Assembly (NCBI GenBank): GCA_036351275.1
Contig: JAZBOU010000178.1
Location: 1 to 57,654 of the forward strand
Length of the DNA stretch: 57,654 nucleotides
Origin: Bacteroidales bacterium
Lineage (GTDB): Bacteria > Bacteroidota > Bacteroidia > Bacteroidales > B18-G4
Direction: 5' to 3'
Shown here: piece after piece, positions 1 through 57,654 of the stretch
Layout: each line of letters starts with the position of its first letter
How positions within the stretch are numbered: the first letter of the stretch is position 1
Notes under the pieces: model-generated
What the model saw: the letters and a program-made list of their open reading frames with translations, nothing else
What the model was told of the DNA's origin: nothing
The model's database searches: none
Translations under genes and position numbers: made by a program

Positions 1-15
1 CTGGATTCGATATGT

Positions 16-1035
16 TCAAGATGATTCATGTCCTGTTTTGTTTTTCTGGAGGAAGAGCATCAGGAACGACAGGCCGCCCACCACAATGATCATGACCGTT
101 TGTGCCGCATGTGTCAGTGTGGCAAAGGAAGCTGCCGAAGCCTGGTCTACTCCGTATAATTCAAAAAGTATTGCTTTTACGATAAAATGGTATGTGCCGA
201 TGCCGCCCGGCACGGGTGCCACGATCCCGATGCTGCCGATGCTCATGACCGTGAGAGCGTCCACAAAATCGAGATGCGAGGTGGCTCCTAAAGAGAAAAA
301 CGGCAGGTAGATCATAGCAGTATACATGCCCCAGATAAATATTGTATACAGCAGGAACAGTCCCTTATTCCTGGTTCTTTTAATGGTTTTGATCCCATCT
401 GACATCCCCTTCCCGAATACAGAGAGTTTCCTGTAGAATGCATATTTCTGCAATTTTGTTCGATATCTTCTCCATAGCAGTATCAACAACACAAATAGCG
501 TCAGGAATATGGCGAGAATGATCAATACCGGTACGAAATTATGTTCGAAATGTGAGAAAAGCGGGGTAAAGACATACTTGTCGACAAAGGCACCTACAAG
601 ATCGAGCTGAAAGAGGATCACCGCGATGATGATCAATATCATAATGATCATATCAAAGATCCGCTCCGCAATTACGGTTCCGAGTAATTCAGTGAAGGGG
701 ATGTTCTGTTTCTTACTCAGCACACCGCAGCGGGTCACTTCTCCAAGCCTGGGTACCGCAGTATTGGCCAGGTACCCGGTCATAACCGCATAAAAAGTAG
801 TTGACAGGCGTGTGTGGTGCCCCATCGACCCGATAAGGATGTTCCAGCGCGCAGCCCGGGCAATATGCGATAATATTCCTGCAATGATACTCAGCAGTAT
901 CCAGAAATAATCCGCCGCCAGGATCTGCTCAAAAATTTCCCGTCCGTCCAGGTTCCTGAAAACCAGCCACAGGAATAACACTCCCAATAAGAGGAATATC
1001 ATATAGTTAAAAACAGACAGTGCCTTTTTTACCAA
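16..1035 (-). CDS. Flippase-like / lysylphosphatidylglycerol-synthase TM-region family (UPF0104) polytopic membrane protein
   Basis: 339-aa ORF with about 8 hydrophobic helices and KK before the first helix. C-terminal PVPGGIGTYHF motif is shared with the paralogue at 52273-53367 (PTPGGSGVAEYAF). The first in-frame start is TTG (caa on + strand at 1033-1035). Confidence 0.65.
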   Translation of the reverse strand: MVKKALSVFNYMIFLLLGVLFLWLVFRNLDGREIFEQILAADYFWILLSIIAGILSHIARAARWNILIGSMGHHTRLSTTFYAVMTGYLANTAVPRLGEVTRCGVLSKKQNIPFTELLGTVIAERIFDMIIMILIIIAVILFQLDLVGAFVDKYVFTPLFSHFEHNFVPVLIILAIFLTLFVLLILLWRRYRTKLQKYAFYRKLSVFGKGMSDGIKTIKRTRNKGLFLLYTIFIWGMYTAMIYLPFFSLGATSHLDFVDALTVMSIGSIGIVAPVPGGIGTYHFIVKAILFELYGVDQASAASFATLTHAAQTVMIIVVGGLSFLMLFLQKNKTGHESS

Positions 1036-1039
1036 TACC

Positions 1040-1384
1040 TTAAAGTTTATTATTCGCGTCAGGGAAAATAATGGCAGGTTTGAAATTCACTGCCTCTTCC
1101 AGGTCCATGGAAGCATAAGAAACAATAATGATCAGGTCACCAATTGCAGCTTTCCGGGCAGCCGCGCCATTTAGTGAAATGATACCGGAACCCCGTTCAC
1201 CTTTAATAACATAAGTTTCCAGTCGCTCACCGTTGGTAATATTGTATACATGTACTTTCTCGTTTTCAATAAGCTGTGCTGCATCCATCAAATCCTCGTC
1301 GATGGCTATGCTGCCAACATAATGAAGGTCAGCTTCGGTAATTGTACACCGGTGAATCTTCGATTTAAGTACTTCGATCTGCAT
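1040..1384 (-). CDS. panD: Aspartate 1-decarboxylase
   Basis: 114 aa, [32 protein letters not shown]... with the G-S self-processing site. PanD-like over the full length, ATG start, adjacent to panC. Confidence 0.95.
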
Positions 1385-1396
1385 ATCAATGCAAAA

Positions 1397-2236
1397 TTAC
1401 ACTTTTAAGTTGTCAATTAAACGAATTTCACCCAGAAAAGTGGCAATAAAGGCCCGGAGTTTTTTTGTTTCATCCCAGTTATTTACCGGTTTAAGCTTAT
1501 CTTCATCGGCAATTACCAGGTATTCAACTTTCATTCCGGGAAGGCTGTTCAGTTTATCTTTTTCTAAACTAAGCACCTCATTTACTGTACCATTACCCAC
1601 TTTGCGCCTGATATTTTTCAGCGACTCATAAATGGATGGGGCGATCTTTCGTTCTTCAGCTGATAAACGGACATTACGGGAACTCATGGCCAGGCCGTCA
1701 GCTTCCCTCACGATCGGGCAACCGATGATCTCAACGGGTATGTTTTGCTGCTCAACCAGCGACTGAATGATCCTCAGTTGCTGATAATCTTTCTCTCCGA
1801 AATAGGCCTTATGCGGGATACAGATCTCAAACAGGCGCTTCACCACTACTGCCACGCCATTGAAATGCCCCGGGCGGTGGGCACCTTCCATCACCCGCTC
1901 AAGGTCTCCAAAATCATAGTGTTCCTGAACCTTCCCGGGGTACATCTCATCCACCGAAGGTGCAAATACCAGGTCACATCCGGCATCTTCCAGTTTGTTG
2001 CAATCATCCTCCAGTGTCCTGGGATACTTCTCAAGGTCAGCCTTGTTATTGAATTGGATCGGATTTACAAAGATGCTTACTACAGAAACATCATTATCAG
2101 AGATAGATTCTGCAAGCAGCGAAAGATGCCCTTCATGCAAAGCACCCATGGTAGGCACAAAACCAACAGACTTCCCCTCCTCCTTTAACCTCAGGATGGT
2201 TTCCTTCGTTTCTTTTATTGTTTCTAAAATCTTCAA
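1397..2236 (-). CDS. panC: Pantoate--beta-alanine ligase (pantothenate synthetase)
   Basis: 279 aa with the VPTMGALHEGHLSL motif and PanC-like length. The first start codon is TTG (caa at 2234-2236); there is no upstream in-frame ATG. Confidence 0.93.
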   Translation of the reverse strand: MKILETIKETKETILRLKEEGKSVGFVPTMGALHEGHLSLLAESISDNDVSVVSIFVNPIQFNNKADLEKYPRTLEDDCNKLEDAGCDLVFAPSVDEMYPGKVQEHYDFGDLERVMEGAHRPGHFNGVAVVVKRLFEICIPHKAYFGEKDYQQLRIIQSLVEQQNIPVEIIGCPIVREADGLAMSSRNVRLSAEERKIAPSIYESLKNIRRKVGNGTVNEVLSLEKDKLNSLPGMKVEYLVIADEDKLKPVNNWDETKKLRAFIATFLGEIRLIDNLKV

Positions 2237-2306
2237 TGCTAAAATTTCAAATACCTAAAGCCAAACGCCCAAAGCCTGAAGCTTGTCTCGATTTGAGTAG
2301 AGGGGC

Positions 2307-2816
2307 TTAATTGAGCATTTCCGATATATCCTGCTCCAGCGTATTCTCCGGTGTTTCGATTATACGACCGATTTCCTCACCATTGCGGTAGAAAATAAAG
2401 GTTGGTACTTTAACAATGTCGAGGTCTGATATGTCGACCTCCCCGGCAGTTTTATTTCCGTCGACGCAAATTACCGAGACCAGGTCTTGCGGATATTTCA
2501 CGGTTTCCAAAACCCGGTAGAAGCGGGGAACCTGTTCCTGGCTGTCGTGACACCAGGTTCCCAGCACTATGAGTATTTCTGCATCCCTGCTAAGTGTTGC
2601 AATTTCATTGATATATTGCATATCAACCTCGTACTGAGCATATTCTTCATTAAAAATTTCGCCAAATTCCCCTTCCATGAGACCATCCAGCGTACAATGG
2701 CCGATCAGGATTTCATCCTCATGAACAGGATCCATGATCTTTTTATTTGTTTCCTGTGTATAAGCATTTGTTCCAATGGTTAACAGGAGCACAATAAACC
2801 AAATCGTAGTTTTCAT
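2307..2816 (-). CDS. Secreted thioredoxin-fold protein (monothiol WCHDS motif)
   Basis: The ORF track gives 2307-2849 with a TTG start. The internal ATG at 2816 yields the signal peptide MKTTIWFIVLLLTIGTNAYTQ. Thioredoxin-like LGTWCHDSQEQVP motif, with C-x-x-S instead of C-x-x-C. Confidence 0.65.
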   Translation of the reverse strand: MKTTIWFIVLLLTIGTNAYTQETNKKIMDPVHEDEILIGHCTLDGLMEGEFGEIFNEEYAQYEVDMQYINEIATLSRDAEILIVLGTWCHDSQEQVPRFYRVLETVKYPQDLVSVICVDGNKTAGEVDISDLDIVKVPTFIFYRNGEEIGRIIETPENTLEQDISEMLN

Positions 2817-2894
2817 TGTTATATATTTGACATTATCATTGAGCGACAAAGATATGCAATGATTTTAAGCAGTAAGCGTTTAAATTTTATACTG

Positions 2895-2902
2895 TAATTT
2901 TG
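2895..2902 (+). promoter_or_regulatory. Bacteroidota -7 box TAATTTTG
   Basis: Matches TAnnTTTG, 14 nt upstream of the ATG at 2916. Confidence 0.45.
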
Positions 2903-2915
2903 CAAAAAAGAAGAT

Positions 2916-3371
2916 ATGAGCGGAGAAGACAGGTCATTTAATGAAAACCTTGATTTGCTGATCAAGCTATTCAAGCGTCTGAAGGATAAAGCCTCTTTCG
3001 ACGACATGCCCGGTATTGACAAAACCTTTTACCAGAATTTTGAATACCTGCTCAGCAATTATGAGAATATGCGTGACCAGTTGTCGGAAGAGCTTTTGAG
3101 TAAATTCGGGGAACCTGTTAAAGGGATGATCGCCAGCCTTGTTGAACAATTGAAAATGGAGCTTGGGGATGATATCGGTGACCTCGACCTTGATGATGAA
3201 GCAAAAGAAGAGATCGAAATACCGGATGATATTGCCAAGATAGACGAGATGCTAAAAAAACAAGATCTCACGGATGAGGAGGTCAACAAACTTCTCGACG
3301 AACGCTCAAGGCTGGTTAAAAATCAGCCGGTCGATCCCAACGATATTCTTTCCAATCCGGACCTGGGTTGA
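2916..3371 (+). CDS. Hypothetical acidic protein
   Basis: 151-aa ORF with ATG start, preceded by a -7 box. Asp/Glu-rich helical sequence; no recognisable motif. Confidence 0.5.
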   Translation: MSGEDRSFNENLDLLIKLFKRLKDKASFDDMPGIDKTFYQNFEYLLSNYENMRDQLSEELLSKFGEPVKGMIASLVEQLKMELGDDIGDLDLDDEAKEEIEIPDDIAKIDEMLKKQDLTDEEVNKLLDERSRLVKNQPVDPNDILSNPDLG

Positions 3372-3421
3372 ACCTTGACTATTTAGATCCTTCCTGCCGG
3401 CGATTATAAAGGCTAATTTCA

Positions 3422-3429
3422 TATATTTG
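3422..3429 (+). promoter_or_regulatory. Bacteroidota -7 box TATATTTG
   Basis: Matches TAnnTTTG, about 75 nt upstream of the ATG at 3504. Confidence 0.4.
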
Positions 3430-3503
3430 CCTTACTTAACCCAAAAATCAAAAAACTGATCACGGCAAGTTACAGACTGGCAGTCGTTATAATCAGAACA
3501 TAC

Positions 3504-5276
3504 ATGATAAAACCGATCACGGTTTTGTTGTTGTTCTCATTATCACCTCACCAATTCGTGTTGGCAGATGAAACATTTGACTTCCGGGACCTCCCTGATG
3601 ATACAACCAAGGTATCCTTGTTGCTTGATCTTGGACAAGAGTATTGCAGTGTAGACAATGACAAAGCCCTGAGCTACCTGCAGGAGGCTTTCACCATATC
3701 GGCAAAAGAAAACTATGACCTCGGTACCGGGAGGAGCCTTCTCTGGCAGGGACGTGTTTATTACTACAAGGATGATTATACGCTTGCTAACAAATACTTT
3801 GACCTGGCGGAAGAACGGATCATGGAGATTGATGACCAGGAGGCATTAGTTTTGCTTTACTTCTTCAGGGGGGAGGTATGTAAACTCCTGGGTGACTATA
3901 TAAGTGCGCTCGAACACTATAAACGGGTGATCACCCTGTCCGAACATAGCTCGAATAAGATAATCTCCTCGGCATCATACGTAGCGCTCGGGCATGTACT
4001 GATGAAACGCAATGAACCGGGGAAAGCCATAAACTACTTCAGGGAGGGTATGGTCCAGAAACTGGAAATAGATGATGAGTATGGAATAGCCTGTGTGTAT
4101 ACACAGCTCGGAGAAGCTTACGAAATGATGCATGAGTATGATTCTGCCCTGATAAATTATACTAAGGGGCTTGAGATCAGGGAAAGACTGAATATCAGCC
4201 GTGTTATCGCCAGTTCCAAATACGCCATCAGTGGGCTACTGATAAAACTCGGCCAGTGCAGGGAAGCTATTGAAATGCTGACCGATGCCATACAGCGCTT
4301 TGATTTACTTGATGAAAAAACGGGGGTGTGTATCTCAAGCTACCGTCTTGCTGAAGCATACAGTTGTATCAACGACCCGAGGGGAATAACACTTGCGCAG
4401 AAAACACAGGAAATGGCTGCCGAGATTAAAAATCCTTCACTTGTGAGCCTGGGATATCGATCACTGGCAAAAATTTATGCCAACAACAAGGAATTTGAAA
4501 AAGCACTTGACTGCCAGAAAAGACACAAGCATTTGGAGGATAGTCTTTTTACTGCAGAAAAGGAGCGTCTGCTGGTTGAGTTTGAACAAAAGTTCCAATC
4601 TGAGCAAAAAGATAATAAGATTGCCCAGCTTCACAATGAAAGCAAGATCCAACGGCAAAACATCCTCTTGCTCAGCATTTCCAGTTTAACTCTCCTGATC
4701 ATCGTGTTGCTGGTCATCATTTTATTACGGTATAAGTCGCTGGCTTTCAAAAAAAGTGCACTCCTGATGGAACAGGAGAACATCATACATGCTCAGGAAA
4801 GCAAGATCAGGGAAAATGAGAACAAGATACTGCAGGATCAGCTGGAGGTGAAGAACAGGGAGCTGGCATCCAAAGCACTGGAAATGATCCGATACAATGA
4901 TACCATTCGCAGCATCCTTGAAAAGCTGGACGATATCCACAACAACCCGGACATTAGCGAAGAGGTTTCAACACATATTAAAGGTATCATAAACGAACTT
5001 GACAGGAAAAACAAGCAAAACATCTGGGATGAATTTGACAGGATATTCAAGAACATCCACTCCGGTTTTTATACTCGCTTGCTTGAAAAATGCCCTGACC
5101 TGACCCCTACCGAGATCAAGACTGCTGCTTTGCTTAAACTCAACCTGACCACCAAGGAAATTGCAGCCATCACCTATAAATCGGAAGGGGGCATCAAGAC
5201 CACGCGTTACCGCCTGCGCAAAAAACTCGGACTTTCTTCCGACGATAAACTCATCCCCTTCCTCATAAAAATTTAG
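3504..5276 (+). CDS. TPR-repeat, single-pass membrane transcriptional regulator with C-terminal LuxR-type HTH
   Basis: 590 aa. Signal/anchor, then about 350 aa of TPR-like repeats, a TM segment LLLSISSLTLLIIVLLVIILL, a coiled coil, and a C-terminal TPTEIKTAALLKLNLTTKEIAAITYKSEGGIKTTRYRLRKKLGL (LuxR/GerE HTH). Confidence 0.8.
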   Translation: MIKPITVLLLFSLSPHQFVLADETFDFRDLPDDTTKVSLLLDLGQEYCSVDNDKALSYLQEAFTISAKENYDLGTGRSLLWQGRVYYYKDDYTLANKYFDLAEERIMEIDDQEALVLLYFFRGEVCKLLGDYISALEHYKRVITLSEHSSNKIISSASYVALGHVLMKRNEPGKAINYFREGMVQKLEIDDEYGIACVYTQLGEAYEMMHEYDSALINYTKGLEIRERLNISRVIASSKYAISGLLIKLGQCREAIEMLTDAIQRFDLLDEKTGVCISSYRLAEAYSCINDPRGITLAQKTQEMAAEIKNPSLVSLGYRSLAKIYANNKEFEKALDCQKRHKHLEDSLFTAEKERLLVEFEQKFQSEQKDNKIAQLHNESKIQRQNILLLSISSLTLLIIVLLVIILLRYKSLAFKKSALLMEQENIIHAQESKIRENENKILQDQLEVKNRELASKALEMIRYNDTIRSILEKLDDIHNNPDISEEVSTHIKGIINELDRKNKQNIWDEFDRIFKNIHSGFYTRLLEKCPDLTPTEIKTAALLKLNLTTKEIAAITYKSEGGIKTTRYRLRKKLGLSSDDKLIPFLIKI

Positions 5277-5416
5277 GAAGCATAACTCCCTCTCTTACTT
5301 CTTTTTACAAAAATTGTGACTTTTTGAAACCCTGCTGAAACTTTTAGCATACCCGTAAAATTTTCCGGGCAAGGCGGCGCACATTACTTTCGCCTTATGA
5401 ATGCCTGGCAGCACCT

Positions 5417-5557
5417 ATGAACAAGCGAAAATCAAATATGAAAAAAGCCAATGGCAAGGCTGATGATTTGAAATATATCTCAGACATCAGGAAAAAGCTC
5501 CAGCAGCAACAGGAAGCTTTGCGGAAAATAATTGAAAATCTTAAAAACGATAATTAA
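5417..5557 (+). CDS. Possible small ORF (46 aa, Lys/Gln-rich, coiled-coil-like)
   Basis: Read by hand as MNKRKSNMKKANGKADDLKYISDIRKKLQQQQEALRKIIENLKNDN. Too short for the ORF track; it lies in an otherwise empty 300-bp intergenic gap. No other support. Confidence 0.2.
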   Translation: MNKRKSNMKKANGKADDLKYISDIRKKLQQQQEALRKIIENLKNDN

Positions 5558-5575
5558 CCTTTAAAACCAATTATT

Positions 5576-6631
5576 ATGAAAAAGTACACATTTAGTTTAA
5601 TCTTTGTATCAATTCTGTTCTTGGCATTCACTGCATGCCAGAAGGACGAGGCAGACCAGGATGATCCGGAACCGGTGCCGGAAGTTGATAATTCATTGAT
5701 CATCGCACAAACGGACGTCTATACATATGTTATCGTATCCCCAACGACCGGGGCTGTATTATCGGCCGTTCAACCCAATGTCATCAGTCTTGAGAGATGG
5801 ACACTGGGTTATCATAGCAACAAGGCCGTGTTTACAAGCAAGGAGCCCGGGGGAAGTTTTGTAAAAGTGATCTACACCTGCGAAAGGGCAACAGGGAATA
5901 GCTTATTTCAGGTGACCAGTGAAGAGGACTGGGATGTAAGTGAATTTGATGTTTCACCCGTTGCACCCACAATTGTTTTTGCAGCGCAGGATGTGGATAT
6001 GCTTTCCGATGACCAGATCCACAGGATCAACGAAGACGGGAGTGCCTACCAGCAGCTCACTTTTAAAGATGAAGGAATTGAGTGCCCCGGCAAAATTGCC
6101 ACAAAAATGGTTTTTGCCTATGAGCCTGCTTGGTCACCAAATGGTGCCTACATAGCATTCAATGGAAAGCTCAGGGAGATCGACAGTAATCACCCTCATG
6201 ATGCCATAATTATAATGGATGCCAATGGCAATAACAAACAGGTTGTTTACAGCGAACCTCTTAATACGATCAATATTTCGGATATCTGCTGGACACAGGA
6301 TGGCAAATTTTTGGTATTCCTCATGGGCCTTGGGAATGAAATGCAGGTGAAGGTGCTGAACGTAAATACCCTGGGGATGATTGACATCACTAACCAACTG
6401 ACGGTAAATGGCAGCCAACCTACAAGTCTCTGGACATCTCCGAGTACCAACCAGATCGTGTTCAATAAATATGAACCCGGCGGTGGCGACCTCTACCTGA
6501 TCAATTATCTTATCAGCGATACCGAACAGTTCATTGTAAATGGGACATGGACCATGCTTGCCTCCAGGGAAGCAAGTGGTTACCATTATGGAGAGCCCAA
6601 CTGGCAACACTGGCCGGCAAACCTGGAATAA
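5576..6631 (+). CDS. Lipoprotein with TolB/PD40-like beta-propeller repeats
   Basis: 351 aa, lipobox LAFTAC. PD40-like segments AWSPNGAYIAFNG and CWTQDGKFLVF. Confidence 0.6.
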   Translation: MKKYTFSLIFVSILFLAFTACQKDEADQDDPEPVPEVDNSLIIAQTDVYTYVIVSPTTGAVLSAVQPNVISLERWTLGYHSNKAVFTSKEPGGSFVKVIYTCERATGNSLFQVTSEEDWDVSEFDVSPVAPTIVFAAQDVDMLSDDQIHRINEDGSAYQQLTFKDEGIECPGKIATKMVFAYEPAWSPNGAYIAFNGKLREIDSNHPHDAIIIMDANGNNKQVVYSEPLNTINISDICWTQDGKFLVFLMGLGNEMQVKVLNVNTLGMIDITNQLTVNGSQPTSLWTSPSTNQIVFNKYEPGGGDLYLINYLISDTEQFIVNGTWTMLASREASGYHYGEPNWQHWPANLE

Positions 6632-6657
6632 TAATCAATCAATAAATAAAATAAAAC

Positions 6658-7692
6658 ATGAAAAGGATTATACTGATCGCAATACTGCTGCTTTCATACG
6701 CAGGAACAAATGCTCAGATCACGCTGACGGCTTCCAATAATCTTGAAGTTGGCGATACTTATCAATATGATATTTTCGATGAAGTAAGCAGCCTTGATCT
6801 GGGTACGACAGGCAGCGGGAACAGCTGGGATTTCAGCGGGATCAACGGGATCTTCATAGAAGGCGTCCCCGCTGAATGTGTCCACCCTGCAGCTACGCCT
6901 TTCGCCGACTCCGCTGCTGTTGCGGATGCCAACATTTGTACGAAACCAGCGGGATCCTTAGATGGTGCATACGCTTACTATAATCAAAATAGCAGTCATC
7001 AGGTTTTGCTTGCACACGGACATTATGCAACGGGAAACATTTCCTTTGCTAATTACTATGACGACCTGATAGGAATGGAACTCCCTTTCACATATGGTGA
7101 CACTTACATGGACGGTTATGATGTTAAAATTTATAATGTCACCGCAGGCGGTTATCTGATGAGGGATTCCGGTACCATATACACTGAAGCAGATGCTTAC
7201 GGTGATCTGATCACACCTGCTGGCACTTATAACAATGTGCTCAGAGTCACTACAACAACTACGTCCTTCACATGGATGAATTTCGCTGGAGAATGGACAT
7301 TCACGGGTATGAGCAGCACCATAAATTATGACTGGTTCGCAGAAGGAATCAAAGTGCCTGTGATGTCAGTAACAGAATTTGTCGGATTTACCGGATACTC
7401 TACCAAATATCTGTCGGATTACAATTTCCCGGTTGGTATCAGGGAAGAGGGATTAAATGAATTTGATCTTTACCCCAACCCTGCTATAAATCAAATTACC
7501 ATTCGCTGTTCCTCAGATATACAGGAATGGAAGGTTATTAGTATGAGCGGACAGGTGTTGGACGAGGGAAGAATTGCGAGGGGGGCGAAATCTCACTACC
7601 TGTCATTATCAGCACTGAACCCCGGAATGTATTTACTGGAAATCCGATTCCCGGATGGTGCTGCATCAAGAAAGTGCTTTGTGAAGCGCTAA
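6658..7692 (+). CDS. Secreted protein with T9SS C-terminal sorting domain
   Basis: 344 aa with a signal peptide. C-terminal about 80 aa DLYPNPAINQITIRC...GMYLLEIRF...FVKR is typical of Por_Secre_tail. Confidence 0.75.
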   Translation: MKRIILIAILLLSYAGTNAQITLTASNNLEVGDTYQYDIFDEVSSLDLGTTGSGNSWDFSGINGIFIEGVPAECVHPAATPFADSAAVADANICTKPAGSLDGAYAYYNQNSSHQVLLAHGHYATGNISFANYYDDLIGMELPFTYGDTYMDGYDVKIYNVTAGGYLMRDSGTIYTEADAYGDLITPAGTYNNVLRVTTTTTSFTWMNFAGEWTFTGMSSTINYDWFAEGIKVPVMSVTEFVGFTGYSTKYLSDYNFPVGIREEGLNEFDLYPNPAINQITIRCSSDIQEWKVISMSGQVLDEGRIARGAKSHYLSLSALNPGMYLLEIRFPDGAASRKCFVKR

Positions 7693-7706
7693 ATAGATCA
7701 TTTTAT

Positions 7707-7736
7707 GGGCCCCCGGATTTTCCGGGGGTTTTTTTT
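7707..7736 (+). terminator. Rho-independent terminator
   Basis: Stem CCCCCGG (7710-7716), loop ATTTT, stem CCGGGGG (7722-7728), then an 8-T run, 15 nt after the stop at 7692. Confidence 0.85.
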
Positions 7737-7789
7737 ACTGAACATTCATCCATGGTAGTTGTTAATACCTAATCTAATATACATGTTGA

Positions 7790-8155
7790 ATGAGCACTGA
7801 TCATTACATCCAAAACATATTCAGGCTGGTTGACACCATGGACGGGGCAGGCCTTGCCTCCATGATGACCGGGGACGGGATCTTTCGTTTCGCAAATATG
7901 CCGCCTGTAGAGGGAAGAGAAGCGATAACAGCTTTCCTCGATAATTTTTTCCAGAGTATCAAAGGCATTGCCCATGACCGGCTTGAAGACTGGAAGGTGG
8001 GCGAAACCCGTTTTGCCACAGGCAGGGTAAGCTATACCAGGCATGACGACAGCAAGCTGCAGGTGCCTTTTTCAGTGATCCTGAAAATGCAGGGTGAGTT
8101 AATAAATGAATACCTGATCTTCGTTGATGCATCGGAACTGTATACTCAAAAATAA
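7790..8155 (+). CDS. SnoaL-like / NTF2-fold protein
   Basis: 121 aa. Sequence pattern FRLVDTMD...MMTGDGIFRFANMPPVEGREAITAFLDNFF...YLIFVD is typical of the SnoaL-like polyketide cyclase fold. Confidence 0.65.
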   Translation: MSTDHYIQNIFRLVDTMDGAGLASMMTGDGIFRFANMPPVEGREAITAFLDNFFQSIKGIAHDRLEDWKVGETRFATGRVSYTRHDDSKLQVPFSVILKMQGELINEYLIFVDASELYTQK

Positions 8156-8201
8156 TCATTCTAAATAAGAGCAGTCTTTTCATATTTAAGATCTAGCATA
8201 T

Positions 8202-8209
8202 TACATTTG
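8202..8209 (+). promoter_or_regulatory. Bacteroidota -7 box TACATTTG
   Basis: Matches TAnnTTTG, 37 nt upstream of the ATG at 8246. Confidence 0.45.
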
Positions 8210-8245
8210 TTGCGCTGTGAACAAATTTTATAACATGCTAATCTT

Positions 8246-9037
8246 ATGAAAACAAAAAGCTTTCTTTTTCTTCCAATAGCAAGCCTGCTTATTATCATTT
8301 ACGGTTTTGGAGGTAGTACAAAATGGCCCGGGGGATCTCCGGGAGGGTACACTGGTTCACCGGGTGACGGTAAGGACTGTACCAATTGCCATGGAGGCAA
8401 TGCATCTCAGGTAGCGGGATGGATAACCTCCGATATACCCCCCGAAGGGTATATTCCGGGTGAAACATATACGATCAGCTTATCCGTTTCCGGTACTGGT
8501 GACAAAGGATTTGAGGTTTCCCCCCAGGACCTGCAGGGAAACCTGATAGGTTCGCTGATTGACGGACCCGGCATACATCTTGTGGCGGGAAATACTGCTG
8601 TAACACAGGATGATGCAACCTCAGCCAATCCTGCCCAATGGCAATTTGAGTGGATCGCTCCCGAAGAAGGCACGGGCGATGTGACTTTTTACGGAGCATT
8701 TACGGTGAATAAACCGGTAACCAGGTTATCAACTTTAGTTGCCCAGGAAAATACGGGCGTATCCATCCCGGAACATGAAAACCCACAGGTAAACATATTT
8801 CCAAACCCGGCAAGTAAAGATCTTCACATTACATACCATACCGAAGAAACAGGGGCACTCACGATCGACCTGATTTCCATGAACGGTACGATCATAAGGA
8901 TCCTGGAGAAAATGATATCAGGCGCGGGTGTTTATACATTCGATCATGAGCTGGCACCATCAATTCAGCCGGGTATTTATATTGTACGGATTTCCAGTCC
9001 GGCAGGGGCAGAAAATCACAGGTTGATTGTAAGGTAA
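8246..9037 (+). CDS. T9SS-sorted secreted protein with a single CxxCH motif (putative surface haem protein)
   Basis: 263 aa with a signal peptide. GYTGSPGDGKDCTNCHGG near the N-terminus, and a C-terminal T9SS sorting domain (NIFPNPASKDLHITY...GIYIVRISS...LIVR). Confidence 0.7.
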   Translation: MKTKSFLFLPIASLLIIIYGFGGSTKWPGGSPGGYTGSPGDGKDCTNCHGGNASQVAGWITSDIPPEGYIPGETYTISLSVSGTGDKGFEVSPQDLQGNLIGSLIDGPGIHLVAGNTAVTQDDATSANPAQWQFEWIAPEEGTGDVTFYGAFTVNKPVTRLSTLVAQENTGVSIPEHENPQVNIFPNPASKDLHITYHTEETGALTIDLISMNGTIIRILEKMISGAGVYTFDHELAPSIQPGIYIVRISSPAGAENHRLIVR

Positions 9038-9097
9038 GGAATGTTATCGCTATCTTTACAGAACTGAAAGGTACAATTCAGCCAGAAAATTTCAATT

Positions 9098-9793
9098 ATG
9101 TCAAATCCAAAAATTGACAGCGATTGCAAAAACTGCCAGCGACGCAATAACATATTCGCCCTTCTGAATGAAGAAGAGCTCAAACTGGTGAATGAACACC
9201 GTTACGAACTTGTTTTTAACCCCGGGGAAATCATCTTTAAACAGGGATCGCCGCTCACCCATGTAGCCTGCATAACTGAAGGCCTTGCAAAAATATATAT
9301 AGAGGGCCTGAACAGGCGAAACCTGATTTTATCTTTTGCAAAACCTGTACAAATGATTGGCGGCCCGGGAATGTTTGTCGATTACCGACATCATTTCACC
9401 GTTGCTGCAGTTGAAGAGACCACAGCCTGCCTTGTTGATACCAAAATTATTGAACAGCTTATTGAAAGCAATGCACGTTTTGCCTGCGACCTGTTAAAGC
9501 GTACCAATCAGGTTACCATAGGCAATTTCAATAAATTCATCCATCTTACGCAGAAGCAGATGCATGGCCGTATTGCCGATGCTTTCATCCTGCTGGAAGA
9601 AGAAATATATGGCAGGAACCCTTTTCTTCTTTCTCTTTCCCGCCAGGATCTTGCCGACCTTACTGCTATGTCGAAAGAAAACGTCATCCGTGTTATAAAG
9701 TCCTTCAGAGACCAGGATTTCATTAAAACTGACGGGAACGTTGTTGAAATACTGAATAAGAAAGAATTGGTCAGGATCAGTGAGACCGGGTAA
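9098..9793 (+). CDS. Crp/Fnr family transcriptional regulator
   Basis: 231 aa. cNMP-binding-like beta-roll (FNPGEIIFKQGSP...), C-terminal HTH LSRQDLADLTAMSKENVIRVIKSF, and an N-terminal CKNC pair. Confidence 0.9.
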   Translation: MSNPKIDSDCKNCQRRNNIFALLNEEELKLVNEHRYELVFNPGEIIFKQGSPLTHVACITEGLAKIYIEGLNRRNLILSFAKPVQMIGGPGMFVDYRHHFTVAAVEETTACLVDTKIIEQLIESNARFACDLLKRTNQVTIGNFNKFIHLTQKQMHGRIADAFILLEEEIYGRNPFLLSLSRQDLADLTAMSKENVIRVIKSFRDQDFIKTDGNVVEILNKKELVRISETG

Positions 9794-9872
9794 GGCAAAT
9801 CATCAATTTATACTCAGTCCAATTAATGATATCGTTATTTCACCGCCAATCAGTTCAAACTATAAAGCGTTG

Positions 9873-9880
9873 TATATTTG
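9873..9880 (+). promoter_or_regulatory. Bacteroidota -7 box TATATTTG
   Basis: Matches TAnnTTTG, 19 nt upstream of the FNR-type palindrome and 176 nt upstream of the ATG at 10056. Confidence 0.4.
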
Positions 9881-9898
9881 CACTTTCACATATTCTTA

Positions 9899-9912
9899 TT
9901 GATATATATCAA
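9899..9912. promoter_or_regulatory. FNR/CRP-type operator TTGATATATATCAA
   Basis: Perfect 14-bp palindrome identical to the FNR consensus TTGAT-N4-ATCAA. It lies 106 nt after the Crp/Fnr gene stop and 144 nt before the multihaem cytochrome start. Confidence 0.6.
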
Positions 9913-10055
9913 CATCGTGCTGTTTTAATACCATGATTCGCTGCTGGATCCATCAGCTAAGTCGTCATGTACATCATGGGTTGTTTTCCCCCTGCTGTTT
10001 GAGCTTTTCATAAAATTGTACTGAAAAAAATTAACCAAATTAATTTTCACACAAT

Positions 10056-11114
10056 ATGAAAAAGCTAAACACTATTTTATTCTTTATTCCGGTAATCGTT
10101 TTAATCGTGATCATTGCCAGTTGCACCAAAGAAGGTCCACAGGGTCCGGCTGGTGAAGATGGAATAAACGGTACAGATGGTACAGCCACATGTGCTCAGT
10201 GTCATAATTCAGGTGAAGCATTCTTTGCCAAGGTTGTACAATGGGAGGCCTCTGTGCACGCCACAGGCGGAAATTTTGAACGCAATGGTAGCAGCTGTGC
10301 CCCCTGTCACACCAGCATGGGTTTCAGGGAAGTTCTTGAAACAGGGGAAACATCAACTTCGGCCACCATCAGCGACCCAACACCGATCAGTTGCTACACC
10401 TGTCACAAAGTGCATGAAACCTACACTACAGATGACTGGGAACTCAGGACTATTGCTGCAGTTACATTCCAGGAGGGTTCTGCTACATTTGACTATGGCT
10501 CATCCAACCTCTGCGCAAACTGTCACCAGTCCCGCCCGGCAAGCCCTTACCCGGACCTGGGGACAGGTACAATAGAATTTACGGAGGATGACAGCTATCG
10601 CTGGGGACCCCACCACGGTCCGCAGTCAAACCTGTTTGCCGGAGTTGATAAAAGTGGCGCCTATGAATTAGGTAGTGGCTATGCCAACTCATGGCATACG
10701 AATAATTTCGATAACGCCTGTAAATCCTGCCACATGGCTGAAGCCTTTGGTGCCCAGTCCGGTGGTCATACATTCGCCATGGGTTACGAATATCATGGGA
10801 GTACAGAACTCAACACCGCAGGTTGCCTTGTCTCCGGTTGTCATACCGACGAAGACAATCTCCTCAACACCGTTGAAGAAAAGAAGATGGAAATAGAAGA
10901 CCTGATGGCTGACCTGAAAGTCCTGCTCGAAGCAAACGGCATCATGGATACAGTAGCTCACCCGGGATACCTGGTAATTCCGGGAACGTATCCAAACGAA
11001 CTTGCGGGTGCTTTCTACAATTATAAGTTCATTGAGGAGGACCGTAGTAATGGGCTGCACAACTACAAGTATACCAAGACCCTTCTTGAGAACTCAATTG
11101 CAGCAATACAGTAA
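10056..11114 (+). CDS. Multihaem c-type cytochrome lipoprotein (5 CxxCH + 1 CxxxxCH)
   Basis: 352 aa, lipobox IIASC, six GXY triplets. Motifs CAQCH, CAPCH, CYTCH, CANCH, CKSCH and CLVSGCH. Confidence 0.85.
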   Translation: MKKLNTILFFIPVIVLIVIIASCTKEGPQGPAGEDGINGTDGTATCAQCHNSGEAFFAKVVQWEASVHATGGNFERNGSSCAPCHTSMGFREVLETGETSTSATISDPTPISCYTCHKVHETYTTDDWELRTIAAVTFQEGSATFDYGSSNLCANCHQSRPASPYPDLGTGTIEFTEDDSYRWGPHHGPQSNLFAGVDKSGAYELGSGYANSWHTNNFDNACKSCHMAEAFGAQSGGHTFAMGYEYHGSTELNTAGCLVSGCHTDEDNLLNTVEEKKMEIEDLMADLKVLLEANGIMDTVAHPGYLVIPGTYPNELAGAFYNYKFIEEDRSNGLHNYKYTKTLLENSIAAIQ

Positions 11115-11190
11115 TTATTAATTGATGTTTCGAAAAAGGGCTTCAGTGGATAATTGAGGCCTTTTTTCGTTTCATCTTAAAAAAAAATAT

Positions 11191-11559
11191 ATGAAAATAT
11201 TGAAATCCATACTCTTCGTCGTCATCGCAGGGACACTGCTCACGGCCTGCGAATATGAATGGATACAGCCGGAAAAAAAACCAATTCCGGAAAGTGTGAG
11301 TTTCGCCAATGACATCATGCCTATCTTCAATAACGGCTGCAATACCAATGTATGTCATGGAGCAGGTTCCACACCACCGGATCTTTCTGAGGGGAATGCT
11401 TACAGTTCCCTGATGGATGGTGCTTATGTTGATACCATTGATCCTGAGGCAAGTATTTTGTATACCACCATGAACAGTGGCTCGATGGTGCCCTACACCG
11501 CCCCGGGCGATGATGATATTGTGCTTGCCTGGATACAACAGGGAGCTAAAAACAACTAA
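11191..11559 (+). CDS. Lipoprotein with one PSCyt1-like (planctomycete cytochrome c-like) domain, CxxxxCH variant
   Basis: 122 aa, lipobox LLTAC. DIMPIFNNGCNTNVCHGAGSTPPDLS...MVPYTAPGDDDIVLAWIQQGAKNN has the same architecture as the repeats at 21972-23334. Confidence 0.65.
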   Translation: MKILKSILFVVIAGTLLTACEYEWIQPEKKPIPESVSFANDIMPIFNNGCNTNVCHGAGSTPPDLSEGNAYSSLMDGAYVDTIDPEASILYTTMNSGSMVPYTAPGDDDIVLAWIQQGAKNN

Positions 11560-11578
11560 TGCCTTAAAATCTCAGACT

Positions 11579-12445
11579 ATGAAAAAAACATATAGCTTGA
11601 TTACAATCCTGTTTCTTTTGCCGTTGTTTTTATTCCCGCAGGAAACAGAAAAGAAGATCAAAAGCAAACCGGTAAGAGCACCGTTTGCCTGTCCGGTAGT
11701 GATTGATAACCAGACCGTGTACATTCCAACAGCCAAAACACTCGAATTTGTCATCGAACACAGGTTCGACAAAATAGAAAACATCTCCAACCTGTTTGGG
11801 ATCTATGGTTCATCGAATATCCGCCTGGGCGCGAACTACAGCATCACAAATAAATTGTCCGTAGGGTATGGTATTACCAAATACCGTATGCTTTCCGATT
11901 TCAGGATCAAGTATAATATCCTTGAACAAACCAGGGATAACAAGATCCCCATTGCCCTGACAGCCTATGGGAATATGGGAATCGACGGACGCAATGAAAG
12001 TTATTTCGGGCAGGATTACAAATTCACCAACCGCTTTTCCTATTTTACTGAACTGATCGTTGCACGTAAATTCACCGACTGGCTTTCCATTCAGGTTTCC
12101 GGTAGCTTTTCACATATTAACCGGGTGGATTCTTTGATGGAGCATGACCAGTTTGGGATCTCATTTTCAGGAAGGGCAAGGATCACTCCGCAGTCTTCTA
12201 TTGTATTTAATTATGGTATACCGCTTCAGATCAAAGCGATTGCTGAACATACGACTTTTACCAATCCTCCGACGGATAATTTTGGGATAGCCTGGGAAAT
12301 TTCAACAAGTACTCACTGCTTCCAGATCTTTGTAACATCAGCTACGGATCTTAATCCCCAGTACACTATGATGACAAATCAGAACGACTGGACCAATGGA
12401 GACCTGTACTTTGGCTTTACGATCACTCGACTATGGAGTTTTTAA
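11579..12445 (+). CDS. Outer-membrane beta-barrel protein (I recall this as the Bacteroidota DUF5777 family; verify)
   Basis: The internal ATG at 11579 gives the signal peptide MKKTYSLITILFLLPLFLFPQ. The track ORF from 11477 overlaps the upstream gene. Alternating beta-strand pattern with a C-terminal aromatic (LWSF). Clear paralogue of 19979-20875 (IARKF, FQIF, W.NGD..FGF.ITR blocks). Confidence 0.7.
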   Translation: MKKTYSLITILFLLPLFLFPQETEKKIKSKPVRAPFACPVVIDNQTVYIPTAKTLEFVIEHRFDKIENISNLFGIYGSSNIRLGANYSITNKLSVGYGITKYRMLSDFRIKYNILEQTRDNKIPIALTAYGNMGIDGRNESYFGQDYKFTNRFSYFTELIVARKFTDWLSIQVSGSFSHINRVDSLMEHDQFGISFSGRARITPQSSIVFNYGIPLQIKAIAEHTTFTNPPTDNFGIAWEISTSTHCFQIFVTSATDLNPQYTMMTNQNDWTNGDLYFGFTITRLWSF

Positions 12446-12508
12446 AACGATATTAAACCCGCTTGATGCGCATAAATAACTTGTTAAACACCTAATAATT
12501 CTAGAAAT

Positions 12509-12934
12509 ATGAAAACAAAATTGATCAACAGACTAATTGTACTGGCTGGTACCATAGTATTTGCTTTTGCATTTATGGCATTTATCAGCCCACAGGACGG
12601 ACAAAAGAAAGGTGCTCCCTGGGACATTCCTTCAAAATATGCAAAAATGGAAAATCCCTATGCCAACGACGACCTGACCAAGGTAGGTAAAATGTTGTAC
12701 AGCAAACATTGCAAATCCTGTCATGGGAATAATGGACTTGGCGACGGACCGAAGGCCAAGCAACTGGAAACATTCCCCGGTGATTTTTCCTCTGAAGCAT
12801 TTCAATCCGAAACGGATGGTGAACTATATTATAAATCATTCATCGGCAGGGATGAAATGCCCAATTACGAGAAAAAAATAACGGATGAAGAAGACCGTTG
12901 GGCGATCATCAATTATTTGAGGACACTGAAATAA
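12509..12934 (+). CDS. Monohaem class-I cytochrome c
   Basis: 141 aa, signal/anchor, CKSCHGNNGLGDG haem site, distal Met candidate in GRDEMPNY. Confidence 0.85.
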   Translation: MKTKLINRLIVLAGTIVFAFAFMAFISPQDGQKKGAPWDIPSKYAKMENPYANDDLTKVGKMLYSKHCKSCHGNNGLGDGPKAKQLETFPGDFSSEAFQSETDGELYYKSFIGRDEMPNYEKKITDEEDRWAIINYLRTLK

Positions 12935-12948
12935 AACAGCAAGAATAT

Positions 12949-12983
12949 AAAAGGTGTCATTTGCTTCAAATGGCACCTTTTTT
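12949..12983 (+). terminator. Rho-independent terminator inside the cytochrome cluster
   Basis: 13-bp stem (12949-12961 / 12969-12981, one G-U pair), 7-nt loop TGCTTCA, T-run. Lies 15 nt after the stop at 12934. Confidence 0.65.
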
Positions 12984-13000
12984 CAACGCATTGCCTTGTT

Positions 13001-13981
13001 ATGAAAAAAACGTTGCTTCTATTGCTCCCCTTCATCATAATTATACCACTGATCCTGATATTTCAGCCTCTTTCTTCACAAACTCCCGTTGAAACGGAAG
13101 AGAGGGTATACGAATTTATCGATGAAAATCAGTCGTGCCTTAAATGTCATGGAGACAGCTATTACCATTATTACAATGACTGGGTGGAGCGGGAGATCAA
13201 AGACAGGATGAATCCGTATTATATTATCGATTCGGCTGATTTTTATGCTTCAAACCATTGGAATTTCAGATGCATCGACTGCCATTCAGTGGATTACAGT
13301 GAGTTTCCCCATCCGGGGGAACTGCGCATGGAGCCTTCTTATGAATGCATCGATTGCCATGGTTGGGATGAAAATTATGCACAGTATAACTTTGAAGAAA
13401 TTGAAGAAGATTTTCACAAAAGTGTGCATTCTTCAAAGCATTCAGATGAATTTACCTGCTGGATGTGTCATGATCCTCACACATACAAGATCAACGCCAG
13501 GACAAATGAAAATATGGAGGAATTCATCCAATATGATAACGAGATCTGCCTGAGCTGCCATGCCAATATCTCAAAATATCAGTTGCTCACAAACCTGGAT
13601 AACCCGAATATAATAGATAAACACGATTGGCTGCCCGCCCAGGGGCTTCATTTTAAAAATGTACGGTGTATAGAATGTCATGCCGAGATCAATGACTCAT
13701 TACTGGTTGCACACAATATTCAGCCTAAAGAAAAAGCTGTAAAAAGATGCGTAGAATGCCATTCTAAAAATTCAATGCTGCTGACATCTTTATATAAGAT
13801 GCAGTTTACTGATCAGCGATCGATCACGGGATTCTCCAACGCTGCCATGCTGGAAGAAGGATATATCATTGGTGCAAACAGGAATTATTACCTGAACCGG
13901 CTAAGCATCATACTCTTTGGCCTTGTTTTGCTATTCATAGGATTACATGCCGTACTGCGTATAACTGCCAAACACTCATAG
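13001..13981 (+). CDS. Heptahaem c-type cytochrome with C-terminal membrane anchor
   Basis: 326 aa with a signal peptide. Seven CxxCH motifs (CLKCH, CIDCH x2, CWMCH, CLSCH, CIECH, CVECH). C-terminal TM LSIILFGLVLLFIGLHAVL. Confidence 0.85.
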   Translation: MKKTLLLLLPFIIIIPLILIFQPLSSQTPVETEERVYEFIDENQSCLKCHGDSYYHYYNDWVEREIKDRMNPYYIIDSADFYASNHWNFRCIDCHSVDYSEFPHPGELRMEPSYECIDCHGWDENYAQYNFEEIEEDFHKSVHSSKHSDEFTCWMCHDPHTYKINARTNENMEEFIQYDNEICLSCHANISKYQLLTNLDNPNIIDKHDWLPAQGLHFKNVRCIECHAEINDSLLVAHNIQPKEKAVKRCVECHSKNSMLLTSLYKMQFTDQRSITGFSNAAMLEEGYIIGANRNYYLNRLSIILFGLVLLFIGLHAVLRITAKHS

Positions 13982-13983
13982 CG

Positions 13984-14601
13984 ATGGAAGATAAATTATA
14001 TTTATACCCCTTATGGGTCAGGTCATGGCACTGGCTTAATGCCATTTTATGCCTTATCCTAATAATTACCGGCCTGAGCATGCAGTATTCCGATCCGGAG
14101 TACCCCATTATCAGGTTTGACTATTCCGTTGCGATCCATGATACGGCTGGAATTGTACTCACTGTCAGTTATTTATTTTTCCTGCTCGGCAACATCTTTA
14201 CGTCAAATGGAAACCAGTATTTATTCAGGCTGAAGGGTTACTTTAAAAACGTAAGCAAACAATTCCGCTATTATGCCTACGGTATGTTCAAAGGAGAAAA
14301 CCCTCCGTTTGAGATCACCGAAAAAAATAAGTTTAACCCGCTCCAGCGATTCAGTTATGTGGTGATCATGTACATTGCCACCCCGGTGGTCGTTATTACA
14401 GGATTAATGTTATTGTACCCCGAATATTTCCTCCACGATATATTTGGCAACAGGAGCATACATTATACCGACCTTGTTCATGTCGTGGTGGGATTCATTA
14501 TTTCCTTATTCATGATTATTCATGTGTATTTCTGCACAATAGGACTCAAACCCTGGAGCAATTTCAGGGCCATGTTCACTGGCTTTCATGAAAAGCATTA
14601 A
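13984..14601 (+). CDS. Dihaem b-type cytochrome (PhsC / FdnI / hydrogenase cytochrome b family)
   Basis: 205 aa with four TM helices. Conserved WHWLNA, AIHD, NPLQR, LVHVV and IIHVY (four His candidates). Starts 3 nt after the heptahaem gene. Confidence 0.75.
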   Translation: MEDKLYLYPLWVRSWHWLNAILCLILIITGLSMQYSDPEYPIIRFDYSVAIHDTAGIVLTVSYLFFLLGNIFTSNGNQYLFRLKGYFKNVSKQFRYYAYGMFKGENPPFEITEKNKFNPLQRFSYVVIMYIATPVVVITGLMLLYPEYFLHDIFGNRSIHYTDLVHVVVGFIISLFMIIHVYFCTIGLKPWSNFRAMFTGFHEKH

Positions 14602-14624
14602 GGTACATTTAAAATAAGATCAGG

Positions 14625-15563
14625 ATGGAACACGAGAGCAAAGAAAATCCCAGGAGGGAGTTTATTCGGCGAGGCCTGCTTGCCGGCCTGGGATCCATTG
14701 CTGCGGGAAGTTTGCTTACTTCCTGCAAAGATGATAAATCAGGGAAAAAAGTTAAAGTCCTGACACCCGACGGGAAGTTGGTGGAAGTCGATGCCTCAGA
14801 CATTCAGCCCTCGGAAGAATATAAAATACAGGCCAGAGAGGGTATACCCGGCAGGAAATTCGTCATGGTGATCGACCTGGCAAAATGCTACAATGCCAGG
14901 AAATGTGTCGAGGCATGCCAGGAAGGGCATCACCTCCCTAAAAATCATGAGTACATGAAGGTATACCTGATGCAGGATTCCGATAAATCAGCACCATACT
15001 GGTTTCCAAAACCCTGCTTCCAGTGCGACAATCCATTGTGTGTAAGTGTATGCCCGGTGGGAGCAACATATAAACGGACAGATGGCATTGTGATTGTTGA
15101 TCATGACCGCTGCATAGGATGCAAGTTTTGTATGACAGGCTGCCCTTATTCAGCCAGGAATTTTGCCTGGAAACACCATGAGGAATACGACGACACGATT
15201 GTTTACAATCCTGAAAGCAGTGTTCCAGGGCAGGAAGGTACGGTTTCTAAATGCATTTTTTGTGCCGACAGGCTCAGGGAAAACAAGCTGCCATATTGCC
15301 TTTTGGCCTGCCCCATGGGTGTGATCTACTTTGGCGATATTGATGAAGACGCTGTTACAAATGGATCAGAAACCGTGTCATTCAGTGAATTGATCCGAGA
15401 CCGGCACGGCTATCGGTACCTGGAAGGTCTTGGTACACGGCCAAGTGTGTATTACCTCCCGCCGGTGAACAGGCAGTTCCCTGTTGACCGGGGATATGAC
15501 AGTCTGGATGAAGAGATCAAAGAACGGTATAAGGATACACCATACGCTAAAAACAGGGGGTAA
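14625..15563 (+). CDS. Tat-exported 4Fe-4S ferredoxin-type subunit (NrfC/PsrB/HmcB-like)
   Basis: 312 aa. Twin-arginine signal PRREFIRRGLLAGLGSIAAG. Four Cys clusters including CFQCDNPLCVSVCP and CIGCKFCMTGCP. Confidence 0.9.
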   Translation: MEHESKENPRREFIRRGLLAGLGSIAAGSLLTSCKDDKSGKKVKVLTPDGKLVEVDASDIQPSEEYKIQAREGIPGRKFVMVIDLAKCYNARKCVEACQEGHHLPKNHEYMKVYLMQDSDKSAPYWFPKPCFQCDNPLCVSVCPVGATYKRTDGIVIVDHDRCIGCKFCMTGCPYSARNFAWKHHEEYDDTIVYNPESSVPGQEGTVSKCIFCADRLRENKLPYCLLACPMGVIYFGDIDEDAVTNGSETVSFSELIRDRHGYRYLEGLGTRPSVYYLPPVNRQFPVDRGYDSLDEEIKERYKDTPYAKNRG

Positions 15564-15565
15564 GC

Positions 15566-16885
15566 ATGGAAAGCACAAACACTGCCAGTTTCGACAAACT
15601 CCGGGAATTCCGTTCACAGGTAGAAAGACCGAGCAAAATCTCTATCGCCTGGATCGTTTTGCTGGTTCTACTTATTATCTGGGGATTATATGCACTCTAC
15701 ACCCAGATAACTGAAGGCCATATAGTAACCGGGATGAGAGATAATGTGGTCTGGGGTATATATATTGTTAATTTCATTTTCTTCATGGGGATCAGTTACG
15801 CAGGTGCGCTGATCTCAGGCACTCTCCACCTTTTCAGGACCAGCTGGAGGAAGCCGGTAATTCGCATGGCTGAATTCATCACCATCATTGCCCTGTTTAT
15901 TGGCCCGCTGTATATTTTGCTATGTATCGGCCGCCTTGAACGCATCCCCTACCTTGTACTTTTCGGCAGGATACAGTCGCCAATAACCTGGGACGTAATT
16001 GCCATCTCAACCGATATCATAGGATGTATAATATTTCTGTACCTCTCAGTCCTGAGGGATATTGCAGCCTTGCGTGATTTTAAAGACCTGAAGATCCCCA
16101 AATGGAGAAAGACACTATACCGGTGGCTCGCACTGGGCTATACAGGTACACCCGAACAACAAAAAAGATTGAATAGTGCAACCGATGTCATGGCTGCCAT
16201 GGTCATCGCAATCGCAATCATTGTGTATTCTGTGCTGGCATGGATCTTCAGCGTTACCCTCCAGCCCGGGTGGCACAGTACAATATTCGGACCTTATTTC
16301 GTGATCGCAGCAGTTTATTCGGGTACCGGCGTGCTCATTATTGCAATGTGGCTTTTCCGCAAGATCTATCGTCTTGAAAAATACCTTACCCGTAAGCATT
16401 TTGTGAATATCGGCGTACTCATGCTGATCCTTGCTGCATTTTTCGGATATTTTACTTTTAGCGAATATCTTACGAAATGGTATGGATCGCAAAAGGATGA
16501 TGAGAAACTGATCAGCCTTCTGATGGACAAATATTTCCTGATGTTCATAATTTCCAATTACCTGGGAGTGCTTATGCCACTTATCGTAGTGGGAATACCC
16601 AAATTCAGGACCATCAATATGATAACCATTACGGCAGTAGTTGTGGTCATTGCGCTATGGTTAAACCGCTATCTTATCGTGATTCCAACGCTTGAATCGC
16701 CCTACCTTCCAATACAGGATGCGCGTATTGACTGGGTGTCCTATTCAGGTACGTGGGTAGAGTGGGCGCTGACCATCTCGGGAGTTGCTGCATTTTGCCT
16801 TTTCTTTACAATAGGAGCCCGGTTTATACCGATCATTCCGGTCTCGCAAGAAAAAGAAAAAAGAAAAAACAAGGAAATTCTGTAG
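15566..16885 (+). CDS. NrfD/PsrC/HmcC-like integral membrane quinol-interacting subunit
   Basis: 439 aa, about 10 TM helices, N-terminal region typical of the NrfD family. Starts 3 nt after the FeS gene. Confidence 0.88.
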   Translation: MESTNTASFDKLREFRSQVERPSKISIAWIVLLVLLIIWGLYALYTQITEGHIVTGMRDNVVWGIYIVNFIFFMGISYAGALISGTLHLFRTSWRKPVIRMAEFITIIALFIGPLYILLCIGRLERIPYLVLFGRIQSPITWDVIAISTDIIGCIIFLYLSVLRDIAALRDFKDLKIPKWRKTLYRWLALGYTGTPEQQKRLNSATDVMAAMVIAIAIIVYSVLAWIFSVTLQPGWHSTIFGPYFVIAAVYSGTGVLIIAMWLFRKIYRLEKYLTRKHFVNIGVLMLILAAFFGYFTFSEYLTKWYGSQKDDEKLISLLMDKYFLMFIISNYLGVLMPLIVVGIPKFRTINMITITAVVVVIALWLNRYLIVIPTLESPYLPIQDARIDWVSYSGTWVEWALTISGVAAFCLFFTIGARFIPIIPVSQEKEKRKNKEIL

Positions 16886-16913
16886 AGGTTTTGTAACGAT
16901 AAAAGCAGAAGCG

Positions 16914-17783
16914 ATGAAAAAACTGATCCTATATTCAATCTTTATCATACTGGCCTGGGGTATTTCGTTTTCAACAGCCTATCCAAATGATGACGAACCC
17001 GGTGAGATCTACATGGAATTCACTACCTGGAAATATAATGATATGAGCCGTTCTCTCATAGCAAAACTTAGCTCAGATAATGACGACGGAGAATATTTTG
17101 TACGAGACATTCCGGTACAATTCTACCTGACAGACGGTGAAGAAAACCTCATACTCGGAGAAGCAGTAAGTGATAATAACGGTATAGCAGAATTGAATAT
17201 ACCTGATGGAAATGTGATTTACCCGATGGACGAAGAAGGCTACATATATTTTACCGCCAATTACCCCGGAGGAGACAGATACCTGGAGGTTGAAGAGGAA
17301 CTGATGGTGAAAGACGTAAGTATCAGCCTTTCATTAGAGGATGGTGAGGATGGAAAGTTCATCTATTTCAAAGGTGTGATCCACGGACCTGAAGAAGACT
17401 GGCCCCTGGCGGATGATGACCTTTACTTTTACGTCCCGAGAATGTTCAGTGATATGAAGATAGCTGATGGCTGGTTTGAAGAGGACGGAACCGGCTTTGT
17501 CGAGTTTCCAACAACCGTTGTCGGTGACTCGGTTGGGAATGTATTGGTTAAAGCCAGATTATTTGAGCACTACGACTATGGCAATGTTGAGGTAACGAAA
17601 ATGGTGAACTGGGCCAGACCGAAACGACTGATCTCAGCAGAAAAGCCGGTACGGGAACTCTGGACACCCATAGCACCGCTCTGGATGATCATTACCCTCA
17701 TCATCATGCTTACCGGGGTATGGGCACATTATATCTACGCGATCATCCAGCTAATACTCATTAAACGTTCTAAGAATAAATAA
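16914..17783 (+). CDS. Hypothetical periplasm-facing protein with signal peptide and C-terminal TM anchor
   Basis: 289 aa, acidic, beta-rich. C-terminal TM LWMIITLIIMLTGVWAHYIYAIIQLIL. No recognisable motif. Confidence 0.5.
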   Translation: MKKLILYSIFIILAWGISFSTAYPNDDEPGEIYMEFTTWKYNDMSRSLIAKLSSDNDDGEYFVRDIPVQFYLTDGEENLILGEAVSDNNGIAELNIPDGNVIYPMDEEGYIYFTANYPGGDRYLEVEEELMVKDVSISLSLEDGEDGKFIYFKGVIHGPEEDWPLADDDLYFYVPRMFSDMKIADGWFEEDGTGFVEFPTTVVGDSVGNVLVKARLFEHYDYGNVEVTKMVNWARPKRLISAEKPVRELWTPIAPLWMIITLIIMLTGVWAHYIYAIIQLILIKRSKNK

Positions 17784-17820
17784 ATTCGGTATTCGATTAC
17801 CGAAATTTCGCTTTATTCTA

Positions 17821-17828
17821 TACTTTTG
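17821..17828 (+). promoter_or_regulatory. Bacteroidota -7 box TACTTTTG
   Basis: Matches TAnnTTTG, 20 nt upstream of the ATG at 17848. A possible internal promoter for ccsBA. Confidence 0.45.
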
Positions 17829-17847
17829 CAGATAGAAAACATCATTA

Positions 17848-19092
17848 ATGGCTAAAAATAAATCTAAAACCAAACTCTGGGATTTTCCCTGGGGATACCG
17901 CGAAAGTTTCCTGATAGCTGTTTTCATGCTTCTGACGGGATTCGTGATCGAATTGTTTACGGGTGGCGGAGTCAGCATGCCAACATGGCCTGTTAATATT
18001 GCTATCATCCTTGTATTTATCATTTACTTCATACTGGTACACCATTTTATCAAGCATCCTCTTGTAACATGGTTGTCGAGTGTTCCTGCTGCCATTGCCT
18101 CCATCAGTGTATTTACCCTGATGGTCCTTTTTATGGGATTTATCCCTCAGGGAACCCATCAGGAAGCAGACCTGCTCGAAAAGTTGGGACTGCGACAGAT
18201 AACCAGCAGCTGGCCCTATTTGCTTACGGCTGTCTTCCTGCTTGTTGTTCTTGGGTTTACGATAGTGCGCCGATTCAATTCCTATTCCCTGAAGAATATT
18301 GCATTCCTCTTGAATCACAGCGGCCTTTGGATCGTGGTTGTGGCTGCATCTCTGGGTTCATCCGACATGTGGCGCTTGAGCATGCAGCTTGAGACCAAAC
18401 ATCCTGTTACAACTGCTTACGATGCTCGCGGACAGGCCTACAATATGGGATTTGGAATGCTCCTGCTTGATTTTAATATAGAGGAATATGATCCGCAGGT
18501 TGGACTTATGCGAAATGCTGATTATACACTTCAGCTTGAAAAAGGAGGAAAACTGGCCACGGTCATTGAAGGTGGAACGGGAATGCTTGAAAACTATGAG
18601 CTGACATTCCAGAGATACATCGACAATGCCCATAAATTTGGGGAGGTTTATGATACCTCATCCATGCCAGGCGGATCGCATGCCGTATATATCATCGCTA
18701 AAGACCAGAATACCGGTCAGACTGTGGAAGGCTGGGTCTCTGACGGCAGTATAGATACCTCTCCCAGTTTCCTGAGGCTAAATTCCGAACTGTCGGTAGC
18801 CATGACAAATGTACGGCCCAAAAAATTCTCATCTGACATCCGCGTTTACACATCTATGGAAGAATTTGAAGATTTTCGCATAGAGGTGAACAAACCGGTG
18901 AACGTTCAGGGCTGGAAGATATATCAGACCGGCTATGATGAAATAATGGGACGATGGTCGAATAAGAGCATTATTGAACTCGTGCGTGACCCCTGGTTAC
19001 CTGTTGTGTACACCGGAATATTTATGATATTGATTGGGACCCTCTACCTGCTCTGGATGGGAAAAGGCCGAACTAAAAAGAAAGAACTATGA
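17848..19092 (+). CDS. ccsB: System II cytochrome c biogenesis protein CcsB/ResB-like
   Basis: 414 aa. N-terminal TM helices, a large soluble loop and a C-terminal TM. The stop overlaps the ccsA start (ATGA at 19089-19092). Confidence 0.7.
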   Translation: MAKNKSKTKLWDFPWGYRESFLIAVFMLLTGFVIELFTGGGVSMPTWPVNIAIILVFIIYFILVHHFIKHPLVTWLSSVPAAIASISVFTLMVLFMGFIPQGTHQEADLLEKLGLRQITSSWPYLLTAVFLLVVLGFTIVRRFNSYSLKNIAFLLNHSGLWIVVVAASLGSSDMWRLSMQLETKHPVTTAYDARGQAYNMGFGMLLLDFNIEEYDPQVGLMRNADYTLQLEKGGKLATVIEGGTGMLENYELTFQRYIDNAHKFGEVYDTSSMPGGSHAVYIIAKDQNTGQTVEGWVSDGSIDTSPSFLRLNSELSVAMTNVRPKKFSSDIRVYTSMEEFEDFRIEVNKPVNVQGWKIYQTGYDEIMGRWSNKSIIELVRDPWLPVVYTGIFMILIGTLYLLWMGKGRTKKKEL

Positions 19093-19886
19093 CCTGGTTA
19101 GATTATCCTACATATTTGCTGATGACCACCGTATTCTGGTCGCTTGCCCTGATCATGCTCCTCACACCCAGGAAGTCGATCTTCAGAAAGCTCATCGGTT
19201 TGTTCCTTATCATTGGCTGGGCAGCTATTCTGACTTTTACCATAAGCCTGTGGGTAAGCCTTGAACGGCCTCCTTTCAGAACCCTGGCGGAGACACGGTT
19301 ATGGTATGGTGTGTTCATATCTACCATTGGGATCGTGCTATACTACCGCTGGAAGCTCCCGCTCATGCTGGCCTACACTATTCTGATGGCTATACTTTTC
19401 CTTTTCCTGAACTACCTCAATCCCGATACATTCGATAAAACGCTGATGCCGGCACTGCAAAGCCCCTGGTTTATCCCTCATGTTGTGGTTTACATTGTGG
19501 GGTATGCCTTCCTTGGTTTCTCATCCCTGATCGGTGTGTGGGGCCTATATAAACATTACCGTGGAGAAAATACCGATAAGGTTATGCTTATGGCCGATAA
19601 CATCGTATATATCGGTTTTGCATTCCTGACTTTTGGATTGTTGTTTGGCGCACTCTGGGCCAAGGAAGCCTGGGGACATTACTGGACCTGGGATCCGAAG
19701 GAAACCTGGGCCTTTCTTACATGGCTGGCCTATCTGTTGTATATCCATTACAGGATCAGAAAACGGCAATCGCATAAAACTGCCCTCTGGATCGTAGCAC
19801 TGGCATTCGTTATACTGCTGATCTGCTGGTTCGGGATCAACTACCTGCCTTCGGCACAGTCAAGCGTACACACTTATTCTTCATGA
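19089..19886 (+). CDS. ccsA: System II cytochrome c biogenesis haem-handling protein CcsA/ResC
   Basis: 265 aa. Trp-rich WWD-type motif WGHYWTWDPKETWAFLTWL and flanking conserved His residues. Confidence 0.9.
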   Translation: MTWLDYPTYLLMTTVFWSLALIMLLTPRKSIFRKLIGLFLIIGWAAILTFTISLWVSLERPPFRTLAETRLWYGVFISTIGIVLYYRWKLPLMLAYTILMAILFLFLNYLNPDTFDKTLMPALQSPWFIPHVVVYIVGYAFLGFSSLIGVWGLYKHYRGENTDKVMLMADNIVYIGFAFLTFGLLFGALWAKEAWGHYWTWDPKETWAFLTWLAYLLYIHYRIRKRQSHKTALWIVALAFVILLICWFGINYLPSAQSSVHTYSS

Positions 19887-19978
19887 TCATTTAACGCTTA
19901 ATCATGTAGCGTTTAACATTGTTGTCCCGGATAACCGATAAACGTTAAACGTTTCAATGATATACGATAAATGAAAAA

Positions 19979-20875
19979 CTACGGTTCTCTCTTCGGCTTT
20001 TTAATCGTAAATGCACGGGTAATGTTAAAGCCGATGCGGATATCGCCATTGGCCCATGAACCCGTTGTTCTGGGAATATAATACTCTTCAATGGCACCTC
20101 GCCCGTTGGTGGCAAATATCTGGAAAATATGTCCGCCGGTCTCAATATCAAAGCCTATTGTCAGGGGGTTATGGAAATCATCTGCCGTTTGACCCGGCAA
20201 GAGGTAATAATACTCAGCATTTATGGACACCCTGTTTGATATTTTTATCCTCCCGCCTATACCGATCGAGAATACGTCGTTTTGATCTATCTCCCTTTCC
20301 ACCAGGTTACGGTGAATAAAGGTGGGCATCAATTGCAGTGAAAACGCATTGCTGAACTTGCGTGCGATCAGCAGCTGATGGGCAAATGACATTCTCGAAG
20401 TAAAATAATTCTTTCTGTCCGGGTCCTGCCACTTCAATGAATTTATGGCCATACTTCCGAAGTAGGAAACTGAAATGGGCATTTTGCGGAGTCCGGTAGA
20501 CTGGCGTAACAATTTAAGCTTGGTGAAGCCGTCGAAGGTTTTGTCGAGGGTACTCCTGCCAATGCCAAGGGCAATCCAGTCATTTACACCGTATTCAAAT
20601 CCAATGCGGGTTGTTGCCTGGTCGAGCCCGAAAAATTCGTATGCTCCCTGGTTGACTGTACCAAAATGATGTGAGACAACGAAGATAAGATTCCCGTTGG
20701 GTGGATTTTCGATGGATTGCCCGATGCAGATCCGTGTGGTCTTGAATGTGGCATAGGTATATTCTGTTGTGGGTTCTTCTTCCCCGAACAGTTCCATCAG
20801 GTCATCCTGGGATGTAACCCGCGCCGAGGCTGCCATCAGTGCAGCCAGGCACAGGAATACGTATTTTTTGATCAT
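19979..20875 (-). CDS. Outer-membrane beta-barrel protein, paralogue of 11579-12445 (DUF5777-like)
   Basis: 298 aa with a signal peptide. Shares LIFVVSHHFG, LLIARKFS, HIFQIFATN and WANGDIRIGFNITRAF blocks with the first barrel. Confidence 0.7.
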   Translation of the reverse strand: MIKKYVFLCLAALMAASARVTSQDDLMELFGEEEPTTEYTYATFKTTRICIGQSIENPPNGNLIFVVSHHFGTVNQGAYEFFGLDQATTRIGFEYGVNDWIALGIGRSTLDKTFDGFTKLKLLRQSTGLRKMPISVSYFGSMAINSLKWQDPDRKNYFTSRMSFAHQLLIARKFSNAFSLQLMPTFIHRNLVEREIDQNDVFSIGIGGRIKISNRVSINAEYYYLLPGQTADDFHNPLTIGFDIETGGHIFQIFATNGRGAIEEYYIPRTTGSWANGDIRIGFNITRAFTIKKPKREP

Positions 20876-20881
20876 ATGAGG

Positions 20882-21436
20882 TTATGGTTTAACCTCCTCC
20901 AGCATTATATCAACTGTTACTTCAATGCTTTCGGAGATTTGTTTTCTCACAGCTCCGGGCACTTTGATGTCATAATCTTCAAGCAGTACGTTGAAAACGC
21001 TTAGCCCCTGTATCGTTCCTCCAGCAACAGTGAAGCTGCCTTTCTCATCAACTTCATTGGTAACACCGTGTATGGTGAGTTCGCCCTTCACGGAAGCGTC
21101 ATACGTACCATTTTTAGAAAAATCGATGTTTGCAGCATTGCTTACTTTCCCGCGAAACATGGCATTGGGGAATTTGTCCGATTCCATGTAATTCTCGTTA
21201 AAATGCTCCTGCATCAACGCCTTCTCAAATTCAAACGACTTGATCAGCACCTTAAAAACCAGGTCGCCCGTTTCAGGATTAAGTGCAGCATTCACTGCAT
21301 GGTTGTGTGCCTCGATCGTTTCAATAGGGGTTTCTGAATAGAACTTGATGTGGCCTGTTTTGGTAACATAGTTCTGTGCAAGCACGGCTGTTGTAAGCAA
21401 CAGGCTGATCGTTAAACCACTAATTATTCTTTTCAT
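20882..21436 (-). CDS. YceI family periplasmic protein
   Basis: The ATG at 21436 gives the signal peptide MKRIISGLTISLLLTTAVLAQ. YceI-like KTGHIKFYSETPIETIEAHN...DKFPNAMFRGKV. Confidence 0.85.
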   Translation of the reverse strand: MKRIISGLTISLLLTTAVLAQNYVTKTGHIKFYSETPIETIEAHNHAVNAALNPETGDLVFKVLIKSFEFEKALMQEHFNENYMESDKFPNAMFRGKVSNAANIDFSKNGTYDASVKGELTIHGVTNEVDEKGSFTVAGGTIQGLSVFNVLLEDYDIKVPGAVRKQISESIEVTVDIMLEEVKP

Positions 21437-21492
21437 GTTTTGTTGTGTTTTAATGAATATTTCATTAGTAACACTTAACCCCTGCATATAGT

Positions 21493-21933
21493 TTACTTAT
21501 CGCCAACTATCGAGCCTTTTTCAATGATAACATCTGTGTCGTTGTATCCGGTGCAATAGCCTTTCACAATGACCATATCGCCCGGTCCTACAGCTCTTAA
21601 ACCTTCCCAGTGATTCGGAAGCATTACACAACGTATTCCCTCATCACCAAACATGCCCTGGTCAAAAACAAACACAGCGGTCATAATGGAATCGGCAAAC
21701 TCAACTTTATCGAGGTTCCCGTTAATCTGCACGACCATGCCCGTATACAGGCTGTCTGCCAGGGATTTATTGTTCTTAAACTTGTTATAAAGCTGTTCAG
21801 CTGTCAACGTATGGTCGGGTTCAGCTTTCTCAAAATCCCTGTGGGGTTTATTATATATAAAGAACCAGACATACAGCGCTGCCAGGATCCCGATCACGAT
21901 CAGGGCGGCAAATATTTTCATCCATTTTTTCAT
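21493..21933 (-). CDS. Membrane-anchored OB-fold (tRNA_anti-like) protein
   Basis: 146 aa. N-terminal anchor MKKWMKIFAALIVIGILAALYVWFFIYNKPHRD followed by a small beta-rich domain typical of this family. Confidence 0.55.
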   Translation of the reverse strand: MKKWMKIFAALIVIGILAALYVWFFIYNKPHRDFEKAEPDHTLTAEQLYNKFKNNKSLADSLYTGMVVQINGNLDKVEFADSIMTAVFVFDQGMFGDEGIRCVMLPNHWEGLRAVGPGDMVIVKGYCTGYNDTDVIIEKGSIVGDK

Positions 21934-21971
21934 ATCACTTAAAATATAAATTTCATATACAGAATTTCAAA

Positions 21972-22376
21972 TTAATTGTCAGGCGTTCCCTGATCTATCC
22001 ATGCTTTAATCTGGTTGATCGTACAATCAGAGAGCTTACTGCCGCCTTTTGGCATAGGCGAATTACCGGAGGCATGACTTATCGTTCCATACAGGCTTCC
22101 ATAATTACCCGCACCGATGGCTGCCGCTGTTGCAACATCGCTGTAGTTTTCCAGGCTGACATTTCCCGAAGGGGATGATCCGCTGTGACAGCCGGTGCAT
22201 GAGGCATTGATCACAGGCCATACATCACCGGCAAATGACATATTTTCTGTGGTACATTCTGCCGATGCCGGGTAGAGGGTTTCCTCATTATCGTAATAGC
22301 ATCCTGACATTGCCGTAGCTAATACCATAAGTATCAGTATTACAGTAAGTTTTTTCACTCTATTGTGGTGTTCCAT
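21972..22376 (-). CDS. Lipoprotein with one PSCyt1-like CxxCH domain
   Basis: 134 aa, lipobox AMSGC. FAGDVWPVINASCTGCHSGSSPSGNVSLENY...SPMPKGGSKLSDCTINQIKAWIDQGTP. Confidence 0.65.
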   Translation of the reverse strand: MEHHNRVKKLTVILILMVLATAMSGCYYDNEETLYPASAECTTENMSFAGDVWPVINASCTGCHSGSSPSGNVSLENYSDVATAAAIGAGNYGSLYGTISHASGNSPMPKGGSKLSDCTINQIKAWIDQGTPDN

Positions 22377-23334
22377 TGTTTATCCAGATTTGAAGTTGAA
22401 GGATCTTGCAATCCGATAGTTTTGCAGCATTCTTAGGCATGGGCGGGTATCCGGCTTCATGGTTCACCACTCCCATCAGACGCCCATCACTGGCAACCGC
22501 AGCAACATTATTGTATCCTTCCAGGCTCAGGCCGCCAAGCGGGTTGTTATCGTTGTGACAGCCAAGGCAATGTTTCTGAATAATGCCGCTCACCGGCGAG
22601 GTATACGTAATATTGGTCGTATCACAATCCTCATCGTCGCAAAACAGGTTTTGGGCACCCTGTGCGATCCAGGTGTACATAATGTCAATGTTTTCCTGGG
22701 GCCAGGGATCCAGCGGTGGCGGAGGCATGCGTTTGTCGGGATCGTCATCAATTACATTCTCATAGATATCCGATCCTGCAGGATCGAATGGCTTTACGTC
22801 GGCAGTTGCCATTACAGATGCGTAATCTGTTAAGCGAACACCATCCTGCATGCTAATGGCATCATGGCATCCGGGTTGCGCACATGAACTTTGCAAAAGG
22901 GGTAGCAGATCTCTTTCGAAATATACTGTATCGGGATCACAGGGATTCCCTGGTTCGGTGAATGTTGTATCATTCACCCATATGGTGATCTTACGAATAT
23001 TACAATCACTTAATTTATCCCCGTCTTTTGGCATGGGCGAATATCCGGGATCACGATTGATGGATCCCAGTAATTGCCCGCTCTGTGCAAGGAATGCAAC
23101 CGTTTCATAATCCGTTAGGTCGATCCCGCCTTCAGGTGCAGCACCGCTGTGGCAGAAAATACAATACTGGTCAAAAATGGGGTAAACATCTCCGTTATAC
23201 GTAACATTTAATGTATCACAGGGTTCAGGAGTGGGTGGAGTCGGACCGGCGATTTCCTCCGGCTCATGCTCGCATGACCAGGTTAAGTAAAAAACCAGGA
23301 ATGCCATGCTTGTGACAGCCAAAAGTCTTTTCAT
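22360..23334 (-). CDS. Lipoprotein with three PSCyt1-like domains (CIFCH, CAQPGCH, CLGCH)
   Basis: The ATG at 23334 gives MKRLLAVTSMAFLVFYLTWSC (lipobox). The track start at 23358 lies only 6 nt from the -7 box. Three about 100-aa repeats each end in ..LSDC.I..I..W...G. Confidence 0.65.
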   Translation of the reverse strand: MKRLLAVTSMAFLVFYLTWSCEHEPEEIAGPTPPTPEPCDTLNVTYNGDVYPIFDQYCIFCHSGAAPEGGIDLTDYETVAFLAQSGQLLGSINRDPGYSPMPKDGDKLSDCNIRKITIWVNDTTFTEPGNPCDPDTVYFERDLLPLLQSSCAQPGCHDAISMQDGVRLTDYASVMATADVKPFDPAGSDIYENVIDDDPDKRMPPPPLDPWPQENIDIMYTWIAQGAQNLFCDDEDCDTTNITYTSPVSGIIQKHCLGCHNDNNPLGGLSLEGYNNVAAVASDGRLMGVVNHEAGYPPMPKNAAKLSDCKILQLQIWINNGTPQ

Positions 23335-23363
23335 TTCATTTGACGTTATTTTAATCATACATT

Positions 23364-23371
23364 CAAATATA
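23364..23371 (-). promoter_or_regulatory. Bacteroidota -7 box (TATATTTG on minus strand)
   Basis: caaatata on the + strand, 30 nt upstream of the ATG at 23334. Confidence 0.45.
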
Positions 23372-23464
23372 ATATTTTACACTCTCTCAACCAACATATT
23401 TCGCTTATTTAGAAAAATCTCTAAAAACAATAGTGATATTATTGCGCTTTATAATAAAAGTATC

Positions 23465-23472
23465 TACATTTG
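23465..23472 (+). promoter_or_regulatory. Bacteroidota -7 box TACATTTG
   Basis: Matches TAnnTTTG, 20 nt upstream of the ATG at 23492. Confidence 0.45.
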
Positions 23473-23491
23473 TCGGATAACTATTTATACT

Positions 23492-24253
23492 ATGAAAGTA
23501 AAACACTTTATGTACCTGCTTACATTTCTTTTCATGACCGTTTTTGCATGGTCATGCGAAGACGATGCGCAAATCCCGGAAAACAAGGCAAAAAACCCTG
23601 TTATTGCAAATTCAATCAAAACCGACAGCCTTGCACCCTGTATCACCGAATGTCTGATGTCGCTTGAGTACCAGGAGATCAGTCCAGAAGAAGAGGCCCA
23701 CCTGATCATGATGCGGGAAGAGGAACTTATGGCTCAGGAGGTTTATGAGTATCTGTATTCACTATACAATATACCGGTTTTCAATAATATTTCCAGATCC
23801 GAGAATACCCATACGCTTACCGTTAAGGTTCTTCTTGACAAATATAACATACCAGACCCTGCTTTGGGTCACGAAGTGGGCGTATTCCACGACCAGGAAA
23901 TACAGGAACTATATAACAACCTGACATGGCAGGGAAGCCAGTCTTTTCTTGATGCCCTGATCGTTGGTATTACCATTGAAGACCTTGACATATACGACCT
24001 TGAAGTTTGTCTCGGAGATGTGGATAATACTGATATTGATCTGGTATTCACCAAGCTTTCCAAAGGGTCCCGAAATCATATGAGAGCATTCTACGGGCAT
24101 CTTGATAACCAGGGCTTTACATATACTCCCCAATACATCACACAGGCATATTTCGATGATATCGTCAATTCCCCCTGGGAGACGGGGAACGGCATATGTC
24201 AAAGCTGTCAGATGCTAAAAAGGGCCGAAGGGGACCCTGCCGGAATTAAATAA
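23492..24253 (+). CDS. Ferritin-like DUF2202 lipoprotein
   Basis: The internal ATG at 23492 gives MKVKHFMYLLTFLFMTVFAWSC. EEEAHLIMMREEELMAQEVYEYLY...SENTH is typical of DUF2202. Confidence 0.65.
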   Translation: MKVKHFMYLLTFLFMTVFAWSCEDDAQIPENKAKNPVIANSIKTDSLAPCITECLMSLEYQEISPEEEAHLIMMREEELMAQEVYEYLYSLYNIPVFNNISRSENTHTLTVKVLLDKYNIPDPALGHEVGVFHDQEIQELYNNLTWQGSQSFLDALIVGITIEDLDIYDLEVCLGDVDNTDIDLVFTKLSKGSRNHMRAFYGHLDNQGFTYTPQYITQAYFDDIVNSPWETGNGICQSCQMLKRAEGDPAGIK

Positions 24254-24314
24254 GCCGTTTTCATAAACCCGATTTTATGTATACCTTTAAGGTCATTTCA
24301 TACGTAGAGGGATT

Positions 24315-27300
24315 ATGATCAACCGAATTATTAACTTTTCGTTACAAAACAGGCTTATTATCGGCCTGCTCACCCTGGCCATGATTGCCTGGGGCATTTA
24401 TAATTTCACCATTCTTCCGATCGACGCTGTTCCTGACATTACCGACAACCAGGTGCAGGTGATCACGGTTTCGCCCTCGCTTGCTCCGCAGGAAGTGGAA
24501 CAGTTCATCACTTTTCCTGTTGAAATTGCCATGGCCAACATCCAGGATGTCAAGGAGATCAGGTCTATTTCCCGTTTTGGATTATCCGTGGTAACGATCG
24601 TCTTTAAAGACAGGCTTGACCCCTACCTTGCCCGCCAGCTCGTCAGTGAACAGATCAAGATCGCTGAAGGAGAGATACCGGAAGGGTATGGTAAACCGGA
24701 AATGATGCCCATAACCACCGGGCTGGGTGAAATATACCAGTACGTACTTGTCCCCGAACCCGGCTTTGAACATATGTACGATCCGATGACCATACGCACC
24801 ATACAGGACTGGATTGTAAAAAGACAGTTATCAGGCATTCCGGGTATCGTGGAAATCAGCAGCTTTGGCGGCTTTATCAAACAATATGAGGTGTCGATCC
24901 AGCCCAGAACCCTGATCGGCATGGATGTCAGTATCACGGAGATCTTCGATGCCCTGGAACAAAATAATCAGAATTCAGGCGGGAGCTATATTGAAAAAGG
25001 CCCGGATGTGTATTATATCCGTGCCGAAGGACTGGTAGAGGATATTGAGGACATTAAAAACATCGTGATCAAGAATATCGGGGGCAATCCCATACTCATA
25101 GGGGATGTTGCAGATGTGAGGATCGGAGCTCCTCCACGATTCGGTGCCATGACAAAAGATGGCAAGGGGGAAGCTGTGGGGGGGATCACCCTTATGCTGA
25201 AAGGGGCAAATTCCTCCGGGGTGATCAGCGACGTAAAAGAACGTATAGAGGCTGTTCAGAAAAGTCTGCCCAGGGGTTTGGAGATCCATCCTTATCTCGA
25301 CCGGTCCAAACTTATTTCCAAGACCATAAAAACGGTACGAAATAACCTGGTTGAGGGAGGCCTGATCGTGATCTTTGTGCTGATCCTCCTGCTAGGCAAC
25401 TACAGGGCGGGCCTGATCGTGGCTTCAGTAATTCCCTTATCCATGCTGTTTGCGTTCTCCATGATGAACCTTTTCGGCGTTTCGGCTAATCTTATGAGCT
25501 TAGGTGCCATCGATTTCGGATTGATCGTGGATGGTTCGGTTATTGTGGTGGAGGGGATCATATACCAGATCCATAAAAGTGGATTAAAAGGAAAGATATC
25601 GCGCAGCGAACTCGACCGTAATATCAGCATCGCCGGGCAACGGGTTAGCAAGTCAGCAGTATTTGGTGTCATCATCATCCTCATCGTGTATATTCCCATC
25701 CTGGCTTTCACGGGTATTGAAGGTAAGATGTTCAAGCCCATGGCACAAACAGTAAGTTTTGCCTTACTCGGGGCGCTGATCCTGTCTCTGACCTATGTGC
25801 CGGTTATGGCTTCCATTACACTGGGCAACGCAAGTTCACTTAAAACTACCTTTGCCGACCGCATTGTAGGTTTCCTTGAAAAATCACACCGTCCTGTACT
25901 GTTGTTTGCCCTTCGCCACAAGATGACATTTATGGCCATCGTTTTAGGGATACTGGCGATCAGCATCTGGAAATTCACCCGAATGGGTGGCGAATTCATA
26001 CCCACACTTGAAGAAGGCGATATTGCAGCCCAGATGACCCTGCAGCCCGGGTCCTCATTGAGTCAGAGCATTGCATCCAGTACCGAGGCCGAAAAAATAT
26101 TGCTTAAAAATTTCCCGGAAGTGGTGGAAGTGGTTTCCAAGATCGGAACTGCTGAAGTACCTACTGATCCCATGGCCGTAGAAGACGCCGACATTATGAT
26201 CGTCATGAAGCCCAAATCGGAATGGGTGAGTGCTAAAACCCGGGAGGAACTTACCGAAAAAATGAAAGAGGCATTGAGCGTGCTTCCGGGTATATCATTT
26301 GAGTTCACCCAGCCCATTCAACTGCGATTCAATGAGCTGATGACCGGAGTGAAATCGGATGTAGCTGTTAAGATCTATGGCGAAGACCTCGACCTCTTGT
26401 ATTCAAAGGCCACTGAGGCAGCATCTATCATTGAAGGCATCGAAGGTGCAGGCGATGTAAGGGTAGAGCAAATCGTGGGGCTGCCACAACTCGTGATCAA
26501 TTACAAAAGAGATAAGATAGCCCGCTATGGGCTGAACATTCACGAAGTAAACCGGATCATCCGAACAGCTTTTGCGGGTGAAACGGCCGGTATGGTATTT
26601 GAGGGGGAGAAGCGCTTCGACCTTGTGGTTCGATTGTGTGAAGAATGCCGAAGCAACCTGCAAAGCCTGAGCAACCTTCGCGTAAGCAATCCTTCCGAAG
26701 AGCTGATCCTGCTCAACCAGGTCGCCGACATCAGCATCAATGAAGGGCCCATGCAGATCAGCCGCGACAATACCAGCCGAAGGATCACAATAGGCATAAA
26801 TGTCAGGAACCGGGATGTTGAATCCTTCATATCCGAGGTCAATGAAAAGCTGGATACTCAATTTGAGCTGCCCGCCGGGTATTACCTGACCTACGGTGGT
26901 CAGTTTGAAAACCTGCAGGCCGCAAGGAGGAGTTCTTCCATTGCAGTTCCCATTTCATTGGTCGTTATATTGATACTCCTGTATTTTGCCTTTTATTCCC
27001 TGAAGCATGCCTTGATGATATTCACCGCAATTCCGCTTGCCGCAGTGGGGGGTATATGGGCCCTTGTCCTGAGAGGAATGCCTTTCAGTATCTCAGCCGG
27101 AGTGGGATTCATTGCCCTCTTTGGTGTTGCCGTGCTAAACGGAATTGTCTTGATCTCCTACTACAAACAATTAAAAAGTGAAGGCATGTCAGATATACTT
27201 GAGCGGGTGCTTACCGGTACCAGGACCAGGCTGAGGCCAGTCCTGATGACTGCTTCTGTTGCAGCCCTCGGATTTGTTCCCATGGCATTGTCTACAGCAG

Positions 27301-28652
27301 CAGGTGCTGAGGTTCAGAAGCCACTTGCAACAGTCGTTATAGGGGGCATTATTACTTCAACTTTCCTTACTCTGGTATTCCTGCCCCTCATATATATCAT
27401 GTTTGACGACGGGTTGAAAATAGGACGGATCCAAATTAACAAAGGCCTCATTATACTCCTGGCCATGTTGCCTTTTGCCGGAGGGTTGACGGCACAGGAG
27501 GAAGAAGCAGTTCGAAAGATCAAAATTGATGATGCGGTTAACATTGCACTGGAAAATAATTACCAGTTGGAAAATGCCAGGCTGGATATTGATAAGGCAA
27601 ACAAAATACGGAAGACAAGCTTTGACCTTCCTCCTCCTGAATTGTACCTTGAACTGGGACAGATCAATTCCAACCTGCACGATCGTTATTTCTCAGTTAG
27701 CCAGTCGTTCCGCTTTCCAACGATTTACACTTCACAGGGGAAACTGAACAGGGCCATGACAGATCTTGAAGAGGAAAAATTATCCATGACGAGAAGTGAG
27801 ATTGTGGCAAGCGTAATATCATTGTACAGCAACTGGCTGTTGTTCCATGAACAAATGAAGCTGGTGATCAGGATTGACAGCATATACCAGGATTTTCTTG
27901 AAGCAGCAGAATCCCGGTTTAACTCTGGCGACATCAATGCCCTTGAAATGGTCATGGCTGAATCAAAGGCAGCAGCCATTATGAATACTTACCAGCGCAT
28001 ACATACCGATATGGTTATCACTGAAAATGACCTCAAGGTAATGATGAATTCCAATGATAACTTTATGCCATCGGAAAACGAAATGATCCGGATGGAACTC
28101 AGTCTCCCGGGTGATTCTTTGAGCATTGTGGACAATCCATATGTTTCATACATCAGGCAATATTCTGCTGTGCAGGATGCCGTTGTAAAAAACGAAGGTT
28201 CACGCTACTTGCCCGATTTCAGTATCGGATACTTTAACCAGTCGATCGATAAAGTTGACGGATTTGACGGTATCCAGCTGGGCATGAGTTTCCCGATATG
28301 GTTCTGGAGCCATTCCGGGAAAGTAAAAGCTGCGCGTATTGAGCGTGATAAAGCTGAAAATCAACTCAACGCTGAGATAAGGCGCACCCGGCTTGAGCTG
28401 GAAAACCAGTTCAGGCAACTCGATAAATACTCCCTTGTGCTGGATTACTATGAAGAAAACGCCCTGCGACAGGCAAAACTTATCCTCAAACATTCGCTGA
28501 AAGCTTTTACCACCGGCAATATCAGCTATATCGAATATGCCAATGCCTCAGCCGATGCCTTTGATATAGAAATGGAATACCTTGAAGCAATTAACAATTT
28601 TAACCAAACCGTTATCAGGATCAATTACCTGATCGGCAGTTACCAGAATTAA
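24315..28652 (+). CDS. CusA/CzcA-family heavy-metal RND efflux pump fused to a TolC/CzcC-like outer-membrane factor
   Basis: 1445 aa. The first about 1040 aa are CzcA-like (12 TM helices, two large periplasmic loops). Residues about 1044-1060 form a signal-peptide-like hydrophobic segment ending LTAQ-EEE. The last about 385 aa have TolC-like coiled-coil/barrel repeats. Confidence 0.88.
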   Translation: MINRIINFSLQNRLIIGLLTLAMIAWGIYNFTILPIDAVPDITDNQVQVITVSPSLAPQEVEQFITFPVEIAMANIQDVKEIRSISRFGLSVVTIVFKDRLDPYLARQLVSEQIKIAEGEIPEGYGKPEMMPITTGLGEIYQYVLVPEPGFEHMYDPMTIRTIQDWIVKRQLSGIPGIVEISSFGGFIKQYEVSIQPRTLIGMDVSITEIFDALEQNNQNSGGSYIEKGPDVYYIRAEGLVEDIEDIKNIVIKNIGGNPILIGDVADVRIGAPPRFGAMTKDGKGEAVGGITLMLKGANSSGVISDVKERIEAVQKSLPRGLEIHPYLDRSKLISKTIKTVRNNLVEGGLIVIFVLILLLGNYRAGLIVASVIPLSMLFAFSMMNLFGVSANLMSLGAIDFGLIVDGSVIVVEGIIYQIHKSGLKGKISRSELDRNISIAGQRVSKSAVFGVIIILIVYIPILAFTGIEGKMFKPMAQTVSFALLGALILSLTYVPVMASITLGNASSLKTTFADRIVGFLEKSHRPVLLFALRHKMTFMAIVLGILAISIWKFTRMGGEFIPTLEEGDIAAQMTLQPGSSLSQSIASSTEAEKILLKNFPEVVEVVSKIGTAEVPTDPMAVEDADIMIVMKPKSEWVSAKTREELTEKMKEALSVLPGISFEFTQPIQLRFNELMTGVKSDVAVKIYGEDLDLLYSKATEAASIIEGIEGAGDVRVEQIVGLPQLVINYKRDKIARYGLNIHEVNRIIRTAFAGETAGMVFEGEKRFDLVVRLCEECRSNLQSLSNLRVSNPSEELILLNQVADISINEGPMQISRDNTSRRITIGINVRNRDVESFISEVNEKLDTQFELPAGYYLTYGGQFENLQAARRSSSIAVPISLVVILILLYFAFYSLKHALMIFTAIPLAAVGGIWALVLRGMPFSISAGVGFIALFGVAVLNGIVLISYYKQLKSEGMSDILERVLTGTRTRLRPVLMTASVAALGFVPMALSTAAGAEVQKPLATVVIGGIITSTFLTLVFLPLIYIMFDDGLKIGRIQINKGLIILLAMLPFAGGLTAQEEEAVRKIKIDDAVNIALENNYQLENARLDIDKANKIRKTSFDLPPPELYLELGQINSNLHDRYFSVSQSFRFPTIYTSQGKLNRAMTDLEEEKLSMTRSEIVASVISLYSNWLLFHEQMKLVIRIDSIYQDFLEAAESRFNSGDINALEMVMAESKAAAIMNTYQRIHTDMVITENDLKVMMNSNDNFMPSENEMIRMELSLPGDSLSIVDNPYVSYIRQYSAVQDAVVKNEGSRYLPDFSIGYFNQSIDKVDGFDGIQLGMSFPIWFWSHSGKVKAARIERDKAENQLNAEIRRTRLELENQFRQLDKYSLVLDYYEENALRQAKLILKHSLKAFTTGNISYIEYANASADAFDIEMEYLEAINNFNQTVIRINYLIGSYQN

Positions 28653-28663
28653 TCCTAATCACC

Positions 28664-29830
28664 ATGAATTCCAAGTTATACTTATTCTTATTTTTCCCTC
28701 TAACGCTGCTCCTGGCCTGCAACAGCAACCAGCCGGAAAATGATAATACTTATGAGCAGGCACCGGCCGCATCAGGAGGCGTTTTCCTTACTGCCGACCA
28801 GGTTAAATACGCAGGCATCGAATACGGATCGATCAGCAGTAAAAAGCTGTCGAGTGATGTAAATGCCCGGGGTGAACTTGTGTTACCGGTAAATGCAATT
28901 GCCGACCTGGTATGCCAGTATACCGGCCAGATAAAGGCTGTCATGGTCAAAGAGGGGGATAAGGTTAAGCGCGGACAGCTGGTGGCTACCCTGAATTCGC
29001 CCGAATTTATCAATGCGCAACAACGCTATTCAATGGTCAAGAATGAACTGGTGATGCTGCAGCAGGAATATGAACGGCAGAAAGAATTGAATAAGGATAA
29101 GGTGTCTTCCGACAAGTATTTCCAGAAAGCAGAAGCCGAATATAATGTTGCACTGGCTGAGCTCAAAGGACTCGGACTGCAGCTAAAAATGGCAGGAGTA
29201 GACCTGGCACTGCTGGAAAATGGGCACATCTCAGCTGAGCTAAAGATCATCTCCCCTCTTGAAGGATATGTCGAAAATATCGTTGTCAACCCCGGAAAAT
29301 TTGTCATGCAGGATGAACGTCTGATGCAGGTGATCAACAGGGAGGAATTGCTTATTGAACTCAGTGTTTTTGAAAAAGATATCATGAAGATCAAACCCGG
29401 GCAGAGTGTTAGCTTCAGCCTTTCAAACCTGAATGATGTTCGGCATGAAGCAACGGTTATTTCGATAGGAAATATTGTTCAGAAAGACAGCCGGATTGTG
29501 AAAGTACTGGCAGAATTCCGTAATCATAATACCGAGATGCTCCCGGGCATGTTTGTTGCATCGGAGATCCATACGGGTGAAATGGAAATCCGGGCTTTGC
29601 CCGACGAGGCCCTTGTCAGAACAGAGGGTGATAAGTGGTTTATCTACTATACTACCAAAGAGTGGCAGGAAGAAAAGGGTACCCTGTTCCGCAGCGTTCC
29701 TGTTGAAACAGGCCTGGCTCAGAGCGGGTATTCTGAGGTCAAACTGCAAGAAGCACTTCCTGACGATGCCATGATCGTTGTCAGCGGAGCTTATTTTTTA
29801 AAGACCGAACAGGCGAAGCAAGCAGAATAA
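28664..29830 (+). CDS. RND efflux periplasmic adaptor (membrane fusion protein, CzcB-like)
   Basis: 388 aa, lipobox LLLAC, with biotinyl-lipoyl-like, hairpin and beta-barrel segments typical of HlyD/CzcB. Confidence 0.9.
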   Translation: MNSKLYLFLFFPLTLLLACNSNQPENDNTYEQAPAASGGVFLTADQVKYAGIEYGSISSKKLSSDVNARGELVLPVNAIADLVCQYTGQIKAVMVKEGDKVKRGQLVATLNSPEFINAQQRYSMVKNELVMLQQEYERQKELNKDKVSSDKYFQKAEAEYNVALAELKGLGLQLKMAGVDLALLENGHISAELKIISPLEGYVENIVVNPGKFVMQDERLMQVINREELLIELSVFEKDIMKIKPGQSVSFSLSNLNDVRHEATVISIGNIVQKDSRIVKVLAEFRNHNTEMLPGMFVASEIHTGEMEIRALPDEALVRTEGDKWFIYYTTKEWQEEKGTLFRSVPVETGLAQSGYSEVKLQEALPDDAMIVVSGAYFLKTEQAKQAE

Positions 29831-30809
29831 TCAGCAAAGTGGTCGCAAGCAAGACCAGCAGAACAGAGATCCAGTAAATCCATACTGGCTGTGTCCTGAA
29901 AATGGCCGTCGCTGTATTGCCAATGATAAGCCATTGGATGACATAGGCCAGGGTTACATTCCGTCCAAGCCATGCAAAATACCCGAATATTTGATTCTTA
30001 CGGCTTATCCTGTGCATTATCCTGAACAGCTCGATCCATATAACCATAAACGCCAGGCCCCATAAGAAGAAAAGCAGTCCGTGGTGATAGTAGCGCGGGA
30101 GATCAGTTGTGATTTTTACTGCCCAGTGAGAACTCAGTATCAGAGGGATTCCCAATATTACTATCAGCCATCCGCTATATTTTGCAATGATCTCCGATAT
30201 GCCAAATCTCTCTTCCACCAGGGCATAACTATACCCTGCAAGAACCCATGCTGCCCATGGCAAAAAAGGGAAATATGACCAGTCTGCATTACTGATCACA
30301 AAAGCCATCAGGTATTGCTGCATGCCATCCAGCATGAAGTCATTCGGGAAAAGGTCACTACCTAGAGGAATCAGCACGGTAAAGAACAGGTAGACCCAAA
30401 TATTCCTGCCGGATAAAGCACGTAATATGGAAACGAAAATAAGGCTAAGCCCGGCCACGAATAGTATATCAGCTCCGAATATGTATGCAAACGGATCTAT
30501 TTGAAGATCACCCGTCCAGATCCTGATGAGCAGATGCATATTCAGCCCTATGTTGAGCAGAAGGCCGAGTAAGATCAACTTCAATCCGCGAAGTATCTGC
30601 TTATACATACTCTGATGGGAATATGCAGCAAAATACCCCATGATACTCATAAACACAGGGGCAGCGGGAATCCCCCCGAGAAATAGGGAGGCTTTGCCAA
30701 ATGTACTCCCGTAAACTTCAGGAAGCAGAAATAGTTCCATGACATGTACCTGTATCATCAGGATTACCGCCACGCCCTTTAAAATATCCGGCAAGACTTT
30801 CCGTTGCAT
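29781..30809 (-). CDS. DUF1624 / heparan-alpha-glucosaminide N-acetyltransferase-like membrane acyltransferase
   Basis: The ATG at 30809 gives MQRKVLPDILKGVAVILMIQVHVMELF, the typical family N-terminus. About 10 TM helices. The 3' end overlaps the czcB-like gene by 50 nt, convergently. Confidence 0.6.
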   Translation of the reverse strand: MQRKVLPDILKGVAVILMIQVHVMELFLLPEVYGSTFGKASLFLGGIPAAPVFMSIMGYFAAYSHQSMYKQILRGLKLILLGLLLNIGLNMHLLIRIWTGDLQIDPFAYIFGADILFVAGLSLIFVSILRALSGRNIWVYLFFTVLIPLGSDLFPNDFMLDGMQQYLMAFVISNADWSYFPFLPWAAWVLAGYSYALVEERFGISEIIAKYSGWLIVILGIPLILSSHWAVKITTDLPRYYHHGLLFFLWGLAFMVIWIELFRIMHRISRKNQIFGYFAWLGRNVTLAYVIQWLIIGNTATAIFRTQPVWIYWISVLLVLLATTLLIILLASPVRSLKNKLR

Positions 30810-30949
30810 ATAATCGCGTAATTTGACACAAAATAGGAAAAAATCCGTATTAAGTATAATATACCCTGGAACAACTATAGGGTAAGTATATTTAAAAGTG
30901 TATATATTAAAAAGCATAATTAAACATTGCTCAGGAAATTTCATTAGGA

Positions 30950-31201
30950 ATGAAAATCAGGAAAAATATTGCAATCAGTGATTCCGGTTTCATCTTCAAT
31001 CCGGATACAGGCGAATCCTTCACTGCCAATCCAGTCGGGCTGGAAGTATTGGGTATGCTAAAGGAAGACCTTGATTTTGAAGCGATCAGAAAAAAATTGC
31101 TTTCCAGGTACAATTCTGATAAGGACACTGTGGAGAAAGACTTTTACGATTTCATTGGCATGCTTCACCAGTTTAAACTGATTGAAAAGGATGAAGGATA
31201 A
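30950..31201 (+). CDS. PqqD-family protein (RiPP-recognition-element fold)
   Basis: 83 aa. IAISDSGFIFNPDTGESFTANPVGLEVLGMLKEDLDFEAIRKKLLSRYNSDKDTVEKDFYDFIGMLHQFKLIE follows the PqqD pattern. The 3' end overlaps the ATP-grasp start by 11 nt. Confidence 0.75.
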   Translation: MKIRKNIAISDSGFIFNPDTGESFTANPVGLEVLGMLKEDLDFEAIRKKLLSRYNSDKDTVEKDFYDFIGMLHQFKLIEKDEG

Positions 31202-32237
31202 GAAAGTAACAATAGCGGTAACTGGACTCAATGCGATCGACAGCCCGGGCCCGGGCATTTCTGTGATCAGGGGGTTGAAAGAGGCCAAAGCTTTTGATGC
31301 ACGGATCATCGGGCTATCATATGAAACACTTGAGCCGGGTTTGTATATGCATGACCTGATCGATAAGAGTTATCAGATCCCTTATCCCTCGGCCGGAACA
31401 TCAATCCTGCTCGAACGCATCAAATATATCCACAGCAAGGAACAGCTTGATGTGATCATCCCCAACTTCGACGCGGAACTGATGCCTTTTATGAAACTCA
31501 GCCAGGAATTGAATAGGCTGGGTATAAAAACATTCCTTCCTGATGAAAAAATATACACGGAACGAGAAAAGTTCAACCTGCCGGAATTCGGGAAGAAGTA
31601 TGGTTTTCATGTCCCCGACAGTGAAGCTGTGTTTGATGTTGGCAAATTGCAAAAAGTTATGCGCGATTATGATTTCCCACTTGTCATCAAGGGAAAGTTC
31701 TACGATGCTGGTATCGCCCACAACACGGAGCAGGCCATCAGCCTCTACCATAAGATCAGTGCGAAGTGGGGCCTGCCCATAATCGTACAGGAATTCATCA
31801 AAGGCACCGAATTTAATGTTACCGGCCTTGGCGACGGAAAAGGGAATACGATTTCGGCCGTTCCCATGCGCAAACAATATATCACCGACAAGGGGAAAGC
31901 CTGGGGGGGCATCAGCATATCCGATAAGAAAATACTGGACCTCACCAACAAATTCCTTTCCTCCACGAAGTGGAAAGGTGGCTTTGAGCTGGAGCTCATG
32001 AAAAATGAGGACGGGGAGTTTTATATCCTCGAGATCAATCCGCGAATCCCGGCCTGGGTATATCTTGCAGTCGGTGTAGGACAGAACATACCCGAAGCAC
32101 TTGTTAAACTTGCGCTTGGCATGGACACTGAACCCTTTACGGATTACGCGGTCGGGAAGATGTTTATCCGCTATTCCTGGGATATGATCGTCGACCTGGA
32201 AGAATTTCAGCAAATATCAACATTTGGAGAACTATAA
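31191..32237 (+). CDS. ATP-grasp family carboxylate-amine ligase
   Basis: 348 aa from the ATG at 31191; the track start at 31182 is TTG. It has a pre-ATP-grasp domain, FPLVIKGKF, IIVQEFIKGTEFNV and FYILEINPRIPAW motifs. Confidence 0.8.
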   Translation: MKDKKVTIAVTGLNAIDSPGPGISVIRGLKEAKAFDARIIGLSYETLEPGLYMHDLIDKSYQIPYPSAGTSILLERIKYIHSKEQLDVIIPNFDAELMPFMKLSQELNRLGIKTFLPDEKIYTEREKFNLPEFGKKYGFHVPDSEAVFDVGKLQKVMRDYDFPLVIKGKFYDAGIAHNTEQAISLYHKISAKWGLPIIVQEFIKGTEFNVTGLGDGKGNTISAVPMRKQYITDKGKAWGGISISDKKILDLTNKFLSSTKWKGGFELELMKNEDGEFYILEINPRIPAWVYLAVGVGQNIPEALVKLALGMDTEPFTDYAVGKMFIRYSWDMIVDLEEFQQISTFGEL

Positions 32238-32286
32238 TACCGGTGAAGGGTACTGGGTACCGGGTACCGGGAAACAATAAAATATT

Positions 32287-33645
32287 ATGGAAAAGTTACG
32301 ATATGAAAGGCCGGTGATCAGGAAGCTGGAATCGGCTATGCCCAATAAATTTGGTTCAAGAACAGAGTTTACGCCAACTACTGATATTGATGGAGTCCCG
32401 GTAAAAAATCTTCTTGATGAATACGGTTCCCCCCTCTTTGTGATTTCGGAGAGAACCATCAGGAGCACTTATGAGAAAGCCCGGAAGGCGTTCACCAGCA
32501 GGTATCCCAGGGTACAGTTTGCCTGGTCGTACAAGACAAACTACCTCGATGCGATTTGCAATGTGTTCCACCAGGAAGGATCCTGGGCAGAAGTGGTATC
32601 GGGTTTTGAGTATGAAAAAGCCATTAGAAATGGGGTTCCCGGGAAAAAGATCATCTTTAACGGGCCGGACAAAACTGAAGATGAGCTGCGTAAAGCTATC
32701 ATGAACAACTCCCTGATACACATTGACCATCTCGATGAGCTTTATACCATCATTGAACTTGCCGATGAACTTAAGCTGAAACCCAAGGTAGCCATCAGGG
32801 TTAACATGGATACCGGCGTATATCCCATGTGGGACCGTTTCGGCTTCAATTACGAAAACGGGCAGGCATGGGATGCACTCAACAAGATCATGCGTTCGGA
32901 TAAACTCGAACTCCTGGGATTACATACACATATCGGCACCTTTATGCTTACCGCCCAGGCTTATGGCACTGCAGCCTATAAGCTGGCCGACCTGGCACTG
33001 GGTATACAAAAAAAGTACAATCACAAAATAAAATATATTGATATGGGAGGAGGTTTTGCCTCCAGGAACACCCTGAAGGGTGCCTACCTGCCGGGTTCCG
33101 ATACCAATCCCGACTTTGACGATTATGCCGAAGCGATCACCTCTGCACTTATCAATGCTGATTTTGGCCCGGATGAACTTCCGCTGCTGATCCTGGAAAC
33201 GGGCCGCGCACTGATCGATGATGCCGGGTACCTTCTTGGAACGGTTATATCGAACAAGCGGCTTGCCGATGGTCGCCGAAACACGATTATCGATGTGGGC
33301 GTTAATATCCTTTTTACCTCATTCTGGTATGAGCATAAGGTAAGCCCTGCGCAGGAATTTACACAATATGTTGAAGATACGGTATTATACGGGCCCCTGT
33401 GCATGAACATTGATGTGATCCGGGAGAGTATCAGCCTGCCCCTTATGAACAAGGGGGAGCACTTTGTCATACACTCCGTGGGTGCCTACAATATGACGCA
33501 ATGGATGCAATTTATTACCTTGCGTCCTAAAGTGGTGATGATCGATACCAAAGGAAAGGTACACCTTGTGCGTGAGCGGGAATCGATCGATAGCATCACG
33601 TCACTCGAAAGAGTGCCGGAATATTTGAAAACCTTCAAATTATAA
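32287..33645 (+). CDS. Type-III PLP-dependent decarboxylase (Orn/DAP/Arg decarboxylase family)
   Basis: 452 aa. FAWSYKTNYL (PLP-Lys), HIGT, IDMGGGF and ETGRALI motifs, plus a C-terminal beta-domain. Confidence 0.85.
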   Translation: MEKLRYERPVIRKLESAMPNKFGSRTEFTPTTDIDGVPVKNLLDEYGSPLFVISERTIRSTYEKARKAFTSRYPRVQFAWSYKTNYLDAICNVFHQEGSWAEVVSGFEYEKAIRNGVPGKKIIFNGPDKTEDELRKAIMNNSLIHIDHLDELYTIIELADELKLKPKVAIRVNMDTGVYPMWDRFGFNYENGQAWDALNKIMRSDKLELLGLHTHIGTFMLTAQAYGTAAYKLADLALGIQKKYNHKIKYIDMGGGFASRNTLKGAYLPGSDTNPDFDDYAEAITSALINADFGPDELPLLILETGRALIDDAGYLLGTVISNKRLADGRRNTIIDVGVNILFTSFWYEHKVSPAQEFTQYVEDTVLYGPLCMNIDVIRESISLPLMNKGEHFVIHSVGAYNMTQWMQFITLRPKVVMIDTKGKVHLVRERESIDSITSLERVPEYLKTFKL

Positions 33646-33654
33646 ACCAAGAAC

Positions 33655-34041
33655 ATGAGCTATTATATCACAAAGATCACAGAGGGAAATTTTAATGAAA
33701 CACTTGAAAAAGTGACCGAAGCCCTGAAAGATGTTGGTTTTGGTGTGATCACCGAGGTTAACATGAAAGAAAAACTGAAAGAAAAACTGGATGTCGACTT
33801 CAAGCAATATGTCATCCTGGGAGCCTGCAACCCCGGCTTTGCATATGAAGCCGTGCAGATGGAAGAAGAGCTGGGTGTCTTGCTGCCATGTAACGTGGTA
33901 GTGATCGACAAGGAAGACGGAAGGGTACAGGTATCAGCCATCGATGCAGCAAAAATGATGTCGGTTGTCGGAAATCCTGAACTGGACAAAATAGCTAAGA
34001 CTGTAAATGAACGTCTGGGGCAGGCTCTAAATAATTTATGA
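33655..34041 (+). CDS. DUF302 domain protein
   Basis: 128 aa. FGVITEVNMKEKLKEKLDVDFKQYVILGACNP is typical of DUF302. Confidence 0.75.
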   Translation: MSYYITKITEGNFNETLEKVTEALKDVGFGVITEVNMKEKLKEKLDVDFKQYVILGACNPGFAYEAVQMEEELGVLLPCNVVVIDKEDGRVQVSAIDAAKMMSVVGNPELDKIAKTVNERLGQALNNL

Positions 34042-34084
34042 GCGATGGAGCCCCGTAAAAGGGCGACAGCAGAACACAGGAACA

Positions 34085-36289
34085 ATGAATCCATATAAGG
34101 CATATGTAAATCCCTTCCTGGATAGTGTGACCAATAGCTATTCGCAGGTATTTTTTTCGAAAAGCAGGGTTTTTGCTTTTATCATTGTCATCGTAAGTTT
34201 TTTTGATTTTTATGCAGGCCTTGCAGGCCTGATCGCAGTCCTGATCTCGAATCTGGCGGCTTACGCCATTGGATTTAACAGGCATAATATCCGGAGTGGT
34301 TTCTATGGTTTCAACAGCCTGCTTGTTGCACTGGGCATTGGAATGTACTATGAATTTACAGGGTCCTTCCTGCTGGTACTGCTATTTGCATCGCTCTTTA
34401 CCCTTCTGGTCAGCGTGATGCTGGAGGGTGTGATCGGCAAATATGGTCTTCCGTACCTCAGCATTCCTTTCCTGCTGGGCATATGGATGGTACTCCTCGC
34501 TGCGCGCGAATACACGTCATTAGAAATCAGCGAGCGCGGTGTTTATTCCCTGAACGAAATATATGCACTCGGCGGGAAGTGGCTGGTTGATGCGCATGAA
34601 TGGCTGTACAGCCTTCCCTTGCCTGAAATCATCACAATATATTTCCGCTCGCTGGGTGCCATATTTTTCCAGTACCATCTGCTCCCCGGGATTTTGATCG
34701 CCCTTGGGGTGGTGATCTGGTCGCGACAGGCATTCCTCCTTTCACTGGTCGGATTTGTGTCGGCCTGGATATTTTATTTCATCATCGGTGCGGATATCAA
34801 CACCCTGAGCTACACCTATATTGGCTTTAACTTTATCCTGACATCCATTGCCATCGGAGGGTTTTTTATCATCCCCTCCAAATGGTCATACCTCTGGGTC
34901 ATCCTCCTCACCCCTCTTACAGCTTTCCTGATCACCAGCACGAGCAGCATGTTCCTTTCATCACAACTTTCAATATACTCCCTGCCCTTTAACCTGGTGG
35001 TACTTACTTTCCTGTACATCCTGAAATTCCGTGAAAAAAATACGGGCAAGCCTGAACCGGTAAGCATTCAGCACTTTTCCCCTGAACTGAACTTTTATAT
35101 AAAAGATACTTACCGCAAACGCTTTGATGAAAATGTTCTTGTTAACCTTTGCCTGCCCTTCTTCGGGGAGTGGACGGTGACCCAGGCTCATAACGGGGAG
35201 CATACGCATAAGAATGCATGGAAACATGCATGGGATTTTGAGATCAGCGATAAAGAGGGCTTTTTTCACTCCGGAGAAGGGTCCAGGACTGAGGACTACT
35301 ATTGCTTTAATAAGCCGGTGACGGCGCCTGCCGATGGCTGGGTGGAAGAGATCCTTGACGGTGTGGACGACAACATGCCCGGCGAAGTAAACCTGGAACA
35401 GAACTGGGGGAACACCATTGTGATCCGCCATCATGACAAACTGTTTTCCAAGCTCAGCCACCTGAAGAACGGCTCATTCAGGGTAGAAAAAGGCGATTAT
35501 GTTAAACGTGGAGATGTGCTGGCCCTTTGCGGCAACTCCGGCAGGTCGCCGAAACCTCACCTGCATTTCCAGCTACAATCCGATCCCTTCATCGGAACAC
35601 CTACGCTCGACTATCCCATTGCATTTTATATACAGGGTGGTGACAGCTACCGCCTGATGACCTATTCCCGGCCGGCAGAAAAGGACCGGGTCTCCAATAT
35701 TGAAAAGGACGAAAGCCTGAACAAAGCACTTCATTTCGTTCCCGGCAGAAAACTTACATTCAGCATATTGAGCAATGGGGAAAAGAAATCCTCCACAACC
35801 CTTACGGTCAAAGCTGATGCCTTCAACAACACCTATATCGAGGATGCCGAAAGCAAGTCGAAAGCATGGTTCATTTCAGAGGCCGGCATGACCTATTTTT
35901 TACATTTTGAAGGAAACAAAACTTCTTTCCTGTATTTACTCTTTCTCGGACTTTACAGAAATGTTGCAGGATTTTACAAGGGACTCGACATAAGGGATGA
36001 TTTTACGTTGAGCATTATCAGCAGCAAGAGCAGGATGATCCTGCAGGACTTCCTGGCCCCCTTCTATACCTATCTGCGTGCTGAATACCAGATGGAGTAT
36101 GTGAGCATGGACGACGAGATAAACGGAAACAGTATTGAACTGCATGCAATTGCCAGGGAACGTGCAGGAAAACACATCCGGAAACAGTATGAATTCCGGT
36201 TCAACATAGAAAACGGTAACCTGGCTAAAATATACATCAGTGCACCCGGCGCAAACATAGAAGCTACATGGGAAAAATCGGAATTCTGA
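34085..36289 (+). CDS. Urea-transporter-like polytopic membrane domain fused to M23 metallopeptidase domain plus C-terminal unknown domain
   Basis: 734 aa. N-terminal about 330 aa with about 10 TM helices and SYSQVFFS (UT-family-like). Central M23 signature HKNAWKHAWDF...GNSGRSPKPHLHFQL. About 220 aa uncharacterised C-terminus. Confidence 0.72.
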   Translation: MNPYKAYVNPFLDSVTNSYSQVFFSKSRVFAFIIVIVSFFDFYAGLAGLIAVLISNLAAYAIGFNRHNIRSGFYGFNSLLVALGIGMYYEFTGSFLLVLLFASLFTLLVSVMLEGVIGKYGLPYLSIPFLLGIWMVLLAAREYTSLEISERGVYSLNEIYALGGKWLVDAHEWLYSLPLPEIITIYFRSLGAIFFQYHLLPGILIALGVVIWSRQAFLLSLVGFVSAWIFYFIIGADINTLSYTYIGFNFILTSIAIGGFFIIPSKWSYLWVILLTPLTAFLITSTSSMFLSSQLSIYSLPFNLVVLTFLYILKFREKNTGKPEPVSIQHFSPELNFYIKDTYRKRFDENVLVNLCLPFFGEWTVTQAHNGEHTHKNAWKHAWDFEISDKEGFFHSGEGSRTEDYYCFNKPVTAPADGWVEEILDGVDDNMPGEVNLEQNWGNTIVIRHHDKLFSKLSHLKNGSFRVEKGDYVKRGDVLALCGNSGRSPKPHLHFQLQSDPFIGTPTLDYPIAFYIQGGDSYRLMTYSRPAEKDRVSNIEKDESLNKALHFVPGRKLTFSILSNGEKKSSTTLTVKADAFNNTYIEDAESKSKAWFISEAGMTYFLHFEGNKTSFLYLLFLGLYRNVAGFYKGLDIRDDFTLSIISSKSRMILQDFLAPFYTYLRAEYQMEYVSMDDEINGNSIELHAIARERAGKHIRKQYEFRFNIENGNLAKIYISAPGANIEATWEKSEF

Positions 36290-37731
36290 CCGTATTGTTA
36301 TATTGCTGCTCCGTAACCCTTTTCTCGCAGCAGGAATACGATTTCCGCCAGGTCGATTCCATAACATATAATGCCTATCTGACAGCGGATTGGGATAAGG
36401 TACTAAGCACCGGGAAAAAAGCTGTAAAAGGCGGTATCGATTATTACTATCTCCGTCAAAGAATGGGAATAGCCTATTTCAGTAAACAAAATTACAGGGC
36501 TGCCTCCAGGCAGTTCGAGGCCGCAGCAAAGCATGACCCGGGCAACGAGATCACCCAAAATTTACTCTATTACTCTTTGCTGAATTCCGGGCAGTTTCCG
36601 GAAGCTTTTTACACCACGGGGTCCCTGAATGAAAATATGAGGAAACTAAGCAATATTCCAAAACCGGGATTTGTCACATCACTGGATCTTGAAACCGGTC
36701 CGGAATTCAGCAACAACTTTGACGAAAATGCATTGGGGAAACTCCCTTCCGGGCAGGATCTGCAATACCAGGACCTGTATGGGAACAGCTACTATTCTAA
36801 CCTGGGGATCGCTTTTCAACTATTGCCGCGGGTAAGCTTATATGCTGCCTACTCAAACGTCATCATCGAAAAGAAGACCATGATGCAATATGCCTTGAAT
36901 CGTCCCGATTCCATTGTTGAGCAAGAATGGGGATTCTCAAAATACTTCCCGGCAAGACCAAAGATAGAAAGCAGTGAATACCAGTACCGCCTGTGCCAGA
37001 ACAGCGCCTATTTACGATCAAACATTTACCTGGGCAACGGATGGTCGATTGTACCTTCCGCACATTATACTCAATTTAACACAAAAAAAGTTGTCGTTCA
37101 AGATCATTCGAAGATCGTACAGGATACAGCCTATTACATTGCTTCGATCGACTCTGTTTCATATTTCCAGTATTACGATGTCGATCTCCAACTGGCAGCT
37201 GAAGATTTCAGCGATGACCTCTTTGTGATATTCCTGGGGTTCAGCAAAAGGGTATTGTATTTTGACCTTGGCGTGTTTGGATCATGGTCAAATTTGTATG
37301 GCAGATCGCAATATCAATACGGGATCAACCTTGGCTATTATCCCCTGGGAAACCTCCGGTTTTATGGAAATACAAATATAAAAGGCTTTACAGAAGAAAA
37401 CGATACCCGTTTCATTTTCAGCCAGTTGGTCGCAGGGAGACTCACAGGGTTCTTATGGGCTGAAGCGTTTGGAACATTCGGGAACCTGAAGGGGACAAAC
37501 GAATCGGATGCATTCCTCGTTTATAATATTACAGATGACATTGACCTGAAAACCGGGCTGAACCTTATCTTTGTGCTAAGCCCGGCTGTTAAGCTTTCGC
37601 TGACATACCAGTACCTGCAAAAAACCGGTTTCCGGTATACATACGGGCCGGGAAACAAAACGGGTGAAAAAATACAGGAAGTTGAATATATTAACCAGAG
37701 TATCATAGGAGGATTAAAATGGACTTTTTAA
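36268..37731 (+). CDS. Putative outer-membrane protein: N-terminal TPR-like region plus beta-barrel
   Basis: 487 aa, signal peptide MGKIGILTVLLYCCSVTLFSQQ. TPR-like helices in the first about 110 aa, then amphipathic beta-strands, with a terminal ...GGLKWTF (C-terminal Phe). Overlaps the upstream gene by 22 nt. Confidence 0.5.
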   Translation: MGKIGILTVLLYCCSVTLFSQQEYDFRQVDSITYNAYLTADWDKVLSTGKKAVKGGIDYYYLRQRMGIAYFSKQNYRAASRQFEAAAKHDPGNEITQNLLYYSLLNSGQFPEAFYTTGSLNENMRKLSNIPKPGFVTSLDLETGPEFSNNFDENALGKLPSGQDLQYQDLYGNSYYSNLGIAFQLLPRVSLYAAYSNVIIEKKTMMQYALNRPDSIVEQEWGFSKYFPARPKIESSEYQYRLCQNSAYLRSNIYLGNGWSIVPSAHYTQFNTKKVVVQDHSKIVQDTAYYIASIDSVSYFQYYDVDLQLAAEDFSDDLFVIFLGFSKRVLYFDLGVFGSWSNLYGRSQYQYGINLGYYPLGNLRFYGNTNIKGFTEENDTRFIFSQLVAGRLTGFLWAEAFGTFGNLKGTNESDAFLVYNITDDIDLKTGLNLIFVLSPAVKLSLTYQYLQKTGFRYTYGPGNKTGEKIQEVEYINQSIIGGLKWTF

Positions 37732-38339
37732 AAAAAATCGCTCTTTTCGGCATGGTGTTGACCATAGGTGCCATGTTACATGCCCAGGAGCCTGAAGCGA
37801 TTATCCGGGCTTTTAAGGATAGCTATATACATGAAGCTGATTCGAATTATACCTTAGCAATACAGGATTTAAAAAATATTTATGATCCGGCATCCTATCA
37901 TATCAATGCACGCCTGGGCTACCTTTCTTACCTTGCTGGTCTGCTGCCTGAATCGGTAGCATATTACCAGAAAGCCATAGTATTGAGGCCATACGCCATA
38001 GAAGCCCGGTTCGGTCTTACCTACCCTGCCTCCACTATGGGCAACTGGGCACAGGTCAAGGATCAGTACATCAAAATACTGGAAGTGGACCCGCAAAACA
38101 CAAAGGCGCATTATTACATTGGTCTCATGGAGTATAATGCTGCAAATTATGACCTTGCGGCCATGCATTTTGAAAAGGTTGTGAACCTCTACCCCTTTGA
38201 TTCAGAAACCTTATTAATGTATGCCTGGACCAATTACCGGATGGGAAAGACCAGGGAAGCCAGCGTATTGTTTAATGAAGTTTTGCTGATCGCTCCTTAT
38301 AACGAGTCGGCATTGGAGGGACTGGAATTGATAAAATGA
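37719..38339 (+). CDS. TPR-repeat protein (secreted)
   Basis: 206 aa with a signal peptide and 4-5 TPR units (AYYQKAIVLRPY..., YIKILEVDPQNTKAHYYIG...). Overlaps the upstream gene by 13 nt. Confidence 0.7.
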   Translation: MDFLKKIALFGMVLTIGAMLHAQEPEAIIRAFKDSYIHEADSNYTLAIQDLKNIYDPASYHINARLGYLSYLAGLLPESVAYYQKAIVLRPYAIEARFGLTYPASTMGNWAQVKDQYIKILEVDPQNTKAHYYIGLMEYNAANYDLAAMHFEKVVNLYPFDSETLLMYAWTNYRMGKTREASVLFNEVLLIAPYNESALEGLELIK

Positions 38340-38668
38340 AAGAGCAAGACGAAAAGATTATTTTAAATGAGCTCATCCATAAAGATCTGCAGTTAAACGA
38401 TGATGAGGCGCTCATCAGAGATGAGCATATTGATCTGAGCACCTTGCATGAGAAACTTTCACTCCTGGTGGCTTATCTGCTCGAGAACGATATGCATCGT
38501 TTGCTCAATGCCATGTATCGTCTTGATGTGAGCGAGATCAAATTCCATGAGGCCATGAATAGCGCCACTAAGCAGGAGGCCGCCATCCGTATCGCCGACC
38601 TGATCATCGAAAGGGAAATGCAAAAAGTTAAAACACGCCTTCATTACCGGAAGCACCGGAAATTTTAA
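38336..38668 (+). CDS. Hypothetical small helical protein
   Basis: 110 aa. ATGA start/stop overlap with the TPR gene. No recognisable motif. Confidence 0.45.
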
Positions 38669-38697
38669 ATATCTTAGCATATAAATATGATTGGGGT

Positions 38698-39519
38698 ATG
38701 GGCGATTTTAGCTGGAGCGAGATCTTATTTGCCTTCGGGCTAACCATGTTTGCTGGACTGTCAACCGGAATTGGCAGCCTCCTGGCCTTTTTCACGAAAC
38801 GCACAAATACCAGGTTTCTCTCCCTGGCCCTGGGGTTTTCGGCCGGGGTGATGATCTATGTTTCTTTTATCGAGATCTTCCCAAAAGCGCTGGAGGAACT
38901 ATCCGCATTCAGCGGTGAAAGGAATGGATACTGGCTTACCACAGCAGCTTTTTTTGCAGGGATATTGCTTATTGCCGTGATCGATAAGCTTATACCCTCC
39001 TTCGAGAACCCTCATGAGATCAAGATGGTGGAAGATGTGAGCAAGGACAAGCTTGAATCCGGTAAAACCAAATTAATGCGCATGGGGCTTTTTACGGCCC
39101 TGGCCATTGCTATCCATAATTTCCCGGAAGGACTGGCAACCTTCATTGCTGCCCTGGAAGACCCGGGTCTTGGTATTGCGATTGCCGTAGCCATCGCCAT
39201 TCACAATATCCCGGAGGGCATTGCCGTATCCGTACCTATTTATTATGCAACCGGCAATAAACGGAAAGCATTCTGGTATTCCTTTTCATCAGGGCTGGCA
39301 GAACCGGTTGGGGCAACGATCGGATTTCTGATCCTGATGCCTTTTCTGAGTCCGCTGATGTTCGGACTGATCTTTTCCGGTGTAGCAGGCATCATGGTGT
39401 TCATCTCTATTGATGAATTGCTCCCGGCCGCGCAGGAATTCGGAGAACATCACCTTTCCATATATGGCCTTATTGCGGGAATGATTGTGATGGCGCTCAG
39501 TTTATTAATGTTTGCTTAA
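38698..39519 (+). CDS. zupT: ZIP-family zinc transporter ZupT
   Basis: 273 aa. Duplicated [12 protein letters not shown] / [13 protein letters not shown] metal-site helices and ZupT-like length. Confidence 0.9.
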
Positions 39520-39529
39520 TACATGAATT

Positions 39530-40312
39530 ATGAATAGAATACTTGTTTTTTCAATCCTGATATTACTTGGCTTTACATTACTGGCGCAAAACGATTACCC
39601 ACCCATAGTGACCGATCGTCCCAACCAAACCGAGTCAGCAATAACGGTTCCCCACAAAACCCTGCAGATTGAGAGTGGGTTCCACTTTAGCTGGCGCGAC
39701 AAGGAGGGAGTGGAAACCAGGGAGTTAGGATTTAACAGTGCGCTTCTCCGCTGGGGAGTGCTTAAACGGCTTGAAATAAGGTTGGGTGCTGCTTATGCCG
39801 GTTTTGAACAAACCGATGCATTTACAGAAGAAAAAACTACATTGAACGGATTGGCACCGGTATCTGTCGGATTCAAGTGGAATATGCTGGAGGGAGATGG
39901 ACCGATCCCTACACTTGCCTTTCTAACTGCAATTGACATTCCTGCCCTGGCATCTGATGATTTCAATGATGGAAATGTTCTCCAGAAAATTTTGCTGTCG
40001 GGTTCATGGGTTTTAAGCAATACATTCAGCCTTGGCATGAATTTCGGGACCATTGCCGACTGGAAACAGTCTGATTTCACCACGCTTTACTCGGTTTCTC
40101 TGGGGGTGAGCCTTGCGAAATGGCTTGGAGCATTCGTTGAGTATTACGGTTTTGCCCCTGCCGGGGAATACAGCGATCAGCGAATCAACGGTGGTTTTAC
40201 CTTCCCGGTACGCAACAATTTACAGCTTGATATCTACGGAGGAACAGGAGTTTCAATAAATTCACCGAATGCATTCGCTGGCCTCGGCTTTGCCTGGCGC
40301 ATCCCAGGATAA
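39530..40312 (+). CDS. Outer-membrane beta-barrel 'transporter' family protein (MetA-pathway/Phenol_MetA_deg-like)
   Basis: 260 aa with a signal peptide. N-terminal VTDRPNQTESAITVP...LQIESGF is typical of that family. Beta-strand periodicity throughout. Confidence 0.6.
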   Translation: MNRILVFSILILLGFTLLAQNDYPPIVTDRPNQTESAITVPHKTLQIESGFHFSWRDKEGVETRELGFNSALLRWGVLKRLEIRLGAAYAGFEQTDAFTEEKTTLNGLAPVSVGFKWNMLEGDGPIPTLAFLTAIDIPALASDDFNDGNVLQKILLSGSWVLSNTFSLGMNFGTIADWKQSDFTTLYSVSLGVSLAKWLGAFVEYYGFAPAGEYSDQRINGGFTFPVRNNLQLDIYGGTGVSINSPNAFAGLGFAWRIPG

Positions 40313-40345
40313 TGTTGGAGGTTGGGTGTTGGAGGTTGGATTAAT
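40313..40345. repeat. Left GT-rich inverted-repeat arm (tgttggaggttgggtgttggaggttggattaat)
   Basis: Its reverse complement matches 40930-40962 at about 27/29 positions. The same arm recurs at 53416-53441 and 56751-56786. Confidence 0.7.
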
Positions 40346-40430
40346 GTAGAAGTGTGAACTATTAAACTGGTAACTTAGAATTAATCCATATTGATATTCC
40401 TTGCGATATATCACAACTAAATTATGAGCT

Positions 40431-40784
40431 TCAGACAAATAAGTTTTTCTGAGTCGTTTTCACAATTGCAGTTGTGATGTTTACTATACTTTTGATTTCC
40501 CTGATATAGTCCTCCAGGTCAAAGTCATCTAAGCTTCCTTGATCCAAGACTTTCAGCCAATACTGCGTTTCCCGCGCTTCTTTTGATGCAATCGACATTT
40601 TATGAGCAAAGTCTTTGCGGCTGAATGCAGCTGACGCCTCATGCACGTTTGCCCCAATGCTCGTAGCGCTTCTCAGCAGTTGCTTGGAAATGATAAACTC
40701 TTTTGCCTTTCTTAATTTAATGTAAAGAGAAATAACACTTAGAGAAAAATTAAAGCTCTTCTCCAAAATATCAGTCTGTTTCAT
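40431..40784 (-). CDS. Four-helix-bundle protein (23S rRNA intervening-sequence protein family)
   Basis: 117 aa. SIGANVHEASAAFSRKDFAHKMSIASKEARETQYWL is the signature of the TIGR02436/PF05635 family. Confidence 0.85.
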   Translation of the reverse strand: MKQTDILEKSFNFSLSVISLYIKLRKAKEFIISKQLLRSATSIGANVHEASAAFSRKDFAHKMSIASKEARETQYWLKVLDQGSLDDFDLEDYIREIKSIVNITTAIVKTTQKNLFV

Positions 40785-40929
40785 ACCAGATGTCTTTTAC
40801 TATTAATACCCATATTCACAAAATGTCACACTTCTCCTGGAACTTTTTTGCAGATTATTACATAAAAATCTAAAAGATGGGGTTGTGTGATACGTTCATG
40901 ATTCTGATTTCACATTTCGTAGTTCAGAT

Positions 40930-40962
40930 TTAATCCAACCTCTAACACCCAACATCCAAAAT
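40930..40962. repeat. Right AC-rich inverted-repeat arm (ttaatccaacctctaacacccaacatccaaaat)
   Basis: Reverse complement of the left arm at 40313-40345. Together they bracket a 584-bp segment holding the four-helix-bundle gene. Confidence 0.7.
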
Positions 40963-40982
40963 CATAGTGTAAAGTGAATTCA

Positions 40983-40990
40983 TATCTTTG
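40983..40990 (+). promoter_or_regulatory. Bacteroidota -7 box TATCTTTG
   Basis: Matches TAnnTTTG. It lies inside the track ORF start (40974) and 8 nt before the ATG at 40998, which argues for the later start. Confidence 0.4.
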
Positions 40991-40997
40991 TATTGAA

Positions 40998-42095
40998 ATG
41001 ACCCGGAAAAAAGATAAATCCGCCCTGAATGTCCAGAAGGGTATCGAGCAGCCTCCGCAGGTAAGCAAGGATGCCGCCGAACGTTTCAGCAACATCAAGG
41101 CGGACATGATCGAAGTTGATGAATATGTCCGGGGGATCATGAACGGGAAACGGAACCTGCTCAGCAAGGCCATCACCCTGGTAGAAAGCACCCTTCCGAA
41201 ACACCAGGCGTTAGCGCAGGAGATCATCACGGGATGCCTTCCTCACTCCGGCAATTCAATACGCGTTGGCATCACCGGGGTTCCGGGTGTTGGAAAAAGT
41301 ACTTTTATTGAATCACTCGGTACGCATCTTACGACTACAGGTCATAAAGTTGCGGTACTGGCCATCGACCCCAGCAGCATACGAAGCAAAGGCAGCATTC
41401 TTGGCGATAAAACGCGCATGGAAGAACTGGCCAATGATCCCAATGCATTTATCCGCCCTTCAGCCTCCGCAGGATCGCTGGGTGGGGTAGCACAAAAAAC
41501 AAGGGAAGCCATCATACTATGTGAGGCAGCGGGATTTGACTGCATCTTTGTTGAAACTGTCGGCGTAGGCCAGTCGGAAACCGCAGTGCACTCCATGGTC
41601 GATTTTTTTCTATTGCTTATGCTGGCCGGGGCAGGTGATGAACTGCAGGGGATCAAAAGGGGTATCATGGAAATGGCCGATGCCATCGTGATCAACAAGG
41701 CCGATGGCACGAACAGGGAAAAAGCAGAACTGGCCCGGAGGGAGTATAAAAACGCCCTTCACCTTTTCCCGGCGACAGCTTCGGGATGGGAAGTGCCTGT
41801 TGAGACCTGCTCAGCAATAGAAAAAACCGGCATCAGCGATGTATGGGCTATCATTGAACAATACCGAAACAGCATGACCGGCGACAGTGATTACTTCTGG
41901 CACAAAAGAAGCGAGCAAATGGTGCAGGCCATGTACGATAGTATCAACCGGAAGCTGGGAAGCGAATTTTACAATAATGAGCAGGTTAAATCTGCCATTA
42001 AGGAAATCGAAAAGAAGGTGCTGGCAGGAAATATAAGTGCTTACCAGGGAGCAGGATTGCTGTTGGAGTTGTTCAAGACAAGCCGGGAGGAATAA
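40998..42095 (+). CDS. meaB: Methylmalonyl-CoA mutase-associated G3E GTPase MeaB/ArgK
   Basis: 365 aa from the ATG at 40998. LLSKAITLVES, P-loop GITGVPGVGKST, VETVGVGQSE and INKADG motifs. Confidence 0.85.
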   Translation: MTRKKDKSALNVQKGIEQPPQVSKDAAERFSNIKADMIEVDEYVRGIMNGKRNLLSKAITLVESTLPKHQALAQEIITGCLPHSGNSIRVGITGVPGVGKSTFIESLGTHLTTTGHKVAVLAIDPSSIRSKGSILGDKTRMEELANDPNAFIRPSASAGSLGGVAQKTREAIILCEAAGFDCIFVETVGVGQSETAVHSMVDFFLLLMLAGAGDELQGIKRGIMEMADAIVINKADGTNREKAELARREYKNALHLFPATASGWEVPVETCSAIEKTGISDVWAIIEQYRNSMTGDSDYFWHKRSEQMVQAMYDSINRKLGSEFYNNEQVKSAIKEIEKKVLAGNISAYQGAGLLLELFKTSREE

Positions 42096-42134
42096 CGAAT
42101 AACGAATAACGAATAACGAAAAACGAAAATCGAA
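42093..42134. repeat. Tandem heptamer repeat (TAACGAA x4, AAACGAA, AATCGAA)
   Basis: Six head-to-tail 7-mers, starting at the meaB stop codon. Confidence 0.9.
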
Positions 42135-42205
42135 ATACCCGGAACCCTGAACCCCGTAACTGGACCCCGATTTATTTAGAACAATTCCATTTAATTCTTG
42201 TTTTG

Positions 42206-42213
42206 TATATTTG
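42206..42213 (+). promoter_or_regulatory. Bacteroidota -7 box TATATTTG
   Basis: Matches TAnnTTTG, 17 nt upstream of the ATG at 42230. Confidence 0.45.
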
Positions 42214-42229
42214 TATCACAAATTAATTA

Positions 42230-42739
42230 ATGACCATGTCAAAGATTGGAATATTTTACGGTTCTTCTACCGGCAATACCGAAGTTGTAGCAGAGAAGAT
42301 CAAAGCACTTTTTGATGATGAGGCTGACCTTTACAATATTGATTCCGTCAGCAAAGAAGAAATCGAGGGTTACGATTACCTCATTTTCGGCACCAGTACC
42401 TGGGGCATAGGGGACATGCAGGACGACTGGGAAGATATCATCGAAATACTCGATGAAGTGGACTTTAACAAGAAAAAGGTAGCACTTTTTGGCCTGGGCG
42501 ACCAGGTAAATTATGCCGACAGTTTTGTAGACGGTATGGGAGCGATCTATGATGCCATTTACGATCGCGTAGATATCGTGGGGTCATGGCCCCTCGACGG
42601 CTACGTATTCAGAGAATCTGCTGCTCAGAAGAACGGCAAGTTCATCGGCCTGGCCATTGATAAAGAAAACCAGTCAGGTCTTACTGACGAACGCCTTGAA
42701 GCCTGGGTTGAACAGCTGAAAAAGGAATTTGGCCTTTAA
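42230..42739 (+). CDS. fldA: Long-chain flavodoxin
   Basis: 169 aa. KIGIFYGSSTGNTE FMN-phosphate loop and TWGIGDMQDDW. An alternative ATG lies at 42236. Confidence 0.9.
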   Translation: MTMSKIGIFYGSSTGNTEVVAEKIKALFDDEADLYNIDSVSKEEIEGYDYLIFGTSTWGIGDMQDDWEDIIEILDEVDFNKKKVALFGLGDQVNYADSFVDGMGAIYDAIYDRVDIVGSWPLDGYVFRESAAQKNGKFIGLAIDKENQSGLTDERLEAWVEQLKKEFGL

Positions 42740-43027
42740 TCCATCCTTTACATTTCACTTTTTAACAATTAATCTCCAGCAGTTTGCATTGCATGTATCA
42801 TTTTTCATGTGCCCATTCACATGAAATATGCAAAATGAAATGGTACATGCGAAATGAGCAAGGCTAAATGTTAAATGAAGGCATTCAGCTGCCACATTGA
42901 CAGCCCATCTTTTCTATAGACGCCATATTGTCAGGTTGTTATGTGATTTTTTGAGTTGGTATAGAATTTGACCAATGGAAGGAAAACAAACTTGAAAAAT
43001 TTAACTTAATTATAGGAGGACATAACA

Positions 43028-43444
43028 ATGACTTTAATGAAGTGGACAAACAACCCGGTTTTAAACGAGATGTTTAATGGTATGTACAAGAGGCCGGCTT
43101 ATCATACATGTGATCACAACAGGCCTGCAGCCAACATTATCGACAACGAAAAGGATTTCATAATCGAACTGGCGGTTCCCGGGATGAAGAAGGATCAGTT
43201 CAAAATCAACCTTGAAGATGATATCCTGACCATCTCCGTAGAAAGGAAAGAAGAGGACGCAAAAGAAGAAAAGAACTATACCCGGAGAGAATTCAGGTAT
43301 GACGCATTCTGCCGCTCTTTCAGCATGCCGGAGATCGTTGACCAGGACAACATCAAAGCTGATTACGCTAACGGAGTTTTAAGTGTAGTACTTCCCAAAA
43401 GTGAGGAAGTAAAAGTGAAAGGCAAGGAGATCAAGATCTCTTAA
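43028..43444 (+). CDS. Hsp20/alpha-crystallin small heat-shock protein
   Basis: 138 aa. Alpha-crystallin domain (FIIELAVPGMKKDQFKINLEDDILTISVER...FSMPE...A.Y.NGVLSVVLPK). An unusual AGGAGGA lies 7 nt before the ATG. Confidence 0.9.
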   Translation: MTLMKWTNNPVLNEMFNGMYKRPAYHTCDHNRPAANIIDNEKDFIIELAVPGMKKDQFKINLEDDILTISVERKEEDAKEEKNYTRREFRYDAFCRSFSMPEIVDQDNIKADYANGVLSVVLPKSEEVKVKGKEIKIS

Positions 43445-43480
43445 TCACCATAGCTTTGGCTATTTTTTCATAATCAGTCC

Positions 43481-43505
43481 AAAAGCCGCTCTTAGAGCGG
43501 CTTTT
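43481..43505. terminator. Bidirectional rho-independent terminator
   Basis: AAAAGCCGCT / AGCGGCTTTT 10-bp stem with a 5-nt loop, A-run before and T-run after. It sits between the convergent hsp20 and hydrolase operon and overlaps the stop at 43492. Confidence 0.75.
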
Positions 43506-44442
43506 GTTTTGTTACCAGATCATCCAGCCTTGCAGAACCGGTGAATTCCATGAGCGAGATACTGAAGCCCTCCGTGCCCGGGTTAACCATAAAAGCAGCC
43601 AGGTTGATGCGATGAAGAAAGAAAGAATCGCTAACCCTGAAATAGATTTGTCGCTCCCGGATATTGTAAACAATCTGCCATTGCGTATCGTATTGCTGTA
43701 CGTTGTCGAGCATGCAAAAACAACTATTCACACAAACATTTGCGTTATTGCTGATGTTTTGCAGTTGTTTTGCCGCGATAACAAAACGATCGCAGGAACC
43801 TTTGCTGACAGGCACAGGCATGCTTCCGCCAAAACCATTAAAACTGGCCAGGTACCTTAATGAGCTTGCGTATGGATTATTACTCAGTAAAGGGTATGGG
43901 AGTTCATCCCCGCGATAAACAATACATCCCCCGGAAGCAAATTCAATTACTGCGACATCGCCCTGTCCGTCTGCTATTATGTAATGGAGACAATGCTCCT
44001 CCGGTACGAGATTGATGTTTTGCTGGTTTCTGACCACTTCTTCAACGCTGGCACAATTATCAAGGTGATAGCTAATCCACTGGAACTCGTTTACTTGTAA
44101 TTTATCGCTTTTCTCCTGAAAGGAAAATGGTAAAGCGGATAACTCTTCTATCACCAGCCCTTCCTCATTCATGCCACCAACAGTATTGGAAGTTTGTTTA
44201 TAACAGAATGTAATGCTGCTGTACCGGGCTGTCCATGAAGTGCCTGTTACCGGGTCATGATATTGTTTACCTGAAGGACTGAACATTACCATACCTTCTC
44301 CATCCATCCAGTCAAAGTTCTTACACAGGAATATACCCCCGTTTTGATGGATAAAAAATGCTGTACAGGCTGAGGCACTGCTAAACAGGCATGTGATCAG
44401 AAGTATAAATACTGTTCTCTTTAATAAATCTCGCATGATCAT
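43492..44442 (-). CDS. Secreted Ntn hydrolase, choloylglycine hydrolase / penicillin V acylase (C59) family
   Basis: 316 aa. The signal peptide ends ...SASA, followed directly by CTAFFIHQNG...KNFDW (N-terminal nucleophile Cys). Confidence 0.8.
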   Translation of the reverse strand: MIMRDLLKRTVFILLITCLFSSASACTAFFIHQNGGIFLCKNFDWMDGEGMVMFSPSGKQYHDPVTGTSWTARYSSITFCYKQTSNTVGGMNEEGLVIEELSALPFSFQEKSDKLQVNEFQWISYHLDNCASVEEVVRNQQNINLVPEEHCLHYIIADGQGDVAVIEFASGGCIVYRGDELPYPLLSNNPYASSLRYLASFNGFGGSMPVPVSKGSCDRFVIAAKQLQNISNNANVCVNSCFCMLDNVQQYDTQWQIVYNIRERQIYFRVSDSFFLHRINLAAFMVNPGTEGFSISLMEFTGSARLDDLVTKQKPL

Positions 44443-46343
44443 TCGTTTGGTTTAACATCTATAAAGATCGATTCGGACTTCGTTCTAAGAGTTGAAATAC
44501 TGAATCGTTGCATCATCCTGCCGCTTTTAAACGTTTTTCCCATTGAGCCGCTACCGGGATATATCTCATTCCGAAAGTGATGGAATGTATCTGATCCTTC
44601 CATATCCAGAAAGATGCCCACGCCCTCCATATCGGAAATTCCCACGGAACGATTTCCAAAGCAATATTCATCATCCCCTTCAATTTCGATGAGAATGCCG
44701 GCTGAGTGATCCCTGCCCGAAGCGATCAGCTGCGTGATCTTCGAGGTGTCGCTTTCCGTATTATAAAGGTCATTCCCGTTGAGCTCGACCAGGCAGGCCA
44801 GTGAGTAGTGCACTGCGTATGCCTGAGAATGGCTTGAAGTGTTATATGAATCGTTCCCTTCTCTTTCAAAGAAGAATCCAGCTCCCAAAAAGTAGCCCGC
44901 TCCCTGGGCAAAACTGGCGGCATGATAATGATCGTTACCCCCTCCGTCTATTAAAAAGCCACATCCACCGCCCAGGCTATGGCCATCCGTAGCTTCTGCC
45001 CATCTTCCTTTTGATGCTCCCTGAACAAAAGAAATGATTTCATTCTCCGATGATCCAAATTCATCATCGCCATCTGCATCAACCAGAACAGCAACTCCAT
45101 TGGGGCCGGCATATCCCTGTGAATAACTTCCTGATGAATAGAAATCATTGCCATTCAAATCTTCCAGTATGGCTATTCCGCTTATTGCTGAACCAAGCGA
45201 GTGGGGACTATTGGCCAGGTATCGATCATCACCACCGCAGTCTTTTAAATAACTAAAGCCAAAGATTGATGATGAAAGGCCTGGCATCGTAACTTCATAG
45301 GAATCATTTCCGGCCATATCGACCAGGATCGCTGCACCCAGGCTTGCCTGGCAAACCGACATATCATTACCCGAAAGATAGGTGTCGTCACCCTCCTTGT
45401 CGATTAGGATTCCGCTTCTGCCCGGGATATTACCCGAACTGGCAATTCCACCGCTGTACACATCATCTCCCCCCAGGTCAATGATGAGAGCATATGGACC
45501 GCTTAACGTATCACTGCCTGCACCCAGCAATGCAATCTGGCCGTATTTACTCGTAAAGGAAAAGCTTTCTGCTATATCATTATCCTTGCATTCGCGGATC
45601 ATTTGTAAAGCTGTATTAATATATTCCATCAATGTTCGGCTTGCGTAGCTTAATTTTCGCAGATCCGCGTGTTCATATGCATTTATTGAAGAGCATTCTG
45701 ACAATTCCTTTTGCAGGATAGGCTTTAGCAGCCAGTCCATGGTTTCCCGATCATTCATTGACATTTCCTCCGGCCCGGATAATACGCTCTTACTGAATTC
45801 TTTAAAAAGGTGGTCGGTGCTTTCCATAGCCCTGATCAGGTAGATTACGAGATTCCGTACACTGAATGCTGTTCTTTCCCATGCTATATTTTCCTTTATG
45901 TTTTCGAGGATAACCTTTTCTTCAACCAATGCATCCACCCACCCCGAAAGTTCCTCCTCGGTAAAACAACGTTGTACAGCTGATCCTGTGCCGGCGAGCG
46001 GGGGTCCTATCCCGCCGGCCGGAGCTCCCATCAGGCGAAAAGCGTACTGAGCCTTCTCAACGTTCGTTGCATGCATGTCCAGCATTTTATCCGAAAAACT
46101 TTCAAGGAATACAGGTAACACCGTCGGATCTGCATAAAATTCCTTTAACATCGGATTAAACATTCTAACTCCTTGCTGCGCGATCGCTCCTTCAACATCG
46201 AGTGAACAGTTGCCAAATCCTTCCTGATGTACAAGATGCAGGTATTGCTTAATCTGTTCAGGGATACTTTCCTGGGCCAGGCTTAATTCCATGGTAACGA
46301 ACCCTATCATGACAATAAATATGGATTTGATGTATCCGGTCAT
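44439..46343 (-). CDS. Secreted protein: helical N-domain plus 11 GxDxY solenoid-type repeats
   Basis: 634 aa with a signal peptide. Residues about 285-590 contain 11 copies of [LIV]xDxxG[DNS]Dx[YF] at 26-27-residue spacing. Its stop overlaps the downstream start. Confidence 0.55.
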   Translation of the reverse strand: MTGYIKSIFIVMIGFVTMELSLAQESIPEQIKQYLHLVHQEGFGNCSLDVEGAIAQQGVRMFNPMLKEFYADPTVLPVFLESFSDKMLDMHATNVEKAQYAFRLMGAPAGGIGPPLAGTGSAVQRCFTEEELSGWVDALVEEKVILENIKENIAWERTAFSVRNLVIYLIRAMESTDHLFKEFSKSVLSGPEEMSMNDRETMDWLLKPILQKELSECSSINAYEHADLRKLSYASRTLMEYINTALQMIRECKDNDIAESFSFTSKYGQIALLGAGSDTLSGPYALIIDLGGDDVYSGGIASSGNIPGRSGILIDKEGDDTYLSGNDMSVCQASLGAAILVDMAGNDSYEVTMPGLSSSIFGFSYLKDCGGDDRYLANSPHSLGSAISGIAILEDLNGNDFYSSGSYSQGYAGPNGVAVLVDADGDDEFGSSENEIISFVQGASKGRWAEATDGHSLGGGCGFLIDGGGNDHYHAASFAQGAGYFLGAGFFFEREGNDSYNTSSHSQAYAVHYSLACLVELNGNDLYNTESDTSKITQLIASGRDHSAGILIEIEGDDEYCFGNRSVGISDMEGVGIFLDMEGSDTFHHFRNEIYPGSGSMGKTFKSGRMMQRFSISTLRTKSESIFIDVKPNE

Positions 46344-46348
46344 AGCTA

Positions 46349-48508
46349 TTATTCAAATGTGAGTTGAGTAAATTGGTCATGCGTTTTACCTGTGCAAATG
46401 TGCATGTCCGGTCTTTCCCCCAGGATCATGATACTGCTGCCATAGGTATTTTTATTGAGTATGGGGCTGATCTCCGGCTTATCTAACCTGAGCACACTCT
46501 TCAGGAAGTTTTGATCCATATTTTCAATTTGTTCCTGGATTATGTCATAAAGCAGGTAAAACCTTGGACAGAAGTAGGGGTCTTCAACTGTTTTTCCATA
46601 TTCTGACAACAGCTTTACATAGTATTCGTTGAAATCCTTGTTTGCGATCGAGAAGTTGGTATGCAAAACAATTCCTTCTTTTTTAAAAGTAATATATGGT
46701 TTGCACTCATTCGCAGAACATTCATAACATATGACGGATTTTCTGTCGCCCACTGTGTAGGCCTGTGGAGTTGCATGCTTAATTTGTTTCAGATATGCCT
46801 CTGCCCCCATAAGTGATTCCATAGCAAGCAGTTTTCTCATGACAAAAGCTACCGGCATTCCATCAGCGGCAGAATTCAACATGGAGATCCCATTGCAGGC
46901 AACAGCAAAGCCATGCCTGCTCATCCCATTCAGTCCGATAAGCCCGGGAACGGTGAACACCATAATTTCTGAGTTGGTATCGTAATTATGAATTTTAAGT
47001 AATGTTGGGTATCCCTGGAGAAACAACGGCGGATCCATATTTTGGGCTACTATAGGTGCATTCCCTTCTTTTGCAGGGATAGCCACTGCAGTGCATTTTG
47101 AGGGGAAAAGCCGTTTCCCCTGCACTTCAAATTCCTCGCTCATCTGGAATGCAAGCATGGTTTTAAAAGGGATCCCGGATCCATCCGCTATTCCTTGAAT
47201 TTCCATAACCAGTTCACGTGCATATTCATGAACGTAATGTATATATGATGTTTCGGCGAAAAACTTTCCTATTGCCACATCGGGGCAAATGCCGTACTCC
47301 TCTTTCAGAACATCTTTCCAGCGAAGGATCATCTCCTTGATTTCATCCTTCAGAATGCTTCCATGGCGGTATCCAATCTCATAAGCGTCTCCATCAAGGT
47401 CAATAACTTTTAAAGGTCTGTTGGAATTTATCATCATGCCGGGATACATTTTCCAGAGTGCATAATTTAACCTTGATGTGAATTCCATCGGATAATCATG
47501 CCCAAGCCCAGGGATAATATCCATTGAACATTTCAATCCGGCCGAATCCAGGGCCCGGGCCATTTCTTCACACTCGCTGAGTCTTTTTTCCGTATCAAGC
47601 TCACCAATCATGATCATGGCTGACTTTTCTTCGCTGACCGTCATTTCCTTCAGTGAAACATAAAATTCGGCAGGCAAAGATGGACTGAATGCTAGAACAG
47701 AACTTAATGGAAACAGCTCAGAAACATATGCATCCATTGCCATGGTGGCTCCGGCAGATATCCCGCAAATACTGATGGATGCAGTATCGATGCTATACTT
47801 TGCTTTTATGGAATTATAACAATCAACAAGTCCTTCCCGGGCCCTGGGATCATATTTCCGCCACCCGTATGAATGGGAATCATAATGCAAGTAGGACTGT
47901 ACATACACCGTTATAAAATATTTGCTTAAAAGAGGAGATACCCAGTGTTCCTTCGCACGATCTGTTGAACTACCTCCACCATGCAGGATCATAATCAGAG
48001 GCCAGGTCTTATCCCCACTGTAATTTTCAGGTAGACGGATTTCCCAGGTGAGCTCAGATCTTTTTATGGCTTCTTGCCGCAAAGCCATGTCTTTCTCAGC
48101 TATTGCCTGAAACGCATCATATTGAAGATAGGGTTTGCATGAAGGCAATTGCGGATGCAGAAAAAAGAAGTAACCCCGTTCATGGCCCTCCTTGAATATT
48201 GGAAGATTATCCTGAAATTGATTTGTTTTTTTATTGATGTATACCAGCTCCCTGGCCATATCAAACCAATGTCCCGGGAAATTATCCCATTGATCGATCA
48301 GGAAGGTCTTCGATTCTTCAAACCTGCCTTCATTTTCCATTTTATTCACCTCATCCATGAAAAGCCCGTAATGCTTTTCCCTGGCGTCATTGTCTGTTAC
48401 CTGAGCAGTTATCAGGCCTGGCTGGAGGATTAAAGCCAGGAATATTAGTATCCCTGAGAAGTCTGAAAATAAATTTGATCTGCCGGATCTGCTACCTTCT
48501 TTGAACAT
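46349..48508 (-). CDS. Secreted fusion: alpha/beta-hydrolase (esterase) domain plus C45-family (acyl-CoA:6-APA acyltransferase-like) Ntn hydrolase domain
   Basis: 719 aa from the ATG at 48508; the track start at 48553 is TTG. It has LIMILHGGGSS, a GISAG nucleophile elbow and GLGHDYP. The C-terminal half has SKCTAVAIPAKEGNAPIVAQNMD and GLNGMSRHGFAV, typical of C45. Confidence 0.72.
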   Translation of the reverse strand: MFKEGSRSGRSNLFSDFSGILIFLALILQPGLITAQVTDNDAREKHYGLFMDEVNKMENEGRFEESKTFLIDQWDNFPGHWFDMARELVYINKKTNQFQDNLPIFKEGHERGYFFFLHPQLPSCKPYLQYDAFQAIAEKDMALRQEAIKRSELTWEIRLPENYSGDKTWPLIMILHGGGSSTDRAKEHWVSPLLSKYFITVYVQSYLHYDSHSYGWRKYDPRAREGLVDCYNSIKAKYSIDTASISICGISAGATMAMDAYVSELFPLSSVLAFSPSLPAEFYVSLKEMTVSEEKSAMIMIGELDTEKRLSECEEMARALDSAGLKCSMDIIPGLGHDYPMEFTSRLNYALWKMYPGMMINSNRPLKVIDLDGDAYEIGYRHGSILKDEIKEMILRWKDVLKEEYGICPDVAIGKFFAETSYIHYVHEYARELVMEIQGIADGSGIPFKTMLAFQMSEEFEVQGKRLFPSKCTAVAIPAKEGNAPIVAQNMDPPLFLQGYPTLLKIHNYDTNSEIMVFTVPGLIGLNGMSRHGFAVACNGISMLNSAADGMPVAFVMRKLLAMESLMGAEAYLKQIKHATPQAYTVGDRKSVICYECSANECKPYITFKKEGIVLHTNFSIANKDFNEYYVKLLSEYGKTVEDPYFCPRFYLLYDIIQEQIENMDQNFLKSVLRLDKPEISPILNKNTYGSSIMILGERPDMHICTGKTHDQFTQLTFE

Positions 48509-48522
48509 AAATACCTTAAAGT

Positions 48523-50205
48523 TTAATTTACGGAGATTAGCATGATACCCCAAAGATCATCAGAGGGAGGAAATGCTTCCCAGTGTCCCTTATAATGATT
48601 GTATGGAGAAACTGTATTGTCATAATGAATGATATAATCACCTCCCGGTAAAATAATATCAAGGCTGGCCAGCCTGTTCCTGGGATGACCTCCTGCAAAC
48701 TCCGTGTGCAGCGGGTTCATATGCCAGATCTCATCCCCGGAACTATTTTCGATCCAGACCTGATCATACATTCCGAAATACGCACAATAGCCTCCATCGG
48801 CGATGGCTTTGATACGGACAATCTGCTGACGGGTGATCGTGATCGTATCAATTAAATGCGCCTTATCATTTACATTGAGGCATGAAAGAATTTGCCCTCC
48901 CGCGATCCCTGCTTCTGCCTTGCCTGGTTGAAATTCCCTGTATAAAGCCAGTAATTTTTCTTGTTGCATGCTATCTTTATGTACTCGTGCAATATTCCAC
49001 ATTGCTTTTGCCTCCATTTGCATGAAGATTTTTGCTTCACTGCCTGCATTATTGTACATACTCATTATCTGATCATTGCTGTGGGAATCCCAATCAATAT
49101 TCGGCAAACGCACCTCTCCCCTTTTCGTTCGTATTAGCATCCTGAAAACTTCAAGTGCAACAGGTGATTCCAGTATTGAAAGCTGCGGCAGTCCATGCGA
49201 AAATGGCTTGCTCAACATATTGCTATTTGACAGGATAACAAAACTGAGGCCAAATTCAGGAATATACATGATCAGGCCGGAGGTACAGTATCCATAGCCG
49301 GCATGCCAGATTGTTTTGATACCAAATACGTGTTCCACATGCCAGCCTAATCCATAGGATGCCGTGGCTCCCTGCTTCATTGCAAAGGGTTTCGTACTCA
49401 GCTTTACCAGCTTTTCCGGTATTATACAATTATTAAAATATGCCGACATGAAGGTTGCCAGATCCTTCACGTTGGATACCAGTCCTGCACTTGTGCTAAA
49501 ACTGTTTGTGTATGAGCCCTTTTTAAGTTCATTATCATCGCTCAGTGAATAAGGCTCCGCCAGATGTTCCTGTATATCTGGGAAATCATCAAGCATGGTA
49601 CATGGTGCGGTATGTTCCATTCCGAATGGAACACATAATTCTGACATAAAACAATCTTCAGGGCTTTTTCCGCTGACTTCCCCAAGCAATATACTCAAGA
49701 GCGCATACCTGTCGCCATCATAGCGGAAATATGTTCCCGGCGGGGCATCGGACGTATGTGAAAGCAAGTGCTTTACCTTGATCTCACCTACCGATTCATC
49801 AATTGGGATACCATATTGTTTCAAAACCGGCAACACATATGGCAATACAGGATCATCAAGCGACAATTTCCCTTCATTCACCAACATTAACAGCAGGGAT
49901 GCTGCTATTGGTTTGGTAATGGATGCGCACTGGTAACAGCTTTCCGCATCTGCCTTCTTCCCTTTCAAAAGATCAGCATAACCATAGGACGCAGTCCATG
50001 AAAAATTCCCTTCCTGCCCTAGGAATAAACTATAGCCGGGAAGATTAAGGTCTGCCGCCACTTTGTCAAGTCGCTTTTTCATGATTTCGGCATCAATGAC
50101 ACCTATATGTTGTGCCTTGCCAGAAATACTTGAAAACATGAGAAATGCAAGAAGTATCATTTTCATCCCGATCCAGCTCATTCGAAATTTGATCATGGCC
50201 ATCAT
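48523..50205 (-). CDS. Secreted serine hydrolase, beta-lactamase/transpeptidase-like (SxxK) with about 220-aa C-terminal extension
   Basis: 560 aa. CASITKPIAASLLL (S-x-x-K) with a class-C-like fold. Alternative ATG at 50166 (MKMILLAFLMFSSISGKAQ). Confidence 0.8.
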   Translation of the reverse strand: MMAMIKFRMSWIGMKMILLAFLMFSSISGKAQHIGVIDAEIMKKRLDKVAADLNLPGYSLFLGQEGNFSWTASYGYADLLKGKKADAESCYQCASITKPIAASLLLMLVNEGKLSLDDPVLPYVLPVLKQYGIPIDESVGEIKVKHLLSHTSDAPPGTYFRYDGDRYALLSILLGEVSGKSPEDCFMSELCVPFGMEHTAPCTMLDDFPDIQEHLAEPYSLSDDNELKKGSYTNSFSTSAGLVSNVKDLATFMSAYFNNCIIPEKLVKLSTKPFAMKQGATASYGLGWHVEHVFGIKTIWHAGYGYCTSGLIMYIPEFGLSFVILSNSNMLSKPFSHGLPQLSILESPVALEVFRMLIRTKRGEVRLPNIDWDSHSNDQIMSMYNNAGSEAKIFMQMEAKAMWNIARVHKDSMQQEKLLALYREFQPGKAEAGIAGGQILSCLNVNDKAHLIDTITITRQQIVRIKAIADGGYCAYFGMYDQVWIENSSGDEIWHMNPLHTEFAGGHPRNRLASLDIILPGGDYIIHYDNTVSPYNHYKGHWEAFPPSDDLWGIMLISVN

Positions 50206-50216
50206 TATTTTTTATC

Positions 50217-50224
50217 CAAATATA
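50217..50224 (-). promoter_or_regulatory. Bacteroidota -7 box (TATATTTG on minus strand)
   Basis: caaatata on the + strand, 12 nt upstream of the ATG at 50205. Confidence 0.45.
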
Positions 50225-50412
50225 TATGCCAGCCCTATCCGTTAAAAAAAAATTCTACGAATGGCATGATCTGGCGGCCGCCATTCATAAAAAACTTGTT
50301 CTGTGCACCTCGTCAGTTGTATATGGCCGTTGGGCCATAGGAGAGGGTCGGACGTATATAAGTGAGCTGAATTTTATCTTTTAATCCTATATTTACCTGG
50401 AATTGCAGTCAT

Positions 50413-51495
50413 ATGAAAAACCTTTTCCCAAAGAAATACAGGATTCTTTCACATGTTCTGTTCTGGATTTGTGTCTATTCCTTGTTTATGTTCCCCGCTG
50501 CTTTATTAGGAAACAACTTATTGCAAGCGGCCGGGCTTAACCTGGCCCTGTTGCCGCTTGATATGTTCGCAGCATACTTTGTTCTTTATTTCCTCATCCC
50601 CCGATACCTTTACACCCAGAAATACCGCATCTTCTTTCCCGCGTTGATCATATTTATCATTGTATATGGCGTATTGGTAGAAGAGCCAGCTGCGTATTTG
50701 ATCATAACTACCTTTCACGGTGCCGATAAATGGGGAAGCCCACTGGTGTTCATCCCAAACCGTTTGCTCTGGACCCTGGTGATCCTGCTGATGATAACGG
50801 GGGTCGCGTCAGCAATAAAAATCACAAAACACTGGCTGGTAAGCCTGCAGGAAAAGCAAAAGCTGGAGCGTGATATGATACAAACAGAGCTGAAGTTACG
50901 AGAAGCCGAATTAAAATACCTTAAATCCCAGATCCATCCACACTTTTTGTTCAATACCCTGAATAACCTGTATGGGCTGACACTCGAGAAATCCGACCTG
51001 GCACCGGAAGTTGTCGTGAAGTTGTCTGAAATGCTTGATTTTATGTTATATGAAGGCAACATGAAATTAATCCCACTTAAAAAGGAGGTTAAACTTCTTG
51101 AAAATTACATTGGCCTCGAGAAGATCAGGTATGATGAACAGCTGAAGGTGGAATTTAACAAACCTTCACGATATGGTAAACTGGAAATTGCCCCATTCAT
51201 TCTGCTGGCATTTGTGGAAAACGCATTTAAACATGGCACAAAAAACCAGGCTGATGAAAACCTGATATTCATCAAGCTAAAAATAAATGGCACCCAGTTA
51301 TACTATGAGGTGATCAATACAATCGAAAATGCAGACACGGAGGGCGAAAGAAGGATTAAAGAAGGAATAGGGCTGCAGAACCTCAGGAAGAGACTAGAGC
51401 TACAGTATCCTGATCATTTCAGACTTACGCTGAAGAAAAGCGGGACGCGCTTCCATGCAAATCTGGTCATCGATTTATCAATTCAAAACGAATAA
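50413..51495 (+). CDS. LytS/YehU-type sensor histidine kinase
   Basis: 360 aa. About 4 N-terminal TM helices, His_kinase motif QIHPHFLFNTLNNL, and an HATPase-like C-terminus. Confidence 0.85.
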   Translation: MKNLFPKKYRILSHVLFWICVYSLFMFPAALLGNNLLQAAGLNLALLPLDMFAAYFVLYFLIPRYLYTQKYRIFFPALIIFIIVYGVLVEEPAAYLIITTFHGADKWGSPLVFIPNRLLWTLVILLMITGVASAIKITKHWLVSLQEKQKLERDMIQTELKLREAELKYLKSQIHPHFLFNTLNNLYGLTLEKSDLAPEVVVKLSEMLDFMLYEGNMKLIPLKKEVKLLENYIGLEKIRYDEQLKVEFNKPSRYGKLEIAPFILLAFVENAFKHGTKNQADENLIFIKLKINGTQLYYEVINTIENADTEGERRIKEGIGLQNLRKRLELQYPDHFRLTLKKSGTRFHANLVIDLSIQNE

Positions 51496-51497
51496 GC

Positions 51498-52223
51498 ATG
51501 AAAACAAGGTGTATAATAGTAGATGACGAACCTATTGCCCGGGGGGTAATCCGGAAGCACCTGGAAAATATTCCCAATGTGGAAATTGCTGGGGAATGTA
51601 AAAATGCCATGGAAGCGATGGTATTGTTAAAACAAAACAAAATCGACCTGATGTTCCTCGATATACAGATGCCTAAACTAACAGGTATAGAATTCCTTGG
51701 GTCCCTGTCGCATCCTCCAAAAGTGATCATTGTTACGGCTTATCGTGATTTTGCTCCAGAAGGGTTTGAATACGATGTGATCGATTACCTGCTTAAGCCT
51801 GTACCTTTCGATCGCTTCCTGAAGGCCATGAACAAGTATTTCGATTCACGGGACAACAGCCCGGTCATACTGGACGAGAAAGGAAACGCCCTGTCGGGTG
51901 ATCTTTTTATGTATGCCAAAGAAAACAAGAAGGTACGCAAGATATACCTGAAGGACATTATTTTCATCGAAAGCCTGAAGGAATATGTAAGGATACACAC
52001 TGCCGGGAAACGCGTGGTGTCGAAACTCCAGATCAGTGCACTTGAAAAACAGCTTCCTGATTCCCATTTCCTCAGGATTCATAAATCATATATCATCAAC
52101 ACATCCTATATCACCGCCTTTACTTCCCATTCGATTGAACTGGGAGACCATGAGCTTACGATCAGCCGAACCTATAAAGACTCTGTTCTAAAAGCATTAA
52201 AGTACCATGATGGTGCGATCTGA
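51498..52223 (+). CDS. LytTR-family response regulator
   Basis: 241 aa. Receiver domain (CIIVDDEP..., DLMFLDIQMP) and C-terminal LytTR domain (FLRIHKSYIIN). Confidence 0.9.
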   Translation: MKTRCIIVDDEPIARGVIRKHLENIPNVEIAGECKNAMEAMVLLKQNKIDLMFLDIQMPKLTGIEFLGSLSHPPKVIIVTAYRDFAPEGFEYDVIDYLLKPVPFDRFLKAMNKYFDSRDNSPVILDEKGNALSGDLFMYAKENKKVRKIYLKDIIFIESLKEYVRIHTAGKRVVSKLQISALEKQLPDSHFLRIHKSYIINTSYITAFTSHSIELGDHELTISRTYKDSVLKALKYHDGAI

Positions 52224-52272
52224 TCATAGCTTTTGCTCAATATTTGGCCTCACAGGATCCAATATTCAGCTT

Positions 52273-53367
52273 TTAAAGCCCTTTATCCATTTTTCTCCGT
52301 GAAATCTTTTCTTTTACATAAACCCTCCTGATCCAGAATGGCAGGATAAAGAATCCGATAAAGAGATAGGGATAGTAGCTGAGTAACCTCCAGAGGAGCC
52401 CGATGGCCGTTTCCAGCCCGAAGGGGATGAAATCCCCAAGGAATATGGGAAAAGCATATTCGGCTACGCCGCTGCCTCCAGGAGTAGGGCTAACAAGGAG
52501 AATAACCCACATTACCAACTGACGGCCATATATCAAGAATTGATCTCCAATATGGGTGAATTCACCCGGGATAGCACGAAATGCCATAATGAGGGCATTC
52601 ACCACCCAGAAACGGGCCGACCAGGAAAACACGGTGGCACCGAAGGCCTTGAACCAGAACATAAAGGATTTACCTTTCATCTCACGGGAGGTCGTAATGA
52701 TATCGTCGCCGGTTTGCACTGCTTTATGTTTCCATCGTTTCAGGAAAGGCAGGGAGGCAAATGAAACTATTATCCTTTTAAATCCCTTCGGGCTGATAAA
52801 AATGGCTGAGGTAATGACCGTAGTCAATGTCAGGATGAAAACATAGCCAAAAATGAAGGCTTCTTGTCCACCCAGGTTCATTAAAAATCCCGCATCTGCT
52901 ACAAAAAGGTTATCGATACCGATCACCAGTATCACCACCGGGACCATGGTGATGTAGAAGAGTTCATCAAGCATGGCCGTGATCATAACGATAGCTGTGG
53001 TCCGCCCCATGGAGATCCCTTCCTTGTTAACGATGAAGAGAGCGATAGCCGACCCCCCCACGATGGATGGCGTAATAGAAGAAGCAAACTCCCAGAGCAT
53101 GATCGCATCAAAGCTATGGCGCCAGCTGATCTGCCTGTCGGTAAGCACTCGTAAGCGGTACATATAGGCAAGATCACGTATGGCCTGCAGGCACAATGCA
53201 AAGAACAGCCAGAGGAAAGTGTATACCGACCAGTGGATCTGCAGGAATGCGTCCCTGTTGAAGTCCCTGATGAGCAGGAAAGAAGCTACACCAAGCCCCA
53301 GTACCAGGGGTATGATAATACGCTTTAGCTGGAAAAAGCGCAGGACCTTGTTAAGTTCGGTATCCAT
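52273..53367 (-). CDS. Flippase-like / UPF0104 polytopic membrane protein (paralogue of 16-1035)
   Basis: 364 aa from the ATG at 53367; the track start at 53370 is TTG. About 8 TM helices and a SPTPGGSGVAEYAF motif. Confidence 0.65.
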   Translation of the reverse strand: MDTELNKVLRFFQLKRIIIPLVLGLGVASFLLIRDFNRDAFLQIHWSVYTFLWLFFALCLQAIRDLAYMYRLRVLTDRQISWRHSFDAIMLWEFASSITPSIVGGSAIALFIVNKEGISMGRTTAIVMITAMLDELFYITMVPVVILVIGIDNLFVADAGFLMNLGGQEAFIFGYVFILTLTTVITSAIFISPKGFKRIIVSFASLPFLKRWKHKAVQTGDDIITTSREMKGKSFMFWFKAFGATVFSWSARFWVVNALIMAFRAIPGEFTHIGDQFLIYGRQLVMWVILLVSPTPGGSGVAEYAFPIFLGDFIPFGLETAIGLLWRLLSYYPYLFIGFFILPFWIRRVYVKEKISRRKMDKGL

Positions 53368-53415
53368 CAATCATAAATCGGAGTACAAATATGAGCATTT
53401 TATCTTGATTTTGAG

Positions 53416-53500
53416 TGTTGGAGGTTGGGTGTTGGATTAATTTAAATTCAGAATGTATAATTCAGAATTAATCCAAAATCCAGCATCCATAATCCAAAAT
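53416..53500. repeat. Cargo-less copy of the GT-arm/AC-arm inverted repeat (long imperfect hairpin)
   Basis: Left arm tgttggaggttgggtgttggattaat (53416-53441), 25-nt loop, right arm attaatccaaaatccagcatccataatccaaaat (53467-53500). About 22 of 26 positions pair when G-U is allowed. Confidence 0.65.
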
Positions 53501-53569
53501 TAATAAAGCACTTGTGCTTCAATTGAAGTTTTTTACTAAGTTTACCGTCCTTTTGAAAAATCATACACA

Positions 53570-55054
53570 ATGAATCCGAACCCACTCGTACAATATCTCA
53601 ACAAGCCTCCCGAAGAATTTACCAAAGATGACCTCATTCGTTATTGTGAAGATTACAATATAGGTATGGTAAATTTCCGCTATACCGGATGGGACGGCAG
53701 ACTTAAAACCCTCAACTTCATCATCAACAGCAGGGAACATCTCGATAATATCCTCACCAGCGGAGAGCGTGTCGATGGTTCAAGCCTCTTCTCTTTTATT
53801 GAGGCAGGATCCAGCGACCTTTATGTCATGCCCCGCTACAAAACTGCCTTTGTAAATCCATTTACGGATATTCCGACCCTGGATATCCTTTGTTCATACT
53901 TTGATAAAGAGGGTAATCCGCTTGAAAGCGCCCCGGAATATATCCTCAAGAAAGCCCATGATTCATTCAAAGAAGCCACAGGAATGGAGTTTGAAGCTAT
54001 GGGTGAACTTGAATATTACGTGATCTTTGAACGTGAGACCTTGTATGAAGCAGAAGACCAGCGGGGATACCACGAGTCGACCCCATTTACAAAATGGGAA
54101 GAATTGCGTACTGAAGCCATGGCAGCCATAGCGCAGTCCGGAGGCAAGATCAAATACGGTCATTCGGAGGTGGGCAATTTTGTGGTTGGAGATACGGAAT
54201 ACGAACAGAATGAGATCGAGTTCCTTCCGGTAAATGTGGAGGATGCTGCCGACCAGCTGATGGTAGCCAAATGGATATTGCGTACCCTGGCTTATAAATA
54301 CGGAGTAACCGTAACTTTTGCACCTAAGATCACTGTTGGAAAAGCCGGCAGCGGATTGCATGTACACACCCGTCTGATGAAGGATGGAGAAAATATGATG
54401 GTCGACGAGAACGGATTGAGCGACATTGCAAAGAAAGCCATCGCCGGGTATCTGACATTGGCACCTTCGCTGACTGCTTTCGGTAATATCAATCCAACCT
54501 CTTATTTCAGGCTGGTCCCTCACCAGGAAGCACCTACTAATATCTGCTGGGGCGACCGCAACCGTTCTGTGCTGGTCAGGGTGCCGCTGGGGTGGTCAGC
54601 AAAAAAAGACATGCTGCACCAGGCCAACCCCCAGGAAGGCCCGACAACAGGTTCCTATACCAACAAACAGACTGTTGAGTTCCGTTGCCCCGACGGATCT
54701 GCAGATATTTACCTGCTCCTGGCCGGCCTTACCGTCGCAGCACGGCACGGCTTCCAGATGAAAGACCCGCTCAAGTATGCAGAGGAGACCTACGTAGACG
54801 TGAATATTTTTATGGACGAAAACAAAGCCAGGATGGATTCCCTTTCTGTACTCCCGAGCTCCTGCTGGGAATCAGCCGAGGCATTACTTTCACAAAAGGA
54901 TATCTACACTCAGTATGGCGTGTTTTCCGAAGGCATGCTCGAGTGGATAGTATCATACCTGAAAAGTTTCAACGACAAGACCCTCCGCCAGGATATCGGA
55001 AAAGATGAAGCAGAGATATTGAAGCTGGTGAATCGCTTTTTTCACTGCGGATAA
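53570..55054 (+). CDS. glnA: Glutamine synthetase family protein (about 500-aa form)
   Basis: 494 aa. Beta-grasp N-domain and catalytic-domain motifs KAGSGLHVHTRL, NPTSYFRLVP and EFRCPDGSADIYL. Confidence 0.82.
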   Translation: MNPNPLVQYLNKPPEEFTKDDLIRYCEDYNIGMVNFRYTGWDGRLKTLNFIINSREHLDNILTSGERVDGSSLFSFIEAGSSDLYVMPRYKTAFVNPFTDIPTLDILCSYFDKEGNPLESAPEYILKKAHDSFKEATGMEFEAMGELEYYVIFERETLYEAEDQRGYHESTPFTKWEELRTEAMAAIAQSGGKIKYGHSEVGNFVVGDTEYEQNEIEFLPVNVEDAADQLMVAKWILRTLAYKYGVTVTFAPKITVGKAGSGLHVHTRLMKDGENMMVDENGLSDIAKKAIAGYLTLAPSLTAFGNINPTSYFRLVPHQEAPTNICWGDRNRSVLVRVPLGWSAKKDMLHQANPQEGPTTGSYTNKQTVEFRCPDGSADIYLLLAGLTVAARHGFQMKDPLKYAEETYVDVNIFMDENKARMDSLSVLPSSCWESAEALLSQKDIYTQYGVFSEGMLEWIVSYLKSFNDKTLRQDIGKDEAEILKLVNRFFHCG

Positions 55055-55062
55055 GGCTTTTT

Positions 55063-55190
55063 GAGTGATGATATCCTATTGATTAGAGATTAGTAAAGAT
55101 TGTTAAAGAAGAATTCTAATTTCAGATCATTCGAATTTCTTCACTACCATTCTTCAATAATCAATAGGATCTAATCACTAATCATTCAAT
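55063..55190. terminator. Long imperfect inverted repeat between convergent genes (probable bidirectional terminator)
   Basis: atcctattgatta (55073-55085) pairs with taatcaataggat (55158-55170). Flanking gagtgatgat / atcactaatcattc extend the stem, and there is an inner gaagaattc / gaatttcttc pair. Confidence 0.5.
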
Positions 55191-55211
55191 GGCTTTGAAG
55201 TAAGGTTTGCT

Positions 55212-56726
55212 TTACCAAATGAAAACGTCTTCTTTCTTCATCGGCCGCCTTCCTTCTATCCATTTGAAATCACGAAGTATGAGCTCATCAGGTCCAAGCT
55301 CTCCTATGGTGTGTATAGCGCCATCAGGCTTGTCGATGTATGTGAACCCCCTGATCTGGCTGCTGTCGATATAGATCACCATTTTATTGCTGATGGCTTT
55401 CTGTATCCCGATCAGGTCATCGTTCTCCTCCCTCAGGTAATACAGGGTCTCCGCATTCCCGGTCACCCTGATCCGGTTGATCTCATTGTCTTTGAAATAA
55501 CCGATCATGATCCGTCCTTTGATCTGGTTGTAGCTTGCCGTATCATCTTTTGAGATGATGAAGCAGGAATTGTAAAACACGATGGTATCGATCTGGCTGT
55601 TGGCGATCACGATCTTTACCGAATCGGAAGTAAGCTGGTTCTCGTCCGACCACATCACGGGATCGTTGTACATGATGATCGTCGAGTCGGGGAAGTGGTA
55701 TACCAGGCTGTCGCACATGCCCTGCAGGCTCTTGCGATAATATTTCACCTTATAATAGGCTTTCATGACCTCAGCGCTTCCGTTGCTGTCGCTGATGATC
55801 CACATGGTATCGGCATGCAGGTAGAGCGAATCTTTTTTATCCGGCATCACCGCCAGGGCACTATCGGTGACATAGGCATAATGCAGTTCATCATCGTATT
55901 CACCCAAATGCCCGTAAACATAAACATCCTGTACTGTATCGTGGAGGGTTACATTGTTCTCGGCCAGGCCGTAACCCGGGGAACGCCGGTAAAACACCGT
56001 ATCGCCCAGCAATATTTGTTCGTTGTGCCGGATAAATACATTCCTCTTCATGCGCGACACATCCAAATCGGTATTGTACCATCCGTCTTCGCAATAAATG
56101 CTGTCTTCCTCTCCCACGATGGTGGATGGCCCTTCGAACCAGGCCATTTTTGAAGCTGTGTTGTAACGCAGGGTATCCGACCTCATCACATAATCGGGAT
56201 TGGTAAGCACCACGCTGTCGCGAAAACGTGCTTCTTTTAAATTTGTATAGTAATGTCCGATCCTGCTAACCAGCTCATTGCTGTCGCTCACAATGGTGGC
56301 CCCTACATAATAATGGGCAATATTGGTATTCCTGTCGTAGGTCAGATGCTCTGTAGTGAGTGTAGCACGGTTATCAATGAGTTTCACGTTCCCATACAGG
56401 TCAGCGATACGTTTAGACCCGTCGTAATTAAGTGAATCAGAATAAATATCCAGGGTATCACTCACGTTGATATGCACGTTGTGGAATGCGCGGAAGTTGT
56501 TCTGCTTGCGGTTGAGCCAGGCACTGTCGCAATAAAAATAGGTGCTGTCGTGGAGCATCACCACGTTCCCGATCAGGCGCTGGATATCAGGGTTAAACTG
56601 ATTATCCATGAGGAGTTCGTCGGAGCGGATAAGCCTTACCTTTGTCTTTTGCTGGCCATAGGATACCTGAATCCCCAATATGATCAGGACGGCAAGAAGA
56701 GACAAATATTTGGATATCGGGTTCAT
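55212..56726 (-). CDS. OstA-like (LptA/LptD N-terminal-like) periplasmic beta-jellyroll repeat protein
   Basis: 504 aa from the ATG at 56726 (MNPISKYLSLLAVLIILGIQVSYGQ); the track start at 56747 is TTG. Repeated OstA-like segments (GNVVMLHDSTYFYCDSAW..., GNVKLIDNRATLT...). Confidence 0.7.
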   Translation of the reverse strand: MNPISKYLSLLAVLIILGIQVSYGQQKTKVRLIRSDELLMDNQFNPDIQRLIGNVVMLHDSTYFYCDSAWLNRKQNNFRAFHNVHINVSDTLDIYSDSLNYDGSKRIADLYGNVKLIDNRATLTTEHLTYDRNTNIAHYYVGATIVSDSNELVSRIGHYYTNLKEARFRDSVVLTNPDYVMRSDTLRYNTASKMAWFEGPSTIVGEEDSIYCEDGWYNTDLDVSRMKRNVFIRHNEQILLGDTVFYRRSPGYGLAENNVTLHDTVQDVYVYGHLGEYDDELHYAYVTDSALAVMPDKKDSLYLHADTMWIISDSNGSAEVMKAYYKVKYYRKSLQGMCDSLVYHFPDSTIIMYNDPVMWSDENQLTSDSVKIVIANSQIDTIVFYNSCFIISKDDTASYNQIKGRIMIGYFKDNEINRIRVTGNAETLYYLREENDDLIGIQKAISNKMVIYIDSSQIRGFTYIDKPDGAIHTIGELGPDELILRDFKWIEGRRPMKKEDVFIW

Positions 56727-56750
56727 TGGTTGGGTAAAGATACGCAAAAT

Positions 56751-56786
56751 GGATTTTGGATGATGGAGGTTGGATGTTGGATTAAT
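56751..56786. repeat. Solo GT-rich arm (ggattttggatgatggaggttggatgttggattaat)
   Basis: Same word composition and the same ggattaat terminus as the left arms at 40313 and 53416. I found no matching AC-rich arm in the next 95 nt. Confidence 0.5.
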
Positions 56787-56851
56787 TTAGAGTCTGGAGC
56801 CCGGAACCCACAAGCGAACTAAACGCATTTTGTAATCTATTTCCAATAAAT

Positions 56852-56859
56852 TATATTTG
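56852..56859 (+). promoter_or_regulatory. Bacteroidota -7 box TATATTTG
   Basis: Matches TAnnTTTG, 23 nt upstream of the ATG at 56882. Confidence 0.45.
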
Positions 56860-56881
56860 CTTAGCCAAAAAAACCAAAAAC

Positions 56882-57493
56882 ATGCGTAAACTCATTTCTT
56901 TGTTTTCTTTATCCATTTTTTTCATTGTATTTTTTTCGTGTACAACTGAAAAATCCAACACCTTCACCGATGACCGTGATGGCAATGTATATGAATTCGT
57001 TCAGATCGGCGACCAGGTCTGGATGAAGGAAAACCTTCGGTTCAAGCCTGAGAGTGGCATCTACTGGGCTTACGACGACAAGGAATCCCGTGGCGATACC
57101 TTTGGATTGTTGTACGACTGGGAACGCGCCTGTGAGGTATGTCCCGAAGGATGGCATTTGCCGAATAAATCCGAGTGGGATGTATTGATCAAGCACCTGG
57201 GTGGTGAGCATATCGCAGGAGCAGCCTTAAAGGATGTGAACAGCCAGCGCTGGAAAGGGGGCGATGAGAGCAATACCAACAGCAGCGGATTTTCTGCCCT
57301 TCCCGAGGGCGTCCGCCGCTACGACGGGCGTTTTTCGTATTTCAACACCTGGGCTTATTTCTGGACTGCCGATACCGGCCGCAAGGCTGAAGAAGCATGG
57401 TGTTTTGCCATCGACGGCCCGCAGAAACGGATCCACAGGGTAAGCTGGGATAAGAATAATGCACTGAGCATCAGATGTGTTAAGGACAAATGA
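56882..57493 (+). CDS. FISUMP (Fibrobacter succinogenes major paralogous) domain lipoprotein
   Basis: 203 aa, lipobox FFSC. DDRDGNVYEFVQIGDQVWMKENL, GLLYDW, PEGWHLP and GF.ALP.G motifs are typical of TIGR02145. Confidence 0.8.
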   Translation: MRKLISLFSLSIFFIVFFSCTTEKSNTFTDDRDGNVYEFVQIGDQVWMKENLRFKPESGIYWAYDDKESRGDTFGLLYDWERACEVCPEGWHLPNKSEWDVLIKHLGGEHIAGAALKDVNSQRWKGGDESNTNSSGFSALPEGVRRYDGRFSYFNTWAYFWTADTGRKAEEAWCFAIDGPQKRIHRVSWDKNNALSIRCVKDK

Positions 57494-57531
57494 TATCAGA
57501 ATTCAGAGATTGAAATCAGAATTCTGATATC
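57492..57531 (+). terminator. Hairpin terminator after the FISUMP gene
   Basis: Perfect 13-bp stem gatatcagaattc (57492-57504) / gaattctgatatc (57519-57531) with a 14-nt loop, followed by tttct. It overlaps the stop codon. Confidence 0.6.
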
Positions 57532-57561
57532 TTTCTGCCTGATTTATATTCCAAAAAGTTT

Positions 57562-57569
57562 TAATTTTG
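57562..57569 (+). promoter_or_regulatory. Bacteroidota -7 box TAATTTTG for tRNA-Lys
   Basis: Matches TAnnTTTG, 12 nt upstream of tRNA position 1. Confidence 0.5.
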
Positions 57570-57580
57570 CATCCCCAAAA

Positions 57581-57653
<73 letters not shown>

Positions 57654-57654
57654 C

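Follow-up and report, generated by a model that had tools for sequence, protein, structure and literature searches.

A Bacteroidales gene cluster plausibly encoding an uncharacterised electron-export respiratory chain

Eleven co-directional ORFs at positions 10056-19886 (+ strand) of the 57.6 kb stretch of Bacteroidales DNA analysed here (the window) form a candidate electron-transfer cluster, which plausibly encodes an uncharacterised electron-export respiratory chain. Judging from the sequences, we consider it probable, if only slightly so, that the cluster represents an anaerobically induced branch under FNR control, moving electrons from menaquinol to outer-membrane-tethered cytochromes. 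Such a branch would be a variant of the known logic of extracellular electron transfer (EET); the cluster itself is conserved across hundreds of uncultured species. The 11 co-directional genes reported in the earlier note were borne out by an ORF check, each being present on the + strand at the coordinates below, which also include the regulatory features.

9098-9793, + strand: Crp/Fnr-family transcription regulator (cNMP_binding and HTH_Crp_2 domains)
9899-9912, no strand assigned: perfect FNR/CRP box TTGATATATATCAA, 144 bp upstream of the 6-haem gene
10056-11114, + strand: hexahaem lipoprotein "h6", assigned to the NrfA/OcwA superfamily by motifs, Foldseek and profile; proposed terminal reductase
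11131-11169, + strand: terminator-like hairpin (17-bp stem and T-run) directly 3' of the 6-haem gene
11191-11559, + strand: monohaem PSCyt-like lipoprotein "slp" (CNTNVCH haem motif; weak LIC11213_lipo match)
11579-12445, + strand: DUF5777 outer-membrane beta-barrel with 12 strands and a conserved N-terminal extension (PF19089, E 4e-73)
12463-12476, no strand assigned: second FNR-like box TTGATGCGCATAAA with one mismatch, between the barrel and monohaem c genes, a candidate only
12509-12934, + strand: class I monohaem cytochrome c, periplasmic carrier (PF00034, E 5e-12)
13001-13981, + strand: heptahaem cytochrome c "h7" with a C-terminal membrane helix (seven invariant CxxCH)
13984-14601, + strand: dihaem cytochrome b of the HydC/FdnI/PhsC type (PF01292, E 1e-27; PhsC-like, 171 bits)
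14625-15563, + strand: Tat-exported NrfC/DsrO-type iron-sulfur protein (Fer4_11; RREFIRR motif read from the sequence)
15566-16885, + strand: NrfD/PsrC-type quinol-interacting integral membrane subunit (PF03916, E 4e-31)
16914-17783, + strand: orphan protein crossing the membrane once, with a domain in the periplasm and a C-terminal membrane helix that is highly conserved
17848-19092, + strand: CcsB/ResB, System II cytochrome c maturation (PF05140, E 5e-14)
19089-19886, + strand: CcsA/ResC, System II cytochrome c maturation (PF01578, E 4e-35), with the WWD motif visible as WGHYWTWD

In the chain that we propose, quinol electrons would leave through two inner-membrane modules, one being a split CbcL/MtrH-type bc cytochrome formed by h7 and the dihaem cytochrome b, and the other an NrfC/NrfD-type pair of FeS and membrane proteins with a family-specific single-pass subunit, a module whose place is taken by ImcH in about half of the relatives. 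From there, electrons would reach h6 either without an intermediate or by way of the monohaem cytochrome c, whose gene is found at 35 of 60 related loci, and h6 would serve as terminal reductase on a collagen-like stalk. The slp lipoprotein and the DUF5777 barrel may form an outer-membrane module, either admitting an acceptor or shuttle or docking cytochromes. The acceptor is likely extracellular or only outer-membrane-permeant, such as metal chelates or oxides, humic-type quinones or shuttles.

The proposed terminal reductase h6 carries a lipobox Cys23, a collagen-like G-X-Y stalk following the lipidated Cys, and six haem sites (five CxxCH and one CLVSGCH). None of the six sites varies across 50 homologues, most of which have a plain CxxCH as the last one, and the homologue alignment revealed six more His that are invariant, together with the motif GPHHGPQ. 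Foldseek returned OcwA (6i5b) as the top match (E 2e-4, TM 0.47), ahead of NrfA, ONR and OmhA, an undecahaem S-layer cytochrome; with a TM of about 0.47 and models devoid of haems, these structural matches are moderate. In the profile comparison against the PDB, OcwA (1.3e-9) again came before NrfA (1e-4), and the alignment of h6 with OcwA displays common last haem motifs and a common S-x-G-x-H-N helix motif. On these comparisons, h6 is assigned to the NrfA/OcwA multihaem superfamily, with OcwA as its closest solved relative. OcwA of Thermincola is a demonstrated surface terminal reductase, which also reduces nitrite and hydroxylamine (PMC6703420). The absence of a catalytic subunit, claimed in the earlier note, holds for molybdopterin and copper subunits, as no such subunit and no CxxCK subunit is encoded within the whole 57.6 kb window, but not for the 6-haem protein, a member of a catalytic multihaem superfamily. 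Mature h6 begins with C-T-K-E-G and so has one acidic residue, whereas the Capnocytophaga export signal C-X-K-(D/E)2 requires two; a surface location of h6 and slp is putative.

On the quinol side, h7 has, in addition to its seven CxxCH motifs, seven invariant distal His and an invariant His316 inside the membrane helix, and all seven c-haems appear bis-His. In the cytochrome b, His16, 52, 166 and 180 are invariant and provide the haem ligands. Both proteins are related to neighbours of MtrB/DmsE in an anode-enriched Zoogloea genome, h7 with 35% identity (E 2e-56) and the cytochrome b with 39% identity to the partner protein. Together they display 1+5 membrane helices, a layout matched by the CbcL architecture (PMC6295460), and are by sequence a split CbcL/MtrH-type quinol oxidase. 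The best named match of the FeS protein is DsrO with 168 bits, under the 200-bit cutoff of that model. Its first Cys group comprises three Cys (C-x5-C-x3-C) and the protein has 15 Cys in total rather than 16, so that the "4x[4Fe-4S]" of the earlier note is not strictly shown. The component families named in that note hold. For the orphan at 16914-17783, neither a Pfam domain nor a PDB relative was found for the family, which counts 381 relatives; the orphan accompanies the FeS and NrfD genes in all nine of the loci having them.

This trio of FeS protein, NrfD and orphan gives way to a genuine ImcH homologue in 30 of 60 related loci, or about half. The homologue, some 500 aa long, has its membrane helices at the N-terminus and carries six CxxCH motifs and a single CX3CH. 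Its conserved Glu, His, Lys, Gln and Tyr residues are spaced as are E127, H137, K173, Q179 and Y188 in ImcH of G. sulfurreducens, and we take these features to identify a bona fide ImcH. CbcL and ImcH are the two inner-membrane EET entry points of Geobacter (PMC6295460). Known electron-export components thus have homologues here in the terminal cytochrome as well as in the inner-membrane modules, which is at odds with the earlier view of a system built from unrelated families.

A core of h6, slp, barrel, h7 and cytochrome b keeps its order at 51 of the 60 informative loci, an arrangement that is, therefore, far from chance. In a one-genome-per-species collection, at least 581 confirmed matches to the 6-haem protein were counted, spanning Bacteroidales, Lentimicrobiaceae, Marinilabiliales, Ignavibacteria and others. 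A distant, full-length h6 homologue, JNFKJAOJ_00301 (31% identity, E 5e-46), with the same lipobox and collagen-like stalk, is encoded by "Bacteroidetes_1" (class UBA10030, Bacteroidota), which was 39-fold enriched on an anode (Berger et al. 2021, PMC8258643). It is accompanied by ImcH, a fused CbcL-like protein, a barrel of 426 aa and further multihaem cytochromes, and the authors proposed the seven-gene cytochrome/barrel cluster of this organism as an uncharacterised electron-export cluster (PMC8258643). At a further locus (L079), h6 forms a porin-cytochrome-like trio with two neighbours, a 12-haem cytochrome and a protein of 404 aa that bears a signal peptide. The OcwA match, the split CbcL/MtrH-type module, ImcH in relatives and the anode-genome homologue lend support to the wire from quinol to the outer membrane suggested earlier.

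Anaerobic control is suggested by the Crp/Fnr regulator, in which Cys10, Cys13 and Cys111 are conserved and which has a homologue beside the cluster at 42 of the 60 related loci. The TTGATATATATCAA box is the sole exact match in the 57.6 kb window, and an FNR box with at most one mismatch precedes the orthologous 6-haem gene in 53 of 77 loci, compared to a background of 0.055 per 350 bp. The hairpin 3' of the 6-haem gene may mean that the transcript of this gene is higher than that of the downstream genes. Neither the upstream Crp/Fnr gene with its FNR box nor the NrfA-superfamily membership of the 6-haem protein had been part of the earlier reading.

As h6 belongs to a catalytic superfamily and has a conserved His-His pair like those of the OcwA active sites, a role as a small-molecule reductase is possible. 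In this case, h6 would be a compact, periplasmic NrfA-like enzyme with one open-coordination haem, reducing nitrite, hydroxylamine, NO or a sulfur/selenium oxyanion that enters through the barrel, while the bc and FeS/NrfD modules would act as quinol dehydrogenases, as NrfH and NrfBCD do for NrfA; we regard this as unlikely. Some h6 homologues reveal weak PF02335 matches and one is named NrfA by NCBI, but h6 has no CxxCK and the catalytic Tyr/His/Arg set of NrfA is not alignable. Within GPHHGPQ, H186 is invariant and H187 at least 90% conserved, and both lie in the inter-haem segment that holds the HH above the open haem 5 of OcwA; however, the HMM alignment sets the two HH pairs about nine residues apart, and with exactly six invariant non-motif His per six haems, all haems may be bis-His. 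FeS protein and NrfD are classic NrfCD partners, the barrel has the fold of small-solute channels and FNR control suits any anaerobic respiration, yet CbcL-type and ImcH-type partners are known only from extracellular electron transfer, and distant h6 homologues are found in porin-plus-multihaem clusters.

In the outer-membrane module, slp has a single haem motif in 70 of 70 orthologues (CxxCH in 52, Cx4CH in 18) and an invariant C-terminal WIxQGAxNN. The mechanical ORF of the barrel starts at GTG 11477, while a start at ATG 11579 yields a normal signal peptide. Its AF2 model (pLDDT 88.6) displays 12 strands, with the COG4313 channel, FapF, OmpG, KdgM, NanC and Tsx as Foldseek matches, and a barrel of only 12 strands cannot enclose a multihaem cytochrome in the manner of MtrB. 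The porin-cytochrome conduit of the earlier note, which had been tied to a barrel able to accommodate a cytochrome, is, therefore, not retained: at 12 strands and 288 aa, the DUF5777 barrel is too small and a multihaem cytochrome does not fit. Among the cluster proteins, there is no outer-membrane-spanning haem component.

Less probable still than a small-molecule reductase is a new kind of trans-outer-membrane conduit, in which slp and the 12-stranded barrel would carry electrons, a bound redox cofactor or a metal ion across the membrane and link the periplasmic carriers to a surface-exposed h6, as a split miniature analogue of the fused Cyc2. DUF5777 barrels are regularly paired with a monohaem PSCyt-like lipoprotein, the slp and barrel genes lie side by side at 54 of 60 loci, and a paralogous pair recurs in the window without multihaem proteins, its lipoprotein (21972-22376) being 27% identical to slp. 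After the lipid Cys, slp, which opens with C-E-Y-E in its mature form, and its paralogues are acidic, resembling the Bacteroidota surface-export signal, and the cluster encodes no larger porin. Nevertheless, the lumen of 12 strands is too small for a haem domain, a single haem cannot bridge a membrane of about 3-4 nm, and of the top 150 DUF5777 family representatives, not one carries a fused cytochrome. The barrel has an invariant His61, His179 and His246, charged residues and a conserved N-terminal segment, but in the AF2 model these His seem, by eye, in phase with lipid-facing residues. Instead of energy-conserving electron export, the chain might feed the quinone pool with electrons drawn from a partner organism or from reduced metals, or might reduce or oxidise metals at the outer membrane to detoxify them or take them up; this is improbable. 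In its favour, members of the CbcL/MtrH/MtoC family are known from Fe(II) oxidisers as well as from Fe(III) reducers (PMC6295460), and the same window encodes a CusA-OEP fusion, CusB, DUF2202, a ZIP transporter and a second module of DUF5777, PSCyt and YceI. Against it, ImcH, the alternative module of the relatives, has so far turned up in reducers only, the hosts, being anaerobic and fermentative Bacteroidales, have an obvious need for an electron sink, and the metal-efflux genes are not conserved beside the cluster in related loci.

Compared with known systems, the electron-export chain proposed here resembles several in part. The NrfA/NrfBCD or NrfHA nitrite reductase systems have a terminal multihaem protein of the same superfamily and share NrfC-like FeS and NrfD-like subunits as well as FNR control; in contrast, h6 is a lipoprotein with six haems rather than five and no CxxCK haem, there is no NrfB or NrfH, and the partners are CbcL- and ImcH-type. 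OcwA (Thermincola potens, PDB 6i5b) and OmhA (Carboxydothermus, 6qvm), cell-surface terminal reductases of the NrfA/ONR/MccA superfamily, are the best fold and profile match to h6 and share with it the last haem motifs, CHM, a C-terminal helical bundle, S-x-G-x-H-N, and a conserved His-His pair in the same inter-haem segment. However, h6 has six haems instead of nine or eleven, is about 19% identical, comes from a Gram-negative host, and has a lipid anchor and collagen-like stalk in place of cell wall or S-layer association.

The porin-cytochrome conduits, MtrCAB of Shewanella as well as OmaB-OmbB-OmcB and ExtABCD of Geobacter, likewise combine an outer-membrane barrel, lipoprotein cytochromes and inner-membrane quinol oxidases, with the same general logic of wiring quinol to the outer membrane. 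The sheath of MtrB has 26 strands and is much larger than the present barrel (12 strands, 288 aa), which has no sequence relation to MtrB or OmbB, and the cluster has no soluble periplasmic deca- or octahaem cytochrome to thread it. In strand number and size, the DUF5777 barrel equals COG4313 (Pput2725), FapF, NanC, KdgM and Tsx, though there is no detectable sequence homology and DUF5777 is specifically partnered with haem lipoproteins.

Geobacter CbcL is similar to h7 and its HydC/FdnI-type dihaem cytochrome b in the 1+5 membrane helices, but here two genes encode what is a single protein there, and the haems number seven instead of nine. ImcH of Geobacter shares its key-residue spacing with the related loci, in which CbcL and ImcH modules sit with outer cytochrome genes, whereas the window has no ImcH and instead the NrfC/NrfD pair with the orphan subunit, an arrangement that we take to be reminiscent of the Geobacter Cbc4 complex. 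The "Bacteroidetes_1" cluster, with a 426-aa barrel, extra multihaem cytochromes and a fused CbcL, differs in having no DUF5777 barrel, PSCyt-like lipoprotein or NrfCD pair, but shares with the cluster and its relatives an h6 homologue with a Cx4CH last motif, ImcH and a CbcL-type protein.

All eleven co-directional genes that the earlier note had described between 10056 and 19886 are present there as open reading frames, and their families were confirmed:

10056-11114, plus strand: h6, a 352-aa lipoprotein with six haem motifs, five CxxCH and one Cx4CH
11191-11559, plus strand: slp, a 122-aa PSCyt-like monohaem lipoprotein, Cx4CH
11579-12445, plus strand: barrel, DUF5777 (E 4e-73), likeliest start ATG 11579
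12509-12934, plus strand: monohaem cytochrome c, class I
13001-13981, plus strand: h7, a 326-aa heptahaem cytochrome c, seven CxxCH and a C-terminal membrane helix
13984-14601, plus strand: cytochrome b, PF01292 (E 1e-27), PhsC-like
14625-15563, plus strand: FeS protein, Tat-exported, Fer4_11; DsrO, TtrB, QrcC and NrfC-like scores all under the equivalog cutoffs
15566-16885, plus strand: NrfD-family membrane protein, NrfD Pfam match
16914-17783, plus strand: orphan protein, 289 aa
17848-19092, plus strand: ResB/CcsB, PF05140 (E 5e-14)
19089-19886, plus strand: CcsA, PF01578 (E 4e-35), with WGHYWTWD in its sequence

The DUF5777 (PF19089) model scored the barrel at 246 bits, with a cutoff of 23.1, and a second copy at 19979-20875 at 329 bits. 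A ResB-like protein next to a CcsA with the Trp-rich WWD motif makes the last two genes a System II pair for cytochrome c maturation (CcsBA), and the FeS protein and NrfD form a membrane module of the NrfCD/PsrBC type (CISM), a type that usually comes with a catalytic subunit carrying molybdopterin or haem. The FeS protein, described before as carrying four [4Fe-4S] clusters, does belong to a Tat-exported FeS family, but its first Cys group holds three Cys only. After its twin-arginine signal (14625-14730), a possible lipobox, L-T-S-C, is followed by K-D-D, a likeness to the Bacteroidota surface-export signal that is odd for the expected partner of an inner-membrane NrfD. Nowhere in the 57.6 kb window is there a gene for a molybdopterin, copper or CxxCK protein, and a search for a reductase elsewhere in the window found none. 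T9SS sorting domains are encoded near the cluster, and the nearest syntenic relative is an uncultured Bacteroidetes genome.

The best-supported reading, to which we give a modest preference, is an FNR-induced respiratory branch leading from menaquinol to an OcwA-like hexahaem lipoprotein at the outer membrane. Menaquinol would be oxidised by a split CbcL-type module and an NrfCD-type module, the electrons would then pass through periplasmic and anchored c-haems to end on h6, and slp and the barrel would act as an outer-membrane accessory, be it channel, dock or relay. The general idea of a wire from the quinone pool to the outer membrane, put forward in the earlier note, is thereby kept, while its porin-cytochrome mechanism, its unrelated families and its lack of a catalytic subunit are given up.

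The gene directly upstream of the cluster encodes a Crp/Fnr-family regulator (9098-9793), and a TTGAT-N4-ATCAA box, the sole perfect copy in the window, lies at 9899-9912, 144 bp ahead of h6. Boxes with at most one mismatch precede the h6 orthologue in 53 of 77 related loci (background 0.055 per 350 bp), mostly 115-175 bp from the start codon, and Cys10, Cys13 and Cys111 are kept in the regulator family. Judged from the regulator gene, the box, its conservation and these cysteines, the cluster is very probably turned on under anoxia. A scan for sigma-70 promoters and terminators, with Bacteroidota promoters outside its reach, gave 27 and 11 hits, as against 26.6 and 11.1 expected from shuffled sequence; only one hairpin stood out, a strong one directly 3' of h6 (11131-11169) with a 17-bp stem and a T-run. 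It is possibly an attenuating terminator, by which h6 would be expressed above the remaining cluster genes.

When genomes, one for each species, were scanned by pattern, at least 581 confirmed h6 relatives emerged, which span Bacteroidales, Lentimicrobiaceae, Marinilabiliales, Draconibacterium, Ignavibacteria, Chlorobiota, Marinimicrobia and Saprospiraceae. In Draconibacterium, a genus with cultivated members, the cluster occurs in two metagenome-assembled genomes. Gene content was counted in 60 non-redundant loci, each with 5 kb or more of sequence downstream. Both slp and the barrel occur in 54 of them, the full core (h6, slp, barrel, h7 and cytochrome b) in 51, the monohaem cytochrome c in 35, and CcsA or CcsB in 14. 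The trio of FeS protein, NrfD and orphan protein is found in nine loci and is replaced by an ImcH-type protein of about 500 aa in 30, the window being a minority variant that has NrfCD and the orphan subunit where others carry ImcH.

The earlier note took the system to be built from unrelated families, a view that does not fit the inner-membrane part, which consists of known electron-export modules. In h7, seven CxxCH, seven distal His and one His inside the membrane helix are invariant; cytochrome b has four invariant His, the number expected for two b-haems, and together the two proteins have 1+5 membrane helices. In CbcL, MtrH and MtoC, a HydC/FdnI-type cytochrome b of six helices forms one polypeptide with a multihaem c domain (PMC6295460), and h7 with cytochrome b has the features of this family, but split, with no fusion into a single polypeptide. 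Both are similar to adjacent Zoogloea proteins (h7 35% identical, E 2e-56; cytochrome b 39%, E 4e-54), encoded beside MtrB and DmsE homologues in a genome that was anode-enriched. As for ImcH, tblastn revealed no homologue in the window. The protein of about 500 aa in the related loci combines membrane helices at its N-terminus with six CxxCH and a single CX3CH. Counted from its first haem His, the residue at -10 is Glu, that at +36 Lys, that at +42 Gln and that at +51 Tyr, exactly as E127, H137, K173, Q179 and Y188 are spaced in G. sulfurreducens ImcH. For example, the protein at 15114-16613 of locus L001 has its key residues spaced identically, and the type is 41% identical to an ImcH-like protein of the anode-enriched Bacteroidota genome. 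With this protein in related loci and the CbcL-type pair, the cluster family therefore combines both quinol oxidase types by which electrons enter extracellular transfer in Geobacter. In a survey of CbcL and ImcH homologues, Bacteroidetes were few and none had the split CbcL form. One Saprospiraceae locus has the NrfCD trio without the CbcL pair, so that the trio is apparently able to serve alone.

The orphan protein (16914-17783) has no Pfam or NCBIfam match, its 381 homologues are all unnamed, and a profile search against the PDB returned nothing significant. Its single C-terminal membrane helix (17640-17783) is almost invariant among 29 homologues of 41-88% identity, with the consensus LWTPxAPxWMIxTLIxxLxGVWxHYxYA, which includes a conserved His. 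Such near-invariance points to a cofactor ligand or to a specific contact within the membrane.

At the other end of the proposed chain stands h6. Six haem motifs, the lipobox Cys and the T-K-E-G that follows it are invariant across 50 homologues, as are six additional His (H68, H120, H186, H214, H238 and H335), while H187 is kept in at least 90% of them, giving the motif GPHHGPQ. The AF2 model of h6 has a mean pLDDT of 80 with a disordered stalk. In Foldseek, OcwA of Thermincola came out on top (E 2e-4, TM 0.47), followed by NrfA (5e-3) and the octahaem nitrite reductase ONR (7e-3), and also by OmhA, an undecahaem S-layer protein, and MccA. With h6 and h7 as single sequences, PDB searches were marginal only, and a profile search was needed for h6; it found OcwA (1.3e-9) and NrfA (1.2e-4), matching the last two haem motifs, CHM and a C-terminal S-x-G-x-H-N helix. 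With its haem-core fold, C-terminal helical bundle and profile similarity, h6 belongs to the NrfA/ONR/MccA/OcwA multihaem superfamily, and the claim that the cluster lacks a catalytic subunit is not upheld, as h6 itself falls into this superfamily.

OcwA, which has been characterised by experiment, is the terminal reductase on the surface of a Gram-positive bacterium that respires on electrodes; two of its haems have open coordination, each under a His-His cap, and it turns over nitrite and hydroxylamine slowly (PMC6703420). Its family has nine haems, whereas h6 has six. The HH pair of h6 (H186/H187) lies in the inter-haem segment equivalent to that of OcwA, with an offset of about nine residues in the HMM alignment; it may mark an open haem, or H186 may be the sixth distal ligand, and the six invariant extra His may permit bis-His coordination at every haem. 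We consider it unlikely that h6 serves instead as a periplasmic NrfA-like reductase of a small molecule, a reading favoured by its superfamily. NrfA proper was rejected as an identity for h6: all six motifs are His-ended, no CxxCK occurs in the 50 homologues, and NrfA has five haems. The Tyr/His/Arg catalytic set of NrfA gave no alignment onto h6.

The location of h6 bears on the same choice between periplasm and outer membrane. Lipoprotein export in Bacteroidota is signalled by C-X-K-(D/E)2 in Capnocytophaga and by an acidic run in Bacteroides (PMC5080379). The invariant C-T-K-E-G of h6 has the fitting Lys and a single acidic residue, a partial match, and slp starts with C-E-Y-E; the start residues of both are suggestive of surface export, neither being decisive. 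Residues 24-45 of h6 (window 10125-10190) consist of T-K-E-G and six collagen-like G-X-Y triplets, of which homologues have 5-11. The repeat suggests a stalk, and possibly trimerisation of h6; to our knowledge, no collagen-like stalk is known on any cytochrome.

For the outer-membrane reading, two relatives are informative. In a genome of the Bacteroidota class UBA10030 that was enriched 39-fold on an anode, Berger et al. 2021 (PMC8258643) described seven clustered genes for cytochromes and a barrel, which they termed an uncharacterised electron-export cluster. The last protein of this cluster is homologous to h6 over the full length (31% identity, E 5e-46) with the lipobox, the collagen-like stalk and the Cx4CH last motif all as in h6, but the cluster differs from ours in having a fused CbcL, ImcH, a 426-aa barrel and more multihaem proteins. 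In locus L079, from uncultured bacterium LOGT_bin.0142, the h6 homologue has as neighbours a 12-haem cytochrome and a secreted protein of 404 aa. The L079 cytochrome island (3963-13228) is much larger than the cluster and also encodes an 11-haem lipoprotein, a cytochrome b to which seven c-haems are fused, an h7-like protein with 13 haems and a c554-like tetrahaem protein, and the 404-aa protein is without a Pfam match. The similarity of this putative porin to the barrel of the anode genome was marginal (E 0.007) and was set aside as evidence of homology. Read from these neighbourhoods, the UBA10030 and L079 relatives have the h6 family where a porin-cytochrome trio has its outer lipoprotein cytochrome. 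The parts come from families already known, and one publication has drawn attention to a related cluster. Our literature search found no paper that mentions 'DUF5777'; otherwise it brought up the related UBA10030 cluster only, and no description of this exact architecture, of the pairing of DUF5777 with PSCyt, of the collagen-like stalk or of the orphan NrfCD subunit.

The AF2 model of the barrel (11579-12445; 288 aa, pLDDT 88.6) has 12 strands, which follow a conserved segment at the N-terminus. Channels of 12-14 strands were its nearest folds in Foldseek, namely a COG4313 channel, FapF, OmpG, KdgM, NanC and Tsx, and its DUF5777 profile detected no relative among PDB sequences. A COG4313-type (Phenol_MetA_deg) outer-membrane barrel of the same fold class adjoins a ZIP-family metal transporter in the window (38698-40312); its sequence (39530-40312) and DUF5777 have no profile similarity. 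By eye, with DSSP strand limits, the invariant H61, H179 and H246 of the barrel seem in phase with lipid-facing residues, not the lumen, and may be contacts for the partner lipoprotein or for oligomerisation. That partner, slp, is encoded directly upstream of the barrel in 54 of the 60 loci and retains its single haem motif in all 70 orthologues. An exhaustive profile search yielded 2098 DUF5777 family representatives; among the best 150, nearly all are stand-alone proteins of 280-315 aa, and the longer ones have a tandem barrel or low-complexity tails.

The pairing recurs next to the cluster in a paralogous outer-membrane set of five proteins (19979-23358, minus strand):

19979-20875, minus strand: DUF5777 barrel copy
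20882-21487, minus strand: YceI-like protein
21493-21933, minus strand: OB-fold tRNA_anti-like protein
21972-22376, minus strand: monohaem PSCyt-like lipoprotein
22360-23358, minus strand: lipoprotein with three PSCyt-like haem repeats

Its lipoprotein-barrel pair (19979-22376) is 27% and 29% identical to slp and the barrel, acidic residues follow the Cys in all of its lipoproteins, and the module also adjoins the cluster in the four closest relatives (L003, L008, L010 and L021). Further along, a 1445-aa protein (24315-28652) is made up of a whole RND pump of the AcrB/CusA type and, fused to it, an OEP/TolC-like outer-membrane efflux domain, with a DUF2202 ferritin-like protein (23306-24253) before it and a CusB-like adaptor (28664-29830) after it, and a 734-aa protein (34085-36289) is an unusual fusion of urea-transporter (UT) and Peptidase_M23 domains.

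The constancy of the slp-barrel pair speaks for a genuinely new trans-membrane relay, and the known inner-membrane modules and the OcwA likeness of h6 point to the respiratory branch; we regard such a relay as doubtful, somewhat more so than a periplasmic reductase. Reverse electron flow or metal handling is the least probable alternative.

Sediments, aquifers, digesters and bioelectrochemical reactors are rich in Bacteroidales, Lentimicrobiaceae and related groups, bacteria that are usually deemed plain fermenters. The favoured respiratory branch, an FNR-controlled chain of CbcL, ImcH and OcwA types, would give them a respiratory sink in metals, humics, electrodes or partner cells, which would alter models of carbon and electron flow in their communities. 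A first function would go to three uncharacterised families, namely DUF5777, the PSCyt-like lipoproteins and the orphan NrfCD-associated subunit, and the mechanistic question is raised by which route electrons reach the cell exterior when the sole barrel is too small for a cytochrome.

Known systems cross the outer membrane differently. MtrB has 26 strands, and Pcc-type porins are also far bigger than 12 strands. A 12-strand lumen is too narrow for a multihaem cytochrome, so an MtrAB-type mechanism is excluded for the cluster, and the proposed porin-cytochrome conduit fails on the size of its barrel. In MtrCAB and Pcc, a periplasmic protein of 8-12 haems enters the porin; such a protein is absent here, where the only multihaem protein besides h6 is h7, anchored by its C-terminal membrane helix next to cytochrome b, and none of the periplasmic kind is encoded elsewhere in the window. 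Cyc2-type proteins join a monohaem cytochrome domain to a larger porin barrel in one polypeptide. A fused cytochrome-porin of this type was rejected, as lipoprotein and 12-strand barrel are here separate genes and none of the best 150 of 2098 DUF5777 representatives has a cytochrome domain. We offer as a speculative and rather improbable proposal that anaerobic Bacteroidota export respiratory electrons by a new outer-membrane device, in which the DUF5777 barrel and the PSCyt-like lipoprotein would pass them to a trimeric, collagen-stalked h6 at the surface. If true, hundreds of uncultured sediment and digester species would hold the DUF5777/PSCyt device, which would add a third architecture to the MtrCAB/Pcc sheaths and the Cyc2 fusions as ways across the outer membrane.

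Follow-up and report, generated by a model that had tools for sequence, protein, structure and literature searches.

A PqqD-fold protein, an ATP-grasp ligase and a FigC-like decarboxylase are encoded in a widespread six-gene operon with a urea-transporter-type channel fusion and TPR proteins

Introduction

Proteins of the PqqD fold serve as recognition elements (RREs) in the biosynthesis of modified peptides, and the presence of one beside an ATP-grasp ligase and a PLP decarboxylase, with no precursor peptide in view, raises the question of what such a trio acts upon. The locus considered here lies in a window (the whole stretch of DNA analysed, 57,654 nucleotides of a Bacteroidales contig) for which a sequence-only reading had described a three-gene cassette, had proposed amino acid ligation and decarboxylation on a peptide or protein scaffold, and had found no described pathway in which to place the trio. 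Our full-text literature searches likewise recovered no described pathway combining these genes. The cassette, however, proved to be too narrow a unit: the genes belong to a widespread, previously undescribed operon of six, of which the trio forms the cytoplasmic half and which also encodes a membrane channel and envelope proteins. We tentatively propose, as a possible explanation and not a probable one, that the operon ligates an amino acid, decarboxylates it and releases the product at the membrane channel, with the RRE assembling the enzymes. The evidence that bears on this proposal and on its alternatives is discussed below.

Results and Discussion

Organization of the operon

The open reading frames of the PqqD-fold protein, the ligase and the decarboxylase were all confirmed on the forward strand at the coordinates first given for them, and profile searches agree with the fold or family originally assigned to each. 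Three more conserved genes lie downstream of the trio (34085–38339). The features of the locus are as follows.

30950..31201, + strand: PqqD-fold (RRE-type) protein, 83 aa (PF05402, E 6e-10)
31191..32237, + strand: ATP-grasp ligase, 348 aa (PF15632/PF02655 and PRK12767-type models)
32287..33645, + strand: alanine-racemase-fold PLP decarboxylase, FigC-like, 452 aa (PF02784 and PF00278)
32302..32319, + strand: motif Y6-E-R-P9-x-I11 of the decarboxylase, within its N-terminal extension and invariant in 72 of 72 orthologues
33655..34041, + strand: DUF302 protein, 128 aa (PF03625, 6e-23)
34085..36289, + strand: fusion of a urea-transporter-type channel, an M23 peptidase and a beta-rich domain, 734 aa (PF03253, PF01551)
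36268..37731, + strand: signal peptide, N-terminal TPR and probable outer-membrane beta-barrel, 487 aa (TPR matches)
37719..38339, + strand: periplasmic TPR protein with signal peptide, 206 aa (TPR_1/TPR_2, 4e-11)

The mechanically called ligase frame begins with a TTG at 31182, while the ATG at 31191 yields MKDKKVTIAVTG, in agreement with homologues of 348–349 aa. This ATG precedes the end of the PqqD stop codon (31199–31201) so as to give an overlap of 11 nt, and the coordinates thus uphold both the overlap and the translational coupling that had been read from it. The gaps flanking the decarboxylase gene (49 nt from the ligase gene and 9 nt on its 3' side) are also as previously given, and the 487-aa TPR/barrel gene begins within the last codons of the channel gene. 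The DUF302 gene is a lineage-specific insert, found in 4 of 80 related loci, and stands outside the conserved unit.

Distribution and variants

Genes for the PqqD-fold protein and the ATP-grasp ligase are adjacent in all of the 80 loci compared, each from a different species, with a median gap of −5 nt, and the decarboxylase gene comes next in 73 of them. Of the other seven loci, six are cut off by the end of a contig, and L050 alone is truly without a decarboxylase. Synteny of the trio in relatives, on which the earlier hypothesis had been made to depend, is hence well established and is not a chance juxtaposition. The channel fusion gene follows the decarboxylase gene in 67 loci, and the 487-aa and 206-aa protein genes are present in 60 and 59, respectively. 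The genes overlap or are closely spaced, and the six-gene order is kept in Bacteroidales, Marinilabiliales, Prolixibacteraceae, Lentimicrobiaceae and "Chlorobiota" MAGs. Near-exact peptide patterns alone recovered 160 species genomes; the ligase family comprises 237 clusters at 50% identity (E<=1e-30), and thousands of sequences carry the operon.

The same core, together with a UT-type (urea-transporter-type) domain, is found in the distant variants L084, L088 and L094 (ATP-grasp identity 33–37%). In L084 and L088 the partner fused to the UT domain is a sirtuin whose motifs are intact, either alone or along with a GNAT domain, a sirtuin taking the place of M23 in other phyla; the L094 sequence ends inside the UT gene, and the sirtuin fusion is counted for L084 and L088 only. 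Signal-peptide TPR proteins flank the PqqD/ATP-grasp pair in L084, L088, L095 and L050. Natural fusions join the PqqD domain, in N-terminal position, to the ligase (P0323) and the ligase to the decarboxylase (P0284), and the ATP-grasp is tandemly duplicated in P0242 and related proteins. Two kinds of variants depart from this pattern, and both count against the pathway proposed here. No channel follows the fused enzyme in L085, and in L050, L095 and L098/99 the PqqD/ATP-grasp pair has neither a decarboxylase nor a channel nearby, implying that the RRE has another ligand, at least in those loci. A PADLOC search of the six operon proteins for anti-phage defence systems gave zero matches.

The PqqD-fold protein and its ligase

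The PqqD-fold protein matches PF05402 with 39.7 bits (cutoff 23.4) over profile positions 4–67 of 67, and its best NCBIfam match is the lasso-peptide PqqD chaperone model NF033530, at a score under the cutoff of that model. Its orthologues are 46–74% identical and share the core ISxSGFxFNPxTGESFxxNPxGxE...EKDxxDF, with strongly conserved RRE groove residues and a variable C-terminal tail. The ligase orthologues are 65–95% identical. The ligase matches PF15632 (1e-10), PF02655 (1e-6) and PRK12767 "CPSase-like" models (4e-25), and its AF2 model (pLDDT 89) has as best Foldseek match the CPSase-like protein 2pn1, to which no function is assigned; biotin carboxylases, L-amino-acid ligases and PurD come next. 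The ligase is without a close characterised relative, a point against the pathway proposed here.

The acidic tail of the 83-aa protein had suggested that the protein might itself be a carrier. A small protein with an acidic tail, in translational coupling with an ATP-grasp ligase after the manner of LysW and LysX, could in principle be loaded at its C-terminus by that ligase, and the likeness extends to RimK/S6 in the coupling of a small-protein gene to an ATP-grasp gene and in a possible protein-carboxylate ligation. However, the tail differs among orthologues in its length, its sequence and its last residue (G, A, E, D, V, I, N, K or S), L074 lacks it altogether, and in the fusion P0323 it is an internal linker, the PqqD domain being N-terminal to the ligase and hence without a free C-terminus; the tail-carrier idea fails on these grounds. 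The purine-rich codons of the tail overlap the start region of the ligase gene, the C-terminus bears no conserved acceptor motif, the fold is a different one, and the ligase lies outside the RimK/LysX family (23.5 bits against TIGR00768 rimK_fam, cutoff 143.4). A LysW-like role is largely refuted already and is highly improbable.

A decarboxylase related to FigC

The decarboxylase matches PF02784 (5e-30) and PF00278 (8e-11). Among solved relatives it is closest to FigC (7kh2, 4e-58), followed by MjDAPDC (1e-40) and BtrK (1e-21), which supports the earlier view that the enzyme is of the kind acting on conjugated amino acids. FigC, SbnH and BtrK each decarboxylate their own conjugate. The catalytic Lys is retained, the Cys loop reads C-M-N-I-D as in FigC, and Thr327 and Tyr331 of the FigC specificity helix are kept; the active site resembles that of FigC by sequence, yet the protein is not a member of the FslC/FigC family NF041039 (236 bits, cutoff 500).

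The possibility that this enzyme is a housekeeping LysA in a coincidental neighbourhood draws on its second-best NCBIfam match, TIGR01048 lysA (5e-66). The score of 222.9 bits is nonetheless under the curated equivalog cutoff of 297.9. The distal centre of DAP is bound by an Arg of the specificity helix and by the acidic residue that follows the catalytic Cys (PMC7857480), and here both are replaced: the position of MjDAPDC Arg343 holds Thr, and Cys-Met stands in place of Cys-Glu. The synteny with the PqqD and ATP-grasp genes is fixed, and in some genomes the decarboxylase is fused to the ligase. A housekeeping LysA is already refuted at the sequence level, and we assign this reading a probability close to nil.

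A free small-molecule pathway (siderophore, osmolyte or polyamine, as with PvsA/PvsE or FigA/FigC), in which the PqqD protein would have a purely structural part as a ligase subunit and the channel would serve for export, is a more substantial alternative. In FigA/FigC (FslA/FslC) rhizoferrin biosynthesis, as in SbnH, AcsE and PvsA/PvsE, ligation through a side chain is followed by removal of the alpha-carboxyl by an alanine-racemase-fold PLP decarboxylase, an order of events that may also apply here. The membership of the window decarboxylase in the FigC/SbnH/AcsE/BtrK clade, the ligase–decarboxylase fusions of the variants, the exporter-like channel with an outer-membrane protein, and the metal-related flanks (an RND pump and a ZIP transporter in the window, a Metal_resist gene in L008) are all consistent with such a pathway. 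Against it, Ile and Gln stand where FigC has its citrate-binding H357 and R387, the operon contains neither an NIS synthetase nor a TonB-dependent receptor, and the metal-related neighbours are not conserved across loci. The operon further departs from the FigA/FigC route in that an ATP-grasp enzyme takes the place of the NIS synthetase, a siderophore receptor and an MFS exporter are absent, and an RRE, the UT-channel/peptidase fusion and TPR proteins are added. This alternative also leaves the channel-fused peptidase or sirtuin and the conserved RRE groove residues unexplained. We consider it unlikely.

The BtrI/BtrJ/BtrK system of butirosin, in which an ATP-grasp enzyme and a DAPDC-like decarboxylase act on an amino acid carried by a protein of ~85 aa and a later enzyme takes off a protecting group, shares the logic of ligation, decarboxylation and release. 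BtrI is a phosphopantetheinyl carrier, whereas the small protein here has the RRE fold without a conserved attachment site, and BtrK is more distant than FigC. Neither the operon proteins nor the distant variants yielded a PP-binding (carrier) domain, and a carrier-protein pathway of the BtrJ/BtrK type was rejected in the absence of a BtrI-like carrier.

The channel–peptidase fusion and the envelope proteins

The 734-aa protein comprises a UT-type channel (residues 13–313), an M23 domain (about 360–500) and a beta-rich domain (about 530–734) for which no Pfam or PDB match was found. The channel matches PF03253 with 195.5 bits (1e-57) over profile positions 2–291 of 292. The AF2 model of the fusion (pLDDT 84.5) matches dvUT/UT-B and ShyA/DipM/EnpA, the match to dvUT (3k3f, 6e-12, TM 0.72–0.80 on target) covering the whole 10-helix domain. 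LPxxTxPF is the pore signature of the urea transporter family, and the corresponding motifs here, LPYLSIPF and LSIYSLPF, have Ser at both Thr positions. The pores of urea transporters are narrow and select small neutral solutes, so that a charged amine product would be an unusual cargo, a point against the proposed release through this channel. The M23 domain matches PF01551 with 58.3 bits (cutoff 28.7; 9e-16), and residues H381, D384, H459, H492 and H494 are conserved, with PHLHF and the middle His kept; its first zinc motif, H-A-W-D, is HxxD instead of HxxxD, which likewise counts against our proposal.

The fusion is predicted to have an N-in/C-in topology with a cytoplasmic M23 domain, on the basis of positive-inside charge counts and of the sirtuin and GNAT fusions at the same position in the variants. 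An extracytoplasmic M23 peptidoglycan hydrolase was rejected: the charge count gives a cytoplasmic C-terminus, where variants carry an NAD-dependent sirtuin and GNAT. The arrangement resembles the peptidase-containing exporters (ABC transporters with a C39 domain) in that a cytoplasmic peptidase is fused to a membrane conduit, which suggests that cleavage may be coupled to export; the analogy is architectural only, the conduit here being of the urea-transporter type without an ATPase and the peptidase being M23 or a sirtuin. Urea-transporter domains fused to enzymes have received a passing mention in 2026 (PMC12998343).

Downstream, the 487-aa protein has TPR matches and ends in ...GGLKWTF, and some of its orthologues weakly match OMP_b-brl, BBP2 and autotransporter models; it probably carries an outer-membrane beta-barrel. 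Synthase-dependent exopolymer export (of the PgaA, BcsC and AlgK/E type), which shares the TPR and probable barrel, was rejected as an identity for the operon, in which no glycosyltransferase was found and the inner-membrane glycosyltransferase synthase is absent.

The co-occurrence of an M23 endopeptidase, a DAP-decarboxylase-like enzyme and an ATP-grasp ligase, and the position of the operon directly after mreD-pbp2-rodA in about 19–21 loci and directly after rodA in L080, would fit the modification or recycling of peptidoglycan-related peptides, e.g., the addition of a diamino acid to a stem-peptide carboxylate and its decarboxylation there, or the cytoplasmic editing of peptides that contain meso-DAP. 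This is quite unlikely, as the M23 domain has a predicted cytoplasmic location and is exchanged for a sirtuin in other phyla, the DAP-binding residues are missing from the decarboxylase, and the rodA neighbourhood is largely that of one clade, with other operon flanks varying.

Where is the precursor?

No conserved ORF of at least 12 aa was found in or around the cassette in 81 loci, a search covering the locus neighbourhoods, with shorter or elsewhere-encoded peptides outside its scope. The upstream DNA holds no conserved coding stretch, and no precursor gene occurs among the gene calls of five distant variants. The lack of a visible precursor ORF, noted originally for the window, thus extends to its relatives, and a RiPP gene cluster with its own precursor gene was rejected as a description of the locus.

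The operon resembles RRE-dependent peptide pathways (viz. lasso B1, PqqD/PqqA, MftB/MftA and fosfazinomycin) in having a PF05402 RRE coupled or fused to a modifying enzyme and in the presence of a [Y/W]xxPx[L/V/I] motif. It differs from them in that there is no precursor gene, the only conserved motif-bearing segment being the N-terminus of an enzyme, and in that a PRK12767-type ATP-grasp, a PLP decarboxylase and a UT fusion make up no known set of RiPP tailoring enzymes.

The RRE and the channel-fused amidases directed at peptides or proteins (M23, sirtuin) favour a peptide or protein scaffold. One form of this is a RiPP-like or scaffold-peptide pathway with its precursor elsewhere in the genome, in which the RRE would present the peptide, the ligase add to it, the decarboxylase edit the addition and the M23 or sirtuin domain release it. 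All characterised RREs bind a peptide substrate, the stand-alone PqqD/ATP-grasp pairs beside housekeeping genes imply a distant target (cf. RimK on S6), and very short precursors can escape notice, such as the 21/22-mer FzmZ. Precursors of RRE-dependent pathways, however, normally adjoin the RRE gene; besides the missing short ORF, the intergenic gaps of the window lack room for one, and the degree of conservation of the ligase and the RRE is unusually high for a RiPP cluster. An elsewhere-encoded precursor is in our estimation somewhat unlikely. It is in essence the hypothesis with which the study of this locus began, in extended form.

The motif of the decarboxylase offers a ligand of another kind. 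Discrete lasso-type RREs bind the leader motif [Y/W]xxPx[L/V/I/F/A] (PMC13381572), which YERPxI fits. The motif is kept in distant variants as YQPPLI, YVRPSI, YEKPVI and YERPAI, and the alignment with FigC starts only at query residue 36, past the extension that bears it. The same regular expression also matches within folded domains (YGSPLF in the decarboxylase, WGLPII in the ATP-grasp and YGLPYL in the channel) and is not rare, a further point against our proposal. From these sequences we infer that the RRE may bind the YERPxI segment. A bolder version, in which the pathway is self-scaffolded, would have the RRE bind the leader-like N-terminal tail of the decarboxylase, YERPxI...NKFG, the ATP-grasp build an adduct there, the decarboxylase edit it and the M23 or sirtuin domain cut it into the UT pore. 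This version is improbable; were it correct, it would be a case of an RRE taken up for use beyond RiPP biosynthesis, the cytoplasmic M23 and UT channel would together serve for release and export, and there would be an explanation for thousands of "precursor-less RRE clusters".

A possible sequence of events

For our tentatively preferred explanation, namely ligation, decarboxylation and release by the six-gene operon, we infer all of the chemical steps and the direction of transport. The PqqD-like RRE, coupled to the ligase, would bind the YERPxI motif and so hold the ligase and decarboxylase together, making a separate precursor peptide unnecessary. The ligase would couple the side chain of an amino acid to the carboxylate or amine of a partner, and the FigC-like decarboxylase would strip the alpha-carboxyl from the joined amino acid. 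The amide would then be cut by the cytoplasmic M23 domain, or by the sirtuin in other phyla, at the inner mouth of the UT-type channel. M23 DD-endopeptidases (MepM/ShyA) and sirtuins both cut amides on the side-chain amines of diamino acids. Finally, a small product may exit through the channel in the direction of the two TPR proteins, the periplasmic one and the one with the probable outer-membrane barrel.

Significance

Genome mining based on RREs would flag the loci of this operon as RiPP clusters despite the absent precursor. The operon could show what role an RRE has without a precursor, the motif on the partner enzyme being a candidate ligand, and the FigC/SbnH/BtrK clade of "conjugate" decarboxylases gains a further branch, a very common one, whose partner is an ATP-grasp enzyme. 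There is now also a genomic context for the enzyme-fused urea-transporter domain and for a predicted cytoplasmic M23 domain. Bacteroidota of sediment and wastewater, and several other phyla, would commonly share such a product or modification.

A conserved operon around the PqqD, ATP-grasp and decarboxylase genes

The three open reading frames of the sequence-only reading stand as described, and their families were confirmed by profile searches: PF05402 for the PqqD protein (E 6e-10; best NCBIfam match, though below its cutoff, the lasso PqqD chaperone), PF15632/PF02655 and the PRK12767 "carbamoyl-phosphate-synthase-like" models for the ATP-grasp ligase, and PF02784 with PF00278 for the decarboxylase. 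The reported 11-nt overlap of the ligase start (ATG 31191) with the PqqD stop is also correct; the product from this start (MKDKKVTIAVTG...) is 348 aa long, a length shared by all close homologues. The structure model of the ligase is good, yet its structural matches are generic only, and a PDB sequence search with the ligase returned weak matches.

Loci coding for relatives of the ligase were compared in 80 genomes, each from a different species (viz. Bacteroidales, Marinilabiliales, Prolixibacteraceae/Draconibacterium, Lentimicrobiaceae, and metagenome-assembled genomes labelled Chlorobiota). The conserved unit exceeds the three genes first noted, and it comprises the following members.

Operon genes in the window and their occurrence among the 80 loci
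30950-31201, PqqD protein: 80/80
from ATG 31191, ATP-grasp ligase: 80/80
32287-33645, decarboxylase: 73/80
34085-36289 (+), urea-transporter-type (UT) domain fused to an M23 domain, 734 aa: 67/80
36268-37731 (+), signal-peptide TPR protein, 487 aa: 60/80
37719-38339 (+), signal-peptide TPR protein, 206 aa: 59/80

The gene order is invariant, so that the trio is syntenic in relatives (PqqD and ligase genes in every locus, the decarboxylase gene in 73), and contig ends account for most of the missing genes. The genes overlap or are closely packed, with median gaps of -5, 66, 41, 52 and 14 nt. A DUF302 gene located between the decarboxylase and channel genes of the window (33655-34041, +) is found elsewhere only in the 4 closest relatives. 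For a barrel in the 487-aa protein, only weak outer-membrane-protein matches in a few orthologues were obtained.

Precursor peptide and the PqqD protein

BLASTP clustering of all open reading frames of 12-90 aa, taken from the gaps before, within and after the operon in 81 loci, recovered no conserved short reading frame; the only clusters were shadows of a neighbouring AraC gene and the end part of the channel gene. When upstream DNA from the six closest loci was aligned, no conservation of a coding kind was seen. The absence of a visible precursor peptide holds across these 81 loci. Strong conservation marks the core of the PqqD protein, and it extends to the strands and helix by which a RiPP recognition element (RRE) makes its peptide groove. 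A precursor encoded in trans is the first of the alternatives to the pathway proposed below. The acidic tail, on which the suggestion of a carrier protein rested, is unconserved, with variable length and nine different end residues; it overlaps the start-codon region of the ligase gene, is missing in one locus (L074), and forms an internal linker in a natural PqqD/ATP-grasp fusion of 477 aa (P0323). A LysW-like carrier reading of this protein is therefore rejected.

Substrate class of the decarboxylase

The decarboxylase scores under the curated cutoffs for both lysA and FslC. Its best solved relative is the N-citrylornithine decarboxylase FigC/FslC (7kh2, E 4e-58), followed by the diaminopimelate (DAP) decarboxylase of M. 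jannaschii (E 1e-40) and BtrK (E 1e-21). The active site was interpreted from the decarboxylase alignment in the light of the published structural work (PMC7857480). The catalytic Lys, conserved in the family, is kept. In DAP, Orn and Arg decarboxylases the free side-chain amine is bound by the acidic residue that follows the catalytic Cys (PMC7857480); this residue is Met both in the window enzyme and in FigC. The position of Arg343, which in DAP decarboxylase binds the distal carboxylate (PMC7857480), is occupied by Thr. Thr327 and Tyr331 of FigC are both kept, and the citrate-binding pair His357 and Arg387 (PMC7857480) is replaced by Ile and Gln. All of the distant variants retain the CM(N/Q)(I/V)D loop together with the aromatic specificity helix. 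A LysA identity was rejected on the sub-cutoff lysA score, the Arg343 to Thr change and the non-acidic residue after Cys. From these active-site residues, the enzyme is predicted to be suited to an amino acid with a previously conjugated side chain, the partner being something other than citrate.

The enzyme also carries an N-terminal extension of 35 residues (the FigC alignment starts only at query residue 36), which is conserved to the same degree as the active site. Its residues 6-11 read YERPxI in 72 of 72 orthologues, and the distant variants have the forms YQPPLI, YVRPSI, YEKPVI and YERPAI. Discrete lasso-type RREs bind the motif [Y/W]xxPx[L/V/I/F/A] (PMC13381572; PMC13622209), which YERPxI fits, and the extension therefore supplies a candidate ligand for the PqqD-type RRE. 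However, the motif expression also matches three buried segments in operon proteins, and PqqD/ligase pairs that lack a decarboxylase exist.

The channel fusion

The model of the channel protein (pLDDT 84.5) contains a complete urea-transporter fold matching dvUT and human UT-B, an M23 domain matching ShyA, DipM and EnpA, and a beta-rich domain of 200 residues. The latter, C-terminal, domain has no relative in Pfam, in PDB profile searches or in whole-model Foldseek lists, and a viral Foldseek run gave M23 matches only. The M23 domain conserves the HxH motif, the middle His and the Asp; its first motif is HxxD, not HxxxD. Charge counts over 61 sequences place both termini inside: five Lys/Arg come directly behind the final helix, and the central loop is acidic. 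Independently, a sirtuin with all catalytic motifs (with an additional GNAT domain in one case) replaces M23 at the equivalent position in the L084- and L088-type variants described below. Sirtuins and GNAT enzymes both require cytoplasmic cofactors. For these two reasons the channel-fused M23 domain is predicted to be cytoplasmic, an unusual location for its family. The UT-M23 architecture has been mentioned only in passing, with no function given (PMC12998343).

Distant variants and reduced forms

A ligase family search of 1.84 billion representative proteins yielded 237 clusters (E<=1e-30), among which are the PqqD/ATP-grasp fusion P0323, many tandem double ligases of 710 aa and a natural ATP-grasp/decarboxylase fusion of 871 aa (P0284). 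The gene theme is kept in distant loci at ligase identities of 33-40%.

Gene content of distant loci
L084: TPR protein, PqqD/ligase fusion, degenerate second ligase, decarboxylase, UT+sirtuin+GNAT fusion
L088: TPR protein, PqqD, double ligase, decarboxylase, UT+sirtuin fusion
L094: PqqD, ligase, decarboxylase, UT (the locus ends inside this gene)
L085-87: PqqD, then ligase/decarboxylase fusion; TPR, TonB_C and HEAT proteins upstream

The sirtuin fusions (L084 7233-9344; L088 13544-15217) directly follow the decarboxylase gene, and the pore signature in L084 is degenerate (LPVLGIPF).

PqqD/ligase pairs without a decarboxylase occur beside a signal-peptide TPR protein (L050, a genuine exception to the operon content and not a contig end), with a TPR protein and a giant protein of beta-helix-like appearance (L095), and standing alone (L098/99); in L097 the ligase is solitary. 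Since such pairs occur, the minimal old module is PqqD plus ligase, frequently accompanied by a TPR protein located outside the cytoplasm, and the decarboxylase and channel fusion are an addition that travels as a pair. The giant protein of L095 (12348-20111) is secreted, 2587 aa long and beta-helix-like in look, with Gly/Thr/Asn/Ser-rich "GGGIYC...SSP.I..N" repeats; its gene follows a set of PqqD, ATP-grasp and degenerate ATP-grasp genes that lacks decarboxylase and channel. In L091/L092 (7442-14474), a 40%-identical ATP-grasp paralogue with neither PqqD nor decarboxylase lies in a sugar-modification cluster, flanked on one side by an MBOAT acyltransferase with an LB_356 protein and on the other by an M1 peptidase, which suggests that the ligase family is put to a different use there.

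Flanking genes

An AraC-type regulator is the immediate upstream neighbour in 26 of 69 loci (Pfam scan) and lies anywhere in the locus in 38 of 82 (tblastn); other upstream neighbours vary, and the downstream flanks showed no pattern among the loci compared. The mreD-pbp2-rodA operon lies just upstream of the cassette in about 19-21 loci. This adjacency, which may be inherited gene order or may hint at a cell-wall link, is what suggests a peptidoglycan-related role, the third of the alternatives. In L081 (5476-9673) these genes precede the cassette and its AraC-type regulator, about 19-21 other loci of one clade being alike, and in L080 rodA is directly 5' of the PqqD gene. Promoter and terminator scans of the operon region were uninformative, and Rfam gave no family there.

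Other genes in the window
22360-24253: two divergent genes, one for a DUF2202 protein and one for a 332-aa protein in which haem-binding CxxCH motifs are repeated (matches to PSCyt1 and Cytochrome_CBB3)
24315-28652 (+): 1445-aa protein, complete RND pump (ACR_tran, E 5e-274, residues 5-1030) with C-terminal OEP/TolC-like outer-membrane efflux domain
28664-29830 (+): CusB/HlyD-type adaptor, after the pump fusion
38336-38668 (+): 110-aa protein without family match, overlapping the TPR gene stop by 4 nt
38698-39519 (+): ZIP zinc transporter, adjoining the preceding gene
57581-57653 (+): tRNA gene at the very end, the sole Rfam match in 57.6 kb

A pump and outer-membrane factor in a single chain are unusual; the fusion recurs in L003 (79% identity) and partly in L078. 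The 110-aa protein looks like a ZIP partner, and elsewhere it accompanies ZIP and not the cassette (in L054, 7-8 kb from it). The cytochrome gene is found again close to the cassette in six loci, upstream in some and downstream in others. A metal-related neighbourhood theme was rejected, the metal genes of the window and of L008 not being conserved in other loci.

Proposed pathway and novelty

Our leading reading, held tentatively, is that the operon may encode a pathway of ligation, decarboxylation and product release at a channel. M23 DD-endopeptidases cleave the amide at the DAP epsilon-amino group, and sirtuins cleave amides at the lysine epsilon-amino group. A FigC-type decarboxylase would yield an omega-N-acylated product, of the type that M23 enzymes and sirtuins cleave, and we infer that this shared amide specificity could unify the steps of the pathway. 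FigA/FigC and BtrJ/BtrK are precedents for the proposed chemistry; a plain small-molecule pathway ranks second among the alternatives, after the trans-encoded precursor. Defence-system profiles gave no match to the operon proteins, and a full-text literature search retrieved no description of this gene combination. The parts of the operon are known families; what is new, and very common, is the combination of an RRE with envelope TPR proteins and with a fusion of a UT channel to a predicted cytoplasmic amidase.
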